This document shows, one piece after another, positions 1-64,000 of a stretch of 64,000 nt of DNA. Location: positions 55,051 to 119,050 of the forward strand of contig CAWEHE010000012.1 in the NCBI GenBank assembly GCA_963808735.1, written 5' to 3'. This DNA comes from an uncultured Thermoleophilia bacterium (GTDB lineage Bacteria > Actinomycetota > Thermoleophilia > UBA2241). How positions within the stretch are numbered: position 1 is the first letter of the stretch; each line of letters begins with the position of its first letter. Position numbers and translations under genes: made by a program. The notes under the pieces are model-generated. The model worked only from the letters and a program-made list of their open reading frames with translations, was not told the origin of the DNA and did not search any database.

Positions 1-477
1 ACCGATGCCGGTGGCCGCCGCGACCGCGGCGCCGGCCCAGTCGTCGTTCTGCAGGGCCGGCTCCACCTGATCGGTCATCACGGCGTCCATCTGCGCCTGG
101 TCGAGGGGGAACTGCTGGTCGACCGAGTACGCGTAGGCGCGGTCGTCGACGGCCACGGCCAGCAGCACATCGTTGAGGCCGAGGTCGCTCTCGACGGCCG
201 TCTGGTCGGCCCACTCCTGGGCGCCCATCCCCGAGAACGTGTCCACGTAGGTCACCCACAACTGCACGTGCTCGCCGTCCTGCAGCTGGCCGATCGCCTG
301 TTCGACGCCGGTCCGGCCGTCGCCGAGCACCGCGGCGCGGTCCTCGATCTGGGTGGCCAGGCGGAACGGCTGCTCCGCGACGGCGAGCGCCGGGAACGCG
401 AGTGCAGCGAGCAGGAGCACGAGGAGGAAGACGGACCAGACCAGCGTGGACCGGCACTGCGAGCGCGACCCGGGCAT
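1..477 (-). CDS. TPM domain-containing protein (N-terminal part; C-terminus lies beyond the window start)
   Basis: Manual reverse translation from ATG at 477 gives MPGSRSQCRSTLVWSVFLLVLLLAALAFPALAVAEQPFRLATQIEDRAAVLG...VQLWVTYVDTFSGMGAQEWADQTAVESDLGLNDVLLAVAVDDRAYAYSVDQQFPL. This is a signal/TM segment followed by the TPM (DUF477-like) core. Close paralog of 681..2737. Confidence 0.7.
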   Translation of the reverse strand, partial: MPGSRSQCRSTLVWSVFLLVLLLAALAFPALAVAEQPFRLATQIEDRAAVLGDGRTGVEQAIGQLQDGEHVQLWVTYVDTFSGMGAQEWADQTAVESDLGLNDVLLAVAVDDRAYAYSVDQQFPLDQAQMDAVMTDQVEPALQNDDWAGAAVAAATGIG

Positions 478-533
478 GACGTCCCCTCCTCGAGCACGAG
501 CGTGTGCAGAAGCTGCGCGTCGCGGCGGGCGCC

Positions 534-590
534 GCGCTGCGCGCAACATACCCGCGATGCGGCCATTCGATGCCGGGACAGGAGGCCGGC
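534..590. repeat. Conserved upstream segment shared by the two tandem TPM genes (copy 1)
   Basis: gcgctgcgcgcaacatacccg...tcgatgccgg here matches gcgctgcgcgcagcatacccg...tcgataccgg at 2775-2830. Both copies lie just upstream (minus strand) of a TPM gene start. Confidence 0.5.
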
Positions 591-680
591 GGGCGGCGCC
601 GCCGCCCGGGCCCCGGACCGGGCTGCTTCGCTCGTGTCACGGTCCGCTCGGCGCCGCATCGTCGTGGGCGCTTGGCTTGT

Positions 681-2737
681 CTAGAACCGCCCGCCGCCGC
701 CGAGGCGCATGCGCGTGGCGCCGCCGCCGAACCCCGGCGGCCCGAATCGGCCGCCGCTCATACCGCCGATGAGGACCTGTGCGAGGATGCCTCCGATGAC
801 CATGGCGGCCACCACCCCGCCGCCCCCGGAGAGGCCGCCGGGGGACTGCTGGACCACCCCCGACTGTTCCTGCGCCGCCGCGAACGCCTCCTCCGCCAGC
901 TCCCCGGCGCGGGCCGCGTGCTGGGCTGCGGCCTCGGGGTCGGTGGCCGCGAGCTGCTCGGCCCGCTGCAGCTCGCGCCGCGCCTCGGCCAGGGTGGTGC
1001 GCGGCCCGGCGTCGACGCCGCCGCGGTGCGTGCGGATGAAGTCGTCGGCGGAGGCCAGCGAGGAGCGCGCGGCGCCGGAGGTGCGGTCGTAGGACTCGGC
1101 CGCCTTGGCGCGCCGCGCGGCCTGGTCGCGCACGTACTGCAGCGCCTGCTCGAGTGCGTCGTCGGCGTCCTTGAGGCGGCGCAGGGCGCCGAGCGGGTCG
1201 CGGCCGCCGGCCGGGCCCGCCGCGTCGGCGGAGGCGGCCACGGCGGCCTCGGCCGTGTCGACGAGCAGCTGCAGCTGGGGGCCGCCGCTGGTGCGCGCCT
1301 CGGCGATGTCGCGGCGCGTCTCGGCGATGGCCTCGTCGATCAGCGTCTGCGCCTGCGTGAGGTCGCCGCGCAGGCGCTCGACCGAGTCGAGGAGCTGCTG
1401 CGCCTGGCCGACGGCGGCCTCGGCGGCCAGCGCGTCGACGGCGGCCTCGCCCTGGCGGCCCGCCGCGAGGTCCTCGCGGCCGGCGGCGATCTGCTGCCGC
1501 GCGAACTCGAGGCGCGCGGCGGCGTCGGCCGGCGCCGCGGCGACCGGCGCCACCGCCGCGGCGGCGTACACGCCGGAGAGCTCGGCGAGCAGCGCCCTCG
1601 ACCTGCGGCCGGCGCGCCTCCAGCTCGCCGGCCTGCGCCTCGAGGCGCTCGAGGACGGCGGGGGCGTTGCGCTCGAGGTCGCGCAGCTTGTCGAAGCGGT
1701 CGGCCTCGGCGTCGAGCCCGGCGTTGGCGGCGCCCGTGTGCGCGAGGACCTGCGTGAGCAGCTCGCGCTGGGCGGCCTCGTCCTGGGTCTCCTCGAGCTG
1801 CTTGCGCAGCTTGAAGGCCGCGTCGAGCTCGGCCTGGGCCTTCTCGAGCGCCGCCTTGAAGGGCGCCGCCTGCTCGTCGCCGAACTGCGCCGCCGCGAAG
1901 CCCAGCTCCTCCGTGCTGGTCTTGACGGCGTCGTCGGTCTCGACGAGGGCGGCGTTGGCCTGGCGGCGGAGCTCGTCGAGGGGGACGGGCGGGGCCGTGG
2001 CGCGGCGGCGGCGCTGCGACGCGAGCGCCTCGTGACCGCCACGACGACGGCGACGACGCCGGCCATGATGACCACCATCACGACGATGGTGACCACCCAG
2101 ATCGCCGTCGTCAGCGCGTCGAAGGTGCGGGAGATGGAGTCGACGGCGTCCGGGATGCTGGGTGAACTCCGTGGGCGGCGTGCTCGTGAGCTCCTGGATC
2201 ATGCCGGTGGCGGCACCCACGGCCGCGGCGGCCCACTCGTCCTGCTGCAGGGCGGGCTCCACCTTCTGGATCATGACGTCGTCCATCTGCGCCTGCGTGA
2301 GGGGGAAGTCCTGGTCGACCGAGTAGGCGTAGGCGCGGTCCTCCACCGCCACGGCGAGGAGCACGTCGTTCAGGCCGAGGTCGCTCCTGATCGCCGTCTT
2401 GTCCGCCCAGTCCTGGGCGTCCATGCCCGAGAACGTGTCGACGTAGACGACCCACAGCTGCACCTTGCCGACAGTCTGGAGCGCCTTGACGGCCGTCGCG
2501 ACCGCCGGCTCCGTGTCGCCGAGCACCGCGGCGCTGATCCTCGATCTGCGACGCGAGCCGGAAGGGACGCTCCCCGTACGACGCGGCCGGCAGCGCAAGC
2601 AACGCCACGAACGCCAGGAGCACGAGGGCCACGAGGAGGCCCGGGGCGCGTGAGACGCGAGCCGGCGGCCGGACTCCGCGGTCGCCGGCCGCGTGCGGTG
2701 CGAACGTGACGCCGGCATCAGTCCCCTTCCTTGCCAA
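681..2737 (-). CDS. TPM domain-containing membrane protein with long coiled-coil and Gly-rich C-terminus (Rv2345-like architecture); frameshifted as assembled
   Basis: Minus ORF pieces 2111..2737, 637..2922 and 681..2096 concatenate into one protein. Order: signal/TM (LLVALVLLAFVALLALPAASYG), TPM core (VQLWVVYVDTFSGMDAQDWADKTAIRSDLGLNDVLLAVAVEDRAYAYSVDQDF), TM (TIVVMVVIMAGVVAVVVAV), long Ala/Glu/Arg/Leu coiled-coil, then a GGxxGG-rich tail. At least 4 frame changes (near 2530, 2160, 2035, 1600). Stop is TAG at 681-683. Confidence 0.7.
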
Positions 2738-2774
2738 CGGGTGGACGAGTGACCTGCGCGCCGCAGCGGGCGTC

Positions 2775-2830
2775 GCGCTGCGCGCAGCATACCCGTGCGC
2801 TCCCCAGTCGATACCGGCGCGAAGACGCCG
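2775..2830. repeat. Conserved upstream segment shared by the two tandem TPM genes (copy 2)
   Basis: See 534..590. About 55-60 nt are alignable by eye with few mismatches. Confidence 0.5.
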
Positions 2831-2897
2831 CGGAGCGGGACCTCCATCGCCGGCGGGCCGAAGTGCCGCGACGGGACTGGTCTAGTATGGGTCCGGC

Positions 2898-3877
2898 GTG
2901 AGCTCCCTGATCGACCCATCATCTGCCCGGAAGCGGGCGCGTGACCTCGGCGCGCTCGCGCTCATCGTGCTCGCTCCCATCTGGGGGTACGGCTGGGTCG
3001 CAGGCAAGATCGCCGTCGGCTACAGCCCGGCCATGACCTTCTCGGCCATGCGCACGGCGCTCGGGGCGGCGTGCCTGCTGCTGGTCCTCGCCGCCACGCG
3101 CCGCTCGTTCCGGCCGCCGCCCCTGGCGTACACCGCGATCATCGGCCTGCTGCAGACCACCGCGTTCGTCGGCCTGAACACCCTGGGCCTCGCCGGCGCC
3201 GGCGCGGGCAAGGTCGCCGTGCTCACGTACACCATGCCGTTCTGGCTGCTGCTGCTCGCGTGGGCGTTCCTCGGCGAGCGCCTCCGCGGGCTGCAGTGGC
3301 CCGCGGTGGTCCTCGCCTTCGCCGGCCTCCTCCTGGTGGTGAGCCCCTGGACGCTGCAGGGCCTGTGGCCCAGCCTCGTCACCGTGCTCGGCGGCCTGGC
3401 GTGGGCCGGCAGCGCCCTCGTCGTCAAGCTCATGCAGCGCAAGCACCCCGCACGTGGACGTGCTCTCGCTGACGACGTGGCAGATGACGATCGGCTGCCT
3501 GCCGCTCATCGCCATCGCCGTCGCCACCCAGAGCGGCTGGCCGGAGTGGACCGCCGGCTACATCTTCGGCCTCACCTACACCGTGGTCCTGGCCAACGCC
3601 GTGGCGTGGGTGCTGTGGCTGTTCGCCCTGCACCGCCTCTCGGCCGGGGAGGCAGGACTCGGGACGCTCGTCATCCCGGTGCTCGGCGTCATCCTGTCGT
3701 GGATCCAGCTCGGCGAGGTGCCGAGCAAGTGGGAGGCGATCGGCGGCCCCCTCATCATCGCCGGCCTCGCCCTGCTCGCCGTGCACGGCCTGCGCGCGGG
3801 ACGTCACGCGCCGGCCGCGCCCCCCGGAGCGTCCAGCGTGGAGGAGGAGCCGGCCGTCCAGCCGGTCACTGGACTAG
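2898..3877 (+). CDS. DMT superfamily (EamA-like) transporter, copy 1; frameshifted, 3' end uncertain
   Basis: ORF 2898.. reads LALIVLAPIWGYGWVAGKIAV...LLQTTAFVGLNTLGL...TYTMPFWLLLLAWAFLGERL. It then switches near 3450 into the frame of ORF 3454.. (DVLSLTTWQMTIGCLPLIAIA...VLANAVAWVLWLFALHRLSAGEAGLGTLVIPVLGVILSWIQLGE). This gives two EamA repeats. The reading frame has no stop until 4689, so the native stop was probably lost. The end is placed by analogy with the paralog at 4799..5672. Confidence 0.7.
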
Positions 3878-4592
3878 GACTCGCCGGCCGGCCGCTCGCT
3901 CCTCCGGCGGGCTTCCGCATCGTCACCCTGAACAGCCGGCGCGGCAGCGCGCCCTCCTCGAGCTCCGCGACCTCCAGCAGCTCGAAGCCCGCGGGCGAGC
4001 CGCTCGACGAGCGCCCGGTCGAAGAAGTGCACGATGAACCCGCCCGACTCGTACATGCCGTCGCCGTGCTCCGTGCCGGCGCCGGCGTCGGGGTCGCCCG
4101 TGTGGCGGGCCGTGTACACGAGCAGCCCGCCCGGCCGCAGCACCCGTGCGACCTCCGCCGTCAGCGCCTCGAGCTGCGCGGTCGTCAGCGCCATGCAGAA
4201 CAGCAGGTGCGCGTAGCAGGCGTCGGCCGACGCGTCGGGCGAGCGGGAGCGGCTCGCGCACGTCGTGCCGCCGCACGGCGACGGCGCCGGAGAGGCCGGC
4301 GGCCGCGGCGGCGCCGGCCAGGTCGTCGAGCGCCGTCTGGGAGTAGTCGAGCGCGAGCACGCGCAGGCCGCTCCTCGCGAAGAACAGGGTGTCGCGGCCC
4401 TGGCCGGCGCCGAGCTCCAGCACGTCGCGCCGGCCCTCCGCGCGCGAACAGCGCGGCCGCCGCCAGGGCCGCCGCGCTCGGCTCGCCGCCGTACCTGTCC
4501 GGACGACCCTCGAAGGCGGCGTCCCAGTGCTCGCACTGGGCGTCGAGCCGCGCGCCGTCCGGCGTCGCGTCCTGTCCTCTGCCGTCCTGCAT
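3874..4592 (-). CDS. Class I SAM-dependent methyltransferase; frameshifted
   Basis: Pieces from minus ORFs 4185..4625, 3923..4423 and 3874..4815 join as MQDGRGQDATPDGARLDAQCEHWDAAFEGRPDRYGGEPS... / VLELGAGQGRDTLFFARSGLRVLALDYSQTALDDL (motif I, E/DxGxGxG) / ACYAHLLFCMALTTAQLEALTAEVARVLRPGGLLVYTARH...GFIVHFFDRALVERLA. After one more shift the typical tail GFELLEVAELEEGALPRRLFRVTMRK appears. At least 3 frame changes. Confidence 0.7.
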
Positions 4593-4798
4593 CGCTCCTC
4601 CCGGATCGCGTCCGCACTCCCTCACGGGTCCCGGCTATCATGGCAGACCGGCGGCCGCGGACCCATCCTGCGCGCATCGCGTAGGATGATGCCGTCGAAG
4701 CACCGTCCTCCTCCAGGGAGCCCGCCACGTCCGCCACGAAGCCGTCCAGCCCCACTCCCCTCGCGCACGCGGCCGCGACCTCGGGCTTCGCCGCCCTC

Positions 4799-5672
4799 GT
4801 GCTGCTGGCGTTCATCTGGGGCTACAACTGGGTCGTCATGAAGATCGGGCTCGCCTACGCCGAGCCCGTGACGTTCGCGGCGCTGCGCACCTTTCTCGCG
4901 GCGCTCGGGCTGCTGGTCATGCTCGCCGTCCTGCGCCGCCCGCTGCGGCCCGTGGCCGTCGGCTACACCGTCGTCATCGGCCTGCTGCAGACCACCGGGT
5001 TCGTCGGCCTGCTCATGCTGGCGCTCCAGAGCGGCGGCGCCGGCAAGACCTCGGTGCTCACCTACACCATGCCGTTCTGGCTGCTCATCCTCGCGTGGGC
5101 GTTCCTCGGCGAGCGGCCTGCGCGGTGCCCAGTGGCCGGCCGTGGGGCTGGCGCTCGCCGGCCTCCTCCTGGTGCTCAGCCCGTGGCAGCTCCAGGGGAC
5201 CCTGAGCAGCGTGCTCGCCGTCTGCGGCGCCGTCTGCTGGGCGGCCAGCGCCGTCGTGGTCAAGCGACTGCAGGCGAAGCGCCACGTGGACCTGCTGTCG
5301 CTCACCACGTGGCAGATGCTGTTCGGCTCGCTCCCCCTCGTCGCGCTCGCGCTCCTCCTTCCGCAGCAGGGGCCGGAGTGGACCGGCGTGTTCGTGCTCA
5401 CGCTCGCCTACAACGTCATCCTGGGGAACGCCGTGGCGTGGCTGCTGTGGCTGTACGGGCTGCGCAGGCTCCCGGCCGGAGCCGCCGGACTCGGCACACT
5501 GCTCACGCCGGTCATCGGCGTGGTCGCGGCGTGGCTGCAACTCGGGGAGCGGCCCGACGTGTGGGAGGCAGCCGGCATGGCGTTGATCGTCGGGGCTCTC
5601 GCGGTGGTCACGGTGCCGGGCCTGGCCGGCGGACGCGGGAGCGGCCCGGCAGTCGAGGAGGCGTCCGCGTGA
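4799..5672 (+). CDS. DMT superfamily (EamA-like) transporter, copy 2; frameshifted, true start probably upstream (ATG near 4687 in another frame)
   Basis: LLAFIWGYNWVVMKIGLAYAEPVTFAALRTF...LLQTTGFVGLLMLAL...TYTMPFWLLILAWAFLGER, then a shift near 5115 into ORF 5142..5672 (LLSLTTWQMLFGSLPLVALA...ILGNAVAWLLWLYGLRRLPAGAAGLGTLLTPVIGVVAAWLQLGE). Paralog of 2898..3877. TGA stop overlaps the mntP GTG (GTGA). Confidence 0.75.
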
Positions 5673-6229
5673 ACCTCCTCACGCTCCTCGGCATCGCCGT
5701 CGGCCTGGCCATGGACGCGTTCGCCGTGGCCATCGGCATCGGCCTGAACGCGCAGGACTGCGGTCTGCGCAAGACCGTGCGGCTCGCCTGGCACTTCGGC
5801 CTCTTCCAGGCGCTGATGCCGATCCTCGGCTGGCTGGCCGGCCGCTTCATCGAACAGTGGATCAGCGCCGTCGACCACTGGATCGCCTTCGGCCTGCTCG
5901 CCGGCATCGGCGGCCACATGATCTACGAGGCGCTGCACGGCGACGAGGAGGCCAAGGCTTCGTGCGACCCGACCCGCGGCCGCCGCCTGGTGCTCCTCTC
6001 CGTGGCCACGAGCATCGACGCCCTGGCCGTGGGCCTCTCCCTCGCCGTCCTCGGCGTGGACATCTGGTGGCCGGCCATCGTCATCGGCGTCGTGGCCTTC
6101 GCGTTCACCGCCGTCGGCCTGCACCTGGGACGGCGGTTCGGCGGCCTGCTCGGGCGCCGCGTGGAGATCGTCGGCGGGCTGATCCTCATCGGCATCGGGG
6201 TGAAGATCCTGCTCGACCACATGCTGTGA
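5669..6229 (+). CDS. mntP: Manganese efflux pump MntP (DUF204 family)
   Basis: VNLLTLLGIAVGLAMDAFAVAIGIGL...RLAWHFGLFQALMPILGWLAG...LLSVATSIDALAVGLSLAVLG...GGLILIGIGVKILLDHML shows the two DUF204 repeats with MDAF / SIDAL motifs. The frame is uninterrupted. The GTG start overlaps the preceding TGA. Confidence 0.85.
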   Translation: MNLLTLLGIAVGLAMDAFAVAIGIGLNAQDCGLRKTVRLAWHFGLFQALMPILGWLAGRFIEQWISAVDHWIAFGLLAGIGGHMIYEALHGDEEAKASCDPTRGRRLVLLSVATSIDALAVGLSLAVLGVDIWWPAIVIGVVAFAFTAVGLHLGRRFGGLLGRRVEIVGGLILIGIGVKILLDHML

Positions 6230-6266
6230 CGGGAGCGGGCCGGGCGCAGCCGGCCACCGGCGCGCC

Positions 6267-6934
6267 TCAGCCGCCGGTGAGGCGCCGGCAGAGCAGGCCG
6301 CCGAGGCCGGCCAGGTCCTCGGGCGGCAGGTAGTCCTCCGCGCCGGCGTCGAACAGCACGCGCGCGTCGCCGGGGTCCTCGTCGTCGCCGCGCCAGACGA
6401 GCACGGCGACGGGCACGCGCGGGAGCGCGCGTGAACGAGAAGGCGGCATCGGCGAGGTCGAGGGGCTCGCCGCCGGCCGCGCCGGCCGCCCGCGGCGAAC
6501 GCGTCGAGGCCGGCGGCATCCGCGCCGAACGCCCGCGCCAGCGGCTCCTCGGCGCGGGCCGCGAACGAGGCCGCGTAGAAGAGCCCGCCGGGCAGCTCAC
6601 GGTACGTCGCCCAGCTGCCCGCGGGCGGCGCGCCGGAGGCGCCGAGCAGGTAGTGGAGCAGCAGCACGGTGACGGCGACGTGCACGGCGCGCGGCGGCGC
6701 CGCGCCGGTCGCGCCGGCGCCGTCGACCGCGCCCACCTCGCCGCCCGGGTGCGTCACGAGGTGCGGCGCGCCGAAGAACGGCACCATGACGCCGCCGGGC
6801 CTCCGGATGCAGCCGGCGCGCGCCGCGCAGGCCGCCGCGTCGGCGGCGGCCCACTCCGCGCGCGCCTTGACCAGCGCGTCGGCGAACCGCCGCTCCACCG
6901 CGTCGCCGCCTCCTCCGTCGCGCTCGTCGTCCAT
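6267..6934 (-). CDS. DUF3786 domain-containing protein; one frameshift
   Basis: MDDERDGGGGDAVERRFADALVKARAEW...VMVPFFGAPHLVTHPGGEV...VTVLLLHYLLGASGAPPAGSWATYRELPGGLFYAASFAARAEEPLARAF, then a shift near 6440 into ORF 6267..6449 (VAVLVWRGDDEDPGDARVLFDAGAEDYLPPEDLAGLGGLLCRRL). The pattern matches my memory of DUF3786. The family has no known function. Confidence 0.55.
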
Positions 6935-7142
6935 CGCTCGGCTCCGCCCGTCGTCGCCCGGCCGCCACGCGCGCCATGCCGGCGCTCCCGCCGCGCCCGT
7001 CGCACGCGCCGCAGCGGACCCCGTCGCCCTCATGTCGGTGCGGCGTGCCGGCCGACTTTAGTCTGGAAGCGGCGTCGCGGTCACGCCGCGCGCGGAGTCC
7101 GGGGATCCACGTCGACAGAGACGGTGAAGCGGAGATGAGCCG

Positions 7143-8569
7143 ATGACGGGCACGCGAGAGCGCCGCGGCCGGCGGCCTCGTCCTGGCCACGCTCATCCTC
7201 GGGGCGAGCGTGGCCAACCTCAACATGTCCGTGGCCAACGTGGCGCTGCCCACCATCGACCGCGACCTCGGCGCCACGCAGACGCAGCTCGACCTGGTGG
7301 CGGTCGGCTTCACGCTCGGACTGGCGACCTCGGTGCTCTACCTCGGAGCGCTCGCCGACCGGCACGGCCGCAAGCTCATGCTGCTGCTCGGGCTGGGCCT
7401 CTCGATCCCGGCGGCGGCCATGGCGGCCTGGTCGGGCGACGTCAACGTGCTCATCCTCGCGCGCCTCTTCGGCGGCGTCGCCGCCGGCATGGCCTTTCCC
7501 ACCACGCTCTCGCTCATCACGGCGCTGCTCGAGCGGACAGAAGCGCACCCGCGGCATCGCCCTGTGGTCGGGCTGCGGCGGCGGCGCGGCCGCGCTCGGT
7601 CCCCTCCTCAGCGGCTTCCTGCTGCAGCACTTCTGGTGGGGCTCGGTGTTCGCCGTCACCATCCCCATCGCCGCCGTCGCTTTGGTCCTCGCCTTCTTCC
7701 TGATCCCGCGCGCACGCCGGCGAGTCCGTCGGAGTCCGTCGACGACTTCGGCGGCGTCGTCTCGGTGCTGTTCATCGGGGCGCTGATCATGGCCATCAAC
7801 CTGGCGCCGGTGCCCGGGCGCAGCACGGCCACCACCGTCCTGGGCGTCGGTGACCGTCGTCGGCCGGCGTCGTGTTCTTCTGGCGGCAGCGCCGCGCCCC
7901 CAACCCGCTCTTCGACCTCCACGTCGCCGCGCGGCGCCTCTTCTGGGTGGCCGCCGTGGCCGGCATCGTCGTCTTCGGCGCGCTGATGGGCTCGCTGTTC
8001 ATCGGCCAGCAGTTCCTGCAGGACGTCCTGGGGATGGACTCGCTCCAGGCCGGCGCCGCGATCCTGCCGACGCCCATCCTGATGGTCCTGCTGGCCCCGG
8101 TGTCGGCGCGACTCATCATGCGCCGGGGCGCGCGCCCGACGCTGATCCTCGGCTTCGTGTTCGTCATCGCCGGCTTCGCCACCATGCTCGCCTGGCGCGA
8201 GGCAGCAGGTACCTGCCCGTGGGCCTCGCGTACGCGTTCATCGGGGCCGGCGTCGGGCTGGCAGGGCCGCCGGCCACGCGCAGCATCATGAGCTCGGTGC
8301 CGCCGCGCCGCGCCGGCATGGGCTCGGCCACCACCGACCTGCAACGCGACCTGGGCGGCGCCGTGATGCAGAGCGTGCTCGGCGCCCTGCTCACGCTGCG
8401 CTACTCGAGGTTCTTCGCCGAGGCCTTCACGCAGGTGCCCGAGGAGAAGATGCAGGCGCTCGGCGACGAGGCCGCGACGGCCATCGCGAACTCGTTCGGC
8501 GGCGCCGCCGACGTGGCGAAGAACCTGCCGCAGGCCGACGCGGCCAAGCTCATGGACGCGGCCGAGTAG
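7143..8569 (+). CDS. MFS transporter, DHA2 (EmrB/QacA-like, 14-TM) family; multiple frameshifts and an in-frame TAG at 8567-8569
   Basis: Pieces include ...LVLATLILGASVANLNMSVANVALPTIDRDLGATQTQLDLVAVGFTLGLATSVLYLGALADRHGRKLMLLLGL...ARLFGGVAAGMAFPTTLSLI; ...RRLFWVAAVAGIVVFGALMGSLFIGQQFLQDVLGMDSLQAGAAILP; and ...YLPVGLAYAFIGAGVGLAGPPATRSIMSSVPPRRAGMGSATTDLQRDLGGAV. About 5 frame changes. After the TAG the same frame continues with a last TM helix (AFTEGSHLAIAMAVAVALAGLVLVLVAFPG), so the native gene probably extends to about 8700. Confidence 0.75.
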
Positions 8570-8687
8570 GCCTTCACCGAGGGCTCGCACCTGGCCATCG
8601 CCATGGCCGTGGCGGTGGCCCTCGCCGGCCTCGTGCTCGTGCTGGTGGCGTTCCCCGGCGAGAGCGCGAGCTGCAGACCGAGGCCGC

Positions 8688-9410
8688 CTACGCGGCCGCC
8701 GACGCAGGCGGGCCGGGGGACGCCGCGCCGCCCTCAGACCGCGGCGGCCGCCGCGTCACTCCGCCGGCAGCGCAGACGCCGACTCCGAGGCCTCCGGCGT
8801 CACGTAGCTGCGGCGGCTGCAGCACCTTGTCGATCACGAAGATCGACCAGCTCGGGCCCTCGATCACCTTCACCACGTTGGCGTCGTTCACCATCACGGC
8901 GCCGTCCTTCACGGTGAAGCGCACGGGGTACCCGAGGTAGGTGGCGACCTCGTAGTCCGTCCTCGATCTCGGAGATCTTGAGGTCCTCCACCGGGATGAC
9001 GTGGTAGTCCATCACCGTCTTGGCCCGGGCACGTTCTTGATGAGCTGCTCGAGGCCGAGGTCTCTTGAAGGCCTCGTCGTTGGGCGCGAGGATCGTGTAC
9101 GGGATGTCCTTCTTGAGGAGCGGAGTCGAGGCCGGCGGCGGCCACGGCGGCCACGAAGCCCTTGAGGTCGCCGGCCTTGGCCGCCTCGAGGAGGGTGCTC
9201 GGCCGAGACCGACGGCACCACCTGCGGCGTCACCGTGGGCGTCGGGCGTGTTCGTCGGCATGCCCCCCGGCCCCTCCGGCGACGACGCGGCGCCGGGGTG
9301 TCGGTCGAACCGCCGCAGGCGGCGGCCGGAGCACGAGGAGCCGCCGCGACCAGGAGCGATGACGGCGGCGACTCGCGTCCGCGCCGCCTCGGACGCATGG
9401 TGTGTGACAT
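8688..9410 (-). CDS. Fasciclin (FAS1) domain lipoprotein; heavily frameshifted
   Basis: N-terminus MSHTMRPRRRGRESPPSSLLVAAAPRAPAAACGGS (lipobox AAC). FAS1 fragments are scattered over three minus frames: TLLEAAKAGDLKGFVAAVAAAGLDS / PLLKKDIPYTILAPNDEAFK / DLGLEQLIKNVP / AKTVMDYHVIPVEDLKISEIEDG / RFTVKDGAVMVNDANVVKVIEGPSWSIFVIDKVLQPP. At least 5 frame changes in about 720 nt. Confidence 0.65.
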
Positions 9411-9456
9411 GTGCCTCCAGCCGGGACCGTTCATCGGCCGGCCTCGTCTGTCTTCT

Positions 9457-9835
9457 TCATGCCGCGTCCACGAGACTCGAGCCGGGCACGAGCATGCGCC
9501 AGCGCTTCCAGGGGACGATGCCTTCGATCTCGATCTCCAGCGAGAAGCTGAGGAACGTCCGGATGAGCACGATCAGGCCGAGCACCAGGACGTTCTCCAT
9601 CGTCGGGTCGACCGCGACCGTGCGGATGAGGTCGGCCGCCACGAGGATCTCGAGGCCCATGAGGATGCTCTTGCCGAAGTACGAGCGGATCCTCCGGTAG
9701 ACACCCTCGCGCTGCCCGCGCCGCAGGTTGTGGGCGGCGACGCACGAACCCCGCGACGAACCCGACGATGAGCACGGCCACGCCGATCGCCTCGAAGACG
9801 CGCGTGACGATGTCCATGACCTGGGTGAAGGTCAC
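9457..9835 (-). CDS. DUF1622 domain-containing membrane protein; frameshifted
   Basis: MTFTQVMDIVTRVFEAIGVAVLIVGFVAGFV... rejoins ORF 9457..9660 (GLEILVAADLIRTVAVDPTMENVLVLGLIVLIRTFLSFSLEIEIEGIVPWKR). One or two frame changes near 9730-9670. Confidence 0.6.
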
Positions 9836-9880
9836 CCTGCTCCCTCCTGCGTGCTCGGGCGTCGCGGGACGCCGCCAGCC

Positions 9881-10383
9881 TCAGGCACCCTCGGCCTCGT
9901 CGTGCAGCGCCTGGGCGAAGTCCTCCTGGTTCAGGTCGACCTCCTGGGCGAGGCGATGCTTCGCGTTGGGCAGCACCTGCTCGAGGCGGTCGGGCATCTC
10001 CTCGTCGCCGACGACGACCAGTGCCACCTCGTTGTCCGTGAGCGCGCGTCCCAGCTCCTCGACCTGCGACTTGGAGAGGCGGCGCGCGCCTGTCCGACGA
10101 GCGCGCCGGTCACGCCGCCCACGAGCGTGGTGGCCACGAACGCCGGCGGGAACAGCAGGCCGACCAGGGCGCCGACGCCGACGCCGGTCCACGTGGCCGT
10201 GGCCTGATCCTTCTTGCGGTCCTGGATGGCGACCTTGCCGTCGTGGTCCTTGAAGACCACGGCCGCGTCGTACGCCGCCACGCGGCCCGACGAGTGAAGC
10301 ACCTTGAGGCTCTGGTAGTCCCGCTCGGCGACCTCGACGTCGTCGTAGAGACCCAGGCACAGGTGGGCTTGGCCCTCGCTCAT
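9881..10383 (-). CDS. DUF1269 domain-containing membrane protein; one frameshift
   Basis: MSEGQAHLCLGLYDDVEVAERDYQSLKVLHSSGRVAAYDAAVVFKDHDGKVAIQDRKKDQATATWTGVGVGALVGLLFPPAFVATTLVGGVTGALVG, then a shift near 10085 into ...LSKSQVEELGRALTDNEVALVVVGDEEMPDRLEQVLPNAKHRLAQEVDLNQEDFAQALHDEAEGA. Confidence 0.6.
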
Positions 10384-10568
10384 GTGACGCTCCTCCCGTT
10401 TCGCCGCCCTCGCGGCGCTTCTCAGCCAGGTCGGTTCTACCCGCTCCGCGCCGCCCCGTCAAAGCGAGGCGTTCCGCGGCGGCGTCGCTTCCTTCAGCCG
10501 CGCGGTCCAGGGGCCGATAGAACCGACGGACAGCCAGGCGCGCAGGCGCGGCGACGAAGGAGCCGGTC

Positions 10569-11424
10569 ATGGGACGTTTCGGACGCAGCTGGGAGCTCGT
10601 CAAACTCTGCTGGCAGGTGCTGAAGCAGGACAAGGAGCTGGTCGTCTTCCCCATCGTCTCCCTGGTCTGCGTGCTGATCGTCACCGCCACCTTCCTGGTC
10701 CCGGGGATCTTCAGCGGCTTCTGGCAGGATGTGGCCGACGGCGGCGCGGGGTGGGCGGCCATCGCGCTGATCGTCGTCTTCTACCTCGTGCAGTACGCCG
10801 TCGTCATCTTCTTCAACGCCGCCCTCATCAGCGCGGCGCGCATCCGCCTCGAGGGCGGCGACCCGACGCTCGGCGACGGCCTGCGCGGCGCCGCCTCGCA
10901 CATCGGTGCGGTCCTGGGGTACGCGGCCATCTCGGCGACCGTCGGACTGGTGCTGTCGTTCATCAGGGAGCAGGGTGGCATCGCCGGCAGCATCGTCGCC
11001 GGCCTCGGCGGGATGGCGTGGAACGTGCTCACCTTCCTCGTCATCCCGGTGCTCGTCGTCGAGGGCGTCGGGCCCATCGAGGCGATCAAGCGCAGCGGCG
11101 TGCTGCTCAAGAAGACGTGGGGCGAGCAGCTCATCGGCGCGGCCTCGATCAGCCTGGTGTTCGGACTGGCCGGCTTCGCGATCGTCGTCGTCGGGGGAGT
11201 GCTGGGCGCCCTGATCATCGGCGCCGGGGTCGTGTGGGCCGGCGTCGCCGTCATCCTCGTGGCCGTCGTCGGCCGTGCTCGTCGTCGCCCTGCTCGGGGC
11301 GACGCTGCACGGCATCTACTCGGCGGCGCTCTACGGATACGCCGTGGGCGGCGACACCGGCGTGTTCGGCCGCGATGCGCTGGCCGGGGCGTTCGCGCCG
11401 AAGCGCACGCGCCGCGGGCTCTGA
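10569..11424 (+). CDS. DUF6159-like polytopic membrane protein; one frameshift near 11270
   Basis: MGRFGRSWELVKLCWQVLKQDKELVVFPIVSLVCVLIV...FFNAALISAARIRLEGGDPTLGDGLRGA...VIPVLVVEGVGPIEAIKRSGVLLKKTWGEQLIG. After the shift it reads ...AVLVVALLGATLHGIYSAALYGYAVGGDTGVFGRDALAGAFAPKRTRRGL and ends at TGA 11422-11424. Confidence 0.55.
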
Positions 11425-11489
11425 GCGCGCCCGCCGCCCGTCGGCGCGGTCCGAGTGACAGGCTCCGCCCTTTCTAGTAGCGTGCAGGC

Positions 11490-12951
11490 ATGTCTCCGCT
11501 GATGCAACTGCTCCCGGGCAGCATCAACCTCGTCGTCCTCATCTACTGGGTGTTCGTCGTGGTCCTGCTGATCATGGACGACCGCGAGCCCTCCACCACG
11601 CTCGCGTGGCTGTTCATCCTGCTCTTCGCGCCGGTCGTCGGCCTCGTCTTCTACATCTTCTTCGGGCGCGACTGGAAGGTCGTCGCGCAGCGCAAGGGCT
11701 GGTACCAGCGGCTGCACGACGTCGAGGTCGAGCAGATGGCGCCCATCTGGAAGCGCAACGCCGAGGCCACGGCGCGGTTCTACGAGGAGTGGGGCGCCGA
11801 CATGGCGGAGCCCATCTCGCGCGCCATCTCGGCCGAGAACGTGGCGCGCGTGCTCCCCGCCTCCTCCGTCGAGCTCTTCAACGACGGCGCCACCAAGTTC
11901 GCGCGCCTGCTCGAGGACATGGCCCAGGCGCAGCGCTTCATCCACCTGCAGTACTTCATCTGGGAGCAGGACGAGCTCACCGCCAAGATCACCGCCATCC
12001 TCCTCGAGCGCCTGCAGGCCGGCGTCGAGGTGCGCATCATGTACGACTGGCTCGGCTGCATCACGTTCAAGAAGCACGAGCTCAAGCGCCTCGCCGCGGC
12101 CGGCGCCAAGGTGCGCGCCGACGTCACCGACATCTTCCGCATCAACTACCGCAACCACCGCAAGATCGTCGTCATCGACGGCGAGATCGGCTACACCGGC
12201 GGCATGAACGTGGGCCAGGAGTACATCGACGGCGGCAAGCGGTTCGCCGTGTGGCGCGACACGCACCTGCGCATGACCGGCCAGGCCGTGGCCGCGCTCG
12301 AGAAGCTGTACGCGGCCCGCTGGTTCGAGCGCCGCAAGGACCACGAGGAGCTCTTCGGTCCGGAGTACATGCCGGCGCCGGACCCGGACGCCGTGGAGAA
12401 CGGCATCCTCGTGCGAGGTGGCCGCGCAGGGGGTCGAGGAGCCCTGGAGCGCGGCCCGCCGCGCGCACATGGTGGCCATCGGCCAGGCCGAGGAGTCGGT
12501 GTGGATCCAGTCGCCGTACTTCGTGCCCGACTACAGCATCTACGACGTGATGATCAACGCCGCCCTCAGCGGGGTGGACGTGCGCTTCATGATGACCGGC
12601 GTCCCCGACAAGAAGGTCGCCTTCTGGGCGGCGCAGACGTACTACAAGAAGCTCATCCAGGCCGGGGCGAAGGTCTACCTGTACGAGGCCGGCTTCCTGC
12701 ACGCCAAGACCATCGTGGTGGACGGCAAGGTGGCCGCGGTCGGCACCATGAACATGGACCAGCGCAGCCTCAAGCTGCACAAGGAGCTCATGGCCTGGGT
12801 CTTCGACAAGGGGTTCGCGCGGCAGGTCGCGGACGCCTTCGCGCACGACGTCGAGAGCTGCCGCCTGCTCACCATGGACGACATCCGCGCCGTCCGCGGC
12901 CTCACCAAGTTCCGCAACCAGGCCATGCGTCTGCTGTCCAACCTGCTCTGA
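11490..12951 (+). CDS. cls: Cardiolipin synthase (PLD superfamily); one frameshift near 12415
   Basis: Two N-terminal TM helices, then the first HKD motif (NYRNHRKIVVIDGEIGYTGGMN) and the second HKD motif (GFLHAKTIVVDGKVAAVGTMNMDQRS). ORFs 11490.. and 12418..12951 join. Confidence 0.85.
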
Positions 12952-12966
12952 CCCTGGCGAGGGGCC

Positions 12967-14150
12967 GTGCCGCCTGACGAGCAGCCGCAGGTCCAGGTCC
13001 GCGCCGTCGAAGGCGCGGAAGCCGGTTCACGATCATCAAGCGCGTCGTGATCCTGGGCATCACGGCCGTCGGCCTGTACGTCGTGTGGCCGAGCCTGGCC
13101 AAGGTGTTCTCGGCCGGACCCGAGCTCCAGACCGTGAATCCGCTGTGGGGCCTCCCCATCGTCGCGGCGGAGGCGCTCAGCTTCATGTGCATCTGGGGCC
13201 TGCTGCGTCTCGCCCTCGACGCCAAGGCCCTGGTTCCCCGTCGCCACCGCGCAGCTCGCCGGCAACGCCGTGAGCCGCATCGTGCCGGGCGGAGCCGCCG
13301 CCGGCGGCGCCATGCAGTTCGACATGCTGCGCCAGGCCGGCGTGGCGACCACCCGCGCCGCGACCAGCGTCACGGCCGTGTCCCTCATCTCGACGGCCAC
13401 GCTGCTCGGCCTGCCGGTGATCAGCATCATCTCCATCCTCGTCACCGGCGCCCCCGTGGAGCGCAACCTCTTCCGCATCGGCTCCATCGCCGTGATCGCC
13501 TGCTGCTTCGCCCTGGCCGGCGGGGCGGTGCTGCTGTTCGCCGACCGCCCGCTGGAGTGGCTCGGCGGCGCTCATCCAGCGGCTGCGCAACCGCCTCCTC
13601 AAGCGCCGGGAGCCGATGACCGGCCTCGCCGGCCCGCCTCGTCGAGGAGCGCGACCTGGTGCGGCGCGTGCTCGGGGTGGGCTGGTGGAAGGCGCTGCTG
13701 TTCAGCGCCGGCAACTGGCTGCTCGACCTCACGGCGCTGCTGCTGGCGCTGGCCGCCGTGGGCGCGCAGCCGCGCGCCTCGGTGGTGCTGCTCGCCTACG
13801 TGGTGGCCGCCTTCCTCGGGATGATCCCCATCACGCCGGGCGGCCTGGGCTTCGTGGAGCTCGGCCTCGTCGGCACGCTCGGCCTGGCCGGCATCGGCAC
13901 CGAGCAGGCCGTCCTGGCCACCCTGGTCTACCGCCTCGCGTCGTACTGGCTGCCCATCCCCACCGGCGCCGTGGCGTACTTCCTCCACGGCCGGCGGTAC
14001 GGCAAGCTGCGTCGCGACGAGCTCGACGCCGTACAGCAGCGAGGCGCAGGACGGCGCCGTGCGGCGCGCCGCGACCCGCGGCAAGCCGCAGGCCTGAGGA
14101 CCGCGCCCGGCGGCAGGCCCCCGGGAGCGAGAGCGCGAGTCGGGCCGTGA
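12967..14150 (+). CDS. UPF0104 / lysylphosphatidylglycerol-synthase-TM-region (flippase-like) membrane protein; frameshifted
   Basis: Pieces: VILGITAVGLYVVWPSLAKVFSAGPELQTVNPLWGLPIVAAEALSFMCIWGLLRLAL / RIVPGGAAAGGAMQFDMLRQAGV...VSLISTATLLGLPV / WKALLFSAGNWLLDLTALLLALAAVG...VVAAFLGMIPITPGGLGFVELGLVGTLGLAG...ATLVYRLASYWLPIPTG. About 3 frame changes. The GTG 12967 start is tentative. Confidence 0.6.
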
Positions 14151-14196
14151 CCGAGGATCCTGGCACCGCGCGGTCGGCCCTCAGGCGGCGCCGGGC

Positions 14197-14547
14197 TCAG
14201 GCTTCGTCCGGGAGCTTGCGCCGCCCGTCGACCAGGTGCGCGACGGCCAGCACCGGGTGCTTCTTGAGCATCCGCGGCCCGCTGTAGCGCATCACCTCGC
14301 GCACGCGCTCGCGCATCGCCGGCTTGTAGCAGTGCGTCGGGCACGACGCGCACGTGGGCTTCTCCGTGCCGTAGCGGCACTTGTCCAGCCGCACCCGCGC
14401 GTAGGCATCAGCTCCGCGCACTCGGGGCAGAGCCCCTCCGTCGTCGCGCTCCGCGCCGCCGTGGTGGTCGCGGCAGTACATCGCGATCATCGCCGCGATG
14501 GTGCGCTCCTCGCGCGAGAGCCGCCTGGGAGGTCGCGCGTCGTCCAT
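14197..14547 (-). CDS. Nitrous-oxide-stimulated promoter (YgbA-like) family Cys-rich protein; contains a compensated double frame change
   Basis: MDDARPPRRLSREERTIAAMIAMYCRDHHGG...ARVRLDKCRYGTEKPTCASCPTHCYKPAMRERVREVMRYSGPRMLKKHPVLAVAHL. The expected CxxC (GLCPECAELM) is readable only in an alternate frame over 14406-14435. Confidence 0.6.
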   Translation of the reverse strand: MDDARPPRRLSREERTIAAMIAMYCRDHHGGAERDDGGALPRVRGADAYARVRLDKCRYGTEKPTCASCPTHCYKPAMRERVREVMRYSGPRMLKKHPVLAVAHLVDGRRKLPDEA

Positions 14548-14591
14548 GCCCCAGTGATACCGCACCGGCGCCCTCTGAGCCTTGACTGTGG

Positions 14592-14983
14592 TCAGGCGGG
14601 CGGCGGCGCGGACCGCGCCGCCCGCCACAGGGCGTCGGCGGGCTGCCAGATGTGCCGCCACAGCCTGAACTCCCCGACTGCCGGGTCGCCGCAGACCACG
14701 CGCATCGCCGCGCGCCAGTACAGGCGGACCGGCTGGACGCTCGCGATATCGCGCCAGGGCACGCAGATCGCGGCCTGGACCCCTTGGGCGGAGGCCGGGC
14801 CTGCAGCCACAGACCCTCGTCCGCCACCACCACCGTCACGCAGAACTTGTAGGCCACGGTGTGGGCGAACATGACACTCTGCCGCTCCCAGCGCGCGCCC
14901 GGGGGCTCGGGTCCGCCGGGGAAGCGGGCGGCGAGGGCGTCGTAGCCGCCGGCGCGGTTGGCGGCTCGGGTGAAGATGCTCAT
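14592..14983 (-). CDS. Hypothetical protein; one frameshift
   Basis: MSIFTRAANRAGGYDALAARFPGGPEPPGARWERQSVMFAHTVAYKFCVTVVVADEGLWLQARPPPKG joins (near 14775) to VQAAICVPWRDIASVQPVRLYWRAAMRVVCGDPAVGEFRLWRHIWQPADALW. Composition is non-repetitive and protein-like. I do not recognise a family. Confidence 0.4.
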
Positions 14984-15070
14984 GACACAACCGTACAGCT
15001 TCGCGCGACGCCGGAGAAGAGCCCGCGCGCGCCGGACACGACGGCCGCGAGCCCGCCGCGGCGGCGCGAC

Positions 15071-16367
15071 TCAGCCGGCGGCCGTCGGGCGGTCGGCCGC
15101 CGTCACCCGGCTGCCGTGCGGCACGGCGAGCACGCCGGCGTCGTCGCCGTAGCGCGCGAGCGCCTCCGCGACGGCGTCGTCCACGCGCGCGAACGGCCGG
15201 AAGCCCATGCGGCGCACCACGTCGTCGGGGAACTCGGAGACCAGCCACACGTCGGCGCTCGTGAGCAGCCCGGCGATGGCCGCCGCCTTGTGCCCGCCGA
15301 GCACGAACTCCCGCCGGATGCGGTCGATCACCGCCCGCGGGTTCTCCATGTCGCCCATCCACGCCGCGAACGTCTCCTCGCCGAACCCCTCCGCGCACTC
15401 CGCGACGAGGATGATGGTCCCGCCGTCGCGCACCGCCCCCGACACGTTGTCGAGCGTCTTCTGCGCCTGGTAGAGGTTGATGTCCTTGGGGCTGCCGCCG
15501 GGCGAGGCGACGACGACGTCCACGGCGCGGTCGATGCGCATGTCGAAGAGCTCGTCGTAGCGGCGCACGCCCTCGGCGTGCGCCTCCAGGTAGTGGCCGG
15601 CGACGCAGTCGACGATCTGCTTCTTCTCGTTGAGCAGCACGTTGACGATGAAGTCGACGCCCACGAGGCCGCCGGCCTCGTCGATGTCGTCGCGCACCGG
15701 GTTGCCGCGCAGGATGCCGGCCTTGGCCGACGGCTCCAGCATCATGCTGTGGTTGGGCTGGATGGCGCTGCGCCGGCAGATGCCGGGCATGACGGCCTTG
15801 GCGCCGCCGCTGTAGCCGGCGAAGTAGTGGTACTCGAGGTTGCCGGTGCAGACCTTGAGGTCGGCCTCCACGTACGGCCGGAAGACCTCGAGCGGCGTGC
15901 CGCGGGAGGTGTGGCCGACGAGCACGCAGTCGTCCTCGTCGAGGTCAAGGCAGCGGTAGCGGTCCGCGACGGCGTCGCCGACGAGACGGCGGCGCTCCTC
16001 CTCGGTGTGCCGGCGGTGGCTGCCGAGCGCGAACAGGACGGTCACGCGCTCGGGCGGGATCGCGGCCAGCTCGTCGAGGACGAGCTGGAGGAAGCGGTAG
16101 GTCGGGCAGGGCCGCGTGACGTCGCTGACGACGATGGCGGCCGAGCCGGCCGAGGCCGCCAGCTCGCTCAGCGACGGTGCGCCGATGGGCGCGGCCAGCG
16201 CGGCGCGCACGCAGGCCAGCTCGTCGTCGACGCGTGGCCGGCGCCGGCGCGTTGCGGCGCGGACGGACGACGTCCACCAGGTTCCGCGCCGGGACGCGCA
16301 GCTCGAGCTGCTCGCGCCCGTATCCGAGCGTGCAGACGGGCGCTGGGCCCTCCGGGCCGCCCGTCAC
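15071..16367 (-). CDS. larA: Nickel-pincer-cofactor-dependent 2-hydroxyacid racemase/epimerase, LarA family; one frameshift near 16230
   Basis: ...CTLGYGREQLELRVPARNLVDVV / ...AALAAPIGAPSLSELAASAGSAAIVVSDVTRPCP...ALGSHRRHTEEE...CTGNLEYHYFAGYSGGAKAVMPG...NPVRDDI...NLYQAQKTLDN...GGHKAAAIA. These are LarA hallmarks. The GTG start overlaps the pgk TGA (GTGA). Confidence 0.85.
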
Positions 16368-17631
16368 GCCGGGCCCGTGGGCGGGAAGCGCTCCGCCGAC
16401 GCCTTGAGCGCCTCGATCACCGGCATCGGCTTGCCGCTGAGGAACTGCACCATGGCGCCGCCGGCCGTGCACACGTAGTCGAAGCGGCCGCCGAGGCCGA
16501 AGCGGTTCATGGCGGTCACGCTGTCGCCGCCGCCGAGGGCGCTGAAGCCCTGCGTCTCCGCCATGGCCTCCCACAGCGCCTTCGTGCCGTACTCGGTCTC
16601 CGGCTGCTCGAACACGCCGGCCGGGCCGTTGACGAACACGGTGCCGGCGGCGGCGATGACGGCCTCGTACTCGCGCCACGGTCCCGTGCCCGAGGTCGAC
16701 GAGCTGCTCGTCGACCGGCAGGTCGACCACGTCGACCTCCGCCCGCGCCCCGTCCTGCACGTACGCCAGGTCCGCCGGCAGCACGACCTTGTCGCCGTGC
16801 TCGGCGAGGATGGCCTTCGACTCCTCGACGAACTTCTCCAGCTGGCTCGCCCTGATGAACTCCATGGACGGCGCGCCGATGTCCACGCCTTCGGCGGCCA
16901 GCATGACGTTGGCCACCAGGCCGGCCGTGAGCACCGTGTCCACGACGCCGTCGCGCAGGGCCGCGGCCATCATCGGGAACGCCTCCTGGATCTTGGTGCC
17001 GCCGAGCAGGAAGACGCACGGGCGGGCCGGGTCCTCGCGCAGGTGCGCCAGGTTGGCGTACTCCTTCTCGAACAGCCGGCCCATGGCCGACGGCAGCAGC
17101 TGCTCGAAGCCGACCAGCGTGGGCTGCGAGCGGTGCGCGGCGGCGAAGGCGTCGCACACGTACAGGTCGGCGAGCGGCGCCAGCTTGCGCACCACCAGCG
17201 TCTTCGCCTGGTCCTCCGGCGAGAGGTTCAGCTTCGTCTCGAAGAGCGTGAGCTCCTCGCCGCAGAAGCGCACGTTGTCGAGGAGCAGCACCTCGCCGTC
17301 GGCGAGGCCGGCGACCGCGTCCCGCGCGGCCGGCCCGCAGACGTCGTCGATGAACCCGACCGGCCGCCCGATGAGCTCGCTCATCACCGCGGCGTGCGGC
17401 TCGGTGGAGGCGTAGTTGTGGTACTCCAGGTCGCCGCCCTGGTGGGCGAGCAGCACGACCTTCGCGCCGGCCTCCGCCAGCTCGCGCACCGTCGGCGCGC
17501 AACCCTTCAGCCGCGTGACGTCGCGCAGCCCGCCGGTCTGCCTTGTCGAGCGGCGCGTTGATGTCCACGCGGCACAGGACGGTCTTGCCCGCCCAGGCGA
17601 AGTCGTCGAGGGTGTTGATGCCGTACTTCAT
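16364..17631 (-). CDS. pgk: Phosphoglycerate kinase, archaeal-type; frameshifted (near 17540 and 16690)
   Basis: MKYGINTLDDFAWAGKTVLCRVDINAPLDK / VRELAEAGAKVVLLAHQGGDLEYHNYASTEPHAAVMSELIGRPVGFIDDVCG...LLLDNVRF...VCDAFAAAHRSQPTLVGF...FLLGGTKIQEAF / FVNGPAGVFEQPETEYGTKALWEAMAE...SALGGGDSV...YVCTAGGAMVQFLSGKPMPVIEALK. Confidence 0.85.
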
Positions 17632-17710
17632 CGCCGCGCCGCTCCTCTCTGCGCCGCGGCGCGGCCGGCCGGCGCAGGCCGCCCGGCCGCGCCTCGTCAT
17701 GCGCTTGCCG

Positions 17711-18733
17711 TCAGGCGAGCCCCAGGTACTTGTTGGTCAGGCCCACGGCCTCGAGGCGGTCGGTCTGCATGCTCGAGCGCCGCGCGGATGCCGTCCATGG
17801 TCTCGGGGATCACCACCGCTTCCTGCGGGATGTTGATGGCGAACATGAAGTCGCGGCCGCTCTTGGCGATGGTCTCGTCGAACACGGCGATGTCGTACAT
17901 GTCGGCGCGCTTGTTGCCGAGGTCGCGGGCGTAGCGGAAGAGCGCCGCGTTGCTGTTGAAGCCGTCGGCGATCTTGACGTTGCGGATGCGCGGGTGCGCC
18001 TCGAACAGCTCGAGGGCCCGCTCCTTGCTGATGTCGCCCTTGGTCGTGGCGATCACGTTGATGATGTGGCCGTGCGTGGTGGGCACGTGCACGAGCAGGC
18101 CGGTGGCCTCGATGTGCGGCATGATCGTCATGAGGTCGAGCGGCCTGGTGGTTCGGCACGGGCTCGACCTGGGCCACGTCCACGAGCCCGCGGTGCGTGT
18201 CGCCGGGGTCGGCGACGCGGCGCACGATGGTGACGATGACGCGCTCCACGCCGACCTCGCGGTCGAGGCAGTCCACGGCGCGGATGAGGCCGGTGGTGTT
18301 GCAGCTCGTCAGCTTGAGGTAGTCCTTGCCGACGCCCTTCTCGTAGTTGGCGTAGCCGTGGAAGAACACGTCCACGATGTCGTTCTTCTCGCCGCCCTGG
18401 AAGATCGCCTTGACGCCCTTGGCCTGGTAGAGCTCCTTGTTCTTGCGGCCGACGCCGCCGGGCGTGGAGTCGAGCATGATGTCGACCTTGCCGAGCAGGT
18501 CGTCCATCGTGCCGCTCACGGGGATGCCGACCTCGTCGAAGGCGGCCTTCTGGCCGGCCTCGACGCACGTACAGGTCGTACGGCATGCCGGCCTCGCACA
18601 GCGCCCGCGTGGACAGGGTCGGGGCGACGTCGACGACGCCGACCAGCTCCATGTCCTCCTGCAGCGCCACGCCGTCGGCCAGCCGCTGGCCGATGACGCC
18701 GTACCCCGCCACACCCACTCTTGGCTTGCTCAT
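17711..18733 (-). CDS. gap: Type II (archaeal-type) glyceraldehyde-3-phosphate dehydrogenase; frameshifted (about 3 changes)
   Basis: MSKPRVGVAGYGVIGQRLADGVALQEDMELVGVVD / GVKAIFQGGEKNDIVDVFF...KDYLKLTSCNTTGLIRAVDCL...ERVIVTIVRRVADPGD / IMPHIEATGLLVHVPTTHGHIINVIATTKGDISKERALELFEAHPRIRNVKIADGFNSNAALF...MFAINIPQEAVVIPETMDGIRAALE. The KAIFQGGEK, SCNTTG and IVRRxADP motifs match archaeal GAPDH. The ATG overlaps the aminotransferase TGA (ATGA). Confidence 0.85.
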
Positions 18734-20164
18734 GTCTCCGCTCCTTGGAATGTCAGCTCGCGCCGCTCAGCCGCGCGGCGGTCGTACCCCAGGTCCTTCT
18801 CGACGACGGCGATGGACTCGTCGAGCACGCTCACGATGGTGTCGATCTGCTCCTTGGAGATGATGAACGGCGGCGCGACGGCGTGCACGTGGCCGCCGCC
18901 CAGCAGGCGCACGAAGACGCCGCGCTTGAAGGCCTCGTCGCGGATCTTCGCGGCGACGCCCTGGGCCGGCGCGAACCACTCGTGCGTGTCCTTGTCCTTC
19001 ACGTACTCGATGCCGGCCACCATGCCCACGCCGCGCACGTCGCCGACGATGGGGTGCTTGAGCAGGGTCTGAGGCCCTCCTGCAGGTACGGGCCGACCTC
19101 GGCGCAGCGCTCCACGAGCTTCTCGCGCACCACGATCTCGAGGTTGGCGATGCCGGCGGCGCAGCACAGCGGGTGGCCCATGTAGGTGGCGCCGCTCATG
19201 AAGGCCTCGCCCGGGCCGCCCAGGAACCCTTCGTACACGTGGTCGCGGGCGAGCACGGCGCCCAGCGGCAGGTAGCCGCTGACGAGAGGCCCTTGGCGAG
19301 CGTGACCAGGTCGGGGTTCGAGCCGAACTGCTCGAAGCCGAACCAGGTGCCGCTGCGGCCGAAGCCGGTGATGACCTCGTCGTTGATGACGAGCACGTCG
19401 TTGGCCTTGCAGATGTCGTTGACCATGGGCCAGTACTCCGGCGGCGGCGGGATGACGCCGCCGGTGCCGATCATGGTCTCGCCGAGCATGGTGCCGACGT
19501 TCTCGGGGCCGTAGAACTCGATCTCGTGCGCCACCTGCGTGGCGCACTCCATCTTGCAGTCCTCGCCGTAGGTCTTGTTCCAGGCGCACTGGTAGCAGTA
19601 CGGGGCGCCGAGCTTGATGAAGCCGGGCAGCAGCGGCTCGAACTTGGCGCGGTTCACGGTGAGGCCCTGGGCGCTGGTGCTGGTCATGGTCGTGCCGTGG
19701 TAGGAGCGCTCACGGAACATGACCATGTACTTGGTGCCCTTGCCCTTGTTGCGCCAGTACTGCCGCGCCATCTTGACGGCGGTCTCCACCGACTCGCCGC
19801 CGCCCAGCGTGAGGAACACCTTGTTCAGGTCGCCGGGCGCCAGTTCGGCGACCTTGGCGGCGAGCTTGATGGCCGGCTCGTTGGCGATCTGGAAGATGTG
19901 GTAGATCGCCAGCTTCTCCATCTGCGCCTTGATGGCGTCGTAGATCTCGGTGCGGCCGTGGCCGACGTTGACGGTCCAGAGGCTGGCGAAGGCGTCGATG
20001 TACTCGTTGCCCTCGGTGTCGTAGACGACGCAGCCCTCGGCCCGGTCCATGATGATGGGCTTGAGGTTCTGCATCTGCGTGAACGGCGGCCAGAGGTGCC
20101 CGAGGAAGTCCTCCTGCAGCGACTCCCCCTGAAGCGCGCCGCCGGCCTGCACGTCGTCTGCCAT
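18730..20164 (-). CDS. Class III PLP-dependent aminotransferase (omega-transaminase type); two frameshifts (near 19290 and 19075)
   Basis: MADDVQAGG...HLWPPFTQMQNLKPIIMDRAEGCVVYDTEGNEYIDAFASLWTVNVGHGR...FLTLGGGESVETAVKMARQYW...ERSYHGTT...VLVINDEVITGFGRSGTWFGFEQFG.NPDLVTLAKGL / SGYLPLGAV...MSGATYMGHPLCCAAGIANLE / ...HPIVGDVRGVGMVAGIEYV...GHVHAVAPPFIISKEQID. Confidence 0.85.
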
Positions 20165-20200
20165 GGCTCCTCCCTCGCGTGTTATCCACCCAGGTGGAAA

Positions 20201-20229
20201 AACCTAGGTGGTCGACGGTCTGATGTCAA
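20201..20229 (-). promoter_or_regulatory. Candidate sigma-70-type promoter for the aminotransferase-gap-pgk-larA unit
   Basis: Minus strand reads TTGACA (20229-20224), 17 nt, TAGGTT (20206-20201). It lies in a locally AT-richer patch and is followed by GGGAGGAG and ATG 20164. A 9-bp hairpin (CCACCTAGG ... CCTGGGTGG) overlaps the -10/leader. Confidence 0.4.
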
Positions 20230-20254
20230 TATCGATGATGGGCGGCGCGAGCGG

Positions 20255-21690
20255 TCAGAAGGCGGGAGCGACGCCGCACACGTCGGCGAGCGCGGCGAGC
20301 TGGTCGTCGCTCAGCGCCGGCCGCCAGTCCTCACGGGCCGCCAGCATGCGCCGCCACGCGCTCGCGCGCGACATCCACCTCGTCCTGGCCGTCGGCCTTC
20401 CAGGCGTCGTAGGACGTGCGCGCGGAGACGACCGAGCGGAACTGCTCGCCGGCGCGGACGCGCTTGCGCGTGTCCTTCTCGGCGAGGAAGTGCCCGCCGA
20501 TGCCCACCCGCTCGACCGCCTCGGCGAGGATCTCGTCGTGCGAGACGGTGACCTCGCCCAGCAGGCGGCGGATCATGGCCGGCGAGCTCGCAGTCGATGA
20601 CGATCTGCGGCAGGTACAGCAGGTCGACCGAGTCGAGCATGCCGACGCCGCCGGAGAGGATGTCCGCGCCGGCGGCGCACGACGTGAGGCCGCGGAGAGC
20701 CTTCTCGTACCCCGCCTGGATGCCGGGGTGCTTGGCGTCGGTGCCGAGGCCCGGCACCGTGACCGGCACCCCGAGCAGGTGGCCGACCTCGATGGACGCG
20801 GCCGCCATGAGCAGCGACTCCGGCGCGCCGTAGGCGACGCGGGCGGCGCGCATGTCCATGATGTTGCTGGACGCGCCGAAGAGCAGCTTGGCGCCGGGCA
20901 CCACGCTCTGCACGGCCGTGGCGACGCCCATGAACTCGGCGACGGCGAGCGTGACCCCGGCGGAGATGGTGATGGGCGCCGTCGCCCCCGACATCGGGAT
21001 CGTGTACACCTTGACCGGCACGCCGTTCGCGGCCGCCTCGATGTGGAAGTCGAGCGTGTCGCCGTCGGCCTGCAGCGGCGACGCGGCCGTGAGCAGCGTG
21101 CTGAACCGGGGGCGCGCCCTGAACGCGTCGAGGTCGCCGCAGACGATCTCGGCGATGCGCAGGAGCGGCTCGATCTGCGACGGGCAGTCGACGAACGTGA
21201 CGTGCTTGTCCGACTGCGTGAACATCGTGTAGAAGGTCGTGCGCTCGCGCACGTCCAGCGGGACGTCGTTGGCCGTCACCGTCGTCCAGATGAGGTCCAC
21301 CTCGGGCGAGGCGTCGAGGAGCGCCGTAGCCTTGCTGGAGGTCGTCCAGCGTGGAGAGCCGGCGCTCGCCGGTGGCGTCGTCCAGCACGAAGGCGCCGCA
21401 GCCCGAGGAGCAGAAGTGCGGCCCTCGCCGTCGGCCAGGCGCACGTCCTGCTCCGGGGTGGCGCCGGCCATGACCACCTCGCGCGGGCACGCCTCGAGCG
21501 CGTCGCGCACGAGCTGCGGAGGGAAGCGCACCACGCCGGTGGCGAAGTCCACCGTGGCACCGGCGGCGTCCAGCGCGCCGAGCGCCCGCGAGCCCGTCAT
21601 GCGCATCCCCACGCGCTCGAGGAGAGCCAGGGCCTCCTCGACGATCAGCGACTTCTCGGCATCGCTGAGCCAGGTCGTGCGCTGCTGCAT
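20255..21690 (-). CDS. Trimethylamine methyltransferase (MttB) superfamily protein, non-pyrrolysine type, copy 1; about 4 frameshifts
   Basis: MQQRTTWLSDAEKSLIVEEALALLERVGMRMTG... / GPHFCSSGCGAFVLDDATGERRLSTLDDL / LDASPEVDLIWTTVTANDVP...VTFVDCP...GVPVKVYTIPMSGATAPITISAGVTLAVAEF...SNIMDMRAARVAYGAPESLLMAAASIEVGHLLGVPV...GTDAKHPGIQAGYEKAL...GADILSGGVGMLDS / MIRRLLGEVTVSHDEILAEAVERVGIGGHFLAEKDTRKRVRAGE / ...ALSDDQLAALADVCGVAPAF. No in-frame TAG in the alignable core. Confidence 0.8.
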
Positions 21691-21749
21691 GGGGGCGTCC
21701 TTTCGCTTGCCCGCGCGGACGGGGACGGGCGCGCGGGGCTGGAAGAGCC

Positions 21750-21787
21750 GGGCGGGCGGCGGCCCCCTCCGAGGCCGCCGCCCGCCC
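21750..21787 (-). terminator. Perfect 15-bp GC hairpin between ABC ATPase stop and mttB-like start
   Basis: gggcgggcggcggcc (21750-21764), 8-nt loop ccctccga, ggccgccgcccgccc (21773-21787). It starts 6 nt after the TGA at 21793-21795 on the minus strand. Only a weak U-stretch (ucuucc) follows. Confidence 0.45.
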
Positions 21788-21792
21788 GCGGA

Positions 21793-23591
21793 TCAGGCGT
21801 CGACCGTGACCGGCTCGATGGTCGGCGTGTCGGCGAGGAGCTTGCGGGTGTACTCGTCCTGCGGGTTCGCGAGCACGTCGTCCGTCGGTCCGTACTCGAC
21901 GATGCGGCCCTCGCTCATGACCGCCACGTCGTAGGCGATGCTGCGGATGAGGGCCAGGTTGTGCGTCACGAACAGCATGCAGAGGCCGATCTCCTTCTGC
22001 AGGCGCACGAGCAGCTCCACGATGGAGGCCTGCACGGAGACGTCGAGCCACGACGTGACCTCGTCACAGACGAGCACGGTGGGCTCGGCGGCGAGGGCCC
22101 GCGCGATGGCCACGCGCTGGCGCTCCCCGCCCGAGAGCTGGTCCGGGTAGCGCCCCAGCAGCGTGTCGTCCAGCGAGACGAGATCGAGCACCTCGGCCAG
22201 ACGGTCCTCGCGCTGGTCCCGCGTGTAGTCGAAGAAGATCTGCAGCGGCTGCGAGAGGATCTGGGCGATCGTCTTGCGCGGGTTGAGCGAGCTGTACGGG
22301 TTCTGGAACACGTACTGGATCGAGTGGCGGAGCGCGCGCGAACGGCTGCGGGCGAGCCGCGGGAGCTCCTTGCCCTGGAAGCTGATCTCGCCCTCCACCT
22401 TGAACGGGTGCAGACCGGCGATGCAGCGGGCCAGCGTCGTCTTGCCGCTGCCTGACTCACCGACCAGCGCGAGGCACTCGTGCGCGCGCAGGGTGATGTC
22501 GATGTCGTGCAGGATCTCCTTCTTGCCGTACCAGGCGGTGACGCCGCGCACGGCGACGAGACCCTCCTCGCCGCCGCTCTGCGAGCGCCGCGCCGTCTTC
22601 GCCGGTGATGACCGGCGCCTGGTTGCGGACCTCCTCGTTGCGCCAGCAGCGCACGCGGTGGAACTCACCGACCTCGGCCTCCGGCGGCATCTCCTTCTCG
22701 CACTGCTCGATGGCGTAGGAGCAGCGCGGCTCGAAGGCGCACCCGGGCGGCCGGCGTCCGGGACGCGGCGCGAACCCGGGGATGCCCTCGAGCGTGCGCC
22801 GCCCGCTGAGCACCGGGATCGCGTGCAGCAGTCGGCGCGTGTAGGGGTGGCTGGCGCCGGCGAACAGCTCGGCCGCCGGGCCGATCTCCACGAGCCGCCC
22901 GGCGTACATGACGGCGATGCGGTCGGCCAGCTCCGCCACGACCGCGAGGTCGTGCGTGACGTACACGGCCGCGGCGCGGTGCGTCTTGGTGAGATCGCGG
23001 ATGGTGTCGAGCACGTGGGCCTGCGTGGTCACGTCGAGGCCGGTGGTGGGCTCGTCCAAGCACGATGATCTTGGGCCGGCAGGCGAACGCCATGGCCAGG
23101 GCCACGCGCTGCTGCTGGCCGCCGGAGAGCTGGTGCGGGTAGCGGCGCAGGAACTCCCTGTCGCTCGGCAGGAGCACCTCGGCCATCATCTCCGCGATGC
23201 GGTCCTGGCGCTCCTCGTCGCTCTTGCCGAAGTTGTGCACCTCGAGGATCTCGCGAAGCTGCAGGCCGATGCGCAGCGCGGGGTTCAGCGCCGAGCCCGG
23301 GTCCTGCGGCACGTAGCTGATCACGCCGCCGCGCAGCTGGCGCAGCTGGCCGGCGCCGAGCGAGAGCACGTCCTTCTCGTCGATCGTGATGCTGCCGCCG
23401 GAGATCTTGGCGCCGCGACGCTGGAAGTTGAGCAGCGACGTCGCGGCGGTGGTCTTGCCGGAGGCGGACTCGCCGACGAGGCCCAGGACCTCGCCCTCGA
23501 CGAGCTCGAAGTTGACCTCGTGGTCGATCTCGACGCCGGAGGGGTCGAGGGCGATCTCGAGATCCTTGACGGTGAGGATGATCTTGCTCAT
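21793..23591 (-). CDS. ABC transporter ATP-binding protein with two fused ATPase domains (DppD/DppF-like); frameshifts near 23060 and 22590
   Basis: Domain 1: [14 protein letters not shown] (Walker A), [15 protein letters not shown], then [12 protein letters not shown] after a shift, and SHPYTRRLL...CAFEPRC (oligopeptide C-terminal motif). Domain 2: [47 protein letters not shown]. The linker ...[13 protein letters not shown] / [14 protein letters not shown] joins the two. Confidence 0.8.
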
Positions 23592-23592
23592 C

Positions 23593-24577
23593 TCACGCCC
23601 CCGTGTCCCGCTCGATGCCGATCATGGCCCGCGAGATGCCGTCGGTGGCGAGGTTCACGCCGATCGTGAGGATGGCGATGAGCGCCACCGGGATGAACAC
23701 CGAGTAGGGCTGGATGATGAGGCCGATGCGGTTCTCGTTGATCATGAGGCCCCAGTCGCAGGCCGGCGGCTGCATGCCGAAGCCGAGGAAGGAGAGGGCG
23801 GCGATGAGGCCGATGGAGTAGGTGAGGCGCAGGCCGAACTCCACGAACAGCGGGCTCGTGATGGTCGGCAGGATCTCTCCGAAGGCGATCTTGAGGCGCG
23901 ACACGCCCAGCGACTCGGCCGCCTTGACGAAGTCGCGCTCCTTGACCTCCAGCGTGGATCCGCGGGCGACGCGGGCGATGCGCGGCGCGTGCGAGAGGCC
24001 GACAGTGAGCACGATCAGCCAGAGGCGCGGCCCCAGCACCGACACGAGCAGCAGCACCAGCACGATCTGCGGGAAGGCGAGGAAGACGTCGAGGAGACGC
24101 ATGATGACGTCGTCCACGGCCGCACGCGCGTAGCCGGCGAAGAGGCCGAGCGAGACGCCGATGACCATGCCGATGGCGGTCGCGATGAACGAGAGGATGA
24201 GCACGGAGCGGCCGCCGTAGAGCACGCGGCTGAGCACGTCGCGGCCGAGCACGTCGCCGCCGAGCCTGGCCACGGAGCTGGGCTTGGCGAACGGCGCCAC
24301 GACGAACTCGAAGGGCGAGTGCGGCGCCACGTAGGGGCCGATCACGGCGATCGCCAGGATGAGCGAGGAAGAGGCCGAGGCCGATCTGCGTGCGCCGGTA
24401 GTGCAGGGCGTCGGCGAGCAGCTGCAGCCACTCGCTGCGGCGCCGCTTGCCGCGGACCGGCGCCATGCCCAGGTCGTGGCCCAGCTGCGGCTCGAGCGGC
24501 TCGTTGAGGCCTTCGTCGGGGCCCAGGTTGATGTCGCTGGTCACTCCCATTCTGAGGATGGAGGCGTCTGTACTCAT
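23593..24577 (-). CDS. ABC transporter permease (DppC/OppC-like); one frameshift near 24350
   Basis: ...IGPYVAPHSPFEF...GGDVLGRDVLSRVLYGGRSVL...DVIMRLLDVFLAFPQIVLVLLL...VKERDFVKAAESLGVSRLKIAFGEILP (EAA-type loop). The ATG overlaps the upstream permease TGA (ATGA). Confidence 0.8.
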
Positions 24578-25535
24578 TGCAGACCCGTCCTCAGCCGCGG
24601 GCTGACGAGGATGGTGAGGATGTCGGCGATGAGGTTGAAGCCGACGTAGAGGCTGGCGATGAGGAGCACGATGGCCTGGATGACCGGCACGTCGCGGTTG
24701 GCGACGGCGTCGACGAGGCCCGAGCCGATGCCGGGGTAGTTGAAGAGGTACTCGACGACCACGACGCCGCCGGCGAGCCAGGCCAGGTTGAGGGCGATGA
24801 CCTGGATCGCGGGGATGACCGCGTTGGGCAGGGCGTGCCGCCGCAGCACGATGTTCTCGGGCATGCCCTTGAGGCGCGCCATCTGCACGTACTCGCTCTC
24901 GAGCACCTCGATCATGGAGGCGCGCAGGATGCGGATGATGTAGGGCGCCACGGCGAGGATCAGCGTGAGCGCCGGGAGGATGAGCATGTCCATCTGCTGC
25001 CAGATGGACTCCCCGGGTTCACGCGCGATACCGCCGGGAAGATGTGGAAGACCTGCGTGGCCAGCAGCATGATCAGGAGGATGCCGATCACGAACTCGGG
25101 CAGGGCGGCGAGGCCCAGGCTCCCGAGCGAGACGGCCGTGTCGAAGGGTCTGTCTCGTAGCAGCCCGCTCAAGCTGCCGATGAGGATGGAGATGGGGATG
25201 CTGATGATGGCGGCCACGAACACGAGCGCCGCCGAGTTCATGATGCGGTTGCCGAGAAGCGTCATGACCGGCTGAGAGGCCACGAGGGAGTCGCCGAGGT
25301 CGCCCCTGACGATGTTACCGAGCCATTTTGCGTACTGCGTGGTGGCCGGCTCGTTGAGCCCCAGCCGCTCGCGCAGTTCCTTGAGGCGCTCGGGCGTGGC
25401 CGAGCGGCCCAGGATGGCGCGCGCCGTGTCGCCGGGAAGCGCCTGCGTGGCCGCGAACACGAGCACCGACACGAGGAAGAGTGTCAGTATCCCGAGCCCC
25501 ACGCGGCGCAGGATGATCTTCAGCAAGGGTGGCAC
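24574..25535 (-). CDS. ABC transporter permease (DppB/OppB-like); one frameshift near 25010
   Basis: MPPLLKIILRRVGLGILTLFLVSVLVFAATQALPGD...LGLNEP...YAKWLGNIVRGDLGDS / ...LILPALTLILAVAPYIIRILRASMIEVLESEYVQMARLKGMPENIVLRRHALPNA. Confidence 0.8.
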
Positions 25536-25621
25536 TTCCCGCCGACCTCCTTTGGTACGCAGGTGGGGCCGGCGCCGGTAGCGGCGCCGGCCCCACTCCG
25601 GTCAGTTCGCGCTGCCGTCCG

Positions 25622-27289
25622 TCAAGCGAAGTACACGAGATTGAAGCGGCCCTTGTTGGCGGCCTCGGCGCCCCACGTGTCGGGGATGACGCCGCCGAGC
25701 TTGTCGCTGTAGCCGTCCAGCAGGTTGTTGAACGACCAGACGATGTTGCCGCCGGAGTTGTACTCGATGGTGCTGGCCTCGGTGATCAGCTCGTTGCGCT
25801 TGGCGTCGTCCACCGTCTTCATGGCTTCTTCGACCAGGGCCACCCACGTGGGGTCGTCCCAGTGCGTCTCGTTGTACACGGCTCCCGGGATGGTGCCGAC
25901 CGACGTCTGCGGCAGGTAGTTCCGCGTCGCCCAGAAGTCCATGGCGAAGGTCCACTTGAGGTAGTCGTCGCCGTAGAACACGCTGGGGTCGACCTGCTTG
26001 ACGTTGATGGTCACGCCGGCGGCCTTGGCCTGCTGCGCGTACACCTGGGCGGCCTGCACGCCGCCGGCGCCGGTGGCCGTGGAGCAGACGAGCTCGACGG
26101 TGAGGTTACCGTCGTAGCCGGCCTTCTTGAGCAGCGACTTGGCCTGCTCGATGTCCTGCTCACGCTGTGGCAGGTCGCTCGGGTAGCCGGGGTCGAACGG
26201 CGCGTACATGTCGTTGCCGACCCACCCGTAGCCGCCGTAGGCCTGGTCGATCATCTGCTGGCGGTCGAGGATGTACTTGAAGGCCTGGCGGACGTCGACG
26301 CTGTCGAACGGCTTCTGGTCGACGCGCACCGTGAAGGGCTGCCAGCCGCCGGTCTTGGCCTCGAGAAGCGTGTAGCCGGGAGTAGCCTTGAGCGTGGCCG
26401 CCTGGGTGGCGTCGACGATGACCGCGTAATCGACCTGGCCGCCGAGCAGGGCGTTGAGCTTGGCGGTGGGATCGGCGAACTCGACGAACGTCAGGGTGTC
26501 TGCGTAAGGACCCTCGCCCCAGTAGTTCTCATTGGCGGCGAACTCCTCCTGCTGGCCCGGGGTGAACGACGTGACCTTCCACGGGCCGGTGCCGATGGCG
26601 CCCTCCATGCCCTTGGGCGCGTAGTCCACCGGCACGATGGCGTTGTTGTAGTACGCCAGGGCCTCGTAGAAGATCACGTTGGGCTTGTCGAGCGTGAACT
26701 GCACCGTGAGGTCGTCCACCTTCTTGATGCCGGCGGCGTTGAGACCGGAGAGCATGTCCAGGCCGATGGCGCCTGTCTTGGGATCCAGGATGCGGTTGAA
26801 GCTGTAGACCACGGCGTCCGCGTTGACCGGCGAGCCGTCGTGGAACGTGAGACCCGACTTGAGCTTGACCGTGTGCGTCTGGCCGGTCGAGTCAGGTTCG
26901 TAGGTCTCCGCCAGCAGCATCTCCAGCTTGTGCTCGGGGTCCCACCCCATGAGCGAGTCGTACAGCTGGAACTGCGTGCTGATCTGCGTCTCTGTGGTGG
27001 CGATCTGCGCGTCGAGCGTGTCCTTGGCGGAGCCGCCGCCGATACCCACCTTGAGGGCGCCGCCCTTCTTGGGCCCGCCGGCAGCGGCCGAACCCGAGGC
27101 GGCCGGCGAAGCGGTCTCGCTCGAGCTGCTGCTGCCGCACGCGGAGGCCACGGAGCCGAACGCAGCGACCGCGCCGACGGCGGCCGCGCCCTTCAGCAGG
27201 CCACGCCGCGTCACGCGCTTGTCGTTGACCACCTCGTAGATCTCACCGACTTCGAACCCTGAGTTCTTGTCCTGCTGAGTCACTTGCAC
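25622..27289 (-). CDS. ABC transporter substrate-binding protein, family 5 (peptide/opine/nickel type), TAT/lipobox signal; intact
   Basis: Uninterrupted 555-codon ORF. RRGLLKGAAAVGAVAAFGSVASACGSS gives twin-Arg plus lipobox Cys. GGALKVGIGGGSAKDTLD...TYEPDSTGQTHTVKLKSGLTFHDGSPVNADAVVYSF is typical of SBP_bac_5. The start could be the GTG 6 nt downstream. Confidence 0.85.
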   Translation of the reverse strand: MQVTQQDKNSGFEVGEIYEVVNDKRVTRRGLLKGAAAVGAVAAFGSVASACGSSSSSETASPAASGSAAAGGPKKGGALKVGIGGGSAKDTLDAQIATTETQISTQFQLYDSLMGWDPEHKLEMLLAETYEPDSTGQTHTVKLKSGLTFHDGSPVNADAVVYSFNRILDPKTGAIGLDMLSGLNAAGIKKVDDLTVQFTLDKPNVIFYEALAYYNNAIVPVDYAPKGMEGAIGTGPWKVTSFTPGQQEEFAANENYWGEGPYADTLTFVEFADPTAKLNALLGGQVDYAVIVDATQAATLKATPGYTLLEAKTGGWQPFTVRVDQKPFDSVDVRQAFKYILDRQQMIDQAYGGYGWVGNDMYAPFDPGYPSDLPQREQDIEQAKSLLKKAGYDGNLTVELVCSTATGAGGVQAAQVYAQQAKAAGVTINVKQVDPSVFYGDDYLKWTFAMDFWATRNYLPQTSVGTIPGAVYNETHWDDPTWVALVEEAMKTVDDAKRNELITEASTIEYNSGGNIVWSFNNLLDGYSDKLGGVIPDTWGAEAANKGRFNLVYFA

Positions 27290-27487
27290 TCCCCCTGTCC
27301 TGAGACTTCCACCGGCTCAGCCCACCCCGGCCGGCATGTGCGGCCCGCACCCGCGCGGGTCGAGACGTCTGCTGTGACCTGCTCTTCTACGAGTGATCGA
27401 ACCCCCTTGGACTGCTCTGGCGAATCGCGGGAGGCGGGGACTGTCGGCACAATGTATCCGCCCGGGTGGTTCGCCAAGTTGGAAGGG

Positions 27488-27517
27488 ACTCTAGAAGCCC
27501 GCGTTCCGTCTTGTCAA
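27488..27517 (-). promoter_or_regulatory. Candidate promoter of the ABC transporter operon, implying an approximately 190-nt leader
   Basis: Minus strand reads TTGACA (27517-27512), 18 nt, TAGAGT (27493-27488). The downstream leader contains nested inverted repeats (GGCGAA...CCCGGGCGG...CCGCCTCCCG...TTCGCC; ACCCGC/GCGGGT). Confidence 0.35.
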
Positions 27518-27776
27518 TAACGAATGGTCCGGGCACACTAGCACCCGCGGTGACCGGGGACAAGGCCTAGTAACGGAATCAGAAGGAAGAACCCCACAAG
27601 GCCTCAGCTTCTTCATCGACTCTGCCGATTTGGTTTGCCTTGTCGCAACGGAACGAGCAGAAGACTTGCAGATGCAGAACAGCGACTCCATCCATCGGCG
27701 CCCGCCTTGCGTCCCTCCGTCCCGGCGGATACGACGACCCGTATGATAGGTGGCGGGTGTCCTGTTCGTCAACGCA

Positions 27777-27805
27777 TTGACAGTAGTTCCTCCGGTCGAT
27801 ACTAC
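27777..27805 (+). promoter_or_regulatory. Candidate promoter of the Lrp/AsnC regulator gene
   Basis: TTGACA (27777-27782), 17 nt, TACTAC (27800-27805). The -10 is weak, and an alternative GATACT sits 2 nt upstream. Confidence 0.3.
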
Positions 27806-27877
27806 TGAGTACGGGAGTATCACCGTTCCCGATGCCCCTGACCTGTACTGGCTGCGGGAGGACTCGAGCCCGCGCGA

Positions 27878-28390
27878 GTGGGATATCATGCGGGAACGAC
27901 GGAACAGGGGGGCGACGTGGACGATCTCGACCGGCGGATCCTTGTCAAGCTGCAGGAAGACGGCAGCCTGACGAACGCACGTCTCGCCGAGACCCTCGGT
28001 CTGTCCCAGTCGGCGATGTCCGAACGCGTGCGCCGCCTGCAGCAGGAAGGCCACATCCAGGGCTACCGCGCCATCATCGCTCCCGGCAGCCTGGGCATCG
28101 GCCTGCAGGCGTTCGTGGCGGCGGAACTCGTGCGGCACGGCACGGACTGCATCGAGGAGTTCGAGGGGGGCGTGCGGGCCTTGCCGGAGATCCGTGCCTG
28201 CTACCACGTCGCCGGCCGCTTCGACTATCTCCTGCACGTCGCCGTGCGCGACCTCGAGCACCTCGGCCGGGTGGTCAAGCACGACATCGCCGCCATCCCG
28301 GGCGTGGACCGGGTCGAGACCATGCTGGTCTACTCCGAGGTCAAGCCCGACGCCGGCTGGCCGGAGCCCGACGACGGGCCGGCGGAGTAG
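27878..28390 (+). CDS. Lrp/AsnC family transcriptional regulator; intact
   Basis: DDLDRRILVKLQEDGSLTNARLAETLGLSQSAMSERVRRLQQEGHIQGY (HTH) followed by a RAM/ACT-like domain (...ACYHVAGRFDYLLHVAVRDLEHLGRVV...IPGVDRVETMLV). An alternative start is GTG 27917. Stop is TAG. Confidence 0.85.
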   Translation: MGYHAGTTEQGGDVDDLDRRILVKLQEDGSLTNARLAETLGLSQSAMSERVRRLQQEGHIQGYRAIIAPGSLGIGLQAFVAAELVRHGTDCIEEFEGGVRALPEIRACYHVAGRFDYLLHVAVRDLEHLGRVVKHDIAAIPGVDRVETMLVYSEVKPDAGWPEPDDGPAE

Positions 28391-28435
28391 CCGCGCGGGC
28401 GGCGCGCAAGGCGCGCCGACGTCCGCTGCCGTAGC

Positions 28436-29866
28436 TCAGTCGACCGCGCCGCACACCTCTGCCAGGGCGGCGAGCTGGTCGTCGCTCAGCAGTGAGCCGT
28501 TCCCCTGTTCTTCTCTGCCGCCAGCGTGCGCTCGACGATGTCGCGCGCCTCGTCGATCTCCTGGCGGCCCTCGGCGATCCACTGCTCGAAGGGGAGGCGG
28601 CTGCCGATGACCGGCTGGAAGTGTTCGCCCGCGCGCACGCGCTCGCGCGTGGCCTTCTCCTTGAGGAAGTTGCCGCCTACGCCGACGCGCTCGATCATGT
28701 CGAGCATGATCGTCTCCGGCGTGATCTCCGCACCGTCGACGACGCGCTTGACCATGCGCGCCACCTCGGCGTCGATGGGCACCATGGGCAGGTGCCACAC
28801 GCTCGACGAGTCGAGCGCGCCGAAGCCGCCGCTGATGAGGTCGACCCCCGTCAGGGCCGCCGGCAGGGCCTTCATGCCCTTCTCGTAGCCGGCCTGCAGC
28901 CCCGGGTGCTTGGCGTCGCTCGAGAGCCCGGGGTTGTGGACCGGCAGACCGAGGTGGTGGCCGATCTCCACCGAGGCGACACCCATCAGGGTGTTCTCGG
29001 GCGACCCGAGCGACATGGAACTCGTGCGCATGTCCAGGATGCCGGGGCCGCAGCAGGCGAGGACCGGCGCGCCGGGGGCGGCGACCTGCGTGACGGTCAC
29101 CATGCCCAGCAGCTCCGCCCACATCTGCGCGAGCGTGCCGGCGACGGTGATCGGCGACGTGGCGCCGACCATGGTCATGCAGTAGGCGAAGATGGGTGCG
29201 CCCAGCCGCGCGAACTCGCACGTGACGTCGAGCAGGCGGCTGTTCACTTCGAGCGGCGCACGGACGGCGCACACAGGCCGAGGCGCGGGTGCCGCGGTGC
29301 GCCTCGAGGCTGCCGCTGAGGATCTCCATGATGCGCCGCACCGGCTCGGTCTCGTGCGGGCAGTCCACCATCACGAGCGGCTTCGAGGTGCTGCTGAGGT
29401 ACGCGTGGTACTCCAGCAGCTCACGCTGCTCGATGGGGACGTCGTTCGCGGTCGCGAACGTCCACATGAGGTCGAGCTCCGGCGTGGCGTCCATGACCGT
29501 GGAGCCCTCGCGGATGTCCTGGAGGGTCGCGGGCCTCAGCTGCCCGGTGCGGAAGTCGAGCGTCTTGGCGATGCAGGCGGAAGGGTTGAAGTGCGGGCCG
29601 TTGACACGGTCGAAGACGATGTCCTGCGCCGCGGTGGCCCCGGCCATGCCCCACGCGGGGGGCAGCGTGGACAGCGCCTCGCGAACGAGCGCCTCGGGCA
29701 TGCGCACGACACCGGTCTCGTGATCCACGACGGCGCCGCGCTCTTCCAGGGGCCCGAGGATCTCCGCGCCCTTGAAGCACATGCCCACGCGCTCGAGCAC
29801 GGCCAGCGCAGAGTCGATGATGAGGTCCCGCTCACTCGCGCTCAGCCAGCTCAGCCTGCACTTCAA
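28436..29866 (-). CDS. MttB superfamily methyltransferase, non-pyrrolysine type, copy 2; frameshifts near 29275 and 28500
   Basis: TTG start after AAGGAG. MKCRLSWLSASERDLIIDSALAVLERVGMCFKG...GPHFNPSACIAKTLDFRTGQLRPATLQDI...MDATPELDLMWTFATANDVP...LVMVDCP / ...GAPIFAYCMTMVGATSPITVAGTLAQMWAE...GILDMRTSSMSLGSPENTLMGVASVEIGHHLGLPV...SSDAKHPGLQAGYEKGM...GVDLISGGFGALDS...MIERVGVGGNFLKEKATRERVRAGE / ...LSDDQLAALAEVCGAVD. About half of the residues match copy 1 by eye. Confidence 0.8.
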   Translation of the reverse strand: MKCRLSWLSASERDLIIDSALAVLERVGMCFKGAEILGPLEERGAVVDHETGVVRMPEALVREALSTLPPAWGMAGATAAQDIVFDRVNGPHFNPSACIAKTLDFRTGQLRPATLQDIREGSTVMDATPELDLMWTFATANDVPIEQRELLEYHAYLSSTSKPLVMVDCPHETEPVRRIMEILSGSLEAHRGTRASACVRRPCAARSEQPPARRHVRVRAAGRTHLRLLHDHGRRHVADHRRRHARADVGGAAGHGDRHAGRRPRRAGPRLLRPRHPGHAHEFHVARVAREHPDGCRLGGDRPPPRSAGPQPRALERRQAPGAAGRLREGHEGPAGGPDGGRPHQRRLRRARLVERVAPAHGAHRRRGGAHGQARRRRCGDHAGDDHARHDRARRRRRQLPQGEGHARARARGRTLPAGHRQPPPLRAVDRRGPPGDRRGARHRRAHAGGREEQGNGSLLSDDQLAALAEVCGAVD

Positions 29867-30086
29867 GGTCGCTCCTTTCGGCCTGCCCTCGGCGGGGCCG
29901 GCGCCGACGGCGAAGACTAGTCAACCGGTCACTCGACCCAACTCTTGCCAGAGGGCCGGACGGTGTCAAGCGAGGGCGGACGGGGCCGGGCGGCCGCGCC
30001 GGCCCCACTGGGGCCGGGTCTTTCGGCGGCTGCGGCGGCGCAGGTGGCGGGGCCGGGACAGCGCCCCGCCGCCTGCGCTCTCCGGA

Positions 30087-30600
30087 TCATGCCTCGGGCG
30101 GCGCCAGGCTCTTGCGGACGTCCTTCATGCGCAGCATGAGGTGGGACGGGTCCGTCGGTGACGGCACGAAGCCGTACCTCTCGTAGAAGCCCCGCGCCCG
30201 CTCGGTGGGAGCCTCGGCGACCACGGCCCGGGCGAACATGGTGCCGGAGGCCTGCAGGCTGCGGCTCAGGGCCTGGACGAGCATTGCCTCGCCGAGGCCC
30301 TCACCCTGCGCCGAGCCGTCGACCGCGAGGCGCGCCAGCAGGACGGCCGGCACCTCGCGAGGCCCCTTGCCGGCGGCCGGCACCTGCGTGTCGGGCCGCG
30401 GCCCCACGCTCGCCGCCTTCAAGCTGAAGTAGGCCAGCGGCCGGCCGTCGCGCGCGAGCACGCGAGTCTTGCCGGCGCGCTGCTCGGCCAGGGCGCGCTC
30501 CGCGAGGAACGCGTCCAGGGCCGGCTCGCCGCAGGCGAAGCCGGCCACGTCGTCGGCAGCGGCCAGGGCGCGGACGTCCGCAGCGGCCTCGCGCGGACGC
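30087..30600 (-). pseudogene. GNAT-family acetyltransferase toxin (TacT/AtaT-like) lacking a recognisable start codon
   Basis: ...VRALAAADDVAGFACGEPALDAFLAERALAEQRAGKTRV...YFSLKAASV...PAVLLARLAVDGSAQGEGLGEAMLVQALSRSLQASGTMFARAVVAEAPTERARGFYERYGFVP...LMLRMKDV matches toxins paired with DUF1778 antitoxins. There is no ATG/GTG/TTG in frame upstream of the conserved core. Confidence 0.6.
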
Positions 30601-30770
30601 GGCGGCCTCGGGCTGCGAGCTCCGGGATCACGGCCGACTTGCCCCCGAGGAGCTCCGTGAAGGCGATCCACCGGGCGTCGGGGAGGACGAACGCGGTCTG
30701 GTCGGCGGACGTGACCGCCTCCTCGGCCCCGGCGAGGTCGTCGAGCTGTAGTCCGGCGCCACGGGGCAGG
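30601..30770 (-). pseudogene. DUF1778 (TacA-like) antitoxin remnant, C-terminal half only
   Basis: A frame offset from both neighbours reads ...LDDLAGAEEAVTSADQTAFVLPDARWIAFTELLGGKSAVIPELAA, which is the C-terminal toxin-binding part of the family. The N-terminal RHH part is absent, and the position is occupied by the 3' end of the Fe-S gene. Confidence 0.45.
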
Positions 30771-31472
30771 CCAGCTCACACACGCGGCAGTACTCGGTGA
30801 CGTTGCTGGCCTCCTCGATACCGAAGAGCGCGCCGTCCATGACCTCGAAGTCCACGTCCAGCTGGTCCTGCCGCTGCTTGCAGAGGGAACGCTTGAAGGC
30901 GCCGCCGCCGAAGGCGTCTTTGGGGCATGCCGTGCGGCACGGCTCGGCGCAGCCGCGTACAGGGGTCGAAGCCCTGCAGCGGGCCCGTCGGCTCCAGGTC
31001 GGCCTCCATGAAGATCCCGCGCCAGCGGATGCGCGGCCCGAACTCCGGCGTGACCACGAGGTTGTTCCTGCCGATCACGCCCAGGCCTGCCAGCACGGCG
31101 GCGTCCTTGAGGAACGCGCCGCCGTACTCGATCTGGTACGGGAGCGAGAGGGCGCCCATACCGAGTTCTTCGTTGATCCAGGTGCGCAGCCGCCTGGACT
31201 GCGCCGCCAGCTCGCGGTTGCCCGGCGTGAAGCCCTTGACCTTGAGGCTCCACCAATCCAGCAGCGGCTCGGCCGCCGGGTGAGCCAGCCCCCAGACCAG
31301 CATGGACTTGAACTCGTCCTTCCACTCCACGCCGTCGTACTCGGGGTAGAAGGGGTCGGCGTCGTAGACGGGGTACGAAGGGGCGCCTTTGAGGTCGGCG
31401 ATGCGCACGATGCCGACGACCGCGGCGCCCTCCTCGCGGGCCCTGGCCAGGATCTTCTGTCACGCTGCTCAT
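30628..31472 (-). CDS. 4Fe-4S dicluster protein of the epoxyqueuosine-reductase / reductive-dehalogenase-like family; frameshifts near 31455 and 30955; native 3' end probably near 30765
   Basis: MSSVT / KILARAREEGAAVVGIVRIADLKGAPSYPVY...WKDEFKSMLVWGLAHP...YGGAFLKDAAVLAGLGVIGRNNLVVTPEFGPRIRWRGIFMEADLEPTGP. After frame correction the motifs CTGCAEPCRTACPKDAF and YCRVCELACPVA appear (two CxxCxxxCxxxCP-like motifs). Confidence 0.6.
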
Positions 31473-31503
31473 CTTCTTTCACGGCCGTCGCTGCTCATGT
31501 GCC

Positions 31504-33572
31504 TCACTCCGCGTTCAGTCTGACCAGGGCGTCGGCCGCCACCGCACCCTTGCCCTCCTCGAGCACGAGGAGCGGGTTGATGTCCAGCTCGGCGACCGCG
31601 CCGGGGTCCTTCTCCACCATGGCCGCGACGGCCATGATGACGTCGGCCGCCGCATTCAGGTCGGCCTGCGGACAGCCCCTGAAGCAGTTCAGCAGCGGTG
31701 CGCACTGCAGCGCGCCGAGGGCCTCCAGCACGTGCTCCCGGGTGACCGGGAGCAGCAGGGAGGCGCTGTCCTTCATCAGCTCGACGAGGATACCGCCGCC
31801 GCCGACCACGAGGTACGGGCCGAACTGCGGGTCGCGGGCCACGCCGACGATGAGCTCGGTCACGGCGCCCTCGATCATGCGTTCGACCAGGTACGCCTGC
31901 GACAGCCCGGCCATGAGGTCGAGGGCGCCCCTGACCTCGTCGGCGCTGCGCAGGTCGAGGCGCACGCCGCCGACGTCGGACTTGTGCGCCACTCCAAGTG
32001 CCTTGACGACGACGGGGAAGCCCAGCTCCTCTGCCGCCGCGGCGGCCTCGTCGGCCGAGTGCGCCACGCGCGAGGCCGGGACGGGCACGCCGTGCTTCGC
32101 GAGCATGGCCTTGGACGCGGCCTCGTCGAGGACGTCGACGGACGCCGCGGTGCGGCCCGGGTGCTGTGAGCAACGGCTGGGCCGGCGGCCGCGACCAGGC
32201 GGCGCCGATGTCGTAGGCCGCCTTGACGGCCGCCACGCCGCCGTCGATGCCGGCCAGCATGGCGACGCCGTCCTGCATGAGGCGGTCGGCGACGTCCTCG
32301 GAGCAGGTGTCGGAGAACGTCGCCATGACGGCGCCCTTGGTGCCCGTCTCTTTGGCGGCGCGCACGAAACCGCGCTCCGCGCCGCCCCAGGTGGACTGGT
32401 CGCACTTGTCGGCGCGGGGATAGTCGAGCAGGCAGAGCGCGACGTCGAACTCGTCGGAGAGCAGGGCGCCGAAGATGGCGGCGTTGGCCTCGTCGTCGTC
32501 CCACGAGAACATCTGGTAGTCGAACGGGTTGGACGGGACGACGCGCTCGTGGACGACCGCACGCAGCCGCTCCGTCGCCTGCGGCGAGAGCGGCGGCAGC
32601 GACAGCCCCGGCTTGAGCGCGTCGGCCAGGAGGGTGAGGTCCCCGCCGGAGGTGCTCATCGCAGCGATGCGCCCGCCGCCCAGCGGCCCGAGCACATGCA
32701 GCACCTTGAGCGCCTCGATCAGCGCCTCCAGCGAGTCGACGCGGGCGACACCCAGCACGGGAAAGGAGCGCGTCCACGAGCACGTCCGAGCCGGCCAGCG
32801 ACGCGGTGTGCGACATGACCACCTGCTGGGCGACCTGGGAGCGGCCGGTCTTGATGGCGACGATGGGCTTGCCCAGCTCGCGCGCCACGTCCACCGCCTG
32901 CTGGAGGGTCGCCGGGTCGGGCAGCGCCTCCAGGTACAGGCCGATGGCCGTGACCCGCTCCTGCCGGGCGAACAGCTCGATGGCCTCGTGCAGGTCGAGC
33001 TTGAGACGGTTGCCGAGCGAGACCATGTAGGCGATCGGCAGGCCACGACGCTGCATGGTGAGGTTGAAGCCGACGTTGGACGAGGCGGTGATGATGGCCA
33101 CGCCTCGCTCCACGCGCTTGCCGCCCTGCTGGTCCGGCCAGAGCATGGCCCCGCTCACGTAGTTCAGCAGGCCGTAGCAGTTCGGCCCGACGAGGACCAT
33201 GTCGCCGCACGCCTCCAGCAGCTGCTGCGTGAGTTCGGAGCCCTCCTCACCGGCCTCCGCGAAGCCGGTGGCGTACGAGACGGCGCCGCCGGCGTCCAGC
33301 GCCGACAGTCCCCGCATGATATCGATGGTGAGGTTGCGGTTGACGCCGACGTAGGCCGCATCCGGGCTCCCCGGCAGCTCGTCGACCGAGCGGTAGACCC
33401 GGCGCCCCATGATCTCGTCCTTCTTGGGGTGGACGGGCCAGATCTCGCCGTCGTAGCCCATCAGGTCGCACTGGCGGATCACCTCCTGAGCCTGCGCCCC
33501 GCCGAAGACTGCGATGGAGCGCGGGTCCAGCAGGCGCGCGAAGCGCGCAGGGTCGACCCTCACCGTACCCAT
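31504..33572 (-). CDS. ADP-forming acyl-CoA synthetase (acetate--CoA ligase [ADP-forming] family; fused CoA-binding/ligase-CoA + ATP-grasp); frameshifts near 32760 and 32165
   Basis: ...PRSIAVFGGAQAQEV...GEIWPVHPKKDEIMGRRVYRSVDELPGSPDAAYVGV...LVGPNCYGLLNY...AIITASSNVGF...VSLGNRLKLDLHEAIELFA...KPIVAIKTGRSQ...MSHTASLAGS / ...GGRIAAMSTSGGDLTLLAD / ...DEAASKAMLAKHGVPVPASRVA...ELGFPVVVKALGVAHKSDVGGVRLDL...VERMIEGAVTELIVGVARDPQFGPYLVVGGGGILVE. Confidence 0.8.
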
Positions 33573-33609
33573 GGTGACCTCCGTGGTCTGTGCTGCGCGG
33601 CCGCCGGCG

Positions 33610-34374
33610 TCAGAGCCGGAGGCCGCCGTCGACCGGAATCACCCGGCCGTTGATGAAGTCGTTCTCGATGGCGAAGCGGACGGCCATGGCGATCTCGGCC
33701 GGCTCGCCCATGCGGCGTAGGGGAATGGCGTCGGTGAGCGCCTTGCGCGCCTCTTCCGGCATGGCCTGCGCCATCTCCGTGGCGGTGAGGCCCGGGGCGA
33801 TGGCCACCGCGCGGATGCCGTACCGCGCCAGCTCCATGCCCCAGGTACGCGTCATGCCGACGACGCCGGCCTTGGCCGCGCTGTAGTTGGTCTGGCCGAG
33901 GTTGCCGAGCCAGGAGAGTGACGAGATGGAGACGATGACGCCTCCGGTGCCCTGCCGCACCATGTGCCAGGCGGCCTCTCGCGAGCACAGGAAGACGCCC
34001 GTGAGGTCCACGTCGATGACGGCCTGCCACTTGGCCAGCGAGAGCTTCTCCACCTCGTCGCCCTTCTTGCGCACGAGGAACCCGTCGCGGTTGAGGCCGG
34101 CGTTGTTCACGACGACGTCGATGCCGCCGGCGTGCTCGACGAACGCGCCGAACAGGGCCTCAACCTCGGCCTCGTCGGCGACGCTGGCCGTCTGGGACCA
34201 GAGCGCGTGCGCCGGATCCAGGCCTGCCGCCTGCTCGTGGAGCTCGTCCAGGCCGGCCGGGTCCACGTCGCACACGCCCACCTGCGCCCCGGCCTGCGCC
34301 AGGTCGAGGGCGAACGTGCGGCCCAGGCCGCGGCCGGCGCCCGTGATCAGGATCCTCGCTCCCGCGATCTGCAC
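33610..34374 (-). CDS. Short-chain dehydrogenase/reductase (FabG-like); intact
   Basis: ILITGAGRGLGRTFAL (TGxxxGxG), NNAGL, SISSLSWLGNLGQTNYSAAKAG (S...YxxxK), PGLTAT. Uninterrupted 254 codons with a GTG start. Confidence 0.85.
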   Translation of the reverse strand: MQIAGARILITGAGRGLGRTFALDLAQAGAQVGVCDVDPAGLDELHEQAAGLDPAHALWSQTASVADEAEVEALFGAFVEHAGGIDVVVNNAGLNRDGFLVRKKGDEVEKLSLAKWQAVIDVDLTGVFLCSREAAWHMVRQGTGGVIVSISSLSWLGNLGQTNYSAAKAGVVGMTRTWGMELARYGIRAVAIAPGLTATEMAQAMPEEARKALTDAIPLRRMGEPAEIAMAVRFAIENDFINGRVIPVDGGLRL

Positions 34375-34991
34375 CTCGGCTCCTCTCTCGGCTGTGACGG
34401 AGGCCGCGGCGTGTGGTCACCGTGCGGGCGGCCGAGCGCGAACGCGCGCTCGTTGACGCCGCGGATCTTGGCCGGCACTGCCCGTTCGAGGGCTCGCTCC
34501 CACGAGGACTGCGCGAAGGGGAGCACGGCGCTCGCCGCGCCGAGGAGGGCGACGTTGACGGCCTTGAGCGTGCCGGCCTCCCGCGCCAGCGCCTCGGCGT
34601 CGACGGACACGAGGCGGACCCCGCGGGCCTCAGCCTCCGCCGCGAGGTCCTCCGGGTACTGCTCCTCCCGCCGCAGCACGCTGCCGGGTGGGATGACGGT
34701 GCTGACCGCGCACACCAGCGTGCCGCCGGCGCCGAGCAGGCGCAGGCCGCGGTGGCCCTCCAGGAGCTCGGTGGCGAGCACCACGTCGGCGTGCTTGGAG
34801 ACGGGCGAGTGGACCTTCTCGCCGAAACGCACCGTGCTGACGACGCTGCCGCCGCGCTGAGCCATGCCGTGGATCTCGCTGGCCTTGACCATGAGGCCGT
34901 CGGCCGAAGCCGCTTCACTGAGGATGGAGGCGGCAAGCAGGATGCCCTGGCCGCCGACGCCGACGAGGCAGACCGTGGTCACACCGCTCAT
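34347..34991 (-). CDS. iorB: Indolepyruvate:ferredoxin oxidoreductase subunit beta
   Basis: MSGVTTVCLVGVGGQGILLAASILSEAASADGLMVKASEIHGMAQRGGSVVSTVRFGEKVHSPV...ADVVLATELLE. GGGAGG sits 5 nt upstream of the ATG. The last 15 or so codons look non-native, and an alternative frame gives ...ALGRPAR-TGA near 34413. Confidence 0.8.
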   Translation of the reverse strand: MSGVTTVCLVGVGGQGILLAASILSEAASADGLMVKASEIHGMAQRGGSVVSTVRFGEKVHSPVSKHADVVLATELLEGHRGLRLLGAGGTLVCAVSTVIPPGSVLRREEQYPEDLAAEAEARGVRLVSVDAEALAREAGTLKAVNVALLGAASAVLPFAQSSWERALERAVPAKIRGVNERAFALGRPHGDHTPRPPSQPREEPRCRSRERGS

Positions 34992-36777
34992 TCACACCTC
35001 CCGCGACCGGCGAGGGCTCGAGTGTGAGCGCGCCTCGCTTGCAGACCTCGACGCACAGGCCGCACCCCGTGCAGGAATCGGTGATGCGCACCGTGTCCTC
35101 TTCTGGGACGATGGAGGGGCAGCCGATGGCGAGGCACAGCCCGCAGAGGTTGCAGCGCTCGTCGTCCACCAGCACCGTGCCCGACTTCTCGCGGACCAGC
35201 AGGGCGCACGGCGCCTCGGCGACGATGACGCCCAGGCCGGGCGTGGCGACCTCCGTCTTGATGGCGTCGACGATGGCCCCGTAGTCCTTGGCATCGATGG
35301 TCGTGCAGCGCACGCCGATGCCGTCGCACAGCGCCTGGAGGTCGATGCTCGGCCCCTCCGTCATGTCCGGCCGCACGCCGGTGCCCGGGTTACCCTGGTG
35401 GCCGGTCATCGCCGTGGTGCGGTTGTCCAGGATGAGGACCAGGCCCTCGGCCTCGTTGTACGAGGCGCTGATGAGCCCGGTGATGCCGGAGTGGAAGAAC
35501 GTGGAGTCGCCGATGACGGCGGCCGCGGCCTTCTTGCCCAGCGCCTCGTTGAAGCCGGCCATCATGCCGATGCTGGCACCCATGCACAGCGAACTGTCGA
35601 GCGCGTTGAGCGGCGGGTCCGCGCCCAGCATGTAGCAGCCGATGTCGCCCATGGCCGCCAGCTTCTGCCGTTTGAGAGCCGTGAACACCGAGCGGTGCCG
35701 GCAGCCGGGGCAGAGCACAGGCGGGCGCACCGGCAGGTCTTCGCCCTGCGGCAGCGGCCGCAGGCGCTGCGCCGGCGGGTAGACCGGCTGCCGGCGCTCC
35801 GGCGCCGGGGCGTCGATGTACGGCGCCAGCGCCTCCCGCACCATGTCCTGGTCCAGCTCGCCGTCGGCCGGGATGGCCTCCTTGCCGATCACCGGCAGGC
35901 CGAGCATGCGGACGGTCTCCTCGATGATCGGGTCGAGCTCCTCGACCACGGCCACCTGCGAGACCTGCTCGTAGAACTCCGCGATCTTGCGCCACGGGTG
36001 CGGCCAGGACATGCCCAGCTTGAGCACCCACACGTCGGGGAAGGCCTCCTTGACGTACTGGTACGCCACGCCCGAGGTGATGATGCCGAAGTCGACCGTG
36101 CCCGGCTCGATGACGTTGAGCGGCGACTCCTCGGCGCGCTCCCGCAGGCGCACGAGCCGCTCGAGGATGAAGCGCGTGCGCAGGCGCGCCCACTGCGGGA
36201 CCATGAGGTGCTTGGTGATGTCCTTGACGTAGGCGATGTGCGGCGGCTCGATGCGCTCGCGCTGCACTACCTGACCGCGCCCGTGCGACAGCTTGGTCGA
36301 CGAGCGCAGCAGCACCGGCGTGTCGAACTCCTCCGAGAGCGCGAAGGCCTCGGCCACGAAGTCGTAGGCCTCCTGGCTGTCCGACGGTTCGACCATGGGG
36401 ATCTTGGCGAAGCGCGCGTAGTTGCGACTGTCCTGCTCGTTCTGCGACGACGCCATGCTGGGGTCGTCGGCGCTGACGATGACGAGGCCGCCGTTGACAC
36501 CCGTCTCGGTGAGCGTCAGCAGCGGGTCGGCGGCCACGTTGAGGCCGACGTGCTTCATGCTGACGATGCTGCGCACGCCGGCGCGCGAGGCGCCGACGGC
36601 CGTCTCGAGCGCGACCTTCTCGTTGACGCACCACTCGGCGTGGATGCCTTCAAGGCTCGCGGCCGTCTCGAGGATCTCCGTGGAGGGCGTGCCCGGGTAG
36701 GCGCAGGCGAAGCCGGCACCGGCGCGGACGGCGCCGTAGCCGATGGCCTCGTTGCCCATGAGGAAGAGAGTGTCCAT
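34915..36777 (-). CDS. iorA: Indolepyruvate:ferredoxin oxidoreductase subunit alpha (TPP- and 2x[4Fe-4S]-binding); intact except probable lost stop near 34990
   Basis: MDTLFLMGNEAIGYGAVRAGAGFACAYPGTPSTEILE...MKHVGLNVAADPL...CPGCRHR...IGCYMLG...GDSTFFHSGITGLI...DNRTTAMTGHQ...ERCNLCGLCLAIGCP...CTGCGLCVEVC. The ORF runs 77 nt into iorB. The natural end is probably just before the iorB ATG. Confidence 0.85.
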   Translation of the reverse strand: MDTLFLMGNEAIGYGAVRAGAGFACAYPGTPSTEILETAASLEGIHAEWCVNEKVALETAVGASRAGVRSIVSMKHVGLNVAADPLLTLTETGVNGGLVIVSADDPSMASSQNEQDSRNYARFAKIPMVEPSDSQEAYDFVAEAFALSEEFDTPVLLRSSTKLSHGRGQVVQRERIEPPHIAYVKDITKHLMVPQWARLRTRFILERLVRLRERAEESPLNVIEPGTVDFGIITSGVAYQYVKEAFPDVWVLKLGMSWPHPWRKIAEFYEQVSQVAVVEELDPIIEETVRMLGLPVIGKEAIPADGELDQDMVREALAPYIDAPAPERRQPVYPPAQRLRPLPQGEDLPVRPPVLCPGCRHRSVFTALKRQKLAAMGDIGCYMLGADPPLNALDSSLCMGASIGMMAGFNEALGKKAAAAVIGDSTFFHSGITGLISASYNEAEGLVLILDNRTTAMTGHQGNPGTGVRPDMTEGPSIDLQALCDGIGVRCTTIDAKDYGAIVDAIKTEVATPGLGVIVAEAPCALLVREKSGTVLVDDERCNLCGLCLAIGCPSIVPEEDTVRITDSCTGCGLCVEVCKRGALTLEPSPVAGGVNERCDHGLPRRRRRPGHPACRLHPQ

Positions 36778-36880
36778 GCCGCTCTGGTTCACCGAGCCCT
36801 TTCCGTCGTTCCTAAGAGTTGTCCGGTCGACTTCCTGAGAATCCACGTTGTAACAGGAGAAGCTGCGGGGCTGAAGCATA

Positions 36881-38536
36881 TCACCCGCAGTACTTCTCGC
36901 GCAGCACCTTCTTGTCGAGCTTGCCGACGCTCGTCTTGTCGAGCTCGGGCACGAAGAGGATCCTGTCGGGCACGCCGTACTTGGGGATCACGCCCTTCTG
37001 CGCGCTGTCCAGGGCGAAGCGCCGGATGTCCTCGGCGTCGTCCGGCGCGCCCTCCCTGAGCGACCACCAGGGCCAGCGGCCGCTCGCCCCACTTGTCGTC
37101 CGGCACGCCGACCACGGCCACCTCGCTCACGCCGGGATGCTGCAGGAGAGGTTCTCGAGGTCGAGGGACGAGACCCACTCGCCGCCGGTCTTGATGACGT
37201 CCTTGATGCGGTCCGACACCTGCAGGTAGCCGTCGGGTCGATGAAGCCGACGTCGCCGGTGTGCAGGTAGCCGCCGGCCCACAGGGTCCTCGGAGTTCTG
37301 CGCGTCCTTGAGGTACCCATCGTCACCCACGGCGCCCGCACGACGACCTCGCCGGTGGCCTTGCCGTCGTGGCGCACGTCGCGCATCTCGGGGTCGACGA
37401 CGCGCAGGTCGACGAGCGGATCGGGCGCCCGGCGCGGCAGCGGACCTCGAGCTCCGCGTCGTCGTCGAGGTCCGCATCGCCGGGTCCAGGTGGCGCCAGC
37501 GATGAGGACGGGCACGGTCTCGGACAGGCCGTAGCCGCCGATAGATGTCGATGCCGCGGTCCAGCGCCTCCGTGCAGACGGCCCTGGGCAGCGGCCGCGC
37601 CGCCGATGATGACCTTCCAGCCGCGCACGTCTGCCGTCGCCACGGCCGCGCTGCGCAGCAGCATGTACATGATGGTGGCCACGCAGTGCGAGAACGGTGA
37701 CCTTCTCGCGCTCGATGAGGCCGAGCAGCCCCGTCCGGCTCGTACCGCCCCGGGTACACCTGCTTCACGCCCATGCAGCGTGGCCATGTACGGATAGCCC
37801 CACGCGTGGACGTGGAACATCGGCGTGATCGGCATGTAGACGTCGTCGCGCGTGGAAGCCGCCCTGGGACGGCGCCATGGCCATGGCCGTGAGGCCGCAG
37901 AGGGTGTGCAGCACGAGCTGCCGGTGGCTGTAGTAGACGCCCTTCGGCAGGCCGGTGGTGCCGGTGGTGTAGAAGGTGGTGGCGCAGCGTGTCCTCGTCG
38001 AGGTCGGGGAAGTCGTAACGCGCCGGGCTCAGCGCGCGAGCATGCGCCTCGTACTCGCCGTCCAGAGGCACGCTCGTGGCCGGCTGGCCCGTCCAGGTCG
38101 CTGAGCAGGATGACCTTGCGGACCCTGCCGCAGCCGGTCCCAGAGCCGCTCCAGGACGGGCAGGAACTCGGCGTTGACGAGCAGCACGTCGTCCTCGGCG
38201 TGGTCGATCGTGTAGAGGATCTGCTCGGGGGAGAGGCGCACGTTCACGGTGTGCAGCACCGCGCCCATCATGGGCACGGCGAAGAAGCACTCCAGATAGC
38301 GGTGGCTGTCCCAGTCCAGGACGCCGACCGTGTCGCCCGGCTCGACGCCGAGGGCGGCGAGGCCGGCGGCCAGACGGTGCACGCGGGCTTCGAACTCGCT
38401 GTAGGTGTAGGCGCACGCGGTCGCGGTAGACGATCTCCTGGTCGCCGGCGTGCGCCATGGGCGCGTGCAGCAGGTGCTTGATGAGGAGCGGGTAGCGGTA
38501 CGCCTCGGGCGTCCGGGCGATCAGCTTGGGCGGCAT
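36881..38536 (-). CDS. AMP-dependent acyl-CoA synthetase/ligase (ANL superfamily); heavily frameshifted (6 or more changes)
   Basis: [39 protein letters not shown] / [69 protein letters not shown] / [21 protein letters not shown] / [13 protein letters not shown] / GYLKD...[27 protein letters not shown] / [29 protein letters not shown] / ...[35 protein letters not shown]. Confidence 0.75.
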
Positions 38537-38556
38537 GCTCGACCTCCGGATGCCGG

Positions 38557-39807
38557 TCAGACGGCTTCGAGGGCGGTGGCCATGGAGACGCCGCCGCCGC
38601 CGCACAAGGTGGCCATGCCCATCGTCTTGCCGCGGCGCCGCATGGCGTGCAGGAGCGTCACCATGAGCCGGCAGCCGGTGGACCCGACCGGGTGGCCGAG
38701 CCCGATGCCGGAGCCGTTGACGTTGGTGATCTCGCGGTCCAGGCCGAGGTCGCGCTCGCAGGCCAGGTACTGCGAGGCGAAGGCCTCGTGGACCTCGAGC
38801 AGCTCGAAGTCCTGCAGCCGCAGGCCGGAGCGGCGCTCCAGGTCGCGGACGGCCGGCACGGGGCTGATGCCCATGACCGACGGCTCGCAGCCGCCGTAGC
38901 CGACGCCCCGGATGACGGCGAGAGGCGCGACGCCCAGCTCCTCGGCCTTGCCGGCCGACATGATCACCATGGCGCTGGCGCCGTCGTTGATGCCCGACGA
39001 GTTGCCGGCGGTGACCACGCCGATACCGGGCATGAACGCGGGCTTGAGCGAGGCCAGCTCGTCCGGCGTGAGCCCCGGACGGAAGTGCTCGTCGCGGGCG
39101 AACACCAGTGGTGGCTTGCCGCGCCGCTGCGGGACCTCCACGGGCACGATCTCGTCGGCGAAGTCGCCGTTCTCAGTGGCGCGCTCCACGTTGTGATGGC
39201 TGCGCAGCGCGACCTCGTCGAGCTCCTCGCGCGTGAGACCGTACTCCTCGGCGACGAGCTCCGCCGTGTGCCCCATAACATAAGGCTGGCCGGCGAGGGC
39301 GGCGCGGACCGGCTTGCGCTCGACGTCGTCGCCGCCCGGACACGCGTGGTAGCGGGAGCCACAGTAGAGCCCCTCGATGACCTGGTCGTCGATGGTCTGG
39401 TTCTGCAGCCGTGCCCCCCACCGTGCCGTGGGCACGGCGTACGGCACGCCGGACATGACCTCCACGCCGCCGGCCACGATGACGTCGGCCAGGCCGGCCT
39501 TGATCATGGCCATGCCGGAGACGACGGCCTCCATGGCCGACACACAGACGCGGTCCATGGACACCGCCGTGGCCGTGACCGGGATGCCGGCCTCGATGGC
39601 GGCCGAACGCGCGACGCTCTTGGTGAGGTACGACTCGAAGCAGCTGCCGAGGCGCACGTCGTCGACCACTGCCGGCTCGATGCCGGCGCGGGACATGGCC
39701 TCACGGATGACCGTGGCTGCGAGCAGGTACGGCGGCACGTCCTTGAGGGCGCCGCCGAAGGCGCCGATGGCGGTGCGGCAGGCTGCTGCGATGACGACCT
39801 CGTCCAT
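38557..39807 (-). CDS. Thiolase (acetyl-CoA C-acetyltransferase family); intact
   Basis: [25 protein letters not shown]...[22 protein letters not shown] (active-site Cys)...[16 protein letters not shown]...[28 protein letters not shown]...[10 protein letters not shown]. 416 codons. Confidence 0.9.
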
Positions 39808-39810
39808 GCG

Positions 39811-41077
39811 TCAGTCCCCTTCCGCGCCCGCTCCGTGGAGCGGGCGATCGTCGTCTGCAAGGAGGCGGGCGAGGTCCTCGCACGCCAGGAACATGTGAGC
39901 CCCGAGCTCGTCGTCAAGCGCGGGCGGCCGCGACGAGAACAGCGCGATGACCACGCCGGCCTCACGGACGACGTGGACCCGCTGGCCCAGCCACCCCGCG
40001 GCGCTGAACGTGACGTGGTCCGCCGCCTCGTCACCCAGAAACAGCTGCGGTACGAGCACCCGTCCCACGAACGGGTCGCCACCCAGTCCTCCGCGGCGGC
40101 GGCGAACGCGGCCTTGTCGCCGTTACGCCGCACGTCCTCGAGCCACGCGGCGGGGACCACCTGCCGGCCGCCGGCGCGCCCGTCCTCGCAGAGCATGAGT
40201 CCGAAGCGGGCCAGGTCGCGCAGGCTGCAGCAGAAGCCGCCCTCGAGCTGGGCCGATCCGGCCCCGTCGAGGGCGATGTACGCGTCGTGCTCGGCGCCGA
40301 GCCTGCTCCAGACCCGCTCCGCGATGAGGCGCGGCATGGCGACGCCCGTGGCCCGCTCCATGACCCAGCCGAGCACCAGGGTGTTGAGCGAGACGTAGTG
40401 GAACGCGCGGCCGTGCTCGCCCGCCTTTCTCGGTCTGCGTGGCGAAGTCGTAGGCGGAGCCGGGCTCGTCCGGGGCGAGGCTGGGCTGCACGCCCTCGAG
40501 GCGGCACAGCCTGGCGCCCTCGTAGGACGGGTCCTCCAGGTCGTCGACGTAACGGATGCCGACCGTCATGTCCAGGAGGTGCCGCAGCGTGGCGTCGCCG
40601 TAGGCGCTGCCCGCAAGCTCGGGCACGTAGGCCGTGACGGCGTCGTCCGGCGCCAGCGTGCCCTCCTCGGCCAGGCACGCGGCGACGCACGAGGCGATCG
40701 ACTTCGTGACCGACATCGCCAGATGAGGTGTCTCCGGCCGCAGCCCGTTGAAGTAGCGCTCGTACACGAGACGGCCCCGATGGACGACGGCGACGCCGTC
40801 CACGTGGCAGGCGCGCAGCATGTCGAGGACTCTCCACGTGCCGCCGCCGCTGCGCCGCACCTCCACGGCGTCGAGGTCACGCGGGTCGGCGGGCAGTGGC
40901 TCCGCCGCGGCCCGCCGTACCCGCCACGTCCGCCGTGCCGGAGAGCTCGCGGACGTGCTGCATGTACCAGCGCGTGAGCCGCGGGTCGCCGTAGACCTGG
41001 TCGAGGCGCACGCGCCGCTCGGGCGGCGGCGGAAAGCCCCGCATCAGGCGGTCGTCGGCGACGTTCGGTGAGGTCAC
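39811..41077 (-). CDS. Serine hydrolase, beta-lactamase/transpeptidase-like fold; about 3 frameshifts
   Basis: MTSPNVADDRLMRGFPPPPERRVRLDQ... / VAVVHRGRLVYERYFNG...PHLAMSVTKSIASCVAACL (SxxK)...YVPELAGSAYGDATLRHLLDMT / LGWVMERATGVAMPRLIAERVWSRLGAEHDAYIALD...GGFCCSLRDLARFGLML / ...AAGWLGQRVHVVREAGVVIALFS. Confidence 0.7.
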
Positions 41078-41231
41078 GCGTCCGGTCCCTCCAGCGCACA
41101 GCGCGTAAGCAGCCGGCGCGGACTCCGCAGGATGTGCGGCACAACACGCATCTTACCGCAGGGCCTCCGGTCGAACAACGGGCCGGCTGACATGGTTACG
41201 CATCCGACTCGGAGTCCCGGACGCCCTGCGG

Positions 41232-42008
41232 TCAGATGAACTCGGTGTGGCCGTCCACACCGATCGCCTGTCCGGAGATGCGCGCCCCGTGCTCGGAGCA
41301 GAGGAAGAGGATCATGGCGGCGACGTCCTCCGGCCGCACGAACGTGCGCAGCGAGCAGCCGCGCACCCAGTCCTCCCGCAGCTGCTCACAGGTGAGTCCC
41401 CGCTGCTCGGATTCCAGGCGGATGACACGCTCCAGGCGCTCGCCCTCCACGCCGCCGGGGCAGATGGCGTTGGCCCGCACGCCGAACGGCCCGAGCTCCA
41501 TGGCGATGGTCTTCGTGAACCCGATGATGGCCCACTTGCTGGCGACGTAGGGCGAACGGGAGGGCCCGCCGAAGAACCCGTAGTGAGACGACATGTTGAC
41601 GATGCTGCCGGAGCCCTGCTCCTTGAGGATGGACGCGGCGCGGCGTGTGCACAGGAACGCGCCGGTGAGGTTCACGTCGAGCGTGCGCCGCCACTCCTCG
41701 GGAGGGACGTCCTCGACGCACGCCACAGGCCCGCCGACACCCGCATTGTTGACGAGGACGTCGAGGCCGCCGAGAAAGGCGAGCGCCTCGTCGAACAGGC
41801 GGTCCACGTCGGCCTCGTCGGCGACGTCTGCGACGGTCGCTCCCATCGCGGGAGAACCGGAGCGGACCCCGTCGACGAGCCGGCTGTCGACGTCACAGGT
41901 GAACACACTGGCGCCCGCCTCGGCGAACGTGCGTGCGATCACGCTGCCGATGCCGCTGCCGCCCGCGGTCACGATCACACGCGCGCCCTCGATGCCTGCC
42001 AGCTCCAT
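41232..42008 (-). CDS. Short-chain dehydrogenase/reductase; intact
   Basis: VIVTAGGSGIGSVIARTF (glycine-rich NAD(P) loop), NNAGV, NMSSHYGFFGGPSRSPYVASKWA (S...YxxxK), ICPGGV. 258 codons. Confidence 0.85.
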   Translation of the reverse strand: MELAGIEGARVIVTAGGSGIGSVIARTFAEAGASVFTCDVDSRLVDGVRSGSPAMGATVADVADEADVDRLFDEALAFLGGLDVLVNNAGVGGPVACVEDVPPEEWRRTLDVNLTGAFLCTRRAASILKEQGSGSIVNMSSHYGFFGGPSRSPYVASKWAIIGFTKTIAMELGPFGVRANAICPGGVEGERLERVIRLESEQRGLTCEQLREDWVRGCSLRTFVRPEDVAAMILFLCSEHGARISGQAIGVDGHTEFI

Positions 42009-42155
42009 CTGCTACCTTCCTTCGCTGCGTCACGGCCGGATGCCGGGACAGTCTACCGCCGCCCGAGGCGGCGCCGGCGCCGGGCCCTGCGGTAGAGGCC
42101 CGGCGCCGGCGGAAGCACGGCGGAGAAAGGGGGAGGACCTCCGCCGCGCACGCCG

Positions 42156-43046
42156 TCAGCCGCGCGGCGGCTGCAACTCCAGCTTGCGACGCGCTTCCGC
42201 CGGCGTCAGGGGGCGCGCGCCCAGGCTCTCGACGATGCCGACGGCGTGAGTGACGAGGTCCGCGTTGCTCGCGAACACGCCGCGGCGCAGGTACAGGTTG
42301 TCCTCGAGACCCACGCGCACGTTGCCGCCGAGCACCAGAGCCTGCGCGACGAAGGGCATCTCCAGGCGACCGAGGGCGAAGGCAGCCCACTGCGAGCCCG
42401 GCGGAAGCAGGTCGATCATGGCCAGCATGGTGCGCGTGTCCGCAGGCGCCCCGTACCTGATGCCGAGGCAGAGCTGGAACAGCGGGGTGCCCTCGATGAG
42501 CCCCTCCTCGACGAGCTTGCTCGCCAGCCACACCTGCCCGGTGTCGAAGACCTCGAGCTCGGGCTTGACGCCCAATTCCTTGACGCGTGCCGCCATCGTG
42601 CGCAGCTGCGAAGGCGTCACGACGGCCGCGTAGTCGCCGTCCGAGAAGTTCATGGTGCCGCAGTCGAGCGTACACATCTCGGGCAGCAGCGCCTCGACGT
42701 GCTGGAGGCGCTCCAGCGCCGGCACCAGGTCGCTGCCCGGTGCCGCCACGGCAGGGTGGGCGTCGTCGACGACGAGGTCGCCGCCCATGCCGGTGGTGAG
42801 GTTGATGATGACGTCGGTCGAGCTCTCGCGGATGCGCTCGACGACCTCGCGGTAGTACTCGAGCTTGCGCGAAGGCGCGCCGGTCTGCGGGTCGCGCACG
42901 TGGATGTGCGCGACCGCGGCCCCGGCGCGCGCCGCTTCGAGCGCCGCCTCCGCGATCTGCAGCGGCGTGACGGGCAGGCCGGGGTGCACGCCGGCCGTGT
43001 CCCCGGCGCCGGTGACGGCACAGGTGATGATGACCTCGTCGTTCAC
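42156..43046 (-). CDS. BKACE family enzyme (3-keto-5-aminohexanoate cleavage enzyme-like, DUF849); intact
   Basis: [13 protein letters not shown]...[35 protein letters not shown]...VIINLTTG...LDCGTMNF...ELEVFDTG...[11 protein letters not shown]...[14 protein letters not shown]...NADLV are BKACE hallmarks. The GTG start at 43046 was chosen over upstream in-frame codons. Confidence 0.8.
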
Positions 43047-43251
43047 CGCTCCTCCTCTCGAGCGTGCGGGCGCCTCTGACGCCTGGTGTGGGGCGCGCCC
43101 GGCGGCGCACCCCACACCAAAGCCTCTTGGTCGCTCAACCTGGGATGCCCCTTACGGCGCACCCCACGTCGAGTCCTCCTCCGGAGGGCGATCCAGCCTC
43201 GGAGTGGGCGCCCGTCACCCCCTCGGGCACGCAGAAGCCCCGCGCCTGCCG

Positions 43252-44559
43252 TCAGGCGACGCTCGCGCCGACCGTCGCCGCGTGCGGCGCATGCAGCAGG
43301 GCCGCGGCGTGCACGCCGATGCCGGCCCTGGTGAGCTCCGCGGCGGTGCGGCAGACGGCGGCGTGCTTGTCGAGGTAGTTCTGCTCCATCGCCGGCATGA
43401 GGCCCGTGTCGATGACCTGCTGCTTCGGCACGAAGTAGTCGAAGATGTCGCTCGGGTGCTCGCGCAGGGTCTCGGCGTCCGGGTCGGCGCCCTCGTGCTT
43501 GGCCGAGATGTTGGGCACATCCGCGGCCACGTCCAGCAGCTCGTCGCGGCGCAGGTACGGCTGGCGCACGATGGACTTGTACGCCTCCGTGATGTGGTGC
43601 TCGAAGCGGATGTCGTCCTCCAGGCCGAACGCCTGACGGACGGCCGACGAAGCGCGGATCGTGCCGGCGTCCACCGAGTTCGAGAGGTTGAGGCCGGCCA
43701 TGCCGGTGGTGCCGTGCTCGGCGCCGAACAGGCGCGCGCCCATGAGCAGCCACAGCACCGACCAGGGGTTGTCCACGCCCATGAACACGGACACCTTGAA
43801 CTCGTTGCGCACGCCGAGCTTGTGCAGCAGCATGGCGACGAGGATCGTGCCGGTGTTGATGTTGAGCACCTGGCGGACGCCGTACTCCGTGAGGTAGCGG
43901 AGGTACTCGTCGGCCCACTTGAGCGGGTAGTCGTTGGGCTGGCCGATGCCGCCGAAGTAGCCGGCGATGGTGTCGGGGCCGCCGAGGTGCACGTTGGAGC
44001 CGTCGATGCCCTTGGTGTCCAGCGTCTCGACGTGGCTCGCGCCGATGACCTGCATGGCGGCGGCAACGGCGAGCACGTCCTCGCCGGGCGCCGTCTGCTC
44101 GGCCATGTTGCGCACGCGGATGTAGCGCCCGGGCATGAGCTCGCGGTGCGTGATGGCGTGCTCGGCCTCCGCGATGAGCCACGGGAAGTACTGGAGCGCG
44201 CTGATCTCGAGGGTGACGGCGTGCTCCTCGTCGAAAGCCATGCCGTCGGCCTGCTCACCAACCACGCTGCGGCGATACTCCGGCAGCGTCACGAAGGCGC
44301 CGGCGTCGCGCCGGTCGATGAGCCACTCGAGTCCGTCCACGAAGGGAGAACCCTCGTCGCGCAGGCGCGCCATGCGGTTGTCCAGCCGGCCGGCCTCGTC
44401 TGCCCGGCGGTTGATCTCGTCGACGCCGCCGTACCGCTCGACGACCTCGAGCAGGCCGTCCACCAGCGGGTTGTCCCGGGAGGTCAGGAAGTCGTTCACC
44501 ACGGCGAGGTCGTCGGGTGACACCTCGAGTCGCTGTCGCAGATCGTCTCTCGCTTCCAT
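43252..44559 (-). CDS. Conserved-looking hypothetical protein (435 aa), family not recognised; intact
   Basis: Uninterrupted ORF with a balanced, non-repetitive composition: MEARDDLRQRLEVSPDDLAVVNDFLTSRDNPLVDGLLEVVERYGGVDEINRRADEAG...YFPWLIAEAEHAITHRELMPGRYIRVRN...LNINTGTILVAMLLHKLGVRNEFKVSVFMGVDNPWSVLWLLMGARLFG...NISAKHEGADPD. GGGAGG sits 6 nt before ATG 44559. It heads the BKACE cluster. Confidence 0.6.
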   Translation of the reverse strand: MEARDDLRQRLEVSPDDLAVVNDFLTSRDNPLVDGLLEVVERYGGVDEINRRADEAGRLDNRMARLRDEGSPFVDGLEWLIDRRDAGAFVTLPEYRRSVVGEQADGMAFDEEHAVTLEISALQYFPWLIAEAEHAITHRELMPGRYIRVRNMAEQTAPGEDVLAVAAAMQVIGASHVETLDTKGIDGSNVHLGGPDTIAGYFGGIGQPNDYPLKWADEYLRYLTEYGVRQVLNINTGTILVAMLLHKLGVRNEFKVSVFMGVDNPWSVLWLLMGARLFGAEHGTTGMAGLNLSNSVDAGTIRASSAVRQAFGLEDDIRFEHHITEAYKSIVRQPYLRRDELLDVAADVPNISAKHEGADPDAETLREHPSDIFDYFVPKQQVIDTGLMPAMEQNYLDKHAAVCRTAAELTRAGIGVHAAALLHAPHAATVGASVA

Positions 44560-44625
44560 AGGAACCCTCCCGTCCGTCGTCCGGCCCACGGAGTCGCGGA
44601 CCGGCGAATCTTCTGCATCAGGGGG

Positions 44626-44655
44626 ATTCTACCCGCACAGTATCCTGCCGGTCAA
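44626..44655 (-). promoter_or_regulatory. Candidate sigma-70-type promoter of the 435-aa gene / BKACE cluster
   Basis: Minus strand reads TTGACC (44655-44650), 18 nt, TAGAAT (44631-44626), about 65 nt upstream of ATG 44559. Confidence 0.45.
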
Positions 44656-44816
44656 CGTTAGAGCAGGCGAGAAGGCGTAGTCAGGGCGGTCCTTCGGGAT
44701 GCCCTGCGGCGAAGAAGTAGGTCAGCCGCAGAAGCTGCGGGTCGGGGGTGCGTCGCGAGCCGCCGGCCGAAGGTTTTGCGGCCGGCCGCCGGCTCCAGAG
44801 CGAGCCCGGCCGCCGG

Positions 44817-46046
44817 CTACGTCCAGCTTGCGTAGGCGGCCGGCCGCTTGGCGCGGCTGTAGTCGCCGCGCTGCAGGATCTCGGCGACCTCGGGACGGCT
44901 GAACCACTCGGGGAGCTTCACGCCCTTGGCGAGGTACTCCTCGCGCACCTGCGTGCCGGAGATGGAGAAGACGCGGGCGTCTGCCGGCACCTTGCCGGCC
45001 TCCTCGTAGCGGTCCTCGTCGGCGAGGTACACGAGCTCCTCGAACTCGATGGGCTGCACGCCGATCTCGTCGGCGTACTTCTCCGCCAGCACCTGGGCGT
45101 CGTAGGGCCCGTAGAACGGGTTGCCGTGCGAGTCCTTGCCGGGACCCGCGTGGTCACGGCCGATGATGATGTGGGAGGCACCGTAATTGCGCCGGATGAT
45201 GGCGTGCCACACCGCCTCCCGTGGGCCGGCCATGCGCATCGCCAGTGGCATCAGTGAGAGCAGGGTGGTGGCGGGGTCGTAGTAGTTGCGCACCAGCACC
45301 TCGTAGGCCTCGACGCGCAACGCGTGGTGCACGTCTTCGGGCTTGGTGACGCCGACGGCGGGGTGGATGAGCAGAGACCCGCCGATCGCCCTGGCCGCCC
45401 GCTTGGTCAGCTCTTCGTGGATGCGGTGCATGGGGTTGCGCGTCTGGAACGCGACCACGTTGCTGTGGCCCATGGCCGAGAGCCGCTCGCGCGTCTGCGC
45501 CGGCGTGAGGCACAGCGGCCCGTGCAGGCGGTGCCGCGGCAGGTCGAGCACGCGCGGGCGCCCGGCCAGGTAGTGCGTCGGCCAGCGCTCGGCCTCGCGC
45601 ACGAGCGGGTGCGCGGTGTCGGCGGCACCCAGCACCGCGCGCATCTCGCGCATGCTGTCGTGCCGGTACACGTCGTCGATCTCGAGCAGAGCCAGCACCG
45701 TGGCTTCTTCGTCGATGAGCGCCACCTCGCCCGGGTGCCGCAGGGCGCCGCCGAACACCGGCACGGCCAGCGGGATGGGGAACACGGTGCCGTCGTGCAG
45801 GCGCATCTCGCGGAGCACCGACTCATAGTCGTCGCGCGCCATGAAGCGGTCCACCGGAGAGAAGGCGCCGACGGCCAGCATCTCGAGGTCGTACTGGCCG
45901 CGCAGCGACAGCGTGATCTTGGGCAGGTTCCGGGCGCGCTCGTAGAGCGCCTTGCGCTCGGCCTCGTCGCGGACGACGAGGTCGACGAGGCGGTCCCCGA
46001 AGGGGCTGATCAGTTCGGCGAGCTGCGGTTCGGAGTCGGCGGTCAT
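44817..46046 (-). CDS. sat: Sulfate adenylyltransferase (ATP sulfurylase), stand-alone (no APS kinase domain); intact
   Basis: ...LSLRGQYDLEMLAVGAFSPVDRFM...VAFQTRNPMHRIHEELTKRA...LLIHPAVGVTKPEDV...LAMRMAGPREAVWHAIIRRNYGASHIIIGRDHAGPG...FYGPYDAQ. These include the QTRNPxHRxH and GRDHAG motifs. Start taken at MTADSEPQL. Stop is TAG. Confidence 0.9.
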   Translation of the reverse strand: MTADSEPQLAELISPFGDRLVDLVVRDEAERKALYERARNLPKITLSLRGQYDLEMLAVGAFSPVDRFMARDDYESVLREMRLHDGTVFPIPLAVPVFGGALRHPGEVALIDEEATVLALLEIDDVYRHDSMREMRAVLGAADTAHPLVREAERWPTHYLAGRPRVLDLPRHRLHGPLCLTPAQTRERLSAMGHSNVVAFQTRNPMHRIHEELTKRAARAIGGSLLIHPAVGVTKPEDVHHALRVEAYEVLVRNYYDPATTLLSLMPLAMRMAGPREAVWHAIIRRNYGASHIIIGRDHAGPGKDSHGNPFYGPYDAQVLAEKYADEIGVQPIEFEELVYLADEDRYEEAGKVPADARVFSISGTQVREEYLAKGVKLPEWFSRPEVAEILQRGDYSRAKRPAAYASWT

Positions 46047-46128
46047 GTGTGAACCAGGAGGTTGACGAAGGAGAGCGGTGGCGGCACGCCGCTGCGACGG
46101 GCCGCCACCGCGAAGGTCACGAAGAGCC

Positions 46129-46857
46129 TTACGGCTTGAGCCGCTCCGCATACATCTTCTCGTACAGCGGCTGGCACTTGTCGTACATCTCGCGGAGCTC
46201 CGGCACGTCGTCCACGGTGTAGCCGAAGTCCTCCATGTCCTTCTGGAAGCCGGTGCTGTCGCCGGCGTCGAGGTGCCACATCTCCCAGTCCTTCCACTCC
46301 TGCTTGAACTCGGGCTCCCAGGTGAGGGACTCGGGCAGGTAGGGGATGCCGGTCTTCTCGCAGTACTGCTTGACCACGGAGGCCGCGTCGATGAGCAGGT
46401 CCTCGGCGTCGACGACGGCCGGGACCTCGCCGGTGACCTTCTTGGCGAGCTCGAACAGCTTGAACTGCGACTCGAAGCCGATCTCGCGCAGGGTCACCGT
46501 GGGGTCGAGCTTGTGGTACGAGACGAGCGTCAGGGCGGGGTCGCGGATGATGAACGTGTTGGTGAACTTGTTCATGAAGTCCTCGTCCGCGACGTCGCTG
46601 ACGTAGTACGCCATGTCCTTGAAGAAGACCGGCTTGTCGGTGGCGGCGGCCTCGATCATCTCGGTCGTGCCCTCGAAGGTCTGCGGGTGACCCTCCTGCG
46701 GCTGCATGCCCACGGGTTCCTTGTGCGCGGCCTCGAGGTAGAAGAAGTAGCCGTAGGGCTCGTGGATGACCTTGAAGTCGCCGCGCTCGAACATCATGCG
46801 CTCGAAGCCCGTGGAGATGGAGCGCGGGACGGACCAGAGGGGGACGATCTTCTGCAT
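46129..46857 (-). CDS. Putative sulfotransferase family protein (P-loop-like PRSISTG motif); intact
   Basis: MQKIVPLWSVPRSISTGFERMMFERGDFKVIHEPYGYFFY...FFKDMAYYV...FIIRDPALTLVSYHKL resembles proteins I remember annotated as sulfotransferase family (5'-PSB-like loop, later RDP motif). The call is supported by adjacency to sat, not by any search. Confidence 0.5.
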   Translation of the reverse strand: MQKIVPLWSVPRSISTGFERMMFERGDFKVIHEPYGYFFYLEAAHKEPVGMQPQEGHPQTFEGTTEMIEAAATDKPVFFKDMAYYVSDVADEDFMNKFTNTFIIRDPALTLVSYHKLDPTVTLREIGFESQFKLFELAKKVTGEVPAVVDAEDLLIDAASVVKQYCEKTGIPYLPESLTWEPEFKQEWKDWEMWHLDAGDSTGFQKDMEDFGYTVDDVPELREMYDKCQPLYEKMYAERLKP

Positions 46858-46946
46858 GGAGCTGCTCCTTGGTCGGAGGTTGGCGACGTGTCTGGGTCTC
46901 GCGACAGTAGCAGCCGCACCCCGTTGTGGCAACCAATTCGTGACGG

Positions 46947-47007
46947 ATTCCCAGCGGAATGATAGGATTCCGCGTAGGGACTGAACTTCAAGATGCTGAT
47001 TCCGGAA
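46947..47007. promoter_or_regulatory. Cluster of ATTCC/GGAAT half-sites (candidate Lrp/AsnC operator) in the divergent sulfotransferase / lrp intergenic region
   Basis: ATTCC(46947)-cagc-GGAAT(46956)-gatagg-ATTCC(46967) ... gATTCCGGAAc (palindrome TTCCGGAA 47000-47007). This is the lowest-GC stretch of this intergenic region. Confidence 0.4.
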
Positions 47008-47035
47008 CATACTGACTGCGAGAGGCGGAAACGCT

Positions 47036-47599
47036 ATGGATTCTGAATCCCAGCCACTGATCCGGCAGGGCTCCATGCCTCACGGCGTCCTGACGCTCGA
47101 CGAACTCGACCGGCACATCATGAAGCTGCTGCGGCACGACGGCCGCCTCACGTACGCGCAGATCGCGCGCACCGCCGGGGTCTCCGAGCCCACGGTGCGC
47201 AAGCGCATCGACCGGCTCATGCACGCGGGCGCCATCATGATCATGGCCCGCGTGAACCCCGCGCCCATCGGCTTCCCCATCGACGCGTTCATCGCCGTCA
47301 AGGCCGTGCGCGGGCGCGTGAAAGAAGTCGGCCAGAAGCTGGCCGCCATGGAGAACGTGGCCTACGTGGCCTACCTCGCGGGGAGCTTCGACATCCTCAT
47401 CGAAGCCTTCCTCCCCGACACCGAGGGCCTGTTCAAGTTCCTCAACGAGGACCTCGAGGCGATCGACGGCATCAGCGCCACCGAGACCTGGCACGTGATG
47501 CGCACCGAGAAGTTCTTCTACAATTGGGAAGGTGAGAACGTAGGCCAGAACGGCGAGCACGTGAGCCTCCTGCGCCGGGGTCTGCGTCCGGGGGCGTGA
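47036..47599 (+). CDS. Lrp/AsnC family transcriptional regulator; intact
   Basis: LDELDRHIMKLLRHDGRLTYAQIARTAGVSEPTVRKRIDRLMHAGAI (HTH) plus a RAM domain (AFIAVKAVRGRVKEVGQKLAAMENVAYVAYLAGSFDILIEAFL). Confidence 0.85.
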   Translation: MDSESQPLIRQGSMPHGVLTLDELDRHIMKLLRHDGRLTYAQIARTAGVSEPTVRKRIDRLMHAGAIMIMARVNPAPIGFPIDAFIAVKAVRGRVKEVGQKLAAMENVAYVAYLAGSFDILIEAFLPDTEGLFKFLNEDLEAIDGISATETWHVMRTEKFFYNWEGENVGQNGEHVSLLRRGLRPGA

Positions 47600-47648
47600 G
47601 CGCCCGCCGGCCTCCCACGCCCTGCAGGCCGACCGGCGGAGGACGTCG

Positions 47649-48653
47649 ATGTACACAGTGATCCAGACCGAGCGCGGCGCCTCGGACAAGGTAATCGAGC
47701 TCGGCGTGTTCGACGGCTGCGGCCTGGACGTGCAGTTCCTCCGCTACGAGCTCGAGGGCGAGGACGCCGTGATCGAGGCGTGCGCCGGCGCCCACGCCCT
47801 CGTCTGCGCCTACGCGCCGCTCACCGCCCGCGTCCTGGACGCCCTCCCCGACGTGTGCATCGTGGCCTTCATGGCCACGGGCTTCAACAGCGTGGACCTC
47901 GATGCCGCCACCGAGCGCGGCATCGTCGTCACCAACGTGCCGGACTACTGCACGCAGGAGGTCGCCGACCACGCCATGGGCTTCCTGCTCGCTCTCGGCC
48001 GCAACCTGCTGCGCCACCACGGCTGCGTCCTGGACGGGCGCTGGGACTACGAGGCCTGCGGCAAACCCGACCGCATCAGCCACCAGACCCTGGGCATCAT
48101 CGGTCTGGGCCGGATCGGCAGAGCCGTCGCCCTGCGGGCACAGGCCTTCGGCCTCACCGTGCTGGCCTCGGACCCCTACGTGGACGAGGCCACCATGAAG
48201 GCCTTCGGTGTGCACAAGACGGGTCTCGACGAGGTGCTGCAGTGCGACTACGTCTCGCTGCACTGCGCGCTCACACCCGAGACCACCGGCATCATCGGGG
48301 AGGCCGAGCTCGAGGCCATGAGGCCCTCGGCCCACCTCATCAACACCGCCCGCGGTGCCTGCGTCGACGACGACGCCCTGGCCGCGGCGCTGCAGGCCGG
48401 CGCGATCGCCGGCGCCGCGCTCGACGTGCTCTGGCCCGAGCCGCTGCCGCCCGGCCACCCGCTCTACACCCTCGACAACGTCATCCTCACGCCGCACACG
48501 GCGTTCATGTCGCGGGTGTCGGAGGAGGAGGTCCGCGAGAAGGCCTGCCTGGAGGTCGTCCGGGCCCTGCGCGGCGAGACGCCTCACTACGTGATCAACA
48601 CAGAGGTGCTGGACCGCCCGAACCTGCGGCTCAGCGCTTCGCGCGCCCTGTGA
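47649..48653 (+). CDS. D-isomer-specific 2-hydroxyacid dehydrogenase family protein; intact
   Basis: ...NSVDLDAATERGIVVTNVPDYCTQEVADHA...TLGIIGLGRIGRAVALRAQAFG (GxGxxG)...SLHCALTPETTGIIG...INTARGACVDDDAL...GAALDVLWPEP...LTPHTAF (Arg/Glu/His catalytic set). Confidence 0.85.
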   Translation: MYTVIQTERGASDKVIELGVFDGCGLDVQFLRYELEGEDAVIEACAGAHALVCAYAPLTARVLDALPDVCIVAFMATGFNSVDLDAATERGIVVTNVPDYCTQEVADHAMGFLLALGRNLLRHHGCVLDGRWDYEACGKPDRISHQTLGIIGLGRIGRAVALRAQAFGLTVLASDPYVDEATMKAFGVHKTGLDEVLQCDYVSLHCALTPETTGIIGEAELEAMRPSAHLINTARGACVDDDALAAALQAGAIAGAALDVLWPEPLPPGHPLYTLDNVILTPHTAFMSRVSEEEVREKACLEVVRALRGETPHYVINTEVLDRPNLRLSASRAL

Positions 48654-48660
48654 GCCGGCG

Positions 48661-49794
48661 ATGAGCAGCGAACGCCTCCCGGGAGAGGACCGCTACCGCG
48701 AGGCGGTCTTCGGCCTCGAGAAGTACGTCGCCGGCTACACCACCGAGCAGGTCGCGCGCGAGCTCGGCCTCACCGACGTGGTCAAGCTCGCCTCGAACGA
48801 GAACGCGTGGGGGCCGTCGCCGAAGGCGCTCGCGGCCATCGAGGGCGAGCTCCACAACCTGTGGCAGTACCCCGAGCAGAGCTTCTTCGACCTCAAGCAC
48901 GTGCTGGCGGAGCACAACGGCGTGCGCCCCGAGAACATCGTCGTCGGCCACGGCACCGAGGTCATCATCCAGCTCATCCCGCAGCTCTTCTGCAACGCCG
49001 GAGACGACGTGATCGTCGCCGACCTCACCTACGGCCGCTACGCCGAGGCCGCCAAGCTCATGGATGCCGGCGTGCAGGTCGTGCCGCTGCGCGACTTCCA
49101 CTACGACCTCGCCGCGGTCCGCGCCGCCGTCGGGCCGCGGACCAAGCTCGTCTGGCTCTGCAGCCCCAACAACCCCACCGGGTGCATCGTCCGGCGCGCC
49201 GAGGCGGACGCCTTCATGGACTCCCTGCCCGAGGACGTCACCGTCGTCTTCGACCAGGCCTACCGCGAGTTCGTGGACGACCCCGACTACGCCGATGGAC
49301 TGGACCTGGTCAAGCAGGGCCGCGAGAACGTCATCGTCCTGCGCACCTTCTCCAAGGCCTACGGCCTCGCGGGCATGCGCCTGGGCTACGCGCTCGTGCC
49401 CGAGCGCGTATGCTGGCTTCTGGACACGATCAAGGAGCCGTTCAATCTCAACCGGCTCTCCATCGTCGCCGGACCCGCGGCCCTCGCCGACACCGCGTGG
49501 CTGGAGGACTGCGTGACACAGACCATCGCCGGCAGGAAGCTCCTCACCGAGACGCTCACCGCGTGGGGCTTCGCGGTCGCGCCGAGCCAGGCCAACTTCA
49601 TCCTCGTCGACGTCGGCGAGAACGCCGAAGGGCTCTGGGACCGCCTGCTGCGACGCGGCGTCATCGTGCGCCCGTGCACCGGCTGGGGCCTCACGGAGCA
49701 CGTGCGCGTGACCGTGGGGCGGCCGGAGCAGAACGAGCGCTTCCTCGAGGCGCTGCGCCTCGAGTCGCGGGCGCTCGCCGGGGAGCCCGCGTGA
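48661..49794 (+). CDS. Histidinol-phosphate aminotransferase-like class II PLP aminotransferase; intact
   Basis: ...LASNENAWGPSPKALAAI...YPE...LCSPNNPTG...VVFDQAYREF...VLRTFSKAYGLAGMRLGY (PLP Lys)...RVTVG. 377 codons. TGA overlaps the next GTG (GTGA). Confidence 0.8.
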   Translation: MSSERLPGEDRYREAVFGLEKYVAGYTTEQVARELGLTDVVKLASNENAWGPSPKALAAIEGELHNLWQYPEQSFFDLKHVLAEHNGVRPENIVVGHGTEVIIQLIPQLFCNAGDDVIVADLTYGRYAEAAKLMDAGVQVVPLRDFHYDLAAVRAAVGPRTKLVWLCSPNNPTGCIVRRAEADAFMDSLPEDVTVVFDQAYREFVDDPDYADGLDLVKQGRENVIVLRTFSKAYGLAGMRLGYALVPERVCWLLDTIKEPFNLNRLSIVAGPAALADTAWLEDCVTQTIAGRKLLTETLTAWGFAVAPSQANFILVDVGENAEGLWDRLLRRGVIVRPCTGWGLTEHVRVTVGRPEQNERFLEALRLESRALAGEPA

Positions 49795-51217
49795 GCGCGG
49801 CGCGGCGCAACCCCACGCCGGCGGAGGCCGCGCTGCTGCGCGACCTGCGCAGCGGGCTCGCGCCGGACCAGGTGGTCACGGGTCCCGAGGAACTCGTGTG
49901 CTACGGCTTCGACGCGGCCGCCGACGCCGTGCCGGGCCTGCCGGCCGCCGTCGTGTTCCCGCGGACGACGGCCGAGGTCTCGCTCGTCGTCCAGGCCGCC
50001 GCGCGGCACCGGCGCCCGGTGTACACGCGCGGCGCCGGCACCAACCTGAGCGGCGGCAGCACGCCGGTCGACGGCGGCCTCGTCGCTCTGCCTGCTCGAG
50101 ATGGACGAGATCCTCGAGATCGACGCCGTGAACCTCACCGCCACGGTGCAGCCCGGCGTCATCATCAAGGACCTCGACGAGGCCTGCGGCAAGGTCGGCC
50201 TCATGTACCCGCCGGACCCCGGCTCGGTGGCCGTGGCCACCATGGGCGGCAGCGTCGCGGAGTGCTCCGGCGGCCTGCGCGGCCTCAAGTACGGCGTCAC
50301 CAAGGACTACGTGATGGGCCTCGAGGTCGTGCTCGCCGACGGGCGCGTGCTGCGCTCGGGCGGCAAGACCGTCAAGAACGTCACCGGCTACGACCTCGTC
50401 AAGCTCATGGTCGGCTCCGAGGGCACGCTCGGCGTCATCACCGAGATCACCGTGAAGCTGCGTCCGCGGCCCGAGGCCGTGCGCAGCATGCTCGTCTACT
50501 TCGACGACCAGAAGGTCGCCGCCGACGCCGCCGTCGCCATCGTCGGCGCCGGCGTCATCCCGGCGACGCTGGAGTTCATGGACCACACCACCATCGTCGC
50601 CGTCGAGAACTTCACCCACGTCGGGCCTGCGCGAGGACGCCGAGGCGGCGCTGCTCATCGAGGTGGACGGCATCCCCGAGGTGGTCGTGCGGGAGGCCGA
50701 GACCGTGCTCGAGGTGCTGCGCGCCCACGGCGGCGAGGTCAAGGAGGCCGCGATGGGCGCCGAGCGCGACTCCCTGTGGGCCGCGCGGCGCGCGGCCCTG
50801 CCGGCGGTCGCGCGGCTGCGCCCCACGATCATCGTCGAGGACGCCACCGTGCCCCGCAGCCAGATCACCGCCATGCTGGACCTGGTGGCCGACCTCGCGC
50901 GCAAACACGACCTCAGCATCAGCGTGGTCGGCCACGCCGGCGACGGCAACCTGCACCCCAGCATCCTCTGCGACAAGAACGACCCGGTGGAGATGGCCCG
51001 CGTGAACGCCGCCATCGACGAGCTCTTCGCGGCCACGCTGAAGCTCGGCGGCACGCTCAGCGGCGAGCACGGCATCGGCACCTCCAAGCAGCGGTACCTG
51101 CCGTGGGAGATCGGCGACGTCGGCGTGGAGGTCTCGGAGCGCATCAAGCGGGCCCTGGACCCCGGCGACCTGCTCAACCCCGGCAAGGTGGTCACGCTGA
51201 CCGCGGCGGGCGGCTGA
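49791..51217 (+). CDS. FAD-linked oxidase (GlcD / D-lactate dehydrogenase-like); frameshifts near 50090 and 50620
   Basis: ...AAVVFPRTTAEVSLVVQAAARHRRPVYTRGAGTNLSGGSTP / ...VQPGVIIKDLDEACGKVGLMYPPDPGS...TMGGSVAECSGGLRGLKYGVTKDYVMGLEVVLADG...KNVTGYDLVKLMVGSEGTLGVITE / ...HAGDGNLHP...GGTLSGEHGIGTSKQ. Confidence 0.8.
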
Positions 51218-52544
51218 TGCCCGAGCTCGAGGAACTGCGCGAGCACATCTCCACGTGCATGCGCTGCGGCAACTGCCAGGCGGTCTGCCCCGTATACAAG
51301 GAGACGCACCGCGAGGCGGCGGTCGCGCGCGGCAAGGTCGCCATCGCGGCGGCGCTGCTGAACGGCGAGATCGAGCCGGACGACGAGGCCCTGCGCCAGC
51401 TGGACCTCTGCCTCACCTGCACCGCGTGTGTGGCGGGCTGCCCGTCGGGAGTCCGCATCGACGAGGTGATCCTCGCGGCGCGTGCCGAGGTCGTCCGCCG
51501 CCGCGGGGTGTCGCCGGCCACGGCGGCCGTGTTCGCGGCCGTCAAGCGGCCGCGCGTGCTCAAGGCAGGCGCCGCCGCGGCGGCGCGGCTCCAGGACGTC
51601 GCGCTCGCGCCCGGCCCCGAAGCGGGCCTGGGCGTGCCGCGTGTGTCCATCCCCGGGCTGGGCAAGGGCGTCCTGCCGAGGCTCGCGGACCGCCCGCTGG
51701 GCGCGGGCGACGGCTCGGCATCGCGCGGCGGACGGCCGGCGCGTCGTCTTCTACCCCGGCTGCATGATCACCTACGTCTACCCGGAGATCGGCCGCGCCC
51801 TGGTCGCCGCGCTCGGCACCGCCGGCGTCGGCGTCGCCCTGCCGCCCGAGAACCACTGCTGCGGGGTGCCCATGCTCATGCACGGCGACACCGGACACCG
51901 CGCGCGAGCTGGCGCAGGACCTCGTGCGCGCCCTGGAGGGCATGCACGGCGAGGCCGTCCTGACGGCGTGCCCAACGTGCGGCTCCGCGCTCAAGCACTT
52001 CATCCCGCGGCTGCTCGCCGGCGACCCGGAGTGGAGCCTGCGCGCGGAGGTGCTCGCCGAACGCACCGTGGACGCCACCGAGTACCTCGCCGAGCGGGTC
52101 GACCTGCCGGCGGCCTCCGCCCCCGCCGGCGTCCGCGTCACCTACCACGACCCGTGCCACCTGGCGCGCGGCCAGGGCGTCCGCTCCCAGCCGCGCGACC
52201 TCGTGACCCGGGTCGCGGGCCACGACCTCGTGGAGCTGGCCTCCGCCGAGGTCTGCTGCGGCGGGGCCGGGTCGTTCCTGCTCACGCACCCGTCCCTCTC
52301 CCGGAAGATCGGCGACCGCAAGGCGGCGGAGATCGCCGCCACAGGCGCCGACGTCGTCGTCACCAGCTGTCCCGGCTGCCGGATGCAGCTCACCGGGAGC
52401 CTGCGCCGCGACGGCATGGGCCAGCGCGTGTGCCACACCGTCGAGCTGGTCGCGGAGGCGCTGGCCGGAAGCGGCGCGACGTCCACCGGAAGCGCCGGCC
52501 GGGCCGCCTCCGGCGACCGGCCCCCGACCCGTCAGACCGCCTGA
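51217..52544 (+). CDS. (Fe-S)-binding protein with two CCG domains (GlcF / heterodisulfide-reductase-D-like); frameshifts near 51720 and 51900
   Basis: CMRCGNCQAVCPVY...CLTCTACVAGCPSG (2x CxxCxxCxxxCP) / VVFYPGCMITYVYPEIG...ENHCCGVP / ...TACPTCGSAL...VTYHDPCHLARG...CCGGAGSF...VVTSCPGCRMQL. The ATG overlaps the glcD-like TGA (TGATG). Confidence 0.8.
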
Positions 52545-52558
52545 AGCGAAGGAGACCG

Positions 52559-53245
52559 ATGTTCGACTGGCGTGCCGAGTGGCAGGAGCGCTTCGGGCGC
52601 ACCGAGCCCAAGATCATCTGCGTGGGCCTGAACTACAAGGACCACGCCGTCGAGGGCGGCGTGAAGAACCTGCCGACCTCTCCCATCCTGTTCGCCAAGT
52701 TCTCGACCGCCCTGTGCAACGACGGCGACCCCATCCTGATGCCGGAGGGCATCGGGCACGTGGACTCCGAGGCCGAGCTGACCGTCATCATCGGCCGCGA
52801 GTGCCACAAGGTGGCCGCCGACGACGCCCTGGACTTCGTCCACGGCTACACCTGCGGCAACGACGTCAGCGCCCGCGACGCCCAGTTCGGCGACCGCCAG
52901 TGGTTCCGCGGCAAGACCTACGACTCGTTCTGCCCGGTGGGCCCCCGCATCGTCCCGGTCGCCGAGCTCGGCGAGGCCGGCGACCTGCGCGTCGTCCAGC
53001 GCCTCAACGGCGAGACGCTGCAGGACGGCAGCACAAGCCAGCTGATCTTCGGCGTGCGCGAGCTCGTCTCGTTCACCTCGCACGTGCTCACGCTGCTGCC
53101 CGGCGACCTCATCCTCACGGGCACGCCGGCCGGCGTCGGCGTCTTCCGCGACCCCAAGATCACGATGAAGCCCGGTGACGTCGCCGAGGTGGAAATCGAG
53201 GGCATCGGCGTGCTGCGCAACCCGGTGGAGGCGACGGAGGCCTGA
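52559..53245 (+). CDS. Fumarylacetoacetate hydrolase (FAH) family protein; intact
   Basis: KIICVGLNYKDHAVE...PILFAKFSTAL...HVDSEAELTVIIG...GYTCGNDVSARD...QWFRGKTYDSFCPVGP...LLPGDLILTGTPAGVG. GAAGGAG sits 7 nt upstream of the ATG. Confidence 0.85.
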   Translation: MFDWRAEWQERFGRTEPKIICVGLNYKDHAVEGGVKNLPTSPILFAKFSTALCNDGDPILMPEGIGHVDSEAELTVIIGRECHKVAADDALDFVHGYTCGNDVSARDAQFGDRQWFRGKTYDSFCPVGPRIVPVAELGEAGDLRVVQRLNGETLQDGSTSQLIFGVRELVSFTSHVLTLLPGDLILTGTPAGVGVFRDPKITMKPGDVAEVEIEGIGVLRNPVEATEA

Positions 53246-53261
53246 GCGCGGGCGACTCGCC

Positions 53262-53483
53262 GTGAGCGACAACGAGTCGTACCCCAACTCCTACTGGTAC
53301 TGGCGCTGCACCGACTGCGGCCGCACCATCGGCCGCGAGGTGTTCGGCCTCATCCCGCTCCCGGCCGAGGAGCAGGAGAAGCGTCCGCTCTGCCTGGCCT
53401 GCTACCGCTACCGGCTCGAGCAGGGTCTGGCGGAGCTCTCCGAGCAGGCGCCGAAGCGGCCCGGGGACGAGGGGTGGCTGTGA
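53262..53483 (+). CDS. Small hypothetical protein with CxxC...CxxC (zinc-ribbon-like) spacing
   Basis: VSDNESYPNSYWYWRCTDCGRTIGREVFGLIPLPAEEQEKRPLCLACYRYRLEQGLAELSEQ. The GTG lies 14 nt after the FAH stop. I do not recognise a family, and coding status is uncertain. Confidence 0.35.
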   Translation: MSDNESYPNSYWYWRCTDCGRTIGREVFGLIPLPAEEQEKRPLCLACYRYRLEQGLAELSEQAPKRPGDEGWL

Positions 53484-53555
53484 CGCCTGCGCTGGGGGCG
53501 GTCGAGAGGATGGAGGCGGAGACGGCAGATCAGACTCGACAGTCTCCGCGCCTCA

Positions 53556-53800
53556 CTAGGTCCTGTGGCCGCGGACCGCAGAGCGATCCACGCTGGTCAG
53601 CCCCGCGTGCTTGGCGATCCGGGCGAGCATGCGCGGCCCGCTTCACTCGTTGCGGGCCTCGTGGAAGGCGAAGACGATGTCGGGCCGGCCAGGGCGAGCA
53701 AGGACTCTGTGCGAACCGGACTAACGCTTGACGGTCCAGCCGATGCGCAGCAGCGCCGCAGCACGAGGCGCGCCCGCGTGCACGGCCACTCCGTCGTGCG
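53556..53800 (-). pseudogene. hicA: HicA-like mRNA interferase toxin, disrupted by a frameshift, an in-frame TAG and an in-frame TGA
   Basis: Best frame reads ...AAALLRIGWTVKR-TAG-SGSHRVLARPGRPDIVFAFHEARNE-TGA-SGPRMLARIAKHAGLTSVD. This matches the HicA consensus (IGW..KRQ.GSH..L.R.G....FAFHD..EIGP.ML..IAK..GL). Confidence 0.6.
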
Positions 53801-54001
53801 GCCTTGAAGGAGATGCCCATCATGGACGGTCGTCTCGCCGTGCGCCGGCGGCCCGCCACGACCCGCAGGGCCAGCGCCGGCACGCGCGCCATGGCCACCC
53901 TCCGCCTCGCCGTAGGCGACGGCGCCCGGCAACTCGACCACTTCGGCTATCCAGCGGCCGTGTGCCTCTTGCTCGAGCTCGATCAGGAACGTGACCGACA
54001 T
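53801..54001 (-). pseudogene. hicB: HicB-like antitoxin (UPF0150 N-terminal domain), frameshifted
   Basis: MSVTFLIELEQEAHGRWIAEVVELPGAVAYGEAEG then, in another frame, AMARVPALALRVVA...; typical HicB N-domain. About 2 frame changes. Confidence 0.55.
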
Positions 54002-54163
54002 GCGTGACCTCCGTCGCCCCGCAGAGCGGCTCAGTTCAGGTGGCGTGGCCCGGACGCGTCCATGGCCTCCTCCGGTGAGGTGTTCAGTGTCTCCCCGCGG
54101 AGGTCCCGTCGCAAGAGGTCGAGCGTAGTGCTCGGCTCACGTTGAGTCGCACGGCCCCCGGCC

Positions 54164-54497
54164 TCAGCGCGGCGTGAAGATCACGCAGTGCGGCTTCTCC
54201 TCCATGATCTTGGCCAACTCCGTCACATCGCCGTAGTACATGGTCGAGGCCTGGCAGTGCTTCACGCAGGCTGGCTGCTCGCCCTTCGCGGTGCGGGCGG
54301 CGCACAGATCGCAGTACATGGTGGTGAAGGGCAGGTAGTCGATGCGGTAGGTCTTGTCCGGCTTCTCGGTCAGGACCTCCATGCAGATGGATGCCGCCCA
54401 TGCCCGCGGGATAGTCGTGCTCCTGCTTGCAGGCCACCTCGCAGGAGTGGCAGCCGGTGCAGTAGTCGTAGTCGATCAGCAGGCCTTGTCTAGACAT
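54164..54497 (-). CDS. Small 4Fe-4S ferredoxin-type subunit of the adjacent molybdopterin oxidoreductase; one frameshift near 54385
   Basis: MSRQGLLIDYDYCTGCHSCEVACKQEHDYPAGMGGIH / EVLTEKPDKTYRIDYLPFTTMYCDLCAARTAKGEQPACVKHCQASTMYYGDVTELAKIMEE. The ATG overlaps the large-subunit TAG by 8 nt. Confidence 0.7.
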
Positions 54498-56764
54498 AGC
54501 TGACCTCCTCTCCTTCCTTCACCTTAGAGATCTTGCAGAGCATCGTCTTGGTGAAGGCGCCGCCGAAACCAGACTTGCTGTTGTTGCCCATGGGGATCAG
54601 CTGGTTGACGTTGATGTCCCACACCTTGTACGGGTTGCCGTCGCCCTTGTACTCGGCCTCGGGGATCCACCAGCCGTGCTGAGCGACCACGATCGTCCGG
54701 GTGCGTCAGCGGCGTGATCACGGCCTTGCGCTTGGCCTTGCCCATGGTGCCCTCGATGAGCACCCAGTCGCCGTCCTTGATGCCGTACTTGGCGGCGGTA
54801 TCGGGGTGGATCTCCACCGGCGGATCGGGGTTGATCTCGCGCAGCCAGGGGATCATGCGGTGCTCGGAGTGGAACATGACGCCCACCCGGCGGCCGGTGT
54901 TCAGGATCAGCGGGTACTCCTTGTGGATCTCGGGCGTGCTGACCTCGCTCTCGATGGGCTCCACGTGGTGCGGCAGCGGGTTCAGGCCGTACTCCTCGAA
55001 CTTCTGGCTGTAGAACTCGAATTTGCCCGAAGGCGTGCGGAAGCCCGGCTGGCCGTCGGGGCGCAGCAGGCCTTTCTCGTGGCGGTGATAGGGCGTGGTG
55101 GGGTCGCCCTTGGGCGCCAGGCAGTAGCCCGGCCTCCTTGAGCGACTCGAAGGTGTGGCCGGTGACCGACAGGCGCTGGTCGAGCAGCGCGCGGACGTTG
55201 GGCCAGGGCACGGCGTCCGGGTTGAGGCGCCGGGCGAGCTCGAAGTTGATCTCCCAGTCCATGCGCGCTTCGTCGGTCTCGGCGACCTTGTAGATAGGGT
55301 TGCAGGGCACGCCGGTGGTGAAGGCCGAGTCTTTCTCGGTGATGGCGGCGGCCGGCAGCACGATGTCGGCGATGGCCTGCGCGGTCGGGGTCATGAAGGT
55401 GTCGACCACCACGTTGAACTCCAGCTTGCGCACGGCCTCGTAGTGGCGGCGCGGGTCCTGCGCCGTGCCGGCCAGGAAGTTGTTGGTCTGGCACCACAGG
55501 CCCTTGATGGGGTAGGGCTTGCCGGTCTCCATCTGCTCCAGCACGTCGTCGGACATGGCCCAGGAGCGGAAGTTCTTCACCAGCGGGTACTTGTCGGCGC
55601 CGATGCGCTTCTGGTTCATCTTGTCGACGAACTCCTGGCCGTAGAGCTGGATGACCTCTTCGGTGGAGTAGGGGTAGATGGTGACGCCTTGAGCCGGCCG
55701 CGAGATGACGTTGCCGCCGGGGTTGTCGATGTTGCCGGTGAGCGCCCACAGGCTGGCCAGACCGTGGACGGTGGCCACCGCCTCGGCATTGGAGTCCAGC
55801 GGCTGGCCGAAGCGCATCTGGGCCGGCTTGGCCGCGGCGTACATGCGGGCGGCCTTGACGATCTTGTCCGTGGGGACCCAGGTGATCTGCGAGAGGTCGT
55901 CCAGCGAGTACTTGGCCACCTCCGCCTTCAGCTTGTCGAAGCCGAAGGTCCACTTCTCGACGAACTCCTTGTCGTAGAGGTTCTCCTCGATGATCACCTT
56001 GATCATGCCCAGGGCCAGGGCGCCGTCGGTGCCCGGACGGACGCGCAGCCAGAGTTCGGCGCGCCCGGCCTCCCAGCCGTTGTACGGGTCGACGACCATG
56101 AGCTTGGCGCCGCGCTTCATCATGTCGATGACGTAGTGGCCGCTGAAGTAGTGGTCGGCGCACTGGCTGCCCTGCAGGTTGCGGGCCCAGCTGACGATCA
56201 GCTCCGGGCACTTCCAGTCCGGGTCGTCGTAGCGCTGCGGGAAGAACTGCGCCGCGTCCGGAAAGGTCATGTCGCCCATGACCTGGAAGCACGAGGCCAG
56301 GCGCGGGGTGAAGCAGGCGATGCCGGAGAGGCCGAAGAGCGTCCAGTTGGGGCTGCCGTAGGCGTAGGCCAAGAAGATGATGGGGCCGCCCGAGTCGCGG
56401 CCGGTGCCCTGGCCGAAGATCATGCACTCGGCGCCGTACTTGTCGCGCAGGTCGCGCATCTTGGCTTCGCAGGTGTCCAGCGCCTCGTCCCAACTGATGC
56501 GCTCCCACTTGCCCGAGCCGCGCTCGCCCACGCGCTTCAGCGGGTGGCGCAGACGGTCGGGATGGTGGATGTACTGCGTCAAAGCCAGCGCGCGCGGGCA
56601 GAGTCTGCCCTGGTGATAGGGATGCTCTTCGTTGCCCTCCACCTTGACGACCGTGCCGTCCTTGACGATAGATCTCGGCCCCGCAGCCGCCATGGCAGCC
56701 GGGGCCGGGCGACCAAAGGCCCATCTTGTCAGACGTCGTAGCCGTCTTCCTTGTAGTGGTGCAT
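54490..56764 (-). CDS. Molybdopterin (bis-MGD) oxidoreductase, DMSO-reductase superfamily, cytoplasmic type (no TAT signal); about 3 frameshifts
   Basis: MHHYKEDGYDV / DKMGLWSPGPGCHGGCGAEIY / KDGTVVKVEGNEEHPYHQGRLCPRALALTQYIHHPDRLRHPLKRVGERGSGKWERISWDEALD...MIFGQGTGRD...LMVVDPY...GTDGALALGMI...GNIDNPGGN...IKGLWCQTNNFL...VVVDTFMTPTAQAIADIVLPAA / ...GFRTPSGKFEFYSQKFEEYGLNPLPHHVEP...EYPLILNTGRR...FHSEHR...IKDGDWVLIE / VAQHGWWIPE... Confidence 0.8.
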
Positions 56765-56994
56765 CCCCAGCCTCTCTCCCGAGAAGGACGGCCGCAGGAT
56801 AGCAGAACGTCCACCACCGGCAGCCCTCGTCATCCTGTCGCTCCGGGCCTCGCGCTCCTACGGTGCCGACGTGACGAGCGACGGCCCGCGCGCCGCAGGT
56901 GCACCGCTCACTGGCGGGACGCAGCCAGGACCCATCCGACGCCGGTCGCCGACCCGACGACCTGTTCCATCGCGAATTGATGTGGGTACAATAA

Positions 56995-57279
56995 ATGCGG
57001 TTCAGCTACGATCCTGCGAAGAGCGAGCGCAACGCCCTCGAGCGGGGTCTGCCCTTCGACCTCGCGGCAGAGTTCGATTGGGACACGGCGCTGATCATCA
57101 AGGACAGACGCGTGGCCTACGGGGAACACCGCTATCAGGCACTTGGACTCATCGGCGAGCGTTTGCACAAGCTGGTCTTCACTCCGCGCGACGACACGGT
57201 GCGCGTGATCAGTCTGCGCAAGGCGAACCGACGCGAGAGGAGGCGGTATGCGGCGGAAACCGGACCCAGAACTGATTGA
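56995..57279 (+). CDS. brnT: BrnT-family (DUF497) ribonuclease toxin; intact
   Basis: MRFSYDPAKSERNALERGLPFDLAAEFDWDTALIIKDRRVAYGEHRYQALGLIGERLHKLVFTPRDDTVRVISLRKANRRERRRY is the canonical BrnT pattern. TACAAT lies immediately upstream. Confidence 0.8.
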   Translation: MRFSYDPAKSERNALERGLPFDLAAEFDWDTALIIKDRRVAYGEHRYQALGLIGERLHKLVFTPRDDTVRVISLRKANRRERRRYAAETGPRTD

Positions 57280-57547
57280 CGACGAGAACCCAGAGGCCGA
57301 CGAGGAGTGGTTCCGCCAGGCGCGCCCGGCCGCGGACGTCCTGCCCGAGATCTTCGGGCCGGAGGTCGCGGCAGAGATGCTGCGGCCAAGGCGCGGCCGG
57401 CCTGTGTCAGCGAAGCCGAAACAGCACGTCAACATCCGCCTGGACGCCGACGTGGTGCAGGCATTCAAGAGCACCGGCAAGGGATGGCAGACGCGGATGA
57501 ACGCTGCCCTGCGTGACTGGCTGAACACGCACGCGCCGGCGGGCTGA
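57248..57547 (+). CDS. brnA: BrnA-family (DUF4415) antitoxin; intact
   Basis: ...DDENPEADEEWFRQARPA...GRPVSAKPKQHVNIRLDADVVQAFKSTGKGWQTRMNAALRDWL is the canonical BrnA C-terminus. It overlaps brnT by 32 nt. Confidence 0.8.
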   Translation: MRRKPDPELIDDENPEADEEWFRQARPAADVLPEIFGPEVAAEMLRPRRGRPVSAKPKQHVNIRLDADVVQAFKSTGKGWQTRMNAALRDWLNTHAPAG

Positions 57548-57593
57548 CACAGGCGGGCGGGCCGGCGAAGCGATGCGCGCCCGACCGCGCGGC

Positions 57594-58211
57594 CTACTCG
57601 TCGGCGATGACCCAGACGACGACGTCGCCCGGCCCGTGCACGCCCATGCACGACACGTAGCCGATGTCCATGCTGCGGCTCGGGCCGGTCATGAACGTGA
57701 CGCAGGCAGGGAGGTCGGGCCGATCCGTCGCGGCGAGGCGCGCGGTGATGTCACCGAGCCGCGGAACCAGGCCCGACGCCGGTACAAAGACCCCGGCCGC
57801 CGGCGGCACCAGCGACGACGCCCTGGGCGTGCCGGCGTCGTGCCACAGCACCACGCTGCCGGTCTCAGCGATCGCCCAGCGGGCCTCGCTGAGGCCGAAG
57901 TCGGCGGCCCTGGGGTCGCCGGCGCACAGGCTCTCGACGGCCGGCCAGCGCAGCGCCGCCGGGCAGTCCAGACCTTGCCAGCCGCGCTCCGCGACCAGGC
58001 GCTCGACCGCCGCCTGCGCTTCGGCTCGGCCGCTGACGACAACGGCGGCGCCGGCGGCCTCGGCGAGCCGCTCGGCGAAGCGCCGCATCAGCGCGTCGCG
58101 GTCGGCGCCGGCAGGCGCGCCCGCGGCACGGCGCGGGACCGGCGGCACGGGAGCGCCTCGCCGGCGCCCCAGACGCGCCGCCACCCGGTCGAGATAGCGC
58201 TCGCGCTCCAC
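57594..58211 (-). CDS. lutC: Lactate utilization protein C (LUD domain)
   Basis: VERERYLDRVAARLG...DALMRRFAERLAEAAGAAVVV...FGLSEARWAIAETGSVVLWHD...SSLVPPAAGVFVP...VPRLGD...TFMTGPSRSMDIG. The GTG lies 2 nt after the lutB stop. No frameshift detected. Confidence 0.75.
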   Translation of the reverse strand: MERERYLDRVAARLGRRRGAPVPPVPRRAAGAPAGADRDALMRRFAERLAEAAGAAVVVSGRAEAQAAVERLVAERGWQGLDCPAALRWPAVESLCAGDPRAADFGLSEARWAIAETGSVVLWHDAGTPRASSLVPPAAGVFVPASGLVPRLGDITARLAATDRPDLPACVTFMTGPSRSMDIGYVSCMGVHGPGDVVVWVIADE

Positions 58212-58213
58212 CG

Positions 58214-59632
58214 TCAGCTCCCCCGCCCGCCGGTGTCGCGCCAGCGGCGACGGAAGCTCCGCGGCGCCGGCACTCTGAGGTCGCGGGCGGCCGTCCACTT
58301 GCCCAGCACGCCCGGGGCCGAGCGCACGAAACCGCCGGGCGCGAACGGCTGCGCCAGCGCGCCGGCGAGGCGCAGAGCCGCGCCCCACACGGCGGGGCGC
58401 GTCGTGATCTCCGCGTAGCCGCGCATACCGGCGCGCCAGCTCTGCGGCTGCCGCCCCGACGCCACGGATTCGGCGCGCAGCGCCAGCAGCAGCTCTGTCA
58501 GCGGCACGCGCGCCGGGCAGGCGTCCACGCAGGCGCCGCACAGGCTGGACGCGTACGGCAGCTCGCCGTGGTCATCGAGGCCGCAGAGCAGCGGCGTCAG
58601 CACGGCGCCGATGGGCCCCGATAGACGGAGTCGTAGGCGTGGCCGCCGATGCACCCGTACACCGGGCAGTGGTCGAGACAGGCCCCGCAGCGCACGCACT
58701 TGAGCACCGGCTCGTACTGCGTGCCGAGGATCCGCGAGCGGCCGTTGTCCAGCAGCACCACGTGCAGCTCGTCCGGCCCGTCCCGGTCGCCGTCGCGCCG
58801 CGGGCCGGAGATCGCGCTGACGTAGGTCGAGATGCGCTGGGAGGTGCCGGCGCGGGTGAGCAAGGTAGCGCGGTGTCGAGGCTCTCCCAGTCCGGCAGCA
58901 GCCGCTCCATGCCCATGACGGCGACGTGCGTGCGCGGCAGCGTCGTGGACATACGCCCGTTGCCCTCGTTGGTGACCAGCACGACCGTCCCCGTGGAGGC
59001 GATGCCGAAGTTGCCGCCGCTGATGCCGAGTTCGGCGGTGAGGAACTTCTCGCGCAGCCGCCGGCGCGCGTAGGCGGCCAGCACGTCGGGCTCCCCCGGC
59101 AGCTCCTCGCCGGCCTCGCGCGAGAACAGCTCGCGCACCTGCTCCAGCGTGAGGTGCAGCGCCGGGGCGATGATGTGGTACGGGTCCTCGCCGGTCAGCT
59201 GGACGATGAAGGCGCCCAGGTCGGTCTCCACGACCTCCATGCCCGCCGCCTCCAGCGCGCGCGTTGAGGTCGATCTCCTCGGTCACCATGGACTTGGCCT
59301 TGACGACGCGCCGCGCCGGGATGGAGCGCGCGACGTCCAGCACGTAGTCGCGCGCCTCGGCGGCGGTCGCCGCGAAGAACACGTGACCGCCGTTGGCCTC
59401 CACGTTCTCGGCGAACTGCGCGACGTAGTGGTCGAGGTGCGCCACGGTGTGGGCGCGGATCTCGGAGAGCGCGTCGCGCCAGGCCTCCTTGTCGTCCAGC
59501 TCGCCCATGGCCTCGACGTAGGCCTCCTGGCCGAGCCGCTGGAAGTCCGCCAGCCACTCCTGCAGGCGGCGGTCGCCGAGGGACCGCGTCGACGGCGGCG
59601 TCGAACCGCTCGCGTTCCGCGCTCGTCGTCAC
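58214..59632 (-). CDS. lutB: Lactate utilization iron-sulfur protein LutB; about 4 frameshifts
   Basis: MTTSAERERFDAAVDAV / DRRLQEWLADFQRLGQEAYVEAMGELDDKEAWRDALSEIRAHTVAHLDHYVAQFAENVEANGGHVFFA...VVKAKSMVTEEIDLN / VETDLGAFIVQLTGEDPYHIIAPALHLT...ISGGNFGIASTGTVVLVTNEGNGRM...THVAVMGMERL / ...LKCVRCGACLDHCPVY / ...SLCGACVDACPARVPL. Confidence 0.8.
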
Positions 59633-60381
59633 GGGCCGGCCTCTCCGCCACGGTCCTGCGCGTCCAGCCCTCGGCCAGCACCTGCGCCAGGTGCTTGACG
59701 GCCACGCGGGCGCCGCGGCGCCGCAGCCGCCCGCCGATGTTCATCAGACAGCTCATGTCGAGGCCGACCAGCACGCCGGCGCCCGTCTCCTGCACGTGGC
59801 CGGCCTTGCGGTCGACCATCTCGGCGGAGATCGCCGCCATCTTGACGGCGAAGGTGCCGCCGAAGCCGCAGCAGTCCTCAGCGCGCGGCAGCGGCCGGTA
59901 CTCGAGGCCGTCGACCATCCCGAGCAGGCGCTCCGGTCCTTCACGCACGCCGAGCATGCGCATGGTGTGGCAGGAGTGGTGCATCGTGGCCACGCCGCGG
60001 TAGGTGACGGGAAGGCGCTCGACGCCGAGCACGTCGACGAGGAACTGGCTGAACTCCCAGGTGCGCGCCGCCAGCGCCTCCGCCCGCGCGCGCTCGCGGC
60101 CGCGGCGGGAACAGGCCCGGGTAGTGGTGGCGCACCATGGCCGCGCACGACCCCGAGATCGAGACGACGTGCTCGCTGCCCTCGAAGGCGTCGATGAAGG
60201 CGCGCGCCGAGCGGCGCGCGTCGTCCACGTACCCGCTGTTGAAGGCCGGCTGGCCGCAGCACGTCTGGCCGGCCGGGAAGTCGACCGTCACGCCGAGGTT
60301 CCGCAGGACGGCGACGACGCTCTCGCCGACCTCGGGGTACAGGGCATCGCCGAGACACGTGACCATCAGCGATGCTCTCAC
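59631..60381 (-). CDS. lutA: Lactate utilization protein LutA ((Fe-S)-binding, CCG domains); about 2 frameshifts, 3' end approximate
   Basis: MRASLMVTCLGDALYPEVGESVVAVLRNLGVTVDFPAGQTCCGQPAFNSGY...VVSISGSCAAMVRHHYP / ...VTYRGVATMHHSCHTMRMLGV...EDCCGFGGTFAVKMAAISAEMVDRK...VLVGLDMSCLMNIGGRL. Confidence 0.8.
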
Positions 60382-60476
60382 GACCCGTCGACCTCCCGCG
60401 GCTGCGCCCGCCCGGCGCCCGCCTGCGGCGGCGCCGGGCCCACGCTAGCACGCGCGCGCGGCGCGACAAAGCTGCA

Positions 60477-60510
60477 GGAGAGCGGCCGCGCCCGCTGCGG
60501 GCCGCTCTCC
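60477..60510. repeat. Perfect 11-bp inverted repeat (hairpin/operator candidate) in the lutA / aminotransferase divergent intergenic region
   Basis: ggagagcggcc (60477-60487), 12 nt, ggccgctctcc (60500-60510). There is no flanking U/T run. It lies upstream of both divergent genes, so it is not an obvious terminator. Confidence 0.5.
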
Positions 60511-60647
60511 GCCGCCTCGGCGCGCGTCGCCGAGCCGCGGCGCCGGCCATGTGCTGCTCGCCGATTTCAACCGGAAGTGCATCCAACCGACGCTTGCTTG
60601 AATCCGCGAGTGCGACCATGTCTGTACTCGGCGCTTGCGCCCCCCGG

Positions 60648-60653
60648 TAGAAT
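60648..60653 (+). promoter_or_regulatory. -10 element (TAGAAT) positioned for a leaderless transcript of the aminotransferase gene
   Basis: TAGAAT ends 6 nt before ATG 60660. There is no Shine-Dalgarno sequence between them and no good -35. Confidence 0.35.
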
Positions 60654-60659
60654 GCGCCC

Positions 60660-61834
60660 ATGTCCTTCGTCGTCGAACCTCAGGCCATCATGCGCCCCGG
60701 CATCATCGAGCTGCGCTGGGGCGACCCCGACCCGCGGCTCATCCCCGTCGAGACGATCCGCGAGGCCATGCTGTGGGTCACCGGCACCGTCGGCGAGGCG
60801 GCGCTCAACTACGGCGTCAACGAGGGACCCGGCGCCGCGCGAGCCGCGTTCGCGGAGCACATCGCGGCCGTCGAGGGCCGGCCGGTCGACCTGCCGCAGA
60901 TCGCCGTCACCAACGGCTGCTCGCCGTCGATCCAGCTGCTCTTCGCGCACCTGGTGGAGCCCGGCGACGTGGTGTTCATGGAGGATCCGGGCTTCAGCCT
61001 CGGCATCCGCATGGCGCGCGACACGCGCCTCGACCTGGTCGCAGTGCCGCTCGACAGCGACGGCCTCGACGTCGACGCCCTGGCCGCAGGCGGTGCGGGA
61101 CGTGCGCGCGAGCGGACGCCGGCCGCGCATGGTCTACACCGTCGCCACGTTCCACAACCCGACCGGCGTGTGCATGTCGGAGGCGCGACGCCGCCGGCTC
61201 GTCGAGCTGGCCGTCGAAGAGGACCTCATCGTCGTCGAGGACGACGCCTACCGCGAGCTCTGGTACGACGAACCGCCCCTGCCGTCGCTGTGGCGGCTGG
61301 CCGGCGACGTCGACGGCGCCGACGAGCACGTGATCCGCCTGGGCAGCTTCTCCAAGACGCTGTCGCCCGGGCTGCGCTGCGGCTGGCTCACCTCCGGGCC
61401 CGGCCGCGTGCTCGAGTTCACCGAGCGCGCCGTGCTGGACAGCGCCGGCTGCATGAGCCAGTTCGGCTCGCTGGTGTGCGCGCGGCTCGTGCTCGAGGGC
61501 GCGTACGCGGCCAACGTCGAGTTCCTGCGCGGGCACTACGCCGCGCGCCGCGACGCCCTCGTCGCGGGCCTCACCGAGAGCCTGCCCGCCGGCTGCAGCT
61601 TCGAGCGCCCGGCCGGCGGCCTGTTCCTGCTCGTCCGCCTGCCCGACGGCCTCGCCTCCGGCGACCTGGTCGCGGCCGGCGAGGCCAACGGCGTCGGCTT
61701 CATGGAGGGCACGCGCTTCGCCGTCGACCGCACCGACCGCGGCATCCGCCTGGGCTTCAGCATGTACCCGCCGGACGAGCTGCGCGAGGGCGCGGCGCGC
61801 CTCGGGCCGGACCATCCGCGAGGCGCTCGCCTAG
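60660..61834 (+). CDS. Class I/II PLP-dependent aminotransferase (2-aminoadipate/ARO8/MocR-C-terminal-like); frameshifts near 61085 and 61805
   Basis: ...IELRWGDPDPRLIPVETI...LNYGVNEGPGAARAAFAEHI...IAVTNGCSPSIQLLFAHLVEPGDVVFMEDPGFS / ...RMVYTVATFHNPTGVCMS...LIVVEDDAYRELWY...VIRLGSFSKTLSPGLRCGW (PLP Lys)...RLGFSMYPPDELREGAARLG / TIREALA-TAG. Confidence 0.75.
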
Positions 61835-61859
61835 CCTGCGCCTCTCCCGGCCGAGCGTC

Positions 61860-63122
61860 TCAGGCCGCGTCGCCGGTCGCGCCGTCCCGCTCCATCGTCC
61901 CGCGCCGCGAGAGCACCAGGTACAGCGCCGCGCCGGTGAGCCCGGCGAGCAGCACGAGCACGTAGGCGCCGCGGCCGCCGAGCGCGGTCCATCGCCACGC
62001 CGCCGAAGATCGGTCCCAGCGCGACGCCCGAGGTCCACACCAGCGTCCAGGCGCCCATGTAGCGGCCGCGCAGGCGCAGCGGCGCGAGATGGGAGATGGC
62101 CGTGACGCTGAACGGCATGAGCAGCGCCGTGCCGAAGCTCACGACGACGACGAACGCCGCGGTGGCCACGCCGCGCGGCGCGAAGGCGGCGCCGAACAGG
62201 CCGACGCCCATGAAGGTGCTGGCCGCGGCCAGCACCTTCATCCGGTCGGCGTGCCGCAGGCGCCGCCCCATCGGGTACTGCACGAGCACGTTGCTGAGGG
62301 CGTAGACCGAGTACATCACGCCGACCGCGCTCGACGACATCCCCACCGTGCCCTTGAGCAGGATCGGGAACGTCATGAGGAACTGGCCGTGACAGTACAG
62401 CGGCAGCAGTGTCACGCCGGCCAGGACCAGCATGCGCCGGTCGCGAGCACCGTGAAGTAGCCGGCGAAGGTGGCACGCACGCTCTGCGTGCGCAGCGGCC
62501 AGCGCCGGCCGCGTCTCGGGGAGCCGTACGCAGCGCGATGACGAGGATGAGCGGCGCAGAAGGCGCCGCCGACGATGAACGGCCAGCGGTAGCTCGGGTC
62601 GTGGCGCAGCAGCAGGCCGCCGACCAGCGGGCCGACGACGATCCCGGCGCTCGAGGCGGTCCTGGTGATGCTGTAGCCCTCGGTGCGCCGCGCCTCGGGC
62701 AGCACGTCGCTGACGATCGCGTTGCTCGACATCTGGAACATGCCCCAGCCGCACGCCGCCTCGAAGACGATGAGCGCGACGACCAGCGGGATGCTGCGCG
62801 CGAAGGCCAGGCCGACGAACAGCACCACCGTCGCGAAGATGCCGAGCAGCATCACCGGACGGCGGCCGAGGTGGTCGAGCCACGGCGCCGCCGGCGACCT
62901 GCGCCGGCAGGCCGCCGAGCTGCGAAGCCCGTAGATCAGGCCGATGGCCGTGACCGAGATGCCGAGCTTCTCGTTGAGGTAGATGGACTCGAACGGGTAG
63001 CCGCACTCGTAGCCGAGGACGTAGATGAACCAGCCGGCGGTGAGCAGCCAGAACGGGCGGGGGAACCCGGCGGCGTGCGCCCTCAGCCGGCCCACGAACG
63101 TCGTCCCGGTCGCCGTCGCCAT
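61860..63122 (-). CDS. MFS transporter (12-TM type); about 3 frameshifts
   Basis: MATATGTTFVGRLRAHAAGFPRPFWLLTAGWFIYVLGYECGYPFESIYLNEKLGISVTAIGLIYGL.../...PVMLLGIFATVVLFVGLAFA...SNAIVSDVLPEARRTEGYSITRTASSAGIVVGPLVGGLLL / ...LVLAGVTLLPLYCHGQFLMTFPILL...VYALSNVLVQYPMGRRL...GRYMGAWTLVWTSGVALGPIFGGVAMD. It lies directly downstream of and co-directional with the mtbB-like gene. Confidence 0.7.
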
Positions 63123-63252
63123 GCCCGCCGTCGTCCTCCGAGGGCCGATGGGCCCCCGGGAACCGGCGCTGCCGCCGGGCCGGAGGCCCCGGTGTCCGCT
63201 TCACGCGCGTCCCTGCGCGGCGGCGCTTGCGCCGGCCGCGCCCGCCTGTAGC

Positions 63253-64000
63253 CTACAGCCTCTTCAGGCAGGCGATCGGGACGTCGAGCAGTTCGGAGAT
63301 GTTGCGCTTGGCCTCGATGCCCCTGCGGCAGCCGGGCACGGCGGTGATGACGCCGATGTCCAGCTCCTGGCGCAGGCCGCGCATGACGGTGGAGTCGGCC
63401 AGGTCGTCCACGCTCACGTGGAGCTTGTCGGCCACGTACTTCTTCGCCTCCGGGAGCCGCATCTTGGTGTGGAGCTGCACCCTGGCCACCAGATCTCCGG
63501 TGGTCCTGATGCCGCCCATGCCCGACGCGAGCGCGTGGCTCATCGACATGCCGTACGGGTCGCCCGTGCCGACCTACAAGCCGTCGACGCGGCCGATCTC
63601 GACCATGGCCGCGCTGGCCCTGGTGAGCACGTCGGCCGGCGGGACCTCGAACATCGGCACGCCGCCGACGCCCATGCCCACGTTGGCGTGCACGGGGATC
63701 GTGGCGACGCGCGAGCACTCCTTGACGATGGTCACCGAGCGGGCCACGTTCCACGGCACCGACCTGGCGCGAGTTGGTGTTCACGACCGGGCCGAAGATG
63801 TGGGCGCCGGCCTCCTCGACGACCTTGACCTGCTGGTGCGGCCACATGCCGGCGAGGCGCGTGCCCTTGTACTCCACCTCGCCGTGGAAGCCCGAGGACG
63901 AACTCGGCCGCCATGCCGACCTCGATGGCGAGGTTCGGTCGTCTTCGCCAGCTCCTCCACCGTCAGCAGCGTGGCGTAGAACTCGGCGTCGCCGATGGAC
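63253..64000 (-). CDS. mtbB: Dimethylamine:corrinoid methyltransferase (MtbB-like), C-terminal about 250 codons; in-frame TAG at 63574-63576 at the pyrrolysine position; about 3 frameshifts; 5' end beyond the window
   Basis: Joined minus-strand reading: [19 protein letters not shown]... / [14 protein letters not shown] / [41 protein letters not shown] / [173 protein letters not shown]. It is collinear with my recollection of Methanosarcina MtbB (...LAGLWPHQQ...GMGVGGIPM...VEIAGVDGI-Pyl-IGVGDPLGM...AAGDLVARM...ELDIGIITSVPG...). Confidence 0.8.

Follow-up and report, generated by a model that had tools for sequence, protein, structure and literature searches.

An accessory archaeal-type GAPDH/PGK pair with a malate racemase-type LarA in a candidate amine-catabolic operon of a Thermoleophilia-like bacterium

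A region of the 64-kb stretch of DNA analysed here (the window) is, taken as a whole, best explained as a catabolic operon of a Thermoleophilia-like soil actinobacterium, an account that we favour with some caution. Five of its genes lie on the minus strand at the positions where the preliminary description had placed them, and encode a non-pyrrolysine (non-Pyl) MttB-family methyltransferase (20255–21690; Pfam MTTB, E = 2.4e-48), a class III (omega) aminotransferase (AT3; 18730–20164; Aminotran_3, in three frame pieces), a type II (archaeal-type) GAPDH paralog (GAPDH-II; 17711–18733; Gp_dh_C), an archaeal-type PGK paralog (16364–17631; PGK, E = 3.8e-59) and a malate racemase (Mar)-type nickel-pincer enzyme of the LarA family (15071–16367; Lar_N and LarA_C). 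The GAPDH-II and PGK paralogs are candidates for a phosphorylating malate-semialdehyde dehydrogenase and a malyl-phosphate:ADP kinase, respectively. We consider it on balance probable that the operon would carry an amine through D-malate semialdehyde and malyl phosphate to D-malate, with formation of ATP, and on to L-malate, the substrates of this route being deduced from context.

A close relative of the GAPDH-II gene is present in at least 527 species genomes, and neighbourhoods were counted in 58 related loci with at least 4 kb of downstream flank. A PGK-like gene follows GAPDH-II in 55 of these loci, and LarA (38/58) or a tartrate/D-malate dehydrogenase (TDH; 6/58) is found in 44, so that the gap-pgk-larA core of the neighbourhood whose survey the preliminary description had suggested proves to be conserved. 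Malic enzyme (ME) occurs in 15 loci and a split transketolase in 19; no match to LarA, TDH or ME lies within range in 14, one of which (L026) has a LarA match in a broader search that was excluded by the stricter filter. The module is distributed over Actinomycetota, Bacillota, Chloroflexota, Desulfovibrionaceae and Treponema. Because the gene order of the window is kept in about 12 loci of Thermoleophilia and Actinomycetes, it is not a product of chance. What stands ahead of AT3-GAPDH-PGK-LarA in Thermoleophilia relatives is either MttB or, where MttB is missing, a divergent FAD (DAO) oxidase. Malic enzyme, a split transketolase with iolG/E/D/B (without iolC/J) and an aminotransferase appear to be interchangeable partners of the module; some loci have an Iso_dh partner that scores as tartrate dehydrogenase. 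When sampled from the Mar side, ME-Mar pairs were found twice and the full module once. The GAPDH-II/PGK module is an extra copy; Clostridium magnum carries it twice, in two different catabolic clusters. We found no description of this module in the literature searched, in line with the earlier remark that no described pathway with this gene combination was known to its author.

The identity of the product is suggested by LarA. Its best PDB match is the malate racemase Mar2 (E = 3e-106, compared with E-50 to E-57 for lactate racemases), and of the NCBIfam models it fits 'nickel-dependent malate racemase, LarAH6 family' best. The window LarA has counterparts of the catalytic and cofactor residues R75, H108, H174, K184 and H200 of LarA1, and carries His and Lys at the positions matching W358 and T359, a pair known as the malate racemase signature (PMC11770544). 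The motif GGHKAA is found in the window LarA and in 36 of 47 module LarAs, and the ortholog in locus L003, at a score of 476, comes slightly below the equivalog cut-off of 500 for malate racemase. From the structural match, the catalytic and cofactor residues and the H-K signature, the window LarA is predicted to be a malate racemase; in that case, the product would be malate and the aldehyde malate semialdehyde.

A second context points to the same aldehyde. Malic enzyme, GAPDH-II, PGK, split transketolase and IolB/D/E/G form a cluster, together with a sugar ABC transporter, in C. magnum, C. peptidivorans, C. pascui and two MAGs, one of Lachnospiraceae and one of Christensenellaceae. LarA belongs to four of these five clusters, with none within range in C. 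pascui; IolD, IolE and IolG score above equivalog cut-offs, and IolC, IolJ, IolA and aldehyde dehydrogenase are absent from all five. Compared with the Bacillus subtilis myo-inositol pathway (iolG, E, D, B, C, J, A), these Clostridia relatives, to which (and not to the window) the comparison applies, share IolG/E/D/B as far as 5-dehydro-2-deoxygluconate, but exchange the kinase IolC, the aldolase IolJ and IolA for split transketolase, GAPDH-II, PGK-like protein, Mar and malic enzyme. The iolG/E/D/B context implies a 2-deoxy product and thereby malate semialdehyde: by stereochemical reasoning, D-malate semialdehyde is what would remain once transketolase had cleaved the IolB product 5-dehydro-2-deoxy-D-gluconate, and among the unassigned enzymes of these clusters only GAPDH-II and PGK could connect this aldehyde with Mar and malic enzyme.

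The closest structures to the window GAPDH and PGK both come from P. horikoshii (2CZC, E = 4e-72, and PGK 2CUN, E = 1e-83, respectively), which agrees with their initial classification as archaeal forms. Possible, if rather unlikely, is that the two are a genuine GAPDH and 3-phosphoglycerate kinase from archaea, whose place in catabolic clusters serves only to process triose phosphate or to furnish the acceptor for transketolase, while LarA and the aminotransferase work on unrelated substrates. The GAPDH paralog passes the NCBIfam models for type II GAPDH (380 vs an equivalog cut-off of 185 for the true enzyme), and its active site is largely conserved, with the catalytic Cys (within SCNTT in the window), the catalytic His and the RR pair in place. 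The PGK paralog retains four of five 3-PG ligands, and GAP does take part in transketolase and transaldolase pathways. Family-specific changes in GAPDH turn PSHHGP into P[NS]HQA. The family nevertheless departs from the glycolytic enzymes at two positions that bear on this reading: the Lys of archaeal NADP enzymes (Lys33) is replaced by an NAD-type Asp in the window and in 78 of 79 GAPDH-II members of the family, in place of the anabolic NADP-type residue, and the basic 3-PG phosphate ligand is lost across the PGK-like family, which has AHQG[G/S/D] in 66 of 69 members (AHQGGD in the window) where true PGKs are basic (Bst SHLGRP, Pho THQGKP). Hosts such as Clostridium already possess standard glycolysis, with C. 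magnum holding two module copies besides; the window operon lacks a kinase to make a phosphorylated aldehyde; and the iol/transketolase clusters would be left without an oxidiser for their transketolase-derived aldehyde, despite encoding malate racemase and malic enzyme. The window pair thus shares with the archaeal type II GAPDH and PGK of glycolysis and gluconeogenesis the protein families, the gene adjacency and the chemistry (thiohemiacetal to acyl-enzyme to acyl phosphate to ATP), but the module genes reside in accessory catabolic clusters, at times in two copies per genome, and the substrate proposed for the window bears a carboxymethyl instead of a phosphomethyl group.

Slightly less probable still is that the mechanism is unchanged and acts on another 2-hydroxy aldehyde, namely tartrate semialdehyde (to tartrate; from 5-keto-gluconate-type ketoses or 4-amino-2,3-dihydroxybutyrate), sulfolactaldehyde (to sulfolactate), glyceraldehyde or lactaldehyde. 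Sulfolactaldehyde is a close structural analogue of GAP, but the inspected loci contained no sulfoquinovose or sulfite genes; signatures differ in glycerate and lactate racemases, and the H-K signature suggests a second carboxylate. While Mar-type enzymes epimerise tartrate too (PMC11770544) and the Iso_dh partner is by score a tartrate dehydrogenase, the commonest drain is malic enzyme and the 2-deoxy product specified by iolG/E/D/B argues for malate semialdehyde.

In the malate semialdehyde route that we favour, a Dpp-type ABC system may import an N-methylated amine or conjugate, from which the non-Pyl MttB-family enzyme would take off a methyl group. AT3, which has the lysine motif LAKG and best matches amine:pyruvate, putrescine and GABA transaminases in the PDB, would convert the primary amine to D-malate semialdehyde (3-hydroxy-4-oxobutanoate); given the predicted end product, the likeliest candidate for this amine is (R)-4-amino-3-hydroxybutyrate, which is the skeleton of L-carnitine without its methyl groups. 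The GAPDH-II paralog, whose sequence contains the catalytic Cys and His and the NAD-type Asp, would form a Cys thioester, oxidise it with NAD+ and yield malyl phosphate by phosphorolysis. The PGK paralog, which has lost one phosphate-binding basic residue, would pass the acyl phosphate to ADP to give D-malate and ATP, and LarA, a malate racemase by homology, would supply L-malate to the TCA cycle. GAPDH-II, PGK-like protein and Mar would together constitute a portable module that turns malate semialdehyde into malate with ATP gain, and for which, elsewhere, split transketolase with iolG/E/D/B, an acetoin-dehydrogenase-like complex or transaldolase may serve as the feed, and malic enzyme or a decarboxylating D-malate/tartrate dehydrogenase as the drain. 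Of the pathway first proposed for this operon, the half from aminotransferase to LarA is strongly supported by neighbourhood conservation, whereas the MttB and ABC steps stand on weaker ground.

The window MttB best matches the glycine betaine methyltransferase MtgB in the PDB and lacks an in-frame TAG where Pyl would be encoded; it is predicted to belong to the non-Pyl, betaine-type members, with MtgB as its nearest relative. Its ortholog on the related long-read contig L001 scores 326, under the equivalog cut-off of 525 for TMA methyltransferase. Known quaternary-amine methyltransferases such as MtgB share its Pfam family and the lack of a Pyl codon, and the non-Pyl family includes the carnitine and gamma-butyrobetaine methyltransferases MtcB and MtyB. 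The known enzymes occur in anaerobes beside a corrinoid protein and a methyl-THF methyltransferase, but neither is encoded near the window MttB, nor are enzymes for further demethylation; the 64-kb window contains neither a corrinoid protein nor larBCE genes. Non-Pyl MttB enzymes normally act on quaternary amines, and one demethylation of such an amine would not yield an aminotransferase substrate, contrary to the earlier proposal that MttB releases the primary amine. MttB is dispensable in relatives, since two Thermoleophilia loci (L019 and L020) have the divergent FAD (DAO) oxidase in its stead. A second non-Pyl MttB paralog (28436–29866, minus strand; MTTB, E = 5.8e-14), 41–47% identical to the L001 MttB, lies in a separate upstream unit and is only tentatively linked to the operon.

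The ABC system, also on the minus strand, was located by tblastn with L001 proteins and comprises a family 5 (Dpp/Opp/Nik type) substrate-binding protein (SBP; 25628–27283; 47% identity over 545 aa to SBP_bac_5), two frameshifted permease genes (23588–25535; 58–76% identity to BPD_transp_1 proteins) and a frameshifted, fused double ATPase (21793–23594; 63–69% identity to a 608-aa ATPase, in three frames). It is of the Dpp/Opp type, not the betaine/carnitine type, and a PDB search with the SBP gave no match informative on the ligand. An AsnC/Lrp-family regulator (27905–28387, plus strand; AsnC_trans_reg, E = 1e-20; HTH_AsnC-type, E = 2.3e-13) diverges from the operon and adjoins it in L001 too. 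An importer and an AsnC regulator at the operon start speak against the biosynthetic direction, from L-malate through D-malate, malyl phosphate and malate semialdehyde to 4-amino-3-hydroxybutyrate and perhaps methylation thereafter, which we regard as very improbable. Although every step is chemically reversible, MttB-family enzymes are known as demethylases, the genes that accompany the module elsewhere belong to catabolism (iol genes, transporters, malic enzyme, decarboxylating dehydrogenase) and the GAPDH has an NAD-type Asp, not an NADP-type Lys; the reductive direction would match that of archaeal type II GAPDHs, which work in this anabolic direction only (PMC12525153).

Four-nucleotide overlaps had been reported across the last four genes, of which that between PGK and LarA stands (PGK TGA at 16364, LarA GTG at 16367). 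The ATGA overlap of AT3 and GAPDH is seen in the raw window sequence but is probably an indel artefact, because the window lacks the T (position 18784) of the AT3 stop in relatives (GGGTAC-TGA-CC), which produces a 19-aa extension; the genuine AT3 stop probably lies close to 18782. The GAPDH stop (17711) and PGK ATG (17631) have 79 nt between them, and L001 and L003 have gaps of 18–41 nt instead of overlaps; translational coupling is mostly not real. No intrinsic-terminator-like site was found in 14700–28500. The promoter candidate formerly placed at 20201–20229 falls below the scan criteria; two promoter-like sites instead lie upstream of the SBP gene (27743–27772 and 27488–27517, minus strand; 10/12 each in a consensus scan, as pattern matches only), and transcription probably runs from there (~27.5–27.8 kb) through to LarA (15071).

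Indels of 1–2 nt affect all five genes (about four in MttB, three each in AT3 and GAPDH, at least three in PGK and at least two in LarA, with one frameshift near the LarA N-terminus), and at least 15 break frames within these 6.6 kb. Because broken frames occur throughout the window and the genes are intact in short-read relatives, with 93–95% amino-acid identity between the window GAPDH and its closest relatives, the frameshifts are most likely long-read assembly errors and not decay. A decaying, unexpressed pseudogene cluster, which the density of indels might suggest, is most unlikely in view also of the similar breaks in L001, the GC3 signal that tracks the shifted frames and the high amino-acid identity of GAPDH at 79–92% nucleotide identity to L001 (varying with alignment).

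A synthetic malyl-phosphate pathway to 2,4-dihydroxybutyrate reportedly acts on the other carboxyl group (4-phospho-malate, 2-hydroxy-4-oxobutanoate). It resembles our proposal in malyl phosphate, malate semialdehyde and the use of a kinase with a phosphorylating semialdehyde dehydrogenase, but was built by engineering aspartate kinase and Asd and runs in the reductive direction (PMC12104201). The closest solved relative of the window LarA, Mar2/LarAH6 of Thermoanaerobacterium thermosaccharolyticum (PDB 6D6Z; PMC7583248, PMC11770544), agrees with it at every catalytic and NPN-binding residue and in the H-K specificity pair, and is associated with malic enzyme like the module LarAs, but its closest genome relative (Thermoanaerobacterium) is not beside GAPDH-II/PGK. 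For Mar enzymes, the physiological source of D-malate has been left open (PMC7583248, PMC11770544).

Acinetobacter baumannii likewise takes a carnitine-skeleton amine, L-carnitine itself, through malic semialdehyde to D-malate and a dedicated enzyme, a decarboxylating D-malate dehydrogenase that forms pyruvate (PMC11353897) and is of the same kind as the Iso_dh-type D-malate/tartrate dehydrogenase of some module loci. There, the Rieske oxygenase CntAB cleaves the C-N bond and frees trimethylamine, whereas the window would use demethylation and transamination, and D-malate is decarboxylated rather than racemised by a nickel enzyme as proposed here. A. baumannii oxidises the aldehyde with a non-phosphorylating ALDH and gains no ATP, which the GAPDH/PGK pair of the window would conserve. 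If the proposed route is correct, an amine-derived aldehyde would be oxidised to malate with ATP made by glycolysis-like enzymes.

Pfam searches of the minus strand at 15071-21690 recover five genes in the window (G+C ~71%): a methyltransferase with an MTTB domain (MttB; 20255-21690, start and stop read from the DNA), a class III aminotransferase (AT3; starting at 20164, in three reading-frame pieces), a type II glyceraldehyde-3-phosphate dehydrogenase paralog (GAPDH-II; 17711-18733, matched through the GAPDH C-terminal domain and spread over three or four frames), a phosphoglycerate kinase-like protein (PGK-like; 16364-17631, PGK match in two or three frames) and a LarA homolog (15071-16367, Lar_N and LarA_C). 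The gene coordinates of the preliminary description agree with the start and stop positions taken from the DNA. None of the five genes is intact as sequenced. A GC3 frame plot reveals repeated frame switches within each gene, tblastn with intact orthologs scatters every operon protein over two to four frames, and nucleotide alignment to relatives locates 1-2-nt indels in each (about four in MttB, three in AT3, three in GAPDH, at least three in PGK and at least two in LarA). Single-base indels break most genes over the 64 kb, for example at 18565, 18140, 17775, 19280, 19071 and 20578. Three GAPDH insertions are an extra C immediately 5′ of TCGA/GAG; one common motif at the frameshift sites was sought, and this pattern is not followed in the other genes. 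The frame breaks most likely represent sequencing or assembly errors rather than gene decay, because fragmentation is window-wide and recurs in the related long-read contig L001 (PGK C-terminus and binding protein out of frame), the operon genes are intact in short-read MAGs, and the stitched GAPDH retains 93-95% protein identity to its closest relatives. Nucleotide identity to L001 is 79% over the whole operon and, according to the alignment used, 82-92% over the GAPDH gene. The indel pattern fits an uncorrected long-read assembly, and gene calls in the window need frame correction.

The preliminary description had argued that the last four genes are translationally coupled by 4-nt overlaps. 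This stands for PGK and LarA, where the PGK stop TGA (16364) overlaps the LarA GTG (16367) as GTGA. As sequenced, AT3 and GAPDH overlap by ATGA. In relatives the stop is GGGTAC-TGA-CC; the window is missing the T at 18784, which gives AT3 a 19-residue tail into the GAPDH start and makes the overlap a probable artefact. A 79-nt spacer with a good ribosome-binding site lies between GAPDH and PGK, and L001 and the related locus L003 have 18-41-nt gaps at the junctions, which leaves the coupling argument largely invalid. Internal terminators splitting the operon, raised earlier as a possibility, find no support: a scan of 14700-28500 yielded no terminator-like site, and its only two promoter-like matches both lie upstream of the binding-protein gene. 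Together with the short spacers and common strand, these results make co-transcription of the operon genes likely, and since the spacers remain short and the promoter-like matches lie only 5′ of the binding-protein gene, the operon probably also takes in the Dpp-type ABC system at 21793-27283. An AsnC regulator gene (27905-28387) is divergent from the operon.

To define the neighbourhood of GAPDH-II, we scanned one genome per species with an alignment of GAPDH-II homologs and found relatives in at least 527 genomes. Among the matches listed, the closest (90-98%) belong to Thermoleophilia/Actinomycetes MAGs, many of them long-read soil assemblies, and the window most likely derives from this group too. 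Matches at 66-75% identity occur in Clostridia (Clostridium magnum, with two copies, C. pascui, C. peptidivorans, Christensenella, Dorea, Lachnospiraceae, Oscillospiraceae and an Acetobacterium MAG) and in Anaerolineales, Desulfovibrionaceae, Treponema, Atribacterota and Synergistaceae. For 58 loci the sequence reaches 4 kb or more beyond GAPDH-II on the downstream side. Of these, 55 have a PGK-like gene directly 3′ (median gap ~90 nt), 38 a LarA homolog and six a tartrate/D-malate-type Iso_dh, 44 having one or the other of the last two; where LarA is missing, a decarboxylating tartrate/D-malate dehydrogenase often stands in its stead (TIGR02089, 516 bits, above cut-off). The same loci contain a split transketolase (19/58), malic enzyme (15/58), a class III aminotransferase (11/58) and an E1/E2/E3 2-oxoacid (acetoin-type) dehydrogenase complex (7/58). 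In answer to the main check that had been proposed, neighbourhood conservation, the GAPDH-II/PGK/LarA core is kept far beyond close relatives and the upstream feeder genes vary, MttB, the aminotransferase and the Dpp-type ABC system accompanying the module only in the Thermoleophilia/Actinomycetes group.

Several of these neighbourhoods differ in what precedes the module. At L002 / L018 (Chloroflexia chromosome OY970218), a transaldolase and a tartrate/D-malate dehydrogenase lie 5′ of GAPDH-II and PGK, with cyclase-family proteins, a zinc ADH and a sugar ABC system on the 3′ side; the transaldolase context is a third feeder type. L040, L058 and L074 have the GAPDH-II/PGK/malic enzyme/LarA module after an E1/E2/E3 complex resembling acetoin dehydrogenase, and also after a xanthine-dehydrogenase-type molybdenum hydroxylase, a metallo-beta-lactamase-fold hydrolase of weak pyridoxolactonase similarity and an FHMPC-dehydrogenase-like gene. 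These three loci may degrade a pyridine or vitamin B6-type ring anaerobically.

The window LarA carries both family domains (Lar_N, E 2.9e-55; LarA_C, E 5.4e-20), and its best solved relative is the malate racemase Mar2 (6D6Z/7S91; E 3e-106), compared with E-50 to E-57 for lactate racemases. The top NCBIfam model for the intact L003 ortholog is "nickel-dependent malate racemase, LarAH6 family" at 476 bits (lactate racemase, 327), narrowly missing the equivalog cut-off of 500 bits. Alignment to Mar2 and offset counting place the motifs DVTRP, GSHRRHT, EYHYFAGYSGGAK and PNHS, in which the equivalents of the LarA1 catalytic residues H108 and H174 and of the NPN ligands R75, K184 and H200 are all kept. 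The positions of LarA1 W358 and T359 are occupied by His-Lys (GGHKAA), where the malate racemase group has H/Q and K; the aligned segment is GAHKAA in Mar2 and QW-Q in a broad-spectrum racemase, and 36 of the 47 module LarAs have GGHKAA. The His-Lys pair is a malate racemase signature, its lysine pairing with the second carboxylate (Urdiain-Arraiza et al., PMC11770544). By family, the window LarA is predicted to be a malate racemase (Mar). The annotated portions of the 64-kb window show no genes for NPN cofactor synthesis (larB, larC, larE).

What malate racemase does in vivo is called an open question by Desguin et al. (PMC7583248), in whose context table PGK and malic enzyme appear only as COG neighbours without explanation. 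In loci sampled from the LarA side, malic enzyme is paired with LarA in Pseudothermotoga and Biomaibacter, and Tepidimicrobium has the complete TK...LarA-GAPDH-II-PGK order. A genomic homolog 84% identical to Mar2 adjoins a FAA_hydrolase gene, not GAPDH-II/PGK.

For the GAPDH-II partner, the homolog P0002 (93% identical to the window GAPDH) passes both type II GAPDH models (NF003251, 380 against a cut-off of 185; TIGR01546, 297 against 233). The catalytic Cys (SCNTT) is present in 79 of 79 GAPDH-II members, and the PTT..H motif retains its catalytic His. The archaeal GV(S/T)K segment reads GV(V/A)D in 78 of 79, placing Asp at the NADP-type Lys after the second beta-strand, and PSHHGP is replaced by P[NS]HQA in all 79. 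The Asp fits NAD+-linked oxidation rather than the anabolic role of archaeal GAPDH (PMC12525153), and archaeal GAPDH structures are only ~45% identical to GAPDH-II. The window PGK matches Pfam PGK at E 3.8e-59, and GGGDS and GPAGVFE motifs occur in its intact ortholog, as expected of a PGK fold with a nucleotide-binding C-domain. In yeast PGK, a basic patch of R38, H62, R65, R121 and R168 binds the 3-phosphate of 3-phosphoglycerate. In 66 of 69 PGK-like proteins, Gly, Ser or Asp takes the place of the R65 equivalent, which is the basic position in bacterial SHLGRP and in P. horikoshii THQGKP; the other four ligands are kept. Taken together, the residue changes in both proteins are consistent with an altered substrate and direction, and the gene context argues for malate semialdehyde rather than glyceraldehyde-3-phosphate as the GAPDH-II substrate.

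That context is most telling in Clostridia, where five loci (L042, L057, L053, L035 and L048) are myo-inositol clusters with GAPDH-II and PGK-like genes. Their order is sugar ABC, malic enzyme, GAPDH-II, PGK-like, split transketolase, IolB, IolD, IolE, IolG, LarA and PfkA, LarA not being seen in the stretch covered at the C. pascui locus L053. IolD, IolE and IolG exceed equivalog cut-offs, and these loci lack an IolC kinase, an IolJ aldolase and IolA or another aldehyde dehydrogenase. The end product of IolG/E/D/B is 5-dehydro-2-deoxy-D-gluconate, which has the D-threo configuration that transketolase needs in its ketose. By our own stereochemical reasoning, C2 removal would leave 3-hydroxy-4-oxobutanoate in the D configuration, that is, D-malate semialdehyde. 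As the only enzymes left in the cluster, GAPDH-II and PGK-like would link this aldehyde to Mar and malic enzyme, and the clusters have the look of a lower inositol pathway that runs through transketolase and is as yet undescribed. As late as 2026, gut bacteria that degrade inositol were noted to carry iolG/E/D/B and to lack iolC/J (PMC13617567).

Sulfolactaldehyde/sulfolactate was considered as the aldehyde/acid pair and dropped, LarA being of the malate racemase type and its partners being malic enzyme, TDH and iol genes. Also set aside were lactaldehyde, glyceraldehyde and tartronate semialdehyde, which conflict with the H-K signature or yield an achiral product. The reading with malate semialdehyde has a parallel in Acinetobacter baumannii, in which L-carnitine is converted through malic semialdehyde to D-malate and pyruvate (PMC11353897). 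The step from malic semialdehyde to D-malate would be shared with the module, but the aldehyde is oxidised there by a non-phosphorylating ALDH (PMC11353897), unlike the proposed GAPDH-II/PGK pair.

For the window, the malate semialdehyde reading defines what the upstream genes would have to supply. AT3 (Aminotran_3, E 1.2e-61; PLP lysine in a TLAKG motif) has amine:pyruvate, putrescine and GABA transaminases as its closest structures. With malate semialdehyde as the GAPDH-II substrate and Mar at the end, its substrate should be 4-amino-3-hydroxybutyrate; D-malate would come from the (R) enantiomer, which shares the skeleton of L-carnitine. MttB (MTTB domain, E 2.4e-48) has no TAG at the pyrrolysine site, and its L001 ortholog scores 326 against the cut-off of 525 of the trimethylamine-specific model TIGR02369, placing it in the non-pyrrolysine branch, and its closest structure is glycine betaine methyltransferase. 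A tblastn search of the window with a B12-binding protein and a URO-D-type methyltransferase detected neither a corrinoid protein nor a URO-D-type methyltransferase, and a single MttB step leaves a quaternary amine short of the primary amine. The Dpp-type ABC system was also considered as a nickel importer serving LarA; the PDB matches of its binding protein to NikA are weak (E-12 to E-26), no better than those to peptide or opine binders, and give no ligand clue for the transporter. Loci L019 and L020 have no MttB, their aminotransferase gene being preceded by a divergent oxidase of the FAD-dependent DAO family, and L016 carries a CocE/S15-type hydrolase followed by MttB. The AT3-GAPDH-PGK-LarA core thus appears to be fed by differing demethylating or deconjugating enzymes, and this interchangeability supports an N-substituted amine being trimmed to a primary amine.

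Just downstream of LarA, on the opposite strand, L001 (13634-20971), L003 and L011 encode a FAA_hydrolase, an Fe-ADH, an acetyl-CoA hydrolase/transferase, an HpaB-family protein and then a glutamate dehydrogenase. This set resembles the 4-hydroxybutyrate/GABA fermentation genes of Clostridium aminobutyricum and weakly backs a C4 omega-amino acid theme. It is not adjacent to the operon in the window, where only a FAA_hydrolase homolog occurs, far away at 52559-53222.

At the window end, which truncates it, a minus-strand MtbB homolog (dimethylamine methyltransferase, Pfam Dimeth_Pyl; 63256-63932) has an in-frame TAG at 63576-63574 in the context VDGL-TAG-VGTGDP, at the same site as a TAG in the L017 homolog. 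The TAG makes it a candidate for pyrrolysine incorporation in a Thermoleophilia-like actinobacterium; the window yielded no tRNA genes. L017 (6823-9919), which comes from an Actinomycetes MAG, has a BetI-type TetR, MtbB and MttB homologs and an SSF transporter, in that order, after AT3-GAPDH-II-PGK-LarA, and both methyltransferase genes have an in-frame TAG at the canonical pyrrolysine position. A second non-pyrrolysine MttB paralog in the window (28436-29866, minus strand; 41-47% identical to the L001 ortholog of the operon MttB) stands in a separate unit that converges on the AsnC regulator gene. Pairs of a beta-keto acid cleavage enzyme (BKACE) and a short-chain dehydrogenase are known in dehydrocarnitine and lysine-fermentation-type pathways; one such pair (BKACE, E 3e-98) is present on the minus strand at 41235-43046. 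The minus strand further encodes an ATP sulfurylase adjoining a sulfotransferase-domain protein (44832-46857) and pieces of an ADP-forming acyl-CoA synthetase (ATP-grasp_5, CoA_binding_2, Succ_CoA_lig; 31507-33590), which lie upstream of a GNAT acetyltransferase gene (30093-30578). A 424-aa ORF at 43258-44529 has no Pfam match.

We propose, with confidence evenly divided, that bacterial type II GAPDH and its PGK partner act as a non-glycolytic phosphorylating D-malate-semialdehyde dehydrogenase and malyl-phosphate kinase, and that with nickel malate racemase they form a widespread ATP-yielding module behind at least two undescribed pathways. The downstream mechanism of the preliminary description, in which an aldehyde is oxidised to an acyl phosphate for ATP synthesis, is supported by comparative genomics and made specific as to malate semialdehyde and Mar; its upstream steps, putative ABC import and MttB demethylation, are plausible. 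In open-access papers and preprints we found no pathway joining GAPDH-II, PGK and LarA and none leading by transketolase from inositol to malate semialdehyde, earlier publication elsewhere being possible.

If the proposal is true, anaerobes of gut and sediment would use one of the pathways to degrade myo-inositol by way of transketolase, which could explain inositol-degrading gut bacteria that have iolG/E/D/B without iolC/iolJ; in the other, soil Thermoleophilia would demethylate and transaminate amines of the carnitine type. Hundreds of bacterial genes annotated "type II glyceraldehyde-3-phosphate dehydrogenase" or "phosphoglycerate kinase" would acquire a new substrate and role, one more step would join the known set of substrate-level phosphorylations, and malate racemase would gain its missing physiological role, with the source of D-malate left open by the LarA papers explained. 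For the window, the operon would let soil actinobacteria use carnitine-like amines by a route that releases no trimethylamine.

Follow-up and report, generated by a model that had tools for sequence, protein, structure and literature searches.

Several described systems resemble in part the locus dealt with here. [quoted passage not shown] The substrates of these paralogs are different quaternary amines, carnitine in the case of MtcB. The best precedent for the arrangement of the genes is the MtgBCD(E) system of Ruegeria pomeroyi, in which up to seven MttB (pfam06253) paralogs are served by a single, unlinked corrinoid protein (MtgC) and THF-methyltransferase (MtgD), shared among them (PMC12478193); unlinked shared corrinoid partners are documented in Eubacterium as well. 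The Pyl-containing MttB of Methanosarcina barkeri (PDB 7XCL) belongs to the same superfamily. Finally, the aerobic L-carnitine pathway of Acinetobacter baumannii proceeds by way of CntAB, a malic semialdehyde dehydrogenase and a decarboxylating D-malate dehydrogenase, the malic semialdehyde formed from L-carnitine giving D-malate specifically (PMC11353897).

The locus lies in a window of 64 kb (the whole stretch of DNA that was analysed) from an uncultured anaerobic Thermoleophilia-like actinobacterium of freshwater/anoxic sediments, the lineage being taken from the titles of related metagenome-assembled genomes (MAGs) and the habitat from freshwater-sediment and wetland runs. Its main features are listed in table 1. 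The window also codes for indolepyruvate:ferredoxin oxidoreductase-type enzymes and for an ADP-forming acyl-CoA synthetase.

Table 1. Features of the 64 kb window discussed in the text, with the evidence for each assignment.
Feature	Coordinates	Strand	Evidence
LarA-family racemase, closest to malate racemase LarAH6 group	15073..16330	-	NCBIfam NF052593, 495 bits
PGK-like kinase	16381..17631	-	Pfam PGK, 352 bits
Archaeal-type (type II) phosphorylating GAPDH-like dehydrogenase	17713..18733	-	NCBIfam NF003251, 388 bits (cutoff 185)
Class-III omega-aminotransferase, directly following copy 1	18746..20164	-	Pfam Aminotran_3, 309 bits
MttB copy 1, non-Pyl MttB-superfamily methyltransferase	20255..21690	-	Four single-base frame corrections give 477 aa
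Dpp/Opp-type ABC permeases (two) and ATPases (two), all frameshifted in the assembly	21793..25535	-	Frame segmentation
Family-5 (Opp/Dpp/Nik-type) ABC substrate-binding protein, encoded first in the operon	25622..27289	-	Pfam SBP_bac_5, 281 bits
Lrp/AsnC regulator	27878..28390	+	Pfam AsnC_trans_reg and HTH_AsnC
MttB copy 2, non-Pyl paralog	28436..29866	-	Two frame corrections give about 477 aa
Pyl-type dimethylamine methyltransferase MtbB, C-terminal two-thirds, cut by window end	63254..64000	-	Pfam Dimeth_Pyl, 294 bits

Both MttB genes are found where the sequence-only reading of this DNA had placed them, and carry the core motifs and the common LSDDQLAALA-VCG tail by which they had been recognised. 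Frame corrections are needed near 21426, 21334, 20575 and 20348 in copy 1 and near 29293 and 28516 in copy 2. With most of the neighbouring genes similarly disrupted, these six frameshifts could be taken for real lesions in MttB genes that are decaying within a degenerating catabolic island. This is hardly credible. All six are single-base indels, and in independent contigs that derive from short reads of closely related populations, those of copy 1 (20348/9, 20575, 21334 and 21426) are missing and those of copy 2 (28516 and 29293) corrected; the frameshifts are, therefore, assembly errors. Furthermore, no stop codon interrupts either stitched frame, the proteins are full-length (over its whole length, stitched copy 1 is 87% identical to intact proteins of 477 aa in the database), and frameshifts recur every few hundred bases over most of the window, conserved genes included. 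The gene calls of related MFD loci are fragmented too.

The stitched proteins match the Pfam MTTB family (PF06253) with 245 bits for copy 1 and 217 bits for copy 2, against a cutoff of 25, and cover positions 31-490 and 32-474, respectively, of the 500 of the profile. Homology to MtgB is full-length at 26-28% identity, and M. barkeri MttB is equally distant (28-29%), sharing the DAK...Q(A/S)G(Y/H)EK core with the window copies; in a phmmer search, residues 11-450 matched MtgB (9yce/2qne) with E = 4e-47 and MttB (7xcl) with E = 2e-46. The two copies are 46% identical to each other over 474 residues (BLASTP), which agrees with their earlier description as old paralogs alike at about half of their positions, and orthologs of copy 2 are 68-84% identical to it in five related loci (L001, L005, L007, L009 and L012). 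It is probable, on these grounds, that both copies code for intact, corrinoid-dependent enzymes from a large non-Pyl subfamily of the MttB methyltransferase superfamily that is biochemically uncharacterised; they would presumably share with MtgB the chemistry by which a methyl group is moved to a corrinoid protein in the Co(I) state.

The lack of an in-frame TAG in either copy, also recorded in the sequence-only reading, is borne out. Unlike M. barkeri MttB, copy 1 has Gly and copy 2 Ser, each from a sense codon, at the aligned Pyl position; the Rfam PYLIS-mttB element (PYLIS_3), which was found in L016, L020 and L021, gives no match at either copy, and the scores with the Pyl-MttB equivalog TIGR02369 (325.6 bits for copy 1 and 307.4 bits for copy 2) are below its cutoff of 525. 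Identity as a Pyl-dependent MttB was thus rejected for both. Specificity of the MtgB type for glycine betaine was likewise rejected: in the alignment Y97, R312, H348 and F356 are replaced by C, T, G and V in copy 1 and by C, H, G and S in copy 2, so that none of the four contacts is kept in either. The same holds for their relatives, Cys taking the place of Tyr97 in 115 of the 117 members of the clade, whereas at the R312 position the six commonest residues (A, I, T, M, L and S, together 112 of the 117) do not include the Arg that all the characterised non-Pyl members retain. As judged from the alignment, this appears to be a new subfamily, one with none of the four betaine-binding residues of MtgB and without the Arg common to the characterised non-Pyl enzymes. 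Since the R312-type Arg and both cation-pi aromatic residues of the MtgB pocket are missing, the substrate of MttB1 and MttB2 may not be an acidic quaternary amine. A methyl donor of another kind, such as a sulfonium, methylthio, or neutral or hydroxylated ammonium compound, would account for the missing carboxylate-binding Arg and aromatic cage, and would fit the conserved Cys in the pocket and the sulfotransferase and ATP sulfurylase genes (in some relatives also sulfate-permease genes) that recur beside the cluster. Such a donor is nonetheless improbable: the same operons encode a BetI-type TetR regulator, an aminotransferase and amine methyltransferases of the Pyl type, all of which speak for an amine, and nothing points directly to a sulfur substrate.

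At its right end, the window holds part of a Pyl-type MtbB, in which an in-frame TAG occupies 63574-63576 and an Rfam PYLIS_2 element 63477-63576 (64.8 bits). The organism does, as had been proposed, combine Pyl and non-Pyl methyltransferases; expression of Pyl-encoding mttB and mtbB by Actinobacteriota MAGs from wetlands has already been reported (PMC10805028).

It had also been claimed that the 64 kb encode neither a corrinoid protein nor a second methyltransferase; this stands, and an activase is missing as well. When a frameshift-tolerant translation of the predicted coding stretches, with the ABC permease and ATPase genes left out, was compared with Pfam, no B12-binding, pterin-binding, UroD-type or RamA-type domain was found, and neither a methyl-corrinoid:THF/CoM methyltransferase nor a RamA-type activase was seen in the window; a tblastn search of the window with a genuine corrinoid protein of a related operon gave nothing at E <= 1e-3. 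In this, the window copies differ from MtgB: no gene for a corrinoid protein or a THF methyltransferase adjoins them. Taken with a pocket unlike that of all the characterised members and with the Cys at the position of Tyr97, the missing partners could mean that these homologs do without a corrinoid protein, passing the methyl group straight to tetrahydrofolate, for instance, or to some other acceptor, or that their role is not that of a methyltransferase. This is very unlikely in the light of the related genomes. Orthologous operons in six of them (L014-L017, L019 and L020) encode one or two B12-binding corrinoid proteins along with Pyl-MttB and Pyl-MtbB, and the MttB orthologs that share an operon with corrinoid proteins are 57% identical. 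The corrinoid protein of L020 (15544-16206) has B12-binding and B12-binding_2 domains, its best NCBIfam matches being the MtgC/MtbC corrinoid families, every one below its curated cutoff. In L021, the closest of the available genomes with an ortholog of the window MtbB (89% identical), this ortholog lies directly downstream of an island of TetR, MtbB, corrinoid, MttB and Pyl-MttB genes, with the corrinoid gene about 3-4 kb upstream of the ortholog. Moreover, the Pyl-type MtbB of the same genome as the window copies belongs to a family whose name refers to the methylation of a corrinoid protein, and therefore implies that such a protein is present.

Because of the synteny with genomes whose MtbB is up to 89% identical, the corrinoid gene of the window lineage is probably to be found a few kb past the right window end, the position equivalent to that of the L021 gene being just past base 64000. 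The sequence-only reading had granted that partners immediately outside the window would make the system an ordinary one, and this is nearly what is seen, the location being given by synteny only; the anomaly that it implied for partnerless MttB genes does not hold. As relatives encode the corrinoid protein in the operon or near MtbB, and unlinked partners are the published norm, the absence of the corrinoid partner from the window appears ordinary. Nor was a THF/CoM methyltransferase or a RamA-type activase seen among the translated ORFs or Pfam calls of the flanks of L016, L017, L020 and L021. In the mechanism that we favour, MttB1 and MttB2 would each demethylate an imported methylated amine, probably a quaternary one, and hand the methyl group to a small corrinoid protein in the Co(I) state, from which another methyltransferase would pass it on, presumably to tetrahydrofolate; corrinoid protein, second methyltransferase and reductive activase would be encoded elsewhere and be common to these enzymes and to the Pyl-type MtbB/MttB. 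The arrangement would recall that of Ruegeria, an aerobic marine alphaproteobacterium in which a system of another subfamily is coupled to methionine synthesis, whereas the present organism, an actinobacterium, lives anaerobically in sediment and makes use of Pyl-type enzymes as well.

Copy 1 is a member of a catabolic operon that is probably under the control of the Lrp/AsnC regulator, the gene of which is divergent from the ABC-MttB1 operon and, in keeping with the earlier description, convergent with copy 2, found just upstream of the operon; the regulator gene has the same position in L005, L006, L007, L009 and L012. The gene for the substrate-binding protein is syntenic in nearly all related loci, and the relatives' orthologs of the permeases and ATPases have BPD_transp_1, ABC_tran and oligo_HPY domains. 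Conservation of this operon in related genomes is new, the order being: Opp-type ABC importer, MttB, omega-aminotransferase, type II GAPDH, PGK-like kinase, and then a malate racemase or a D-malate/tartrate dehydrogenase. Related operons include the BetI-type TetR regulator, and those of type B have exactly three methyltransferases, of the quaternary-, tertiary- and secondary-amine kinds, followed by the aminotransferase, with no MtmB among them.

The enzymes encoded downstream of MttB hint at what may become of the amine. The GAPDH-like protein also passes the TIGR01546 model (306 bits, cutoff 233), and has the catalytic SCNTT cysteine motif (LTSCNTTGL), which places it by sequence in the type II phosphorylating GAPDH family. 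The PGK-like kinase has HQGGD in place of the H-x-G-K/R-P of two aligned canonical PGKs (2cun and 1php), while keeping other basic residues (TR, NVRF and AHR). In canonical PGKs, the basic residue of this motif binds the 3-phosphate; in the PGK-like clade it is missing at all 78 loci, with HQG(G/D/S) as the motif, and the canonical phosphoglycerate kinase signature was rejected for this protein. The LarA-like protein fits the model for nickel-dependent malate racemase LarAH6 (NF052593) better than any other by about 95 bits, at a score slightly under the cutoff of 500, as are those of intact orthologs (475-477 bits). Its Q-K and GHK (H-K) signatures match the H/Q-K specificity criteria for malate racemases (PMC7583248, PMC11770544), with Y-F instead of Y-K in the loop. 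In L016, L017 and L020, the same slot is occupied by a TIGR02089 tartrate dehydrogenase equivalog (472.8 bits, cutoff 470.4). Members of this family are active on D-malate.

Because the LarA-like protein has the malate racemase model as its best match and carries the H-K signature, and TIGR02089 takes its slot elsewhere, D-malate is the proposed end point. The conserved operon, therefore, hints at a new way to break down a carnitine-like compound: tentatively, and with low confidence, L-carnitine or a close analogue, (CH3)3N+-CH2-CH(OH)-CH2-X, might be completely demethylated and then oxidized to D-malate with a yield of ATP. Non-Pyl MttB, Pyl-MttB and Pyl-MtbB would remove the three methyl groups in turn; the aminotransferase would convert the demethylated amine to (R)-malate semialdehyde, which the GAPDH-like enzyme would convert to an acyl phosphate and the PGK-like enzyme to ATP and D-malate; D-malate would then be racemized to L-malate or, in some genomes, oxidatively decarboxylated. 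Several points weigh against carnitine: the R312-type Arg is missing, though kept in the carnitine enzyme MtcB; Family-5 binding proteins are not, to our knowledge, the usual importers of carnitine or betaine; and we know of no Pyl enzyme that acts on substituted amines.

GAPDH and PGK may, instead, serve ordinary gluconeogenesis, their genes lying beside those of malate-node enzymes or being regulated together with them, while MttB1 and the ABC importer, perhaps with the aminotransferase, take one methyl group from an osmolyte-type quaternary amine. This has a reasonable, if less than even, chance of being correct, since the GAPDH passes the type II equivalog cutoffs and is conserved like a housekeeping enzyme (87-97% identity in relatives), and in distant genomes the GAPDH-PGK pair adjoins a 2-oxoacid dehydrogenase complex (pyruvate/acetoin-dehydrogenase-type E1/E2/E3), transketolase and malic enzyme. 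The characterised non-Pyl systems considered here, furthermore, remove one methyl only, choline giving N,N-dimethylaminoethanol, and the demethylations of dimethylglycine and sarcosine being separate steps in the case of glycine betaine (PMC12478193). On the other hand, the link of the methyltransferases to the aminotransferase-GAPDH-PGK-Mar/TTC block survives rearrangement, their genes preceding it in most loci but following it in L038; the PGK-like clade lacks the canonical phosphate-binding residue throughout; and two unrelated enzyme types, both acting on D-malate, alternate in one slot. D-malate is not a central metabolite. The tblastn matches for aminotransferase and GAPDH overlap by 4 nt in L005, which also counts against this alternative.

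The proposed carnitine route would have its intermediates, malate semialdehyde and then D-malate, in common with the A. baumannii pathway, and the tartrate-dehydrogenase-family gene at the end of the type-B operons is of the kind that would consume D-malate. It would differ in being O2-free, with stepwise demethylation onto a corrinoid, an aminotransferase and energy conserved via an acyl phosphate, as opposed to an oxygenase releasing trimethylamine and a non-phosphorylating aldehyde dehydrogenase. The aminotransferase is 81-90% identical in relatives; its best NCBIfam matches are unnamed class-III (PRK) families, with the omega-aminotransferase AptA lower in the list.

Once stitched across frames, the two MttB proteins match the family model (Pfam MTTB) with 245 bits for copy 1 and 217 bits for copy 2, with 46% identity between the two across 474 residues. 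The sequence-only reading is thus borne out in describing two MttB-family paralogues without an in-frame TAG, which agree at about half of their positions; the motifs and the C-terminal tail it quoted are indeed common to both. The stitched frames contain no in-frame stop, copy 1 has Gly and copy 2 has Ser where M. barkeri MttB carries pyrrolysine (Pyl) in the alignment, and no PYLIS-mttB element is found at either copy with Rfam, while the same search detects one at Pyl-type genes of related loci.

Over most of the window, the G+C content of which is about 71%, the coding frame changes every few hundred bases, as judged by GC3- and stop-aware frame segmentation, and four frame corrections were required for copy 1 and two for copy 2 after stitching. 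Contigs from four freshwater-sediment metagenome runs, aligned to both genes, depart from the window at exactly the six predicted frameshift sites, each time by a single-base indel: 20348/9, 20575, 21334 and 21426 for copy 1, 28516 and 29293 for copy 2. A reading of the pair as pseudogenes is ruled out by the absence of all six frameshifts from these independent contigs. The lack of in-frame stops and the similar fragmentation of gene calls in related MFD-named MAG contigs also indicate an error-prone assembly with a faulty consensus, rather than pseudogenes. Stitched copy 1 matches intact database proteins of 477 aa along its entire length, at 87% identity. The frame-switch pattern of the window as a whole fits consensus indel errors in a long-read assembly, so that every gene call in it needs frame correction; a stretch at approximately 41235-46048 (SDR, BKACE, the 424-aa gene and ATP sulfurylase) is free of frame switches.

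Features of the window discussed in the text (BKACE, beta-keto acid cleavage enzyme)
Feature	Position	Strand	Remarks
DUF3786 protein	6279-6935	-	147 bits
Type II GAPDH, PGK-like and LarA-like genes	15073-18733	-	module recurring in 80 metagenomic loci (L022-L101)
MttB copy 1 (MttB1)	20255-21690	-	
MttB copy 2 (MttB2)	28436-29866	-	
Thiolase, AMP-forming acyl-CoA ligase, beta-lactamase-family protein, SDR, BKACE	37729-43047	-	BKACE, 329 bits
424-aa ORF	43257-44529	-	intact; strong coding signal, no frameshift
Sulfotransfer_5 sulfotransferase, ATP sulfurylase	44831-46858	-	
Hydroxy-acid island	47057-53480; 57595-60370	+; -	
Molybdopterin oxidoreductase, iron-sulfur subunit	54176-56668	-	G+C about 65% versus 71-75% around
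Pyl-type MtbB	63254-64000	-	Dimeth_Pyl 294 bits; in-frame TAG 63574-63576; PYLIS_2 (Rfam); truncated by window end

Measured against the two copies, the glycine betaine:corrinoid methyltransferase MtgB (26-28% identity) and Pyl-MttB (28-29%) are about equally remote, and the copies fall far under the Pyl-MttB equivalog cutoff. The contacts of MtgB with glycine betaine have been experimentally defined as Y97, R312, H348 and F356 (PMC13080624); none of the four is kept, the corresponding residues being C/T/G/V in copy 1 and C/H/G/S in copy 2, which rules out MtgB orthology. Every functionally characterized non-Pyl member acts on acidic quaternary amines and keeps R312 (PMC13080624). The clade to which the window proteins belong comprises at least 117 clusters with at least 52% identity to copy 1, from freshwater-sediment and wetland metagenomes; residue tables and pairwise identities give no Arg among the residues listed at the R312 position for 117 members, and Cys at the Y97 position in 115 of them. 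On the grounds of the equal distance from MtgB and Pyl-MttB, the score below cutoff and the loss of the MtgB contacts, R312 included, both copies are, by sequence criteria, members of a distinct, uncharacterized subfamily. Their substrate is not assignable by homology, and the substrate pocket of the clade is unlike that of every characterized MttB-superfamily enzyme.

Pfam scans with frameshift-tolerant translation find no B12-binding, pterin-binding, UroD-type or RamA-type domain in the predicted coding stretches of the window other than the ABC permease and ATPase genes, a corrinoid protein from a related operon used as tblastn query has no match within the window, and no pyl biosynthesis gene is present in it. 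Searches of the window and the key loci for cobalamin riboswitches and tRNA-Pyl likewise gave no hit. The earlier observations that the 64 kb encode no corrinoid or methyl-acceptor partner, and that they hold a Pyl-type MtbB, are therefore sound; the suggestion that partner-less MttBs are odd is not. In related genomes, an arrangement of the orthologous operon designated type B consists of an ABC importer, a CocE/NonD hydrolase, a non-Pyl MttB, a BetI-type TetR, MtbB with TAG, MttB with TAG, one or two corrinoid proteins, an aminotransferase, GAPDH and PGK. It is complete in locus L020 and recognized by matching tblastn hits in L014-L017 and L019; in all of these (12316-16206 in L020) Pyl-MtbB, Pyl-MttB, non-Pyl MttB, a corrinoid protein and an omega-aminotransferase share one operon. 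A further related locus, L021, carries TetR, MtbB, a corrinoid protein, a non-Pyl MttB and a Pyl-MttB, followed by the orthologue of the window MtbB (89% identity), and synteny predicts a corrinoid gene roughly 3-4 kb past base 64000. In Ruegeria pomeroyi, MtgB paralogues, the single corrinoid MtgC and the THF methyltransferase MtgD have separate locus numbers, up to seven pfam06253 paralogues are thought to share one core and, in Eubacterium, one corrinoid subunit interacts with MttB paralogues (PMC12478193). Expression of Pyl-encoding mttB and mtbB has been reported in wetland Actinobacteriota MAGs (PMC10805028); the window MtbB itself sits in a high-G+C actinobacterial genome. In the light of the type B operons, the L021 island and these published cases, the absence of partner genes from the window is ordinary and not worth pursuing as an anomaly. 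Probably, both MttBs are corrinoid-dependent methyltransferases with unlinked partners, resembling R. pomeroyi, where several pfam06253 paralogues are unlinked to a shared corrinoid partner.

What remains of interest is an uncharacterized MttB subfamily within a conserved, experimentally testable catabolic operon. In related genomes with MttB1 orthologues of 57-88% identity the order is conserved as Lrp, family-5 binding protein, two permeases, two ATPases, MttB1, class-III aminotransferase, type II GAPDH, PGK and LarA homologue, often with the orthologue of copy 2 directly upstream. The LarA homologue is closest to LarAH6, the malate racemase model, scoring 495 bits in the window and 475-477 in intact orthologues (cutoff 500), and bears the H-K pair described in the literature as the malate racemase signature. 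In L016, L017 and L020 its slot is filled by a protein above the tartrate dehydrogenase equivalog cutoff; enzymes of this family also catalyse the oxidative decarboxylation of D-malate. That two unrelated types of D-malate-acting enzyme alternate in one operon slot suggests that the three enzymes before it make D-malate. The PGK-like protein lacks Arg/Lys in the H-x-G-R/K-P motif in all 78 of 78 loci.

An aminotransferase, a phosphorylating aldehyde dehydrogenase and an acyl-phosphate kinase would together convert R-CH2-NH2 to R-COOH with formation of ATP and, were D-malate the product, they would have started from (R)-4-amino-3-hydroxybutyrate, i.e. fully demethylated L-carnitine. Malic semialdehyde from L-carnitine has experimentally been found to yield D-malate specifically (PMC11353897); a literature search for a natural malyl-phosphate or 4-amino-3-hydroxybutyrate pathway turned up only an engineered MalP pathway. 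Type B operons contain exactly three methyltransferases, of the quaternary-, tertiary- and secondary-amine families, and no MtmB, which is consistent with stepwise demethylation to a primary amine. On this basis an O2-independent pathway can be sketched, in which all three N-methyl groups would be removed from L-carnitine or a close analogue without release of trimethylamine. The non-Pyl MttB would take the first methyl group of the quaternary amine, and the Pyl-type MttB and MtbB homologues would demethylate the substituted tertiary and secondary amines, these being possible substrates of the type B Pyl enzymes in place of free TMA/DMA, the current assumption. The omega-aminotransferase would then turn 4-amino-3-hydroxybutyrate into (R)-malate semialdehyde; a recruited GAPDH/PGK pair of archaeal type would oxidise this via an acyl phosphate to D-malate with substrate-level ATP, and D-malate would enter central metabolism through a nickel-pincer malate racemase (Mar) or a decarboxylating D-malate dehydrogenase of the tartrate dehydrogenase type (TTC). 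The scheme in full, including a GAPDH-II/PGK-like/Mar-TTC core as a widespread, unrecognized malate semialdehyde-to-malate module, is unlikely; a carnitine-type pathway in these sediment Actinobacteriota is scarcely less doubtful. Neither the loss of the R312 equivalent nor a binding protein of the peptide type speaks for free carnitine as the substrate.

A serious rival is that the GAPDH/PGK pair are ordinary gluconeogenic enzymes. Among the 80 metagenomic loci gathered with the GAPDH-like protein as starting query, which differ in G+C content (0.54-0.63 in the three checked), PGK lies downstream of GAPDH in 59 of 60 informative ones, and at least 44 of 73 have a LarA-like or TTC gene nearby. 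What feeds the module varies: aminotransferase and methyltransferases join the module only in close relatives (GAPDH identity at least 81%), whereas the neighbours of the pair in distant genomes are a 2-oxoacid dehydrogenase complex, transketolase and malic enzyme. Since distant loci keep PGK and Mar/TTC, and not the aminotransferase or methyltransferases, the specific tie of the pair to the MttB genes is weakened; these neighbours, and GAPDH scores above the curated type II GAPDH cutoffs, are what keep a gluconeogenic role in contention. The conserved operon yields directly testable predictions, in that candidate substrates are specified for all seven enzymes. Should these prove correct, pyrrolysine enzymes would gain a new role and an archaeal-type GAPDH/PGK pair a function outside glycolysis, and there would be a new anaerobic route of carnitine-type degradation bypassing trimethylamine. 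In wetlands, methylated amines feed methanogens as well as bacterial methylotrophs (PMC10805028).

The orthologous loci belong to MAGs of uncultured Thermoleophilia and Actinomycetes, and freshwater-sediment and wetland metagenomes contain the sequence repeatedly. The window's enzyme set, with indolepyruvate:ferredoxin oxidoreductase-type enzymes, an ADP-forming acyl-CoA synthetase, the LarA homologue and the Pyl enzyme, is consistent with an anaerobe.

As to the other genes, the DUF3786 family may be associated with corrinoid methyltransferase systems; a literature search found no support for this link, and the idea of the protein as a corrinoid-system accessory was set aside. BKACE enzymes include dehydrocarnitine cleavage enzymes, and in the related locus L001 orthologues of the SDR and thiolase adjoin the MttB2 orthologue. 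The 424-aa ORF has no match in Pfam or NCBIfam. Sulfotransferase and ATP sulfurylase genes repeatedly adjoin the Lrp-ABC-MttB cluster (L002, L008, L011, L015, L018, L019 and L021), with a SulP permease in some relatives, and this recurrence suggests a possible sulfated or sulfonated substrate. The molybdopterin oxidoreductase patch may have been horizontally acquired. Finally, a second Lrp regulator, a D-2-hydroxyacid dehydrogenase, an aminotransferase, a GlcD/GlcF-type FAD-linked oxidase and a fumarylacetoacetate-hydrolase-family protein, with LutABC-type lactate utilization genes after them, form an island of hydroxy-acid metabolism close to the racemase operon.

Follow-up and report, generated by a model that had tools for sequence, protein, structure and literature searches.

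An mtbB gene with an in-frame amber codon at the pyrrolysine column in an uncultured Thermoleophilia bacterium

Can an amber codon that interrupts a gene in a high-GC bacterium, in which the same codon also ends other genes, be read as pyrrolysine? This question is raised by the last 750 bases of the window, the whole 64-kb stretch of DNA analysed here, whose source has a GC content of about 71% (Thermoleophilia, Actinomycetota). The minus strand of this end (63253..64000) carries the 3' part of an mtbB gene, encoding a dimethylamine:corrinoid methyltransferase, that is cut by the window end. The frame-corrected fragment of 249 amino acids matches the Pfam family PF09505 (Dimeth_Pyl) with 379.4 bits (E 2.7e-113; cut-off 25 bits) over profile positions 213-458 of 463, with the TAG as the one unfilled column, and the visible part amounts to about 53% of the gene (249 of ~460 residues). 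The score against the NCBIfam model TIGR02368, 322.5 bits, lies below the cut-off of 369.1 because the window holds only part of the gene; the full-length ortholog of locus L009 reaches 518.9 bits. The gene ends on a TAG stop (63253-63255, minus strand), and the ending CTGTAG is present in 6/6 aligned sequences. No relative of MtbB was found in the PDB. The gene as assembled is a broken open reading frame, with three frameshifts and its 5' part beyond the window, and this has to be counted against a pyrrolysine reading.

The preliminary description of this DNA had placed an amber codon between two open reading frames of the same frame, at the pyrrolysine position of an MtbB-like gene, and both statements are borne out. 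The frames 63574..63759 and 63253..63549 on the minus strand are parted only by the TAG at 63574-63576, which stands in the context ...GTC GAC GGC TTG TAG GTC GGC ACG GGC.... The 60 residues before it align to positions 294-353 of the PF09505 profile (95 bits) and the 106 residues after it to positions 355-458 (149 bits on their own); since the flanks stop at 353 and resume at 355, exactly column 354 is left for the TAG. A second check of the column comes from the Rfam model RF02509 (PYLIS_2, 'Pyrrolysine insertion sequence mtbB'), whose positions 1-3 (UAG) fall on the same codon. This model matches positions 63477-63576 of the minus strand, inside the coding region, with 64.8 bits (E 2.4e-13; gathering score 36). 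The first helix is poorly paired in the window, with several non-canonical pairs, while the second hairpin (CCACCGGAGAUCUGGUGG) is kept and is also present in the minimum free energy fold; the fold z-score is only -2.0. As the matched stretch is coding and its first helix is non-standard, the score largely mirrors protein conservation, and for these reasons, together with the modest z-score, the match is not counted toward a functional element. The end of the window holds a genuine mtbB of the pyrrolysine type, ordinary for its clade, and no new mechanism is implied by it.

It is highly probable, in our judgement, that the TAG of this Thermoleophilia mtbB gene is the catalytic pyrrolysine codon of a genuine MtbB and that it is decoded by a pyl system located elsewhere in the genome. 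An amber-suppressor tRNA-Pyl would then recognise the codon at 63574-63576, a split synthetase (PylSn+PylSc) would load this tRNA, and PylB, PylC and PylD would supply the pyrrolysine, and the genes for all of these would lie elsewhere in the source genome. Insertion of pyrrolysine would compete with release factor 1, probably with the pyl genes expressed under control of the substrate, by analogy with other pyrrolysine-using bacteria, for which such regulated expression has been described. The enzyme itself, judging from its family, would use dimethylamine to methylate MtbC, the corrinoid protein in its Co(I) state, with pyrrolysine as the catalytic residue, as it is in the founding members of the MtbB family, and an MT2-type methyltransferase would then feed the methyl group into C1 metabolism. 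We know of no protein-level evidence of pyrrolysine for any actinobacterium.

The use of TAG as an ordinary stop in the window, which had also been pointed out in the preliminary description, is evident from the gene ends, of which about six are TAG and 19 TGA (~6/25, roughly a quarter), and from the end of mtbB itself. It follows that UAG is not reassigned genome-wide, in agreement with the earlier view that any decoding would have to depend on context or regulation. With TAG so frequent as a stop, efficient decoding as pyrrolysine would have side effects, a consideration that speaks against the pyrrolysine reading. One could suppose that soil Thermoleophilia form a large, overlooked, high-GC clade in which UAG is read as pyrrolysine by a site-specific mechanism, such as the conserved PYLIS-like element behind the pyrrolysine codon or a lineage-specific factor, and not by competition with release factor 1 together with regulated pyl expression. 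If this were true, UAG would be decoded as pyrrolysine and yet serve as the stop of about a quarter of the genes and of mtbB; we regard such a site-specific mechanism as unlikely.

The broken state of the gene raises the further question of whether mtbB is still functional in the source organism. Upstream of the TAG the gene is spread over three reading frames, three +1 frameshifts having been overlooked in the preliminary description. They were located in an alignment of the window fragment with five relatives, two from long-read and three from short-read assemblies, and all lie on the minus strand: an extra A at 63934..63935 (AA, as against A in the five relatives; alignment column 67), an extra G at 63891..63893 (GGG, as against GG; column 109) and an extra C at 63766..63767 (CC, as against C; column 236). 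The three insertions are private to the window, being absent from 5/5 aligned relatives, and each lengthens a short homopolymer. Each of the two long-read relatives carries private indels of its own, different from those of the window, whereas the short-read assemblies carry none. Same-strand frame switches, likewise overlooked in the preliminary description and followed here with a GC3-based Viterbi frame tracer, recur at intervals of a few hundred bases over the whole 64 kb and affect almost all genes, among them those for phosphoglycerate kinase, ABC transporter subunits, lutABC (57597-60369), an aminotransferase (60657-61812) and an MFS protein (61862-63122). The penalty that the tracer sets on stop codons led it to mis-assign the stretch 63194-63760, which contains the TAG, and a plain GC3 filter on stop-to-stop frames missed most genes because the frameshifts mix the frames. 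The frame switches throughout, together with the private homopolymer insertions, identify the window as part of an indel-rich long-read assembly, and the frameshifts in mtbB are therefore no particular sign that this gene is decaying. Frame switching of this kind is typical of unpolished long-read assemblies, so pseudogene calls anywhere in the window are unsafe. The three frameshifts in mtbB are, on this evidence, best explained as long-read assembly errors and not as gene decay.

These observations bear directly on the idea that mtbB is a decaying relic, a pseudogene that gathers frameshifts after the pyrrolysine system has been lost. Such decay would be in keeping with three frameshifts in 750 bases and with the absence of pyl, mtbC and MT2 genes from the window, but frame switches are about as dense in almost all genes of the window, such as the housekeeping-type genes for phosphoglycerate kinase and the ABC transporter subunits, and all three insertions are homopolymer-length changes confined to one assembly. 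Moreover, where the sequence departs from that of its relatives, the changes still favour the third codon position, as in a gene under selection; close relatives have kept mtbB, and a more distant one (L012/L086, described below) has also kept a full pyl set. We therefore consider it very unlikely that the gene is a relic. As standard gene calling splits pyrrolysine genes at the TAG and long-read indels break them further, such genes are easily misread as pseudogenes.

Support for the assignment of TAG as a pyrrolysine codon comes from the relatives of the gene. A protein search returned 637 relatives at E <= 1e-5, most of them products of 353 residues, a length which indicates that gene callers had taken the TAG for the end of the gene. 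When species-representative genomes were scanned, 85 loci were obtained, the closest of which show 66-93% amino-acid identity and come from MAGs labelled Thermoleophilia, Actinomycetes or Actinomycetota, many of them from a single long-read soil project whose isolate names begin with MFD. The gene is matched best by these long-read MAGs from Danish soil (MFD), with 88-94% nucleotide identity, L001 (94%) and L045 (93%) being nearest by this measure. TAG occupies the pyrrolysine column in 93/93 mtbB copies of the 85 loci, including about 40 loci in Thermoleophilia/Actinomycetota MAGs and the Firmicutes copies that adjoin pylT and pylS, which is far beyond chance. In all 93 copies VG(T/Y/V/S)GDP follows directly, and the VGTGDPxGM motif continues straight past the TAG, ahead of any possible restart codon; the first possible restart, an ATG, lies 8 codons past the TAG, and the intervening VGTGDPYG is conserved as protein in all relatives. 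Substitutions between the window and L009 are distributed over codon positions 1, 2 and 3 as 14/9/30 upstream of the TAG and 12/6/29 downstream, and among the Thermoleophilia sequences the bias toward the third position is equal on either side. The invariant TAG, the third-position bias and the conserved codons after the TAG lead to the conclusion that the downstream part is translated in frame with the upstream part.

That TAG simply terminates translation, giving either two polypeptides (353 and ~98 amino acids) or the N-terminal part only, in both cases without pyrrolysine, is hardly credible on this evidence. Termination would agree with the hundreds of 353-residue products annotated by gene callers and with the ATG 8 codons past the TAG, but VGTGDPYG between the two codons is conserved as protein in all relatives, and TAG is invariant in the 93 copies, although a codon that served only as a stop would be free to change into TGA or TAA. 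It is also at odds with the co-occurrence of pyrrolysine machinery and mtbB in the lineage and with the catalytic role established for this residue in the first MtbB proteins to be studied (Krzycki 2004, cited in PMC10805028).

The mtbB copies of some relatives show further variation. Seven Thermoleophilia loci (L006, L008, L010, L011, L012, L016 and L022) have two mtbB paralogs about 5 kb apart (at ~4300-5300 and 10241-10420), both of which carry the TAG; the second paralog is ~63-73% identical to the 60 residues before the TAG of the window, and the two are separated by an mttB and a further, more distant member of the MttB family. Genes for mtbB are also found on three contigs binned outside the Actinomycetota, as Deltaproteobacteria (L007, JBLMXT010000049.1), Verrucomicrobia (L033) and Wenzhouxiangella (L043). 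The mtbB of the first is 88% identical to the Thermoleophilia-type fragment of the window, and that of the other two is 61-64% identical and shares its motif after the TAG with the Firmicutes copies; these cases may be binning errors or recent transfers.

Decoding of the TAG as pyrrolysine depends on machinery that the window does not contain. As noted in the preliminary description, pylTSBCD, MtbC and MtbA are absent: no tRNA gene was found in the 64 kb, which counts against the pyrrolysine reading, and tblastn gave no match in the window to PylSn, PylSc, PylB, PylC or PylD, with queries taken from the Natroniella locus, where these genes sit between tRNA-Pyl and mtbB. Likewise, no pyl genes were found within ±10 kb of mtbB in ~30 Thermoleophilia loci (ARAGORN on 32 loci; tblastn). 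Firmicutes loci served as positive controls, and ARAGORN finds their tRNA-Pyl. A corrinoid protein or a URO-D (MT2) protein was not detected in the 64-kb window by tblastn with the proteins of relatives, again a point against the pyrrolysine reading, and Pfam scans of 42-64 kb likewise showed no corrinoid or MT2 gene.

The machinery is present in the lineage at a distance from mtbB. A PylSc profile built from Firmicutes sequences gave only Firmicutes-like matches among the best 120; a PylSc profile search of 1.84 billion representatives returned 214 proteins, several of which have a high-GC amino-acid make-up. One of these high-GC proteins, P0246, used as a query, retrieved 2879 relatives, including proteins named 'pyrrolysine--tRNA(Pyl) ligase large subunit [Thermoleophilia bacterium]' and '[Actinobacteria bacterium]' in the database. 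One of these relatives, the PylSc protein P0474, is encoded on contig_9089 (486,313 bp), which is also the contig of the mtbB locus L012 (172-193 kb), so that L012 and the region around P0474 (L086, 70% GC) are parts of one contig, with the pyl set ~150 kb from mtbB. L086 encodes PylSc (10001-10858; NCBIfam PylS_Cterm 317.9, cut-off 178), a corrinoid protein (10944-11579), PylSn (12775-13104; PylS_Nterm 122.7, cut-off 51), a tRNA-Pyl with anticodon CUA (14197-14269; ARAGORN) and PylD, PylC and PylB (14321-17441; 213.2, 280.4 and 427.4, with cut-offs of 150, 248 and 348, respectively). All five Pyl proteins thus exceed the curated equivalog cut-offs of NCBIfam; the tRNA-Pyl was not reported by Rfam at its gathering threshold. 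In addition, the short-read MAG JBAZPK01 combines a PylSc (L088) with two mtbB loci (L020 and L029). From this MAG and from the contig shared by L086 and L012 it follows that the Thermoleophilia lineage has a complete pyrrolysine system. The layout of L086 is unusual. Its pylSc, which shares some sequence with the end of an amidase gene, is encoded on the strand opposite to pylSn and pylT-pylD-pylC-pylB; pylSc and pylSn are separated by corrinoid and radical-SAM genes, and pylSn and pylT by a gene with Germane/Gmad2 domains.

The window itself gives no sign of which tRNA reads the TAG, and insertion of a canonical amino acid by a near-cognate or other suppressor tRNA, in a genome without pyl genes, could be imagined on that account. 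However, a dedicated tRNA-Pyl and PylS exist in related genomes, a sense codon replaces the TAG in 0/93 copies, and no active MtbB is known to carry a different residue here; canonical read-through is accordingly extremely improbable. That a sense codon was miscalled as TAG has a negligible likelihood even in a clearly error-prone assembly, given that the errors seen are indels and not substitutions and that every relative, short-read assemblies included, has the same TAG.

The surroundings of mtbB in the relatives are informative on the missing partners. Directly upstream of mtbB, all close relatives have an mttB of the pyrrolysine type, which itself carries TAG at its own pyrrolysine column in 44/45 copies checked, and the window would therefore probably continue into such an mttB soon after position 64000. 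The relatives L002, L001 and L086 have genes for corrinoid and MT2 proteins; L002 encodes a B12-binding protein two genes downstream of mtbB, and L001 a B12-binding/URO-D fusion ~9 kb from it. Downstream of mtbB in the window, a co-directional MFS transporter gene had been proposed as a candidate methylamine importer, and a Pfam MFS_1 match (E 1.7e-42) at 61860-63122 on the minus strand, 130 nt from mtbB and frameshifted, agrees with an MFS gene. The one point in favour of the putative role in methylamine import is that this adjacency is common to the near relatives L001, L015 and L045, which are syntenic with the window across the MFS, aminotransferase and lut genes; in other relatives mtbB is followed by different genes. 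Comparison of L001 (11671-17094) with the window (60400-63250) shows toxin-antitoxin genes (HicA, Gp49/HTH, MqsR/MqsA) only in L001, where they interrupt the series of mtbB, MFS, aminotransferase and lutA genes.

Among the known systems, the MtbB of Methanosarcina (PF09505; TIGR02368) is the obvious reference. The window gene shares with it the same profile along its visible length, a single in-frame UAG in the same column and a match of the Rfam mtbB PYLIS model after the UAG, and the neighbour of mtbB in the relatives is a pyrrolysine-type mttB. Unlike Methanosarcina, the host is a bacterium of 71% GC without a methanogenesis context, the window has no adjacent mtbC or mtbA, and TAG is a common stop in it, while TAG stops are rare in Methanosarcina. 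A second reference is the pylT-pylSc-pylBCD-pylSn arrangement of Firmicutes and Deltaproteobacteria (e.g., Natroniella, L050). L086 has the same six components, with split PylSn/PylSc and proteins 37-54% identical to those of Natroniella, but the Thermoleophilia pyl cluster is broken up and does not lie within 10 kb of mtbB (~30 loci).

Closer to the window in phylogeny are the genes of Stordalen Mire Actinobacteriota MAGs (genera Bog-752 and RBG-16-64-13), in which pyrrolysine-type mtbB/mttB were found to be expressed, with the pyrrolysine status judged from gene truncation only (PMC10805028). Bog-752 was placed among the most actively methylotrophic bacterial genera in that study, together with RBG-16-64-13 and Bog-1198 (PMC10805028). 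The isolate bog_752 corresponds to our locus L074, which belongs to the same phylum, has the same kind of gene with TAG in the same column and is 70% identical over the 142-aa query; unlike the Stordalen Mire genes, the mtbB of the window falls in a different, closer-knit group, that of the Danish soil MFD MAGs. PylRS genes have also been reported in 81 bacterial genomes, two Actinobacteria among them (PMC9630628). The suggestion in the preliminary description that pyrrolysine decoding had not been described in such a lineage can thus no longer be upheld: dozens of Thermoleophilia/Actinomycetota MAG relatives have the same TAG, one of them has a full pyl set, a Thermoleophilia PylS is already named as such at NCBI, and both publications report Actinobacteria. 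A literature search on pyrrolysine and Thermoleophilia found no dedicated paper, and pyrrolysine use in Actinobacteria/Thermoleophilia is already documented at the MAG level and in NCBI protein naming, though not widely known. The window adds one more genome to the uncultured soil and wetland Actinomycetota (Thermoleophilia) that apparently demethylate di- and trimethylamine by means of the 22nd amino acid, which bears on the question of who consumes methylamines, the substrates of methanogens, in anoxic soils, and on the extent to which pyrrolysine has spread by horizontal transfer. It also draws attention to a large high-GC soil group that has the pyrrolysine system while UAG stays a common stop.

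Several other genes of the window deserve mention in their own right. A possible corrinoid protein at 46.1-46.9 kb was rejected, as the 243-aa frame concerned (46130-46858, minus strand) has no Pfam or NCBIfam family and is followed by the ATP sulfurylase gene sat (44832-46046, minus strand). The pair formed by this frame and sat is located directly downstream of mtbB, and in the same direction, in at least 8 other Thermoleophilia loci (e.g., L009, L010, L012, L013, L016, L017 and L022), with up to 94% nucleotide identity for the 243-aa frame. Another frame of 425 aa (43255-44529, minus strand) has clean coding statistics and no Pfam or NCBIfam match, and adjoins a gene for a beta-keto acid cleavage enzyme (BKACE) at 42159-43046. 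Finally, two genes of the MttB superfamily, at 20349-21690 and 28507-29917 on the minus strand, have Gly and Ser, respectively, at the pyrrolysine column and are therefore assigned to the non-pyrrolysine, quaternary-amine-type methyltransferases; both are 31-37% identical to the pyrrolysine-type MttB of L001, and the space between them holds an ABC transporter (~21798-27277) and an Lrp/AsnC-like gene (27905-28387).
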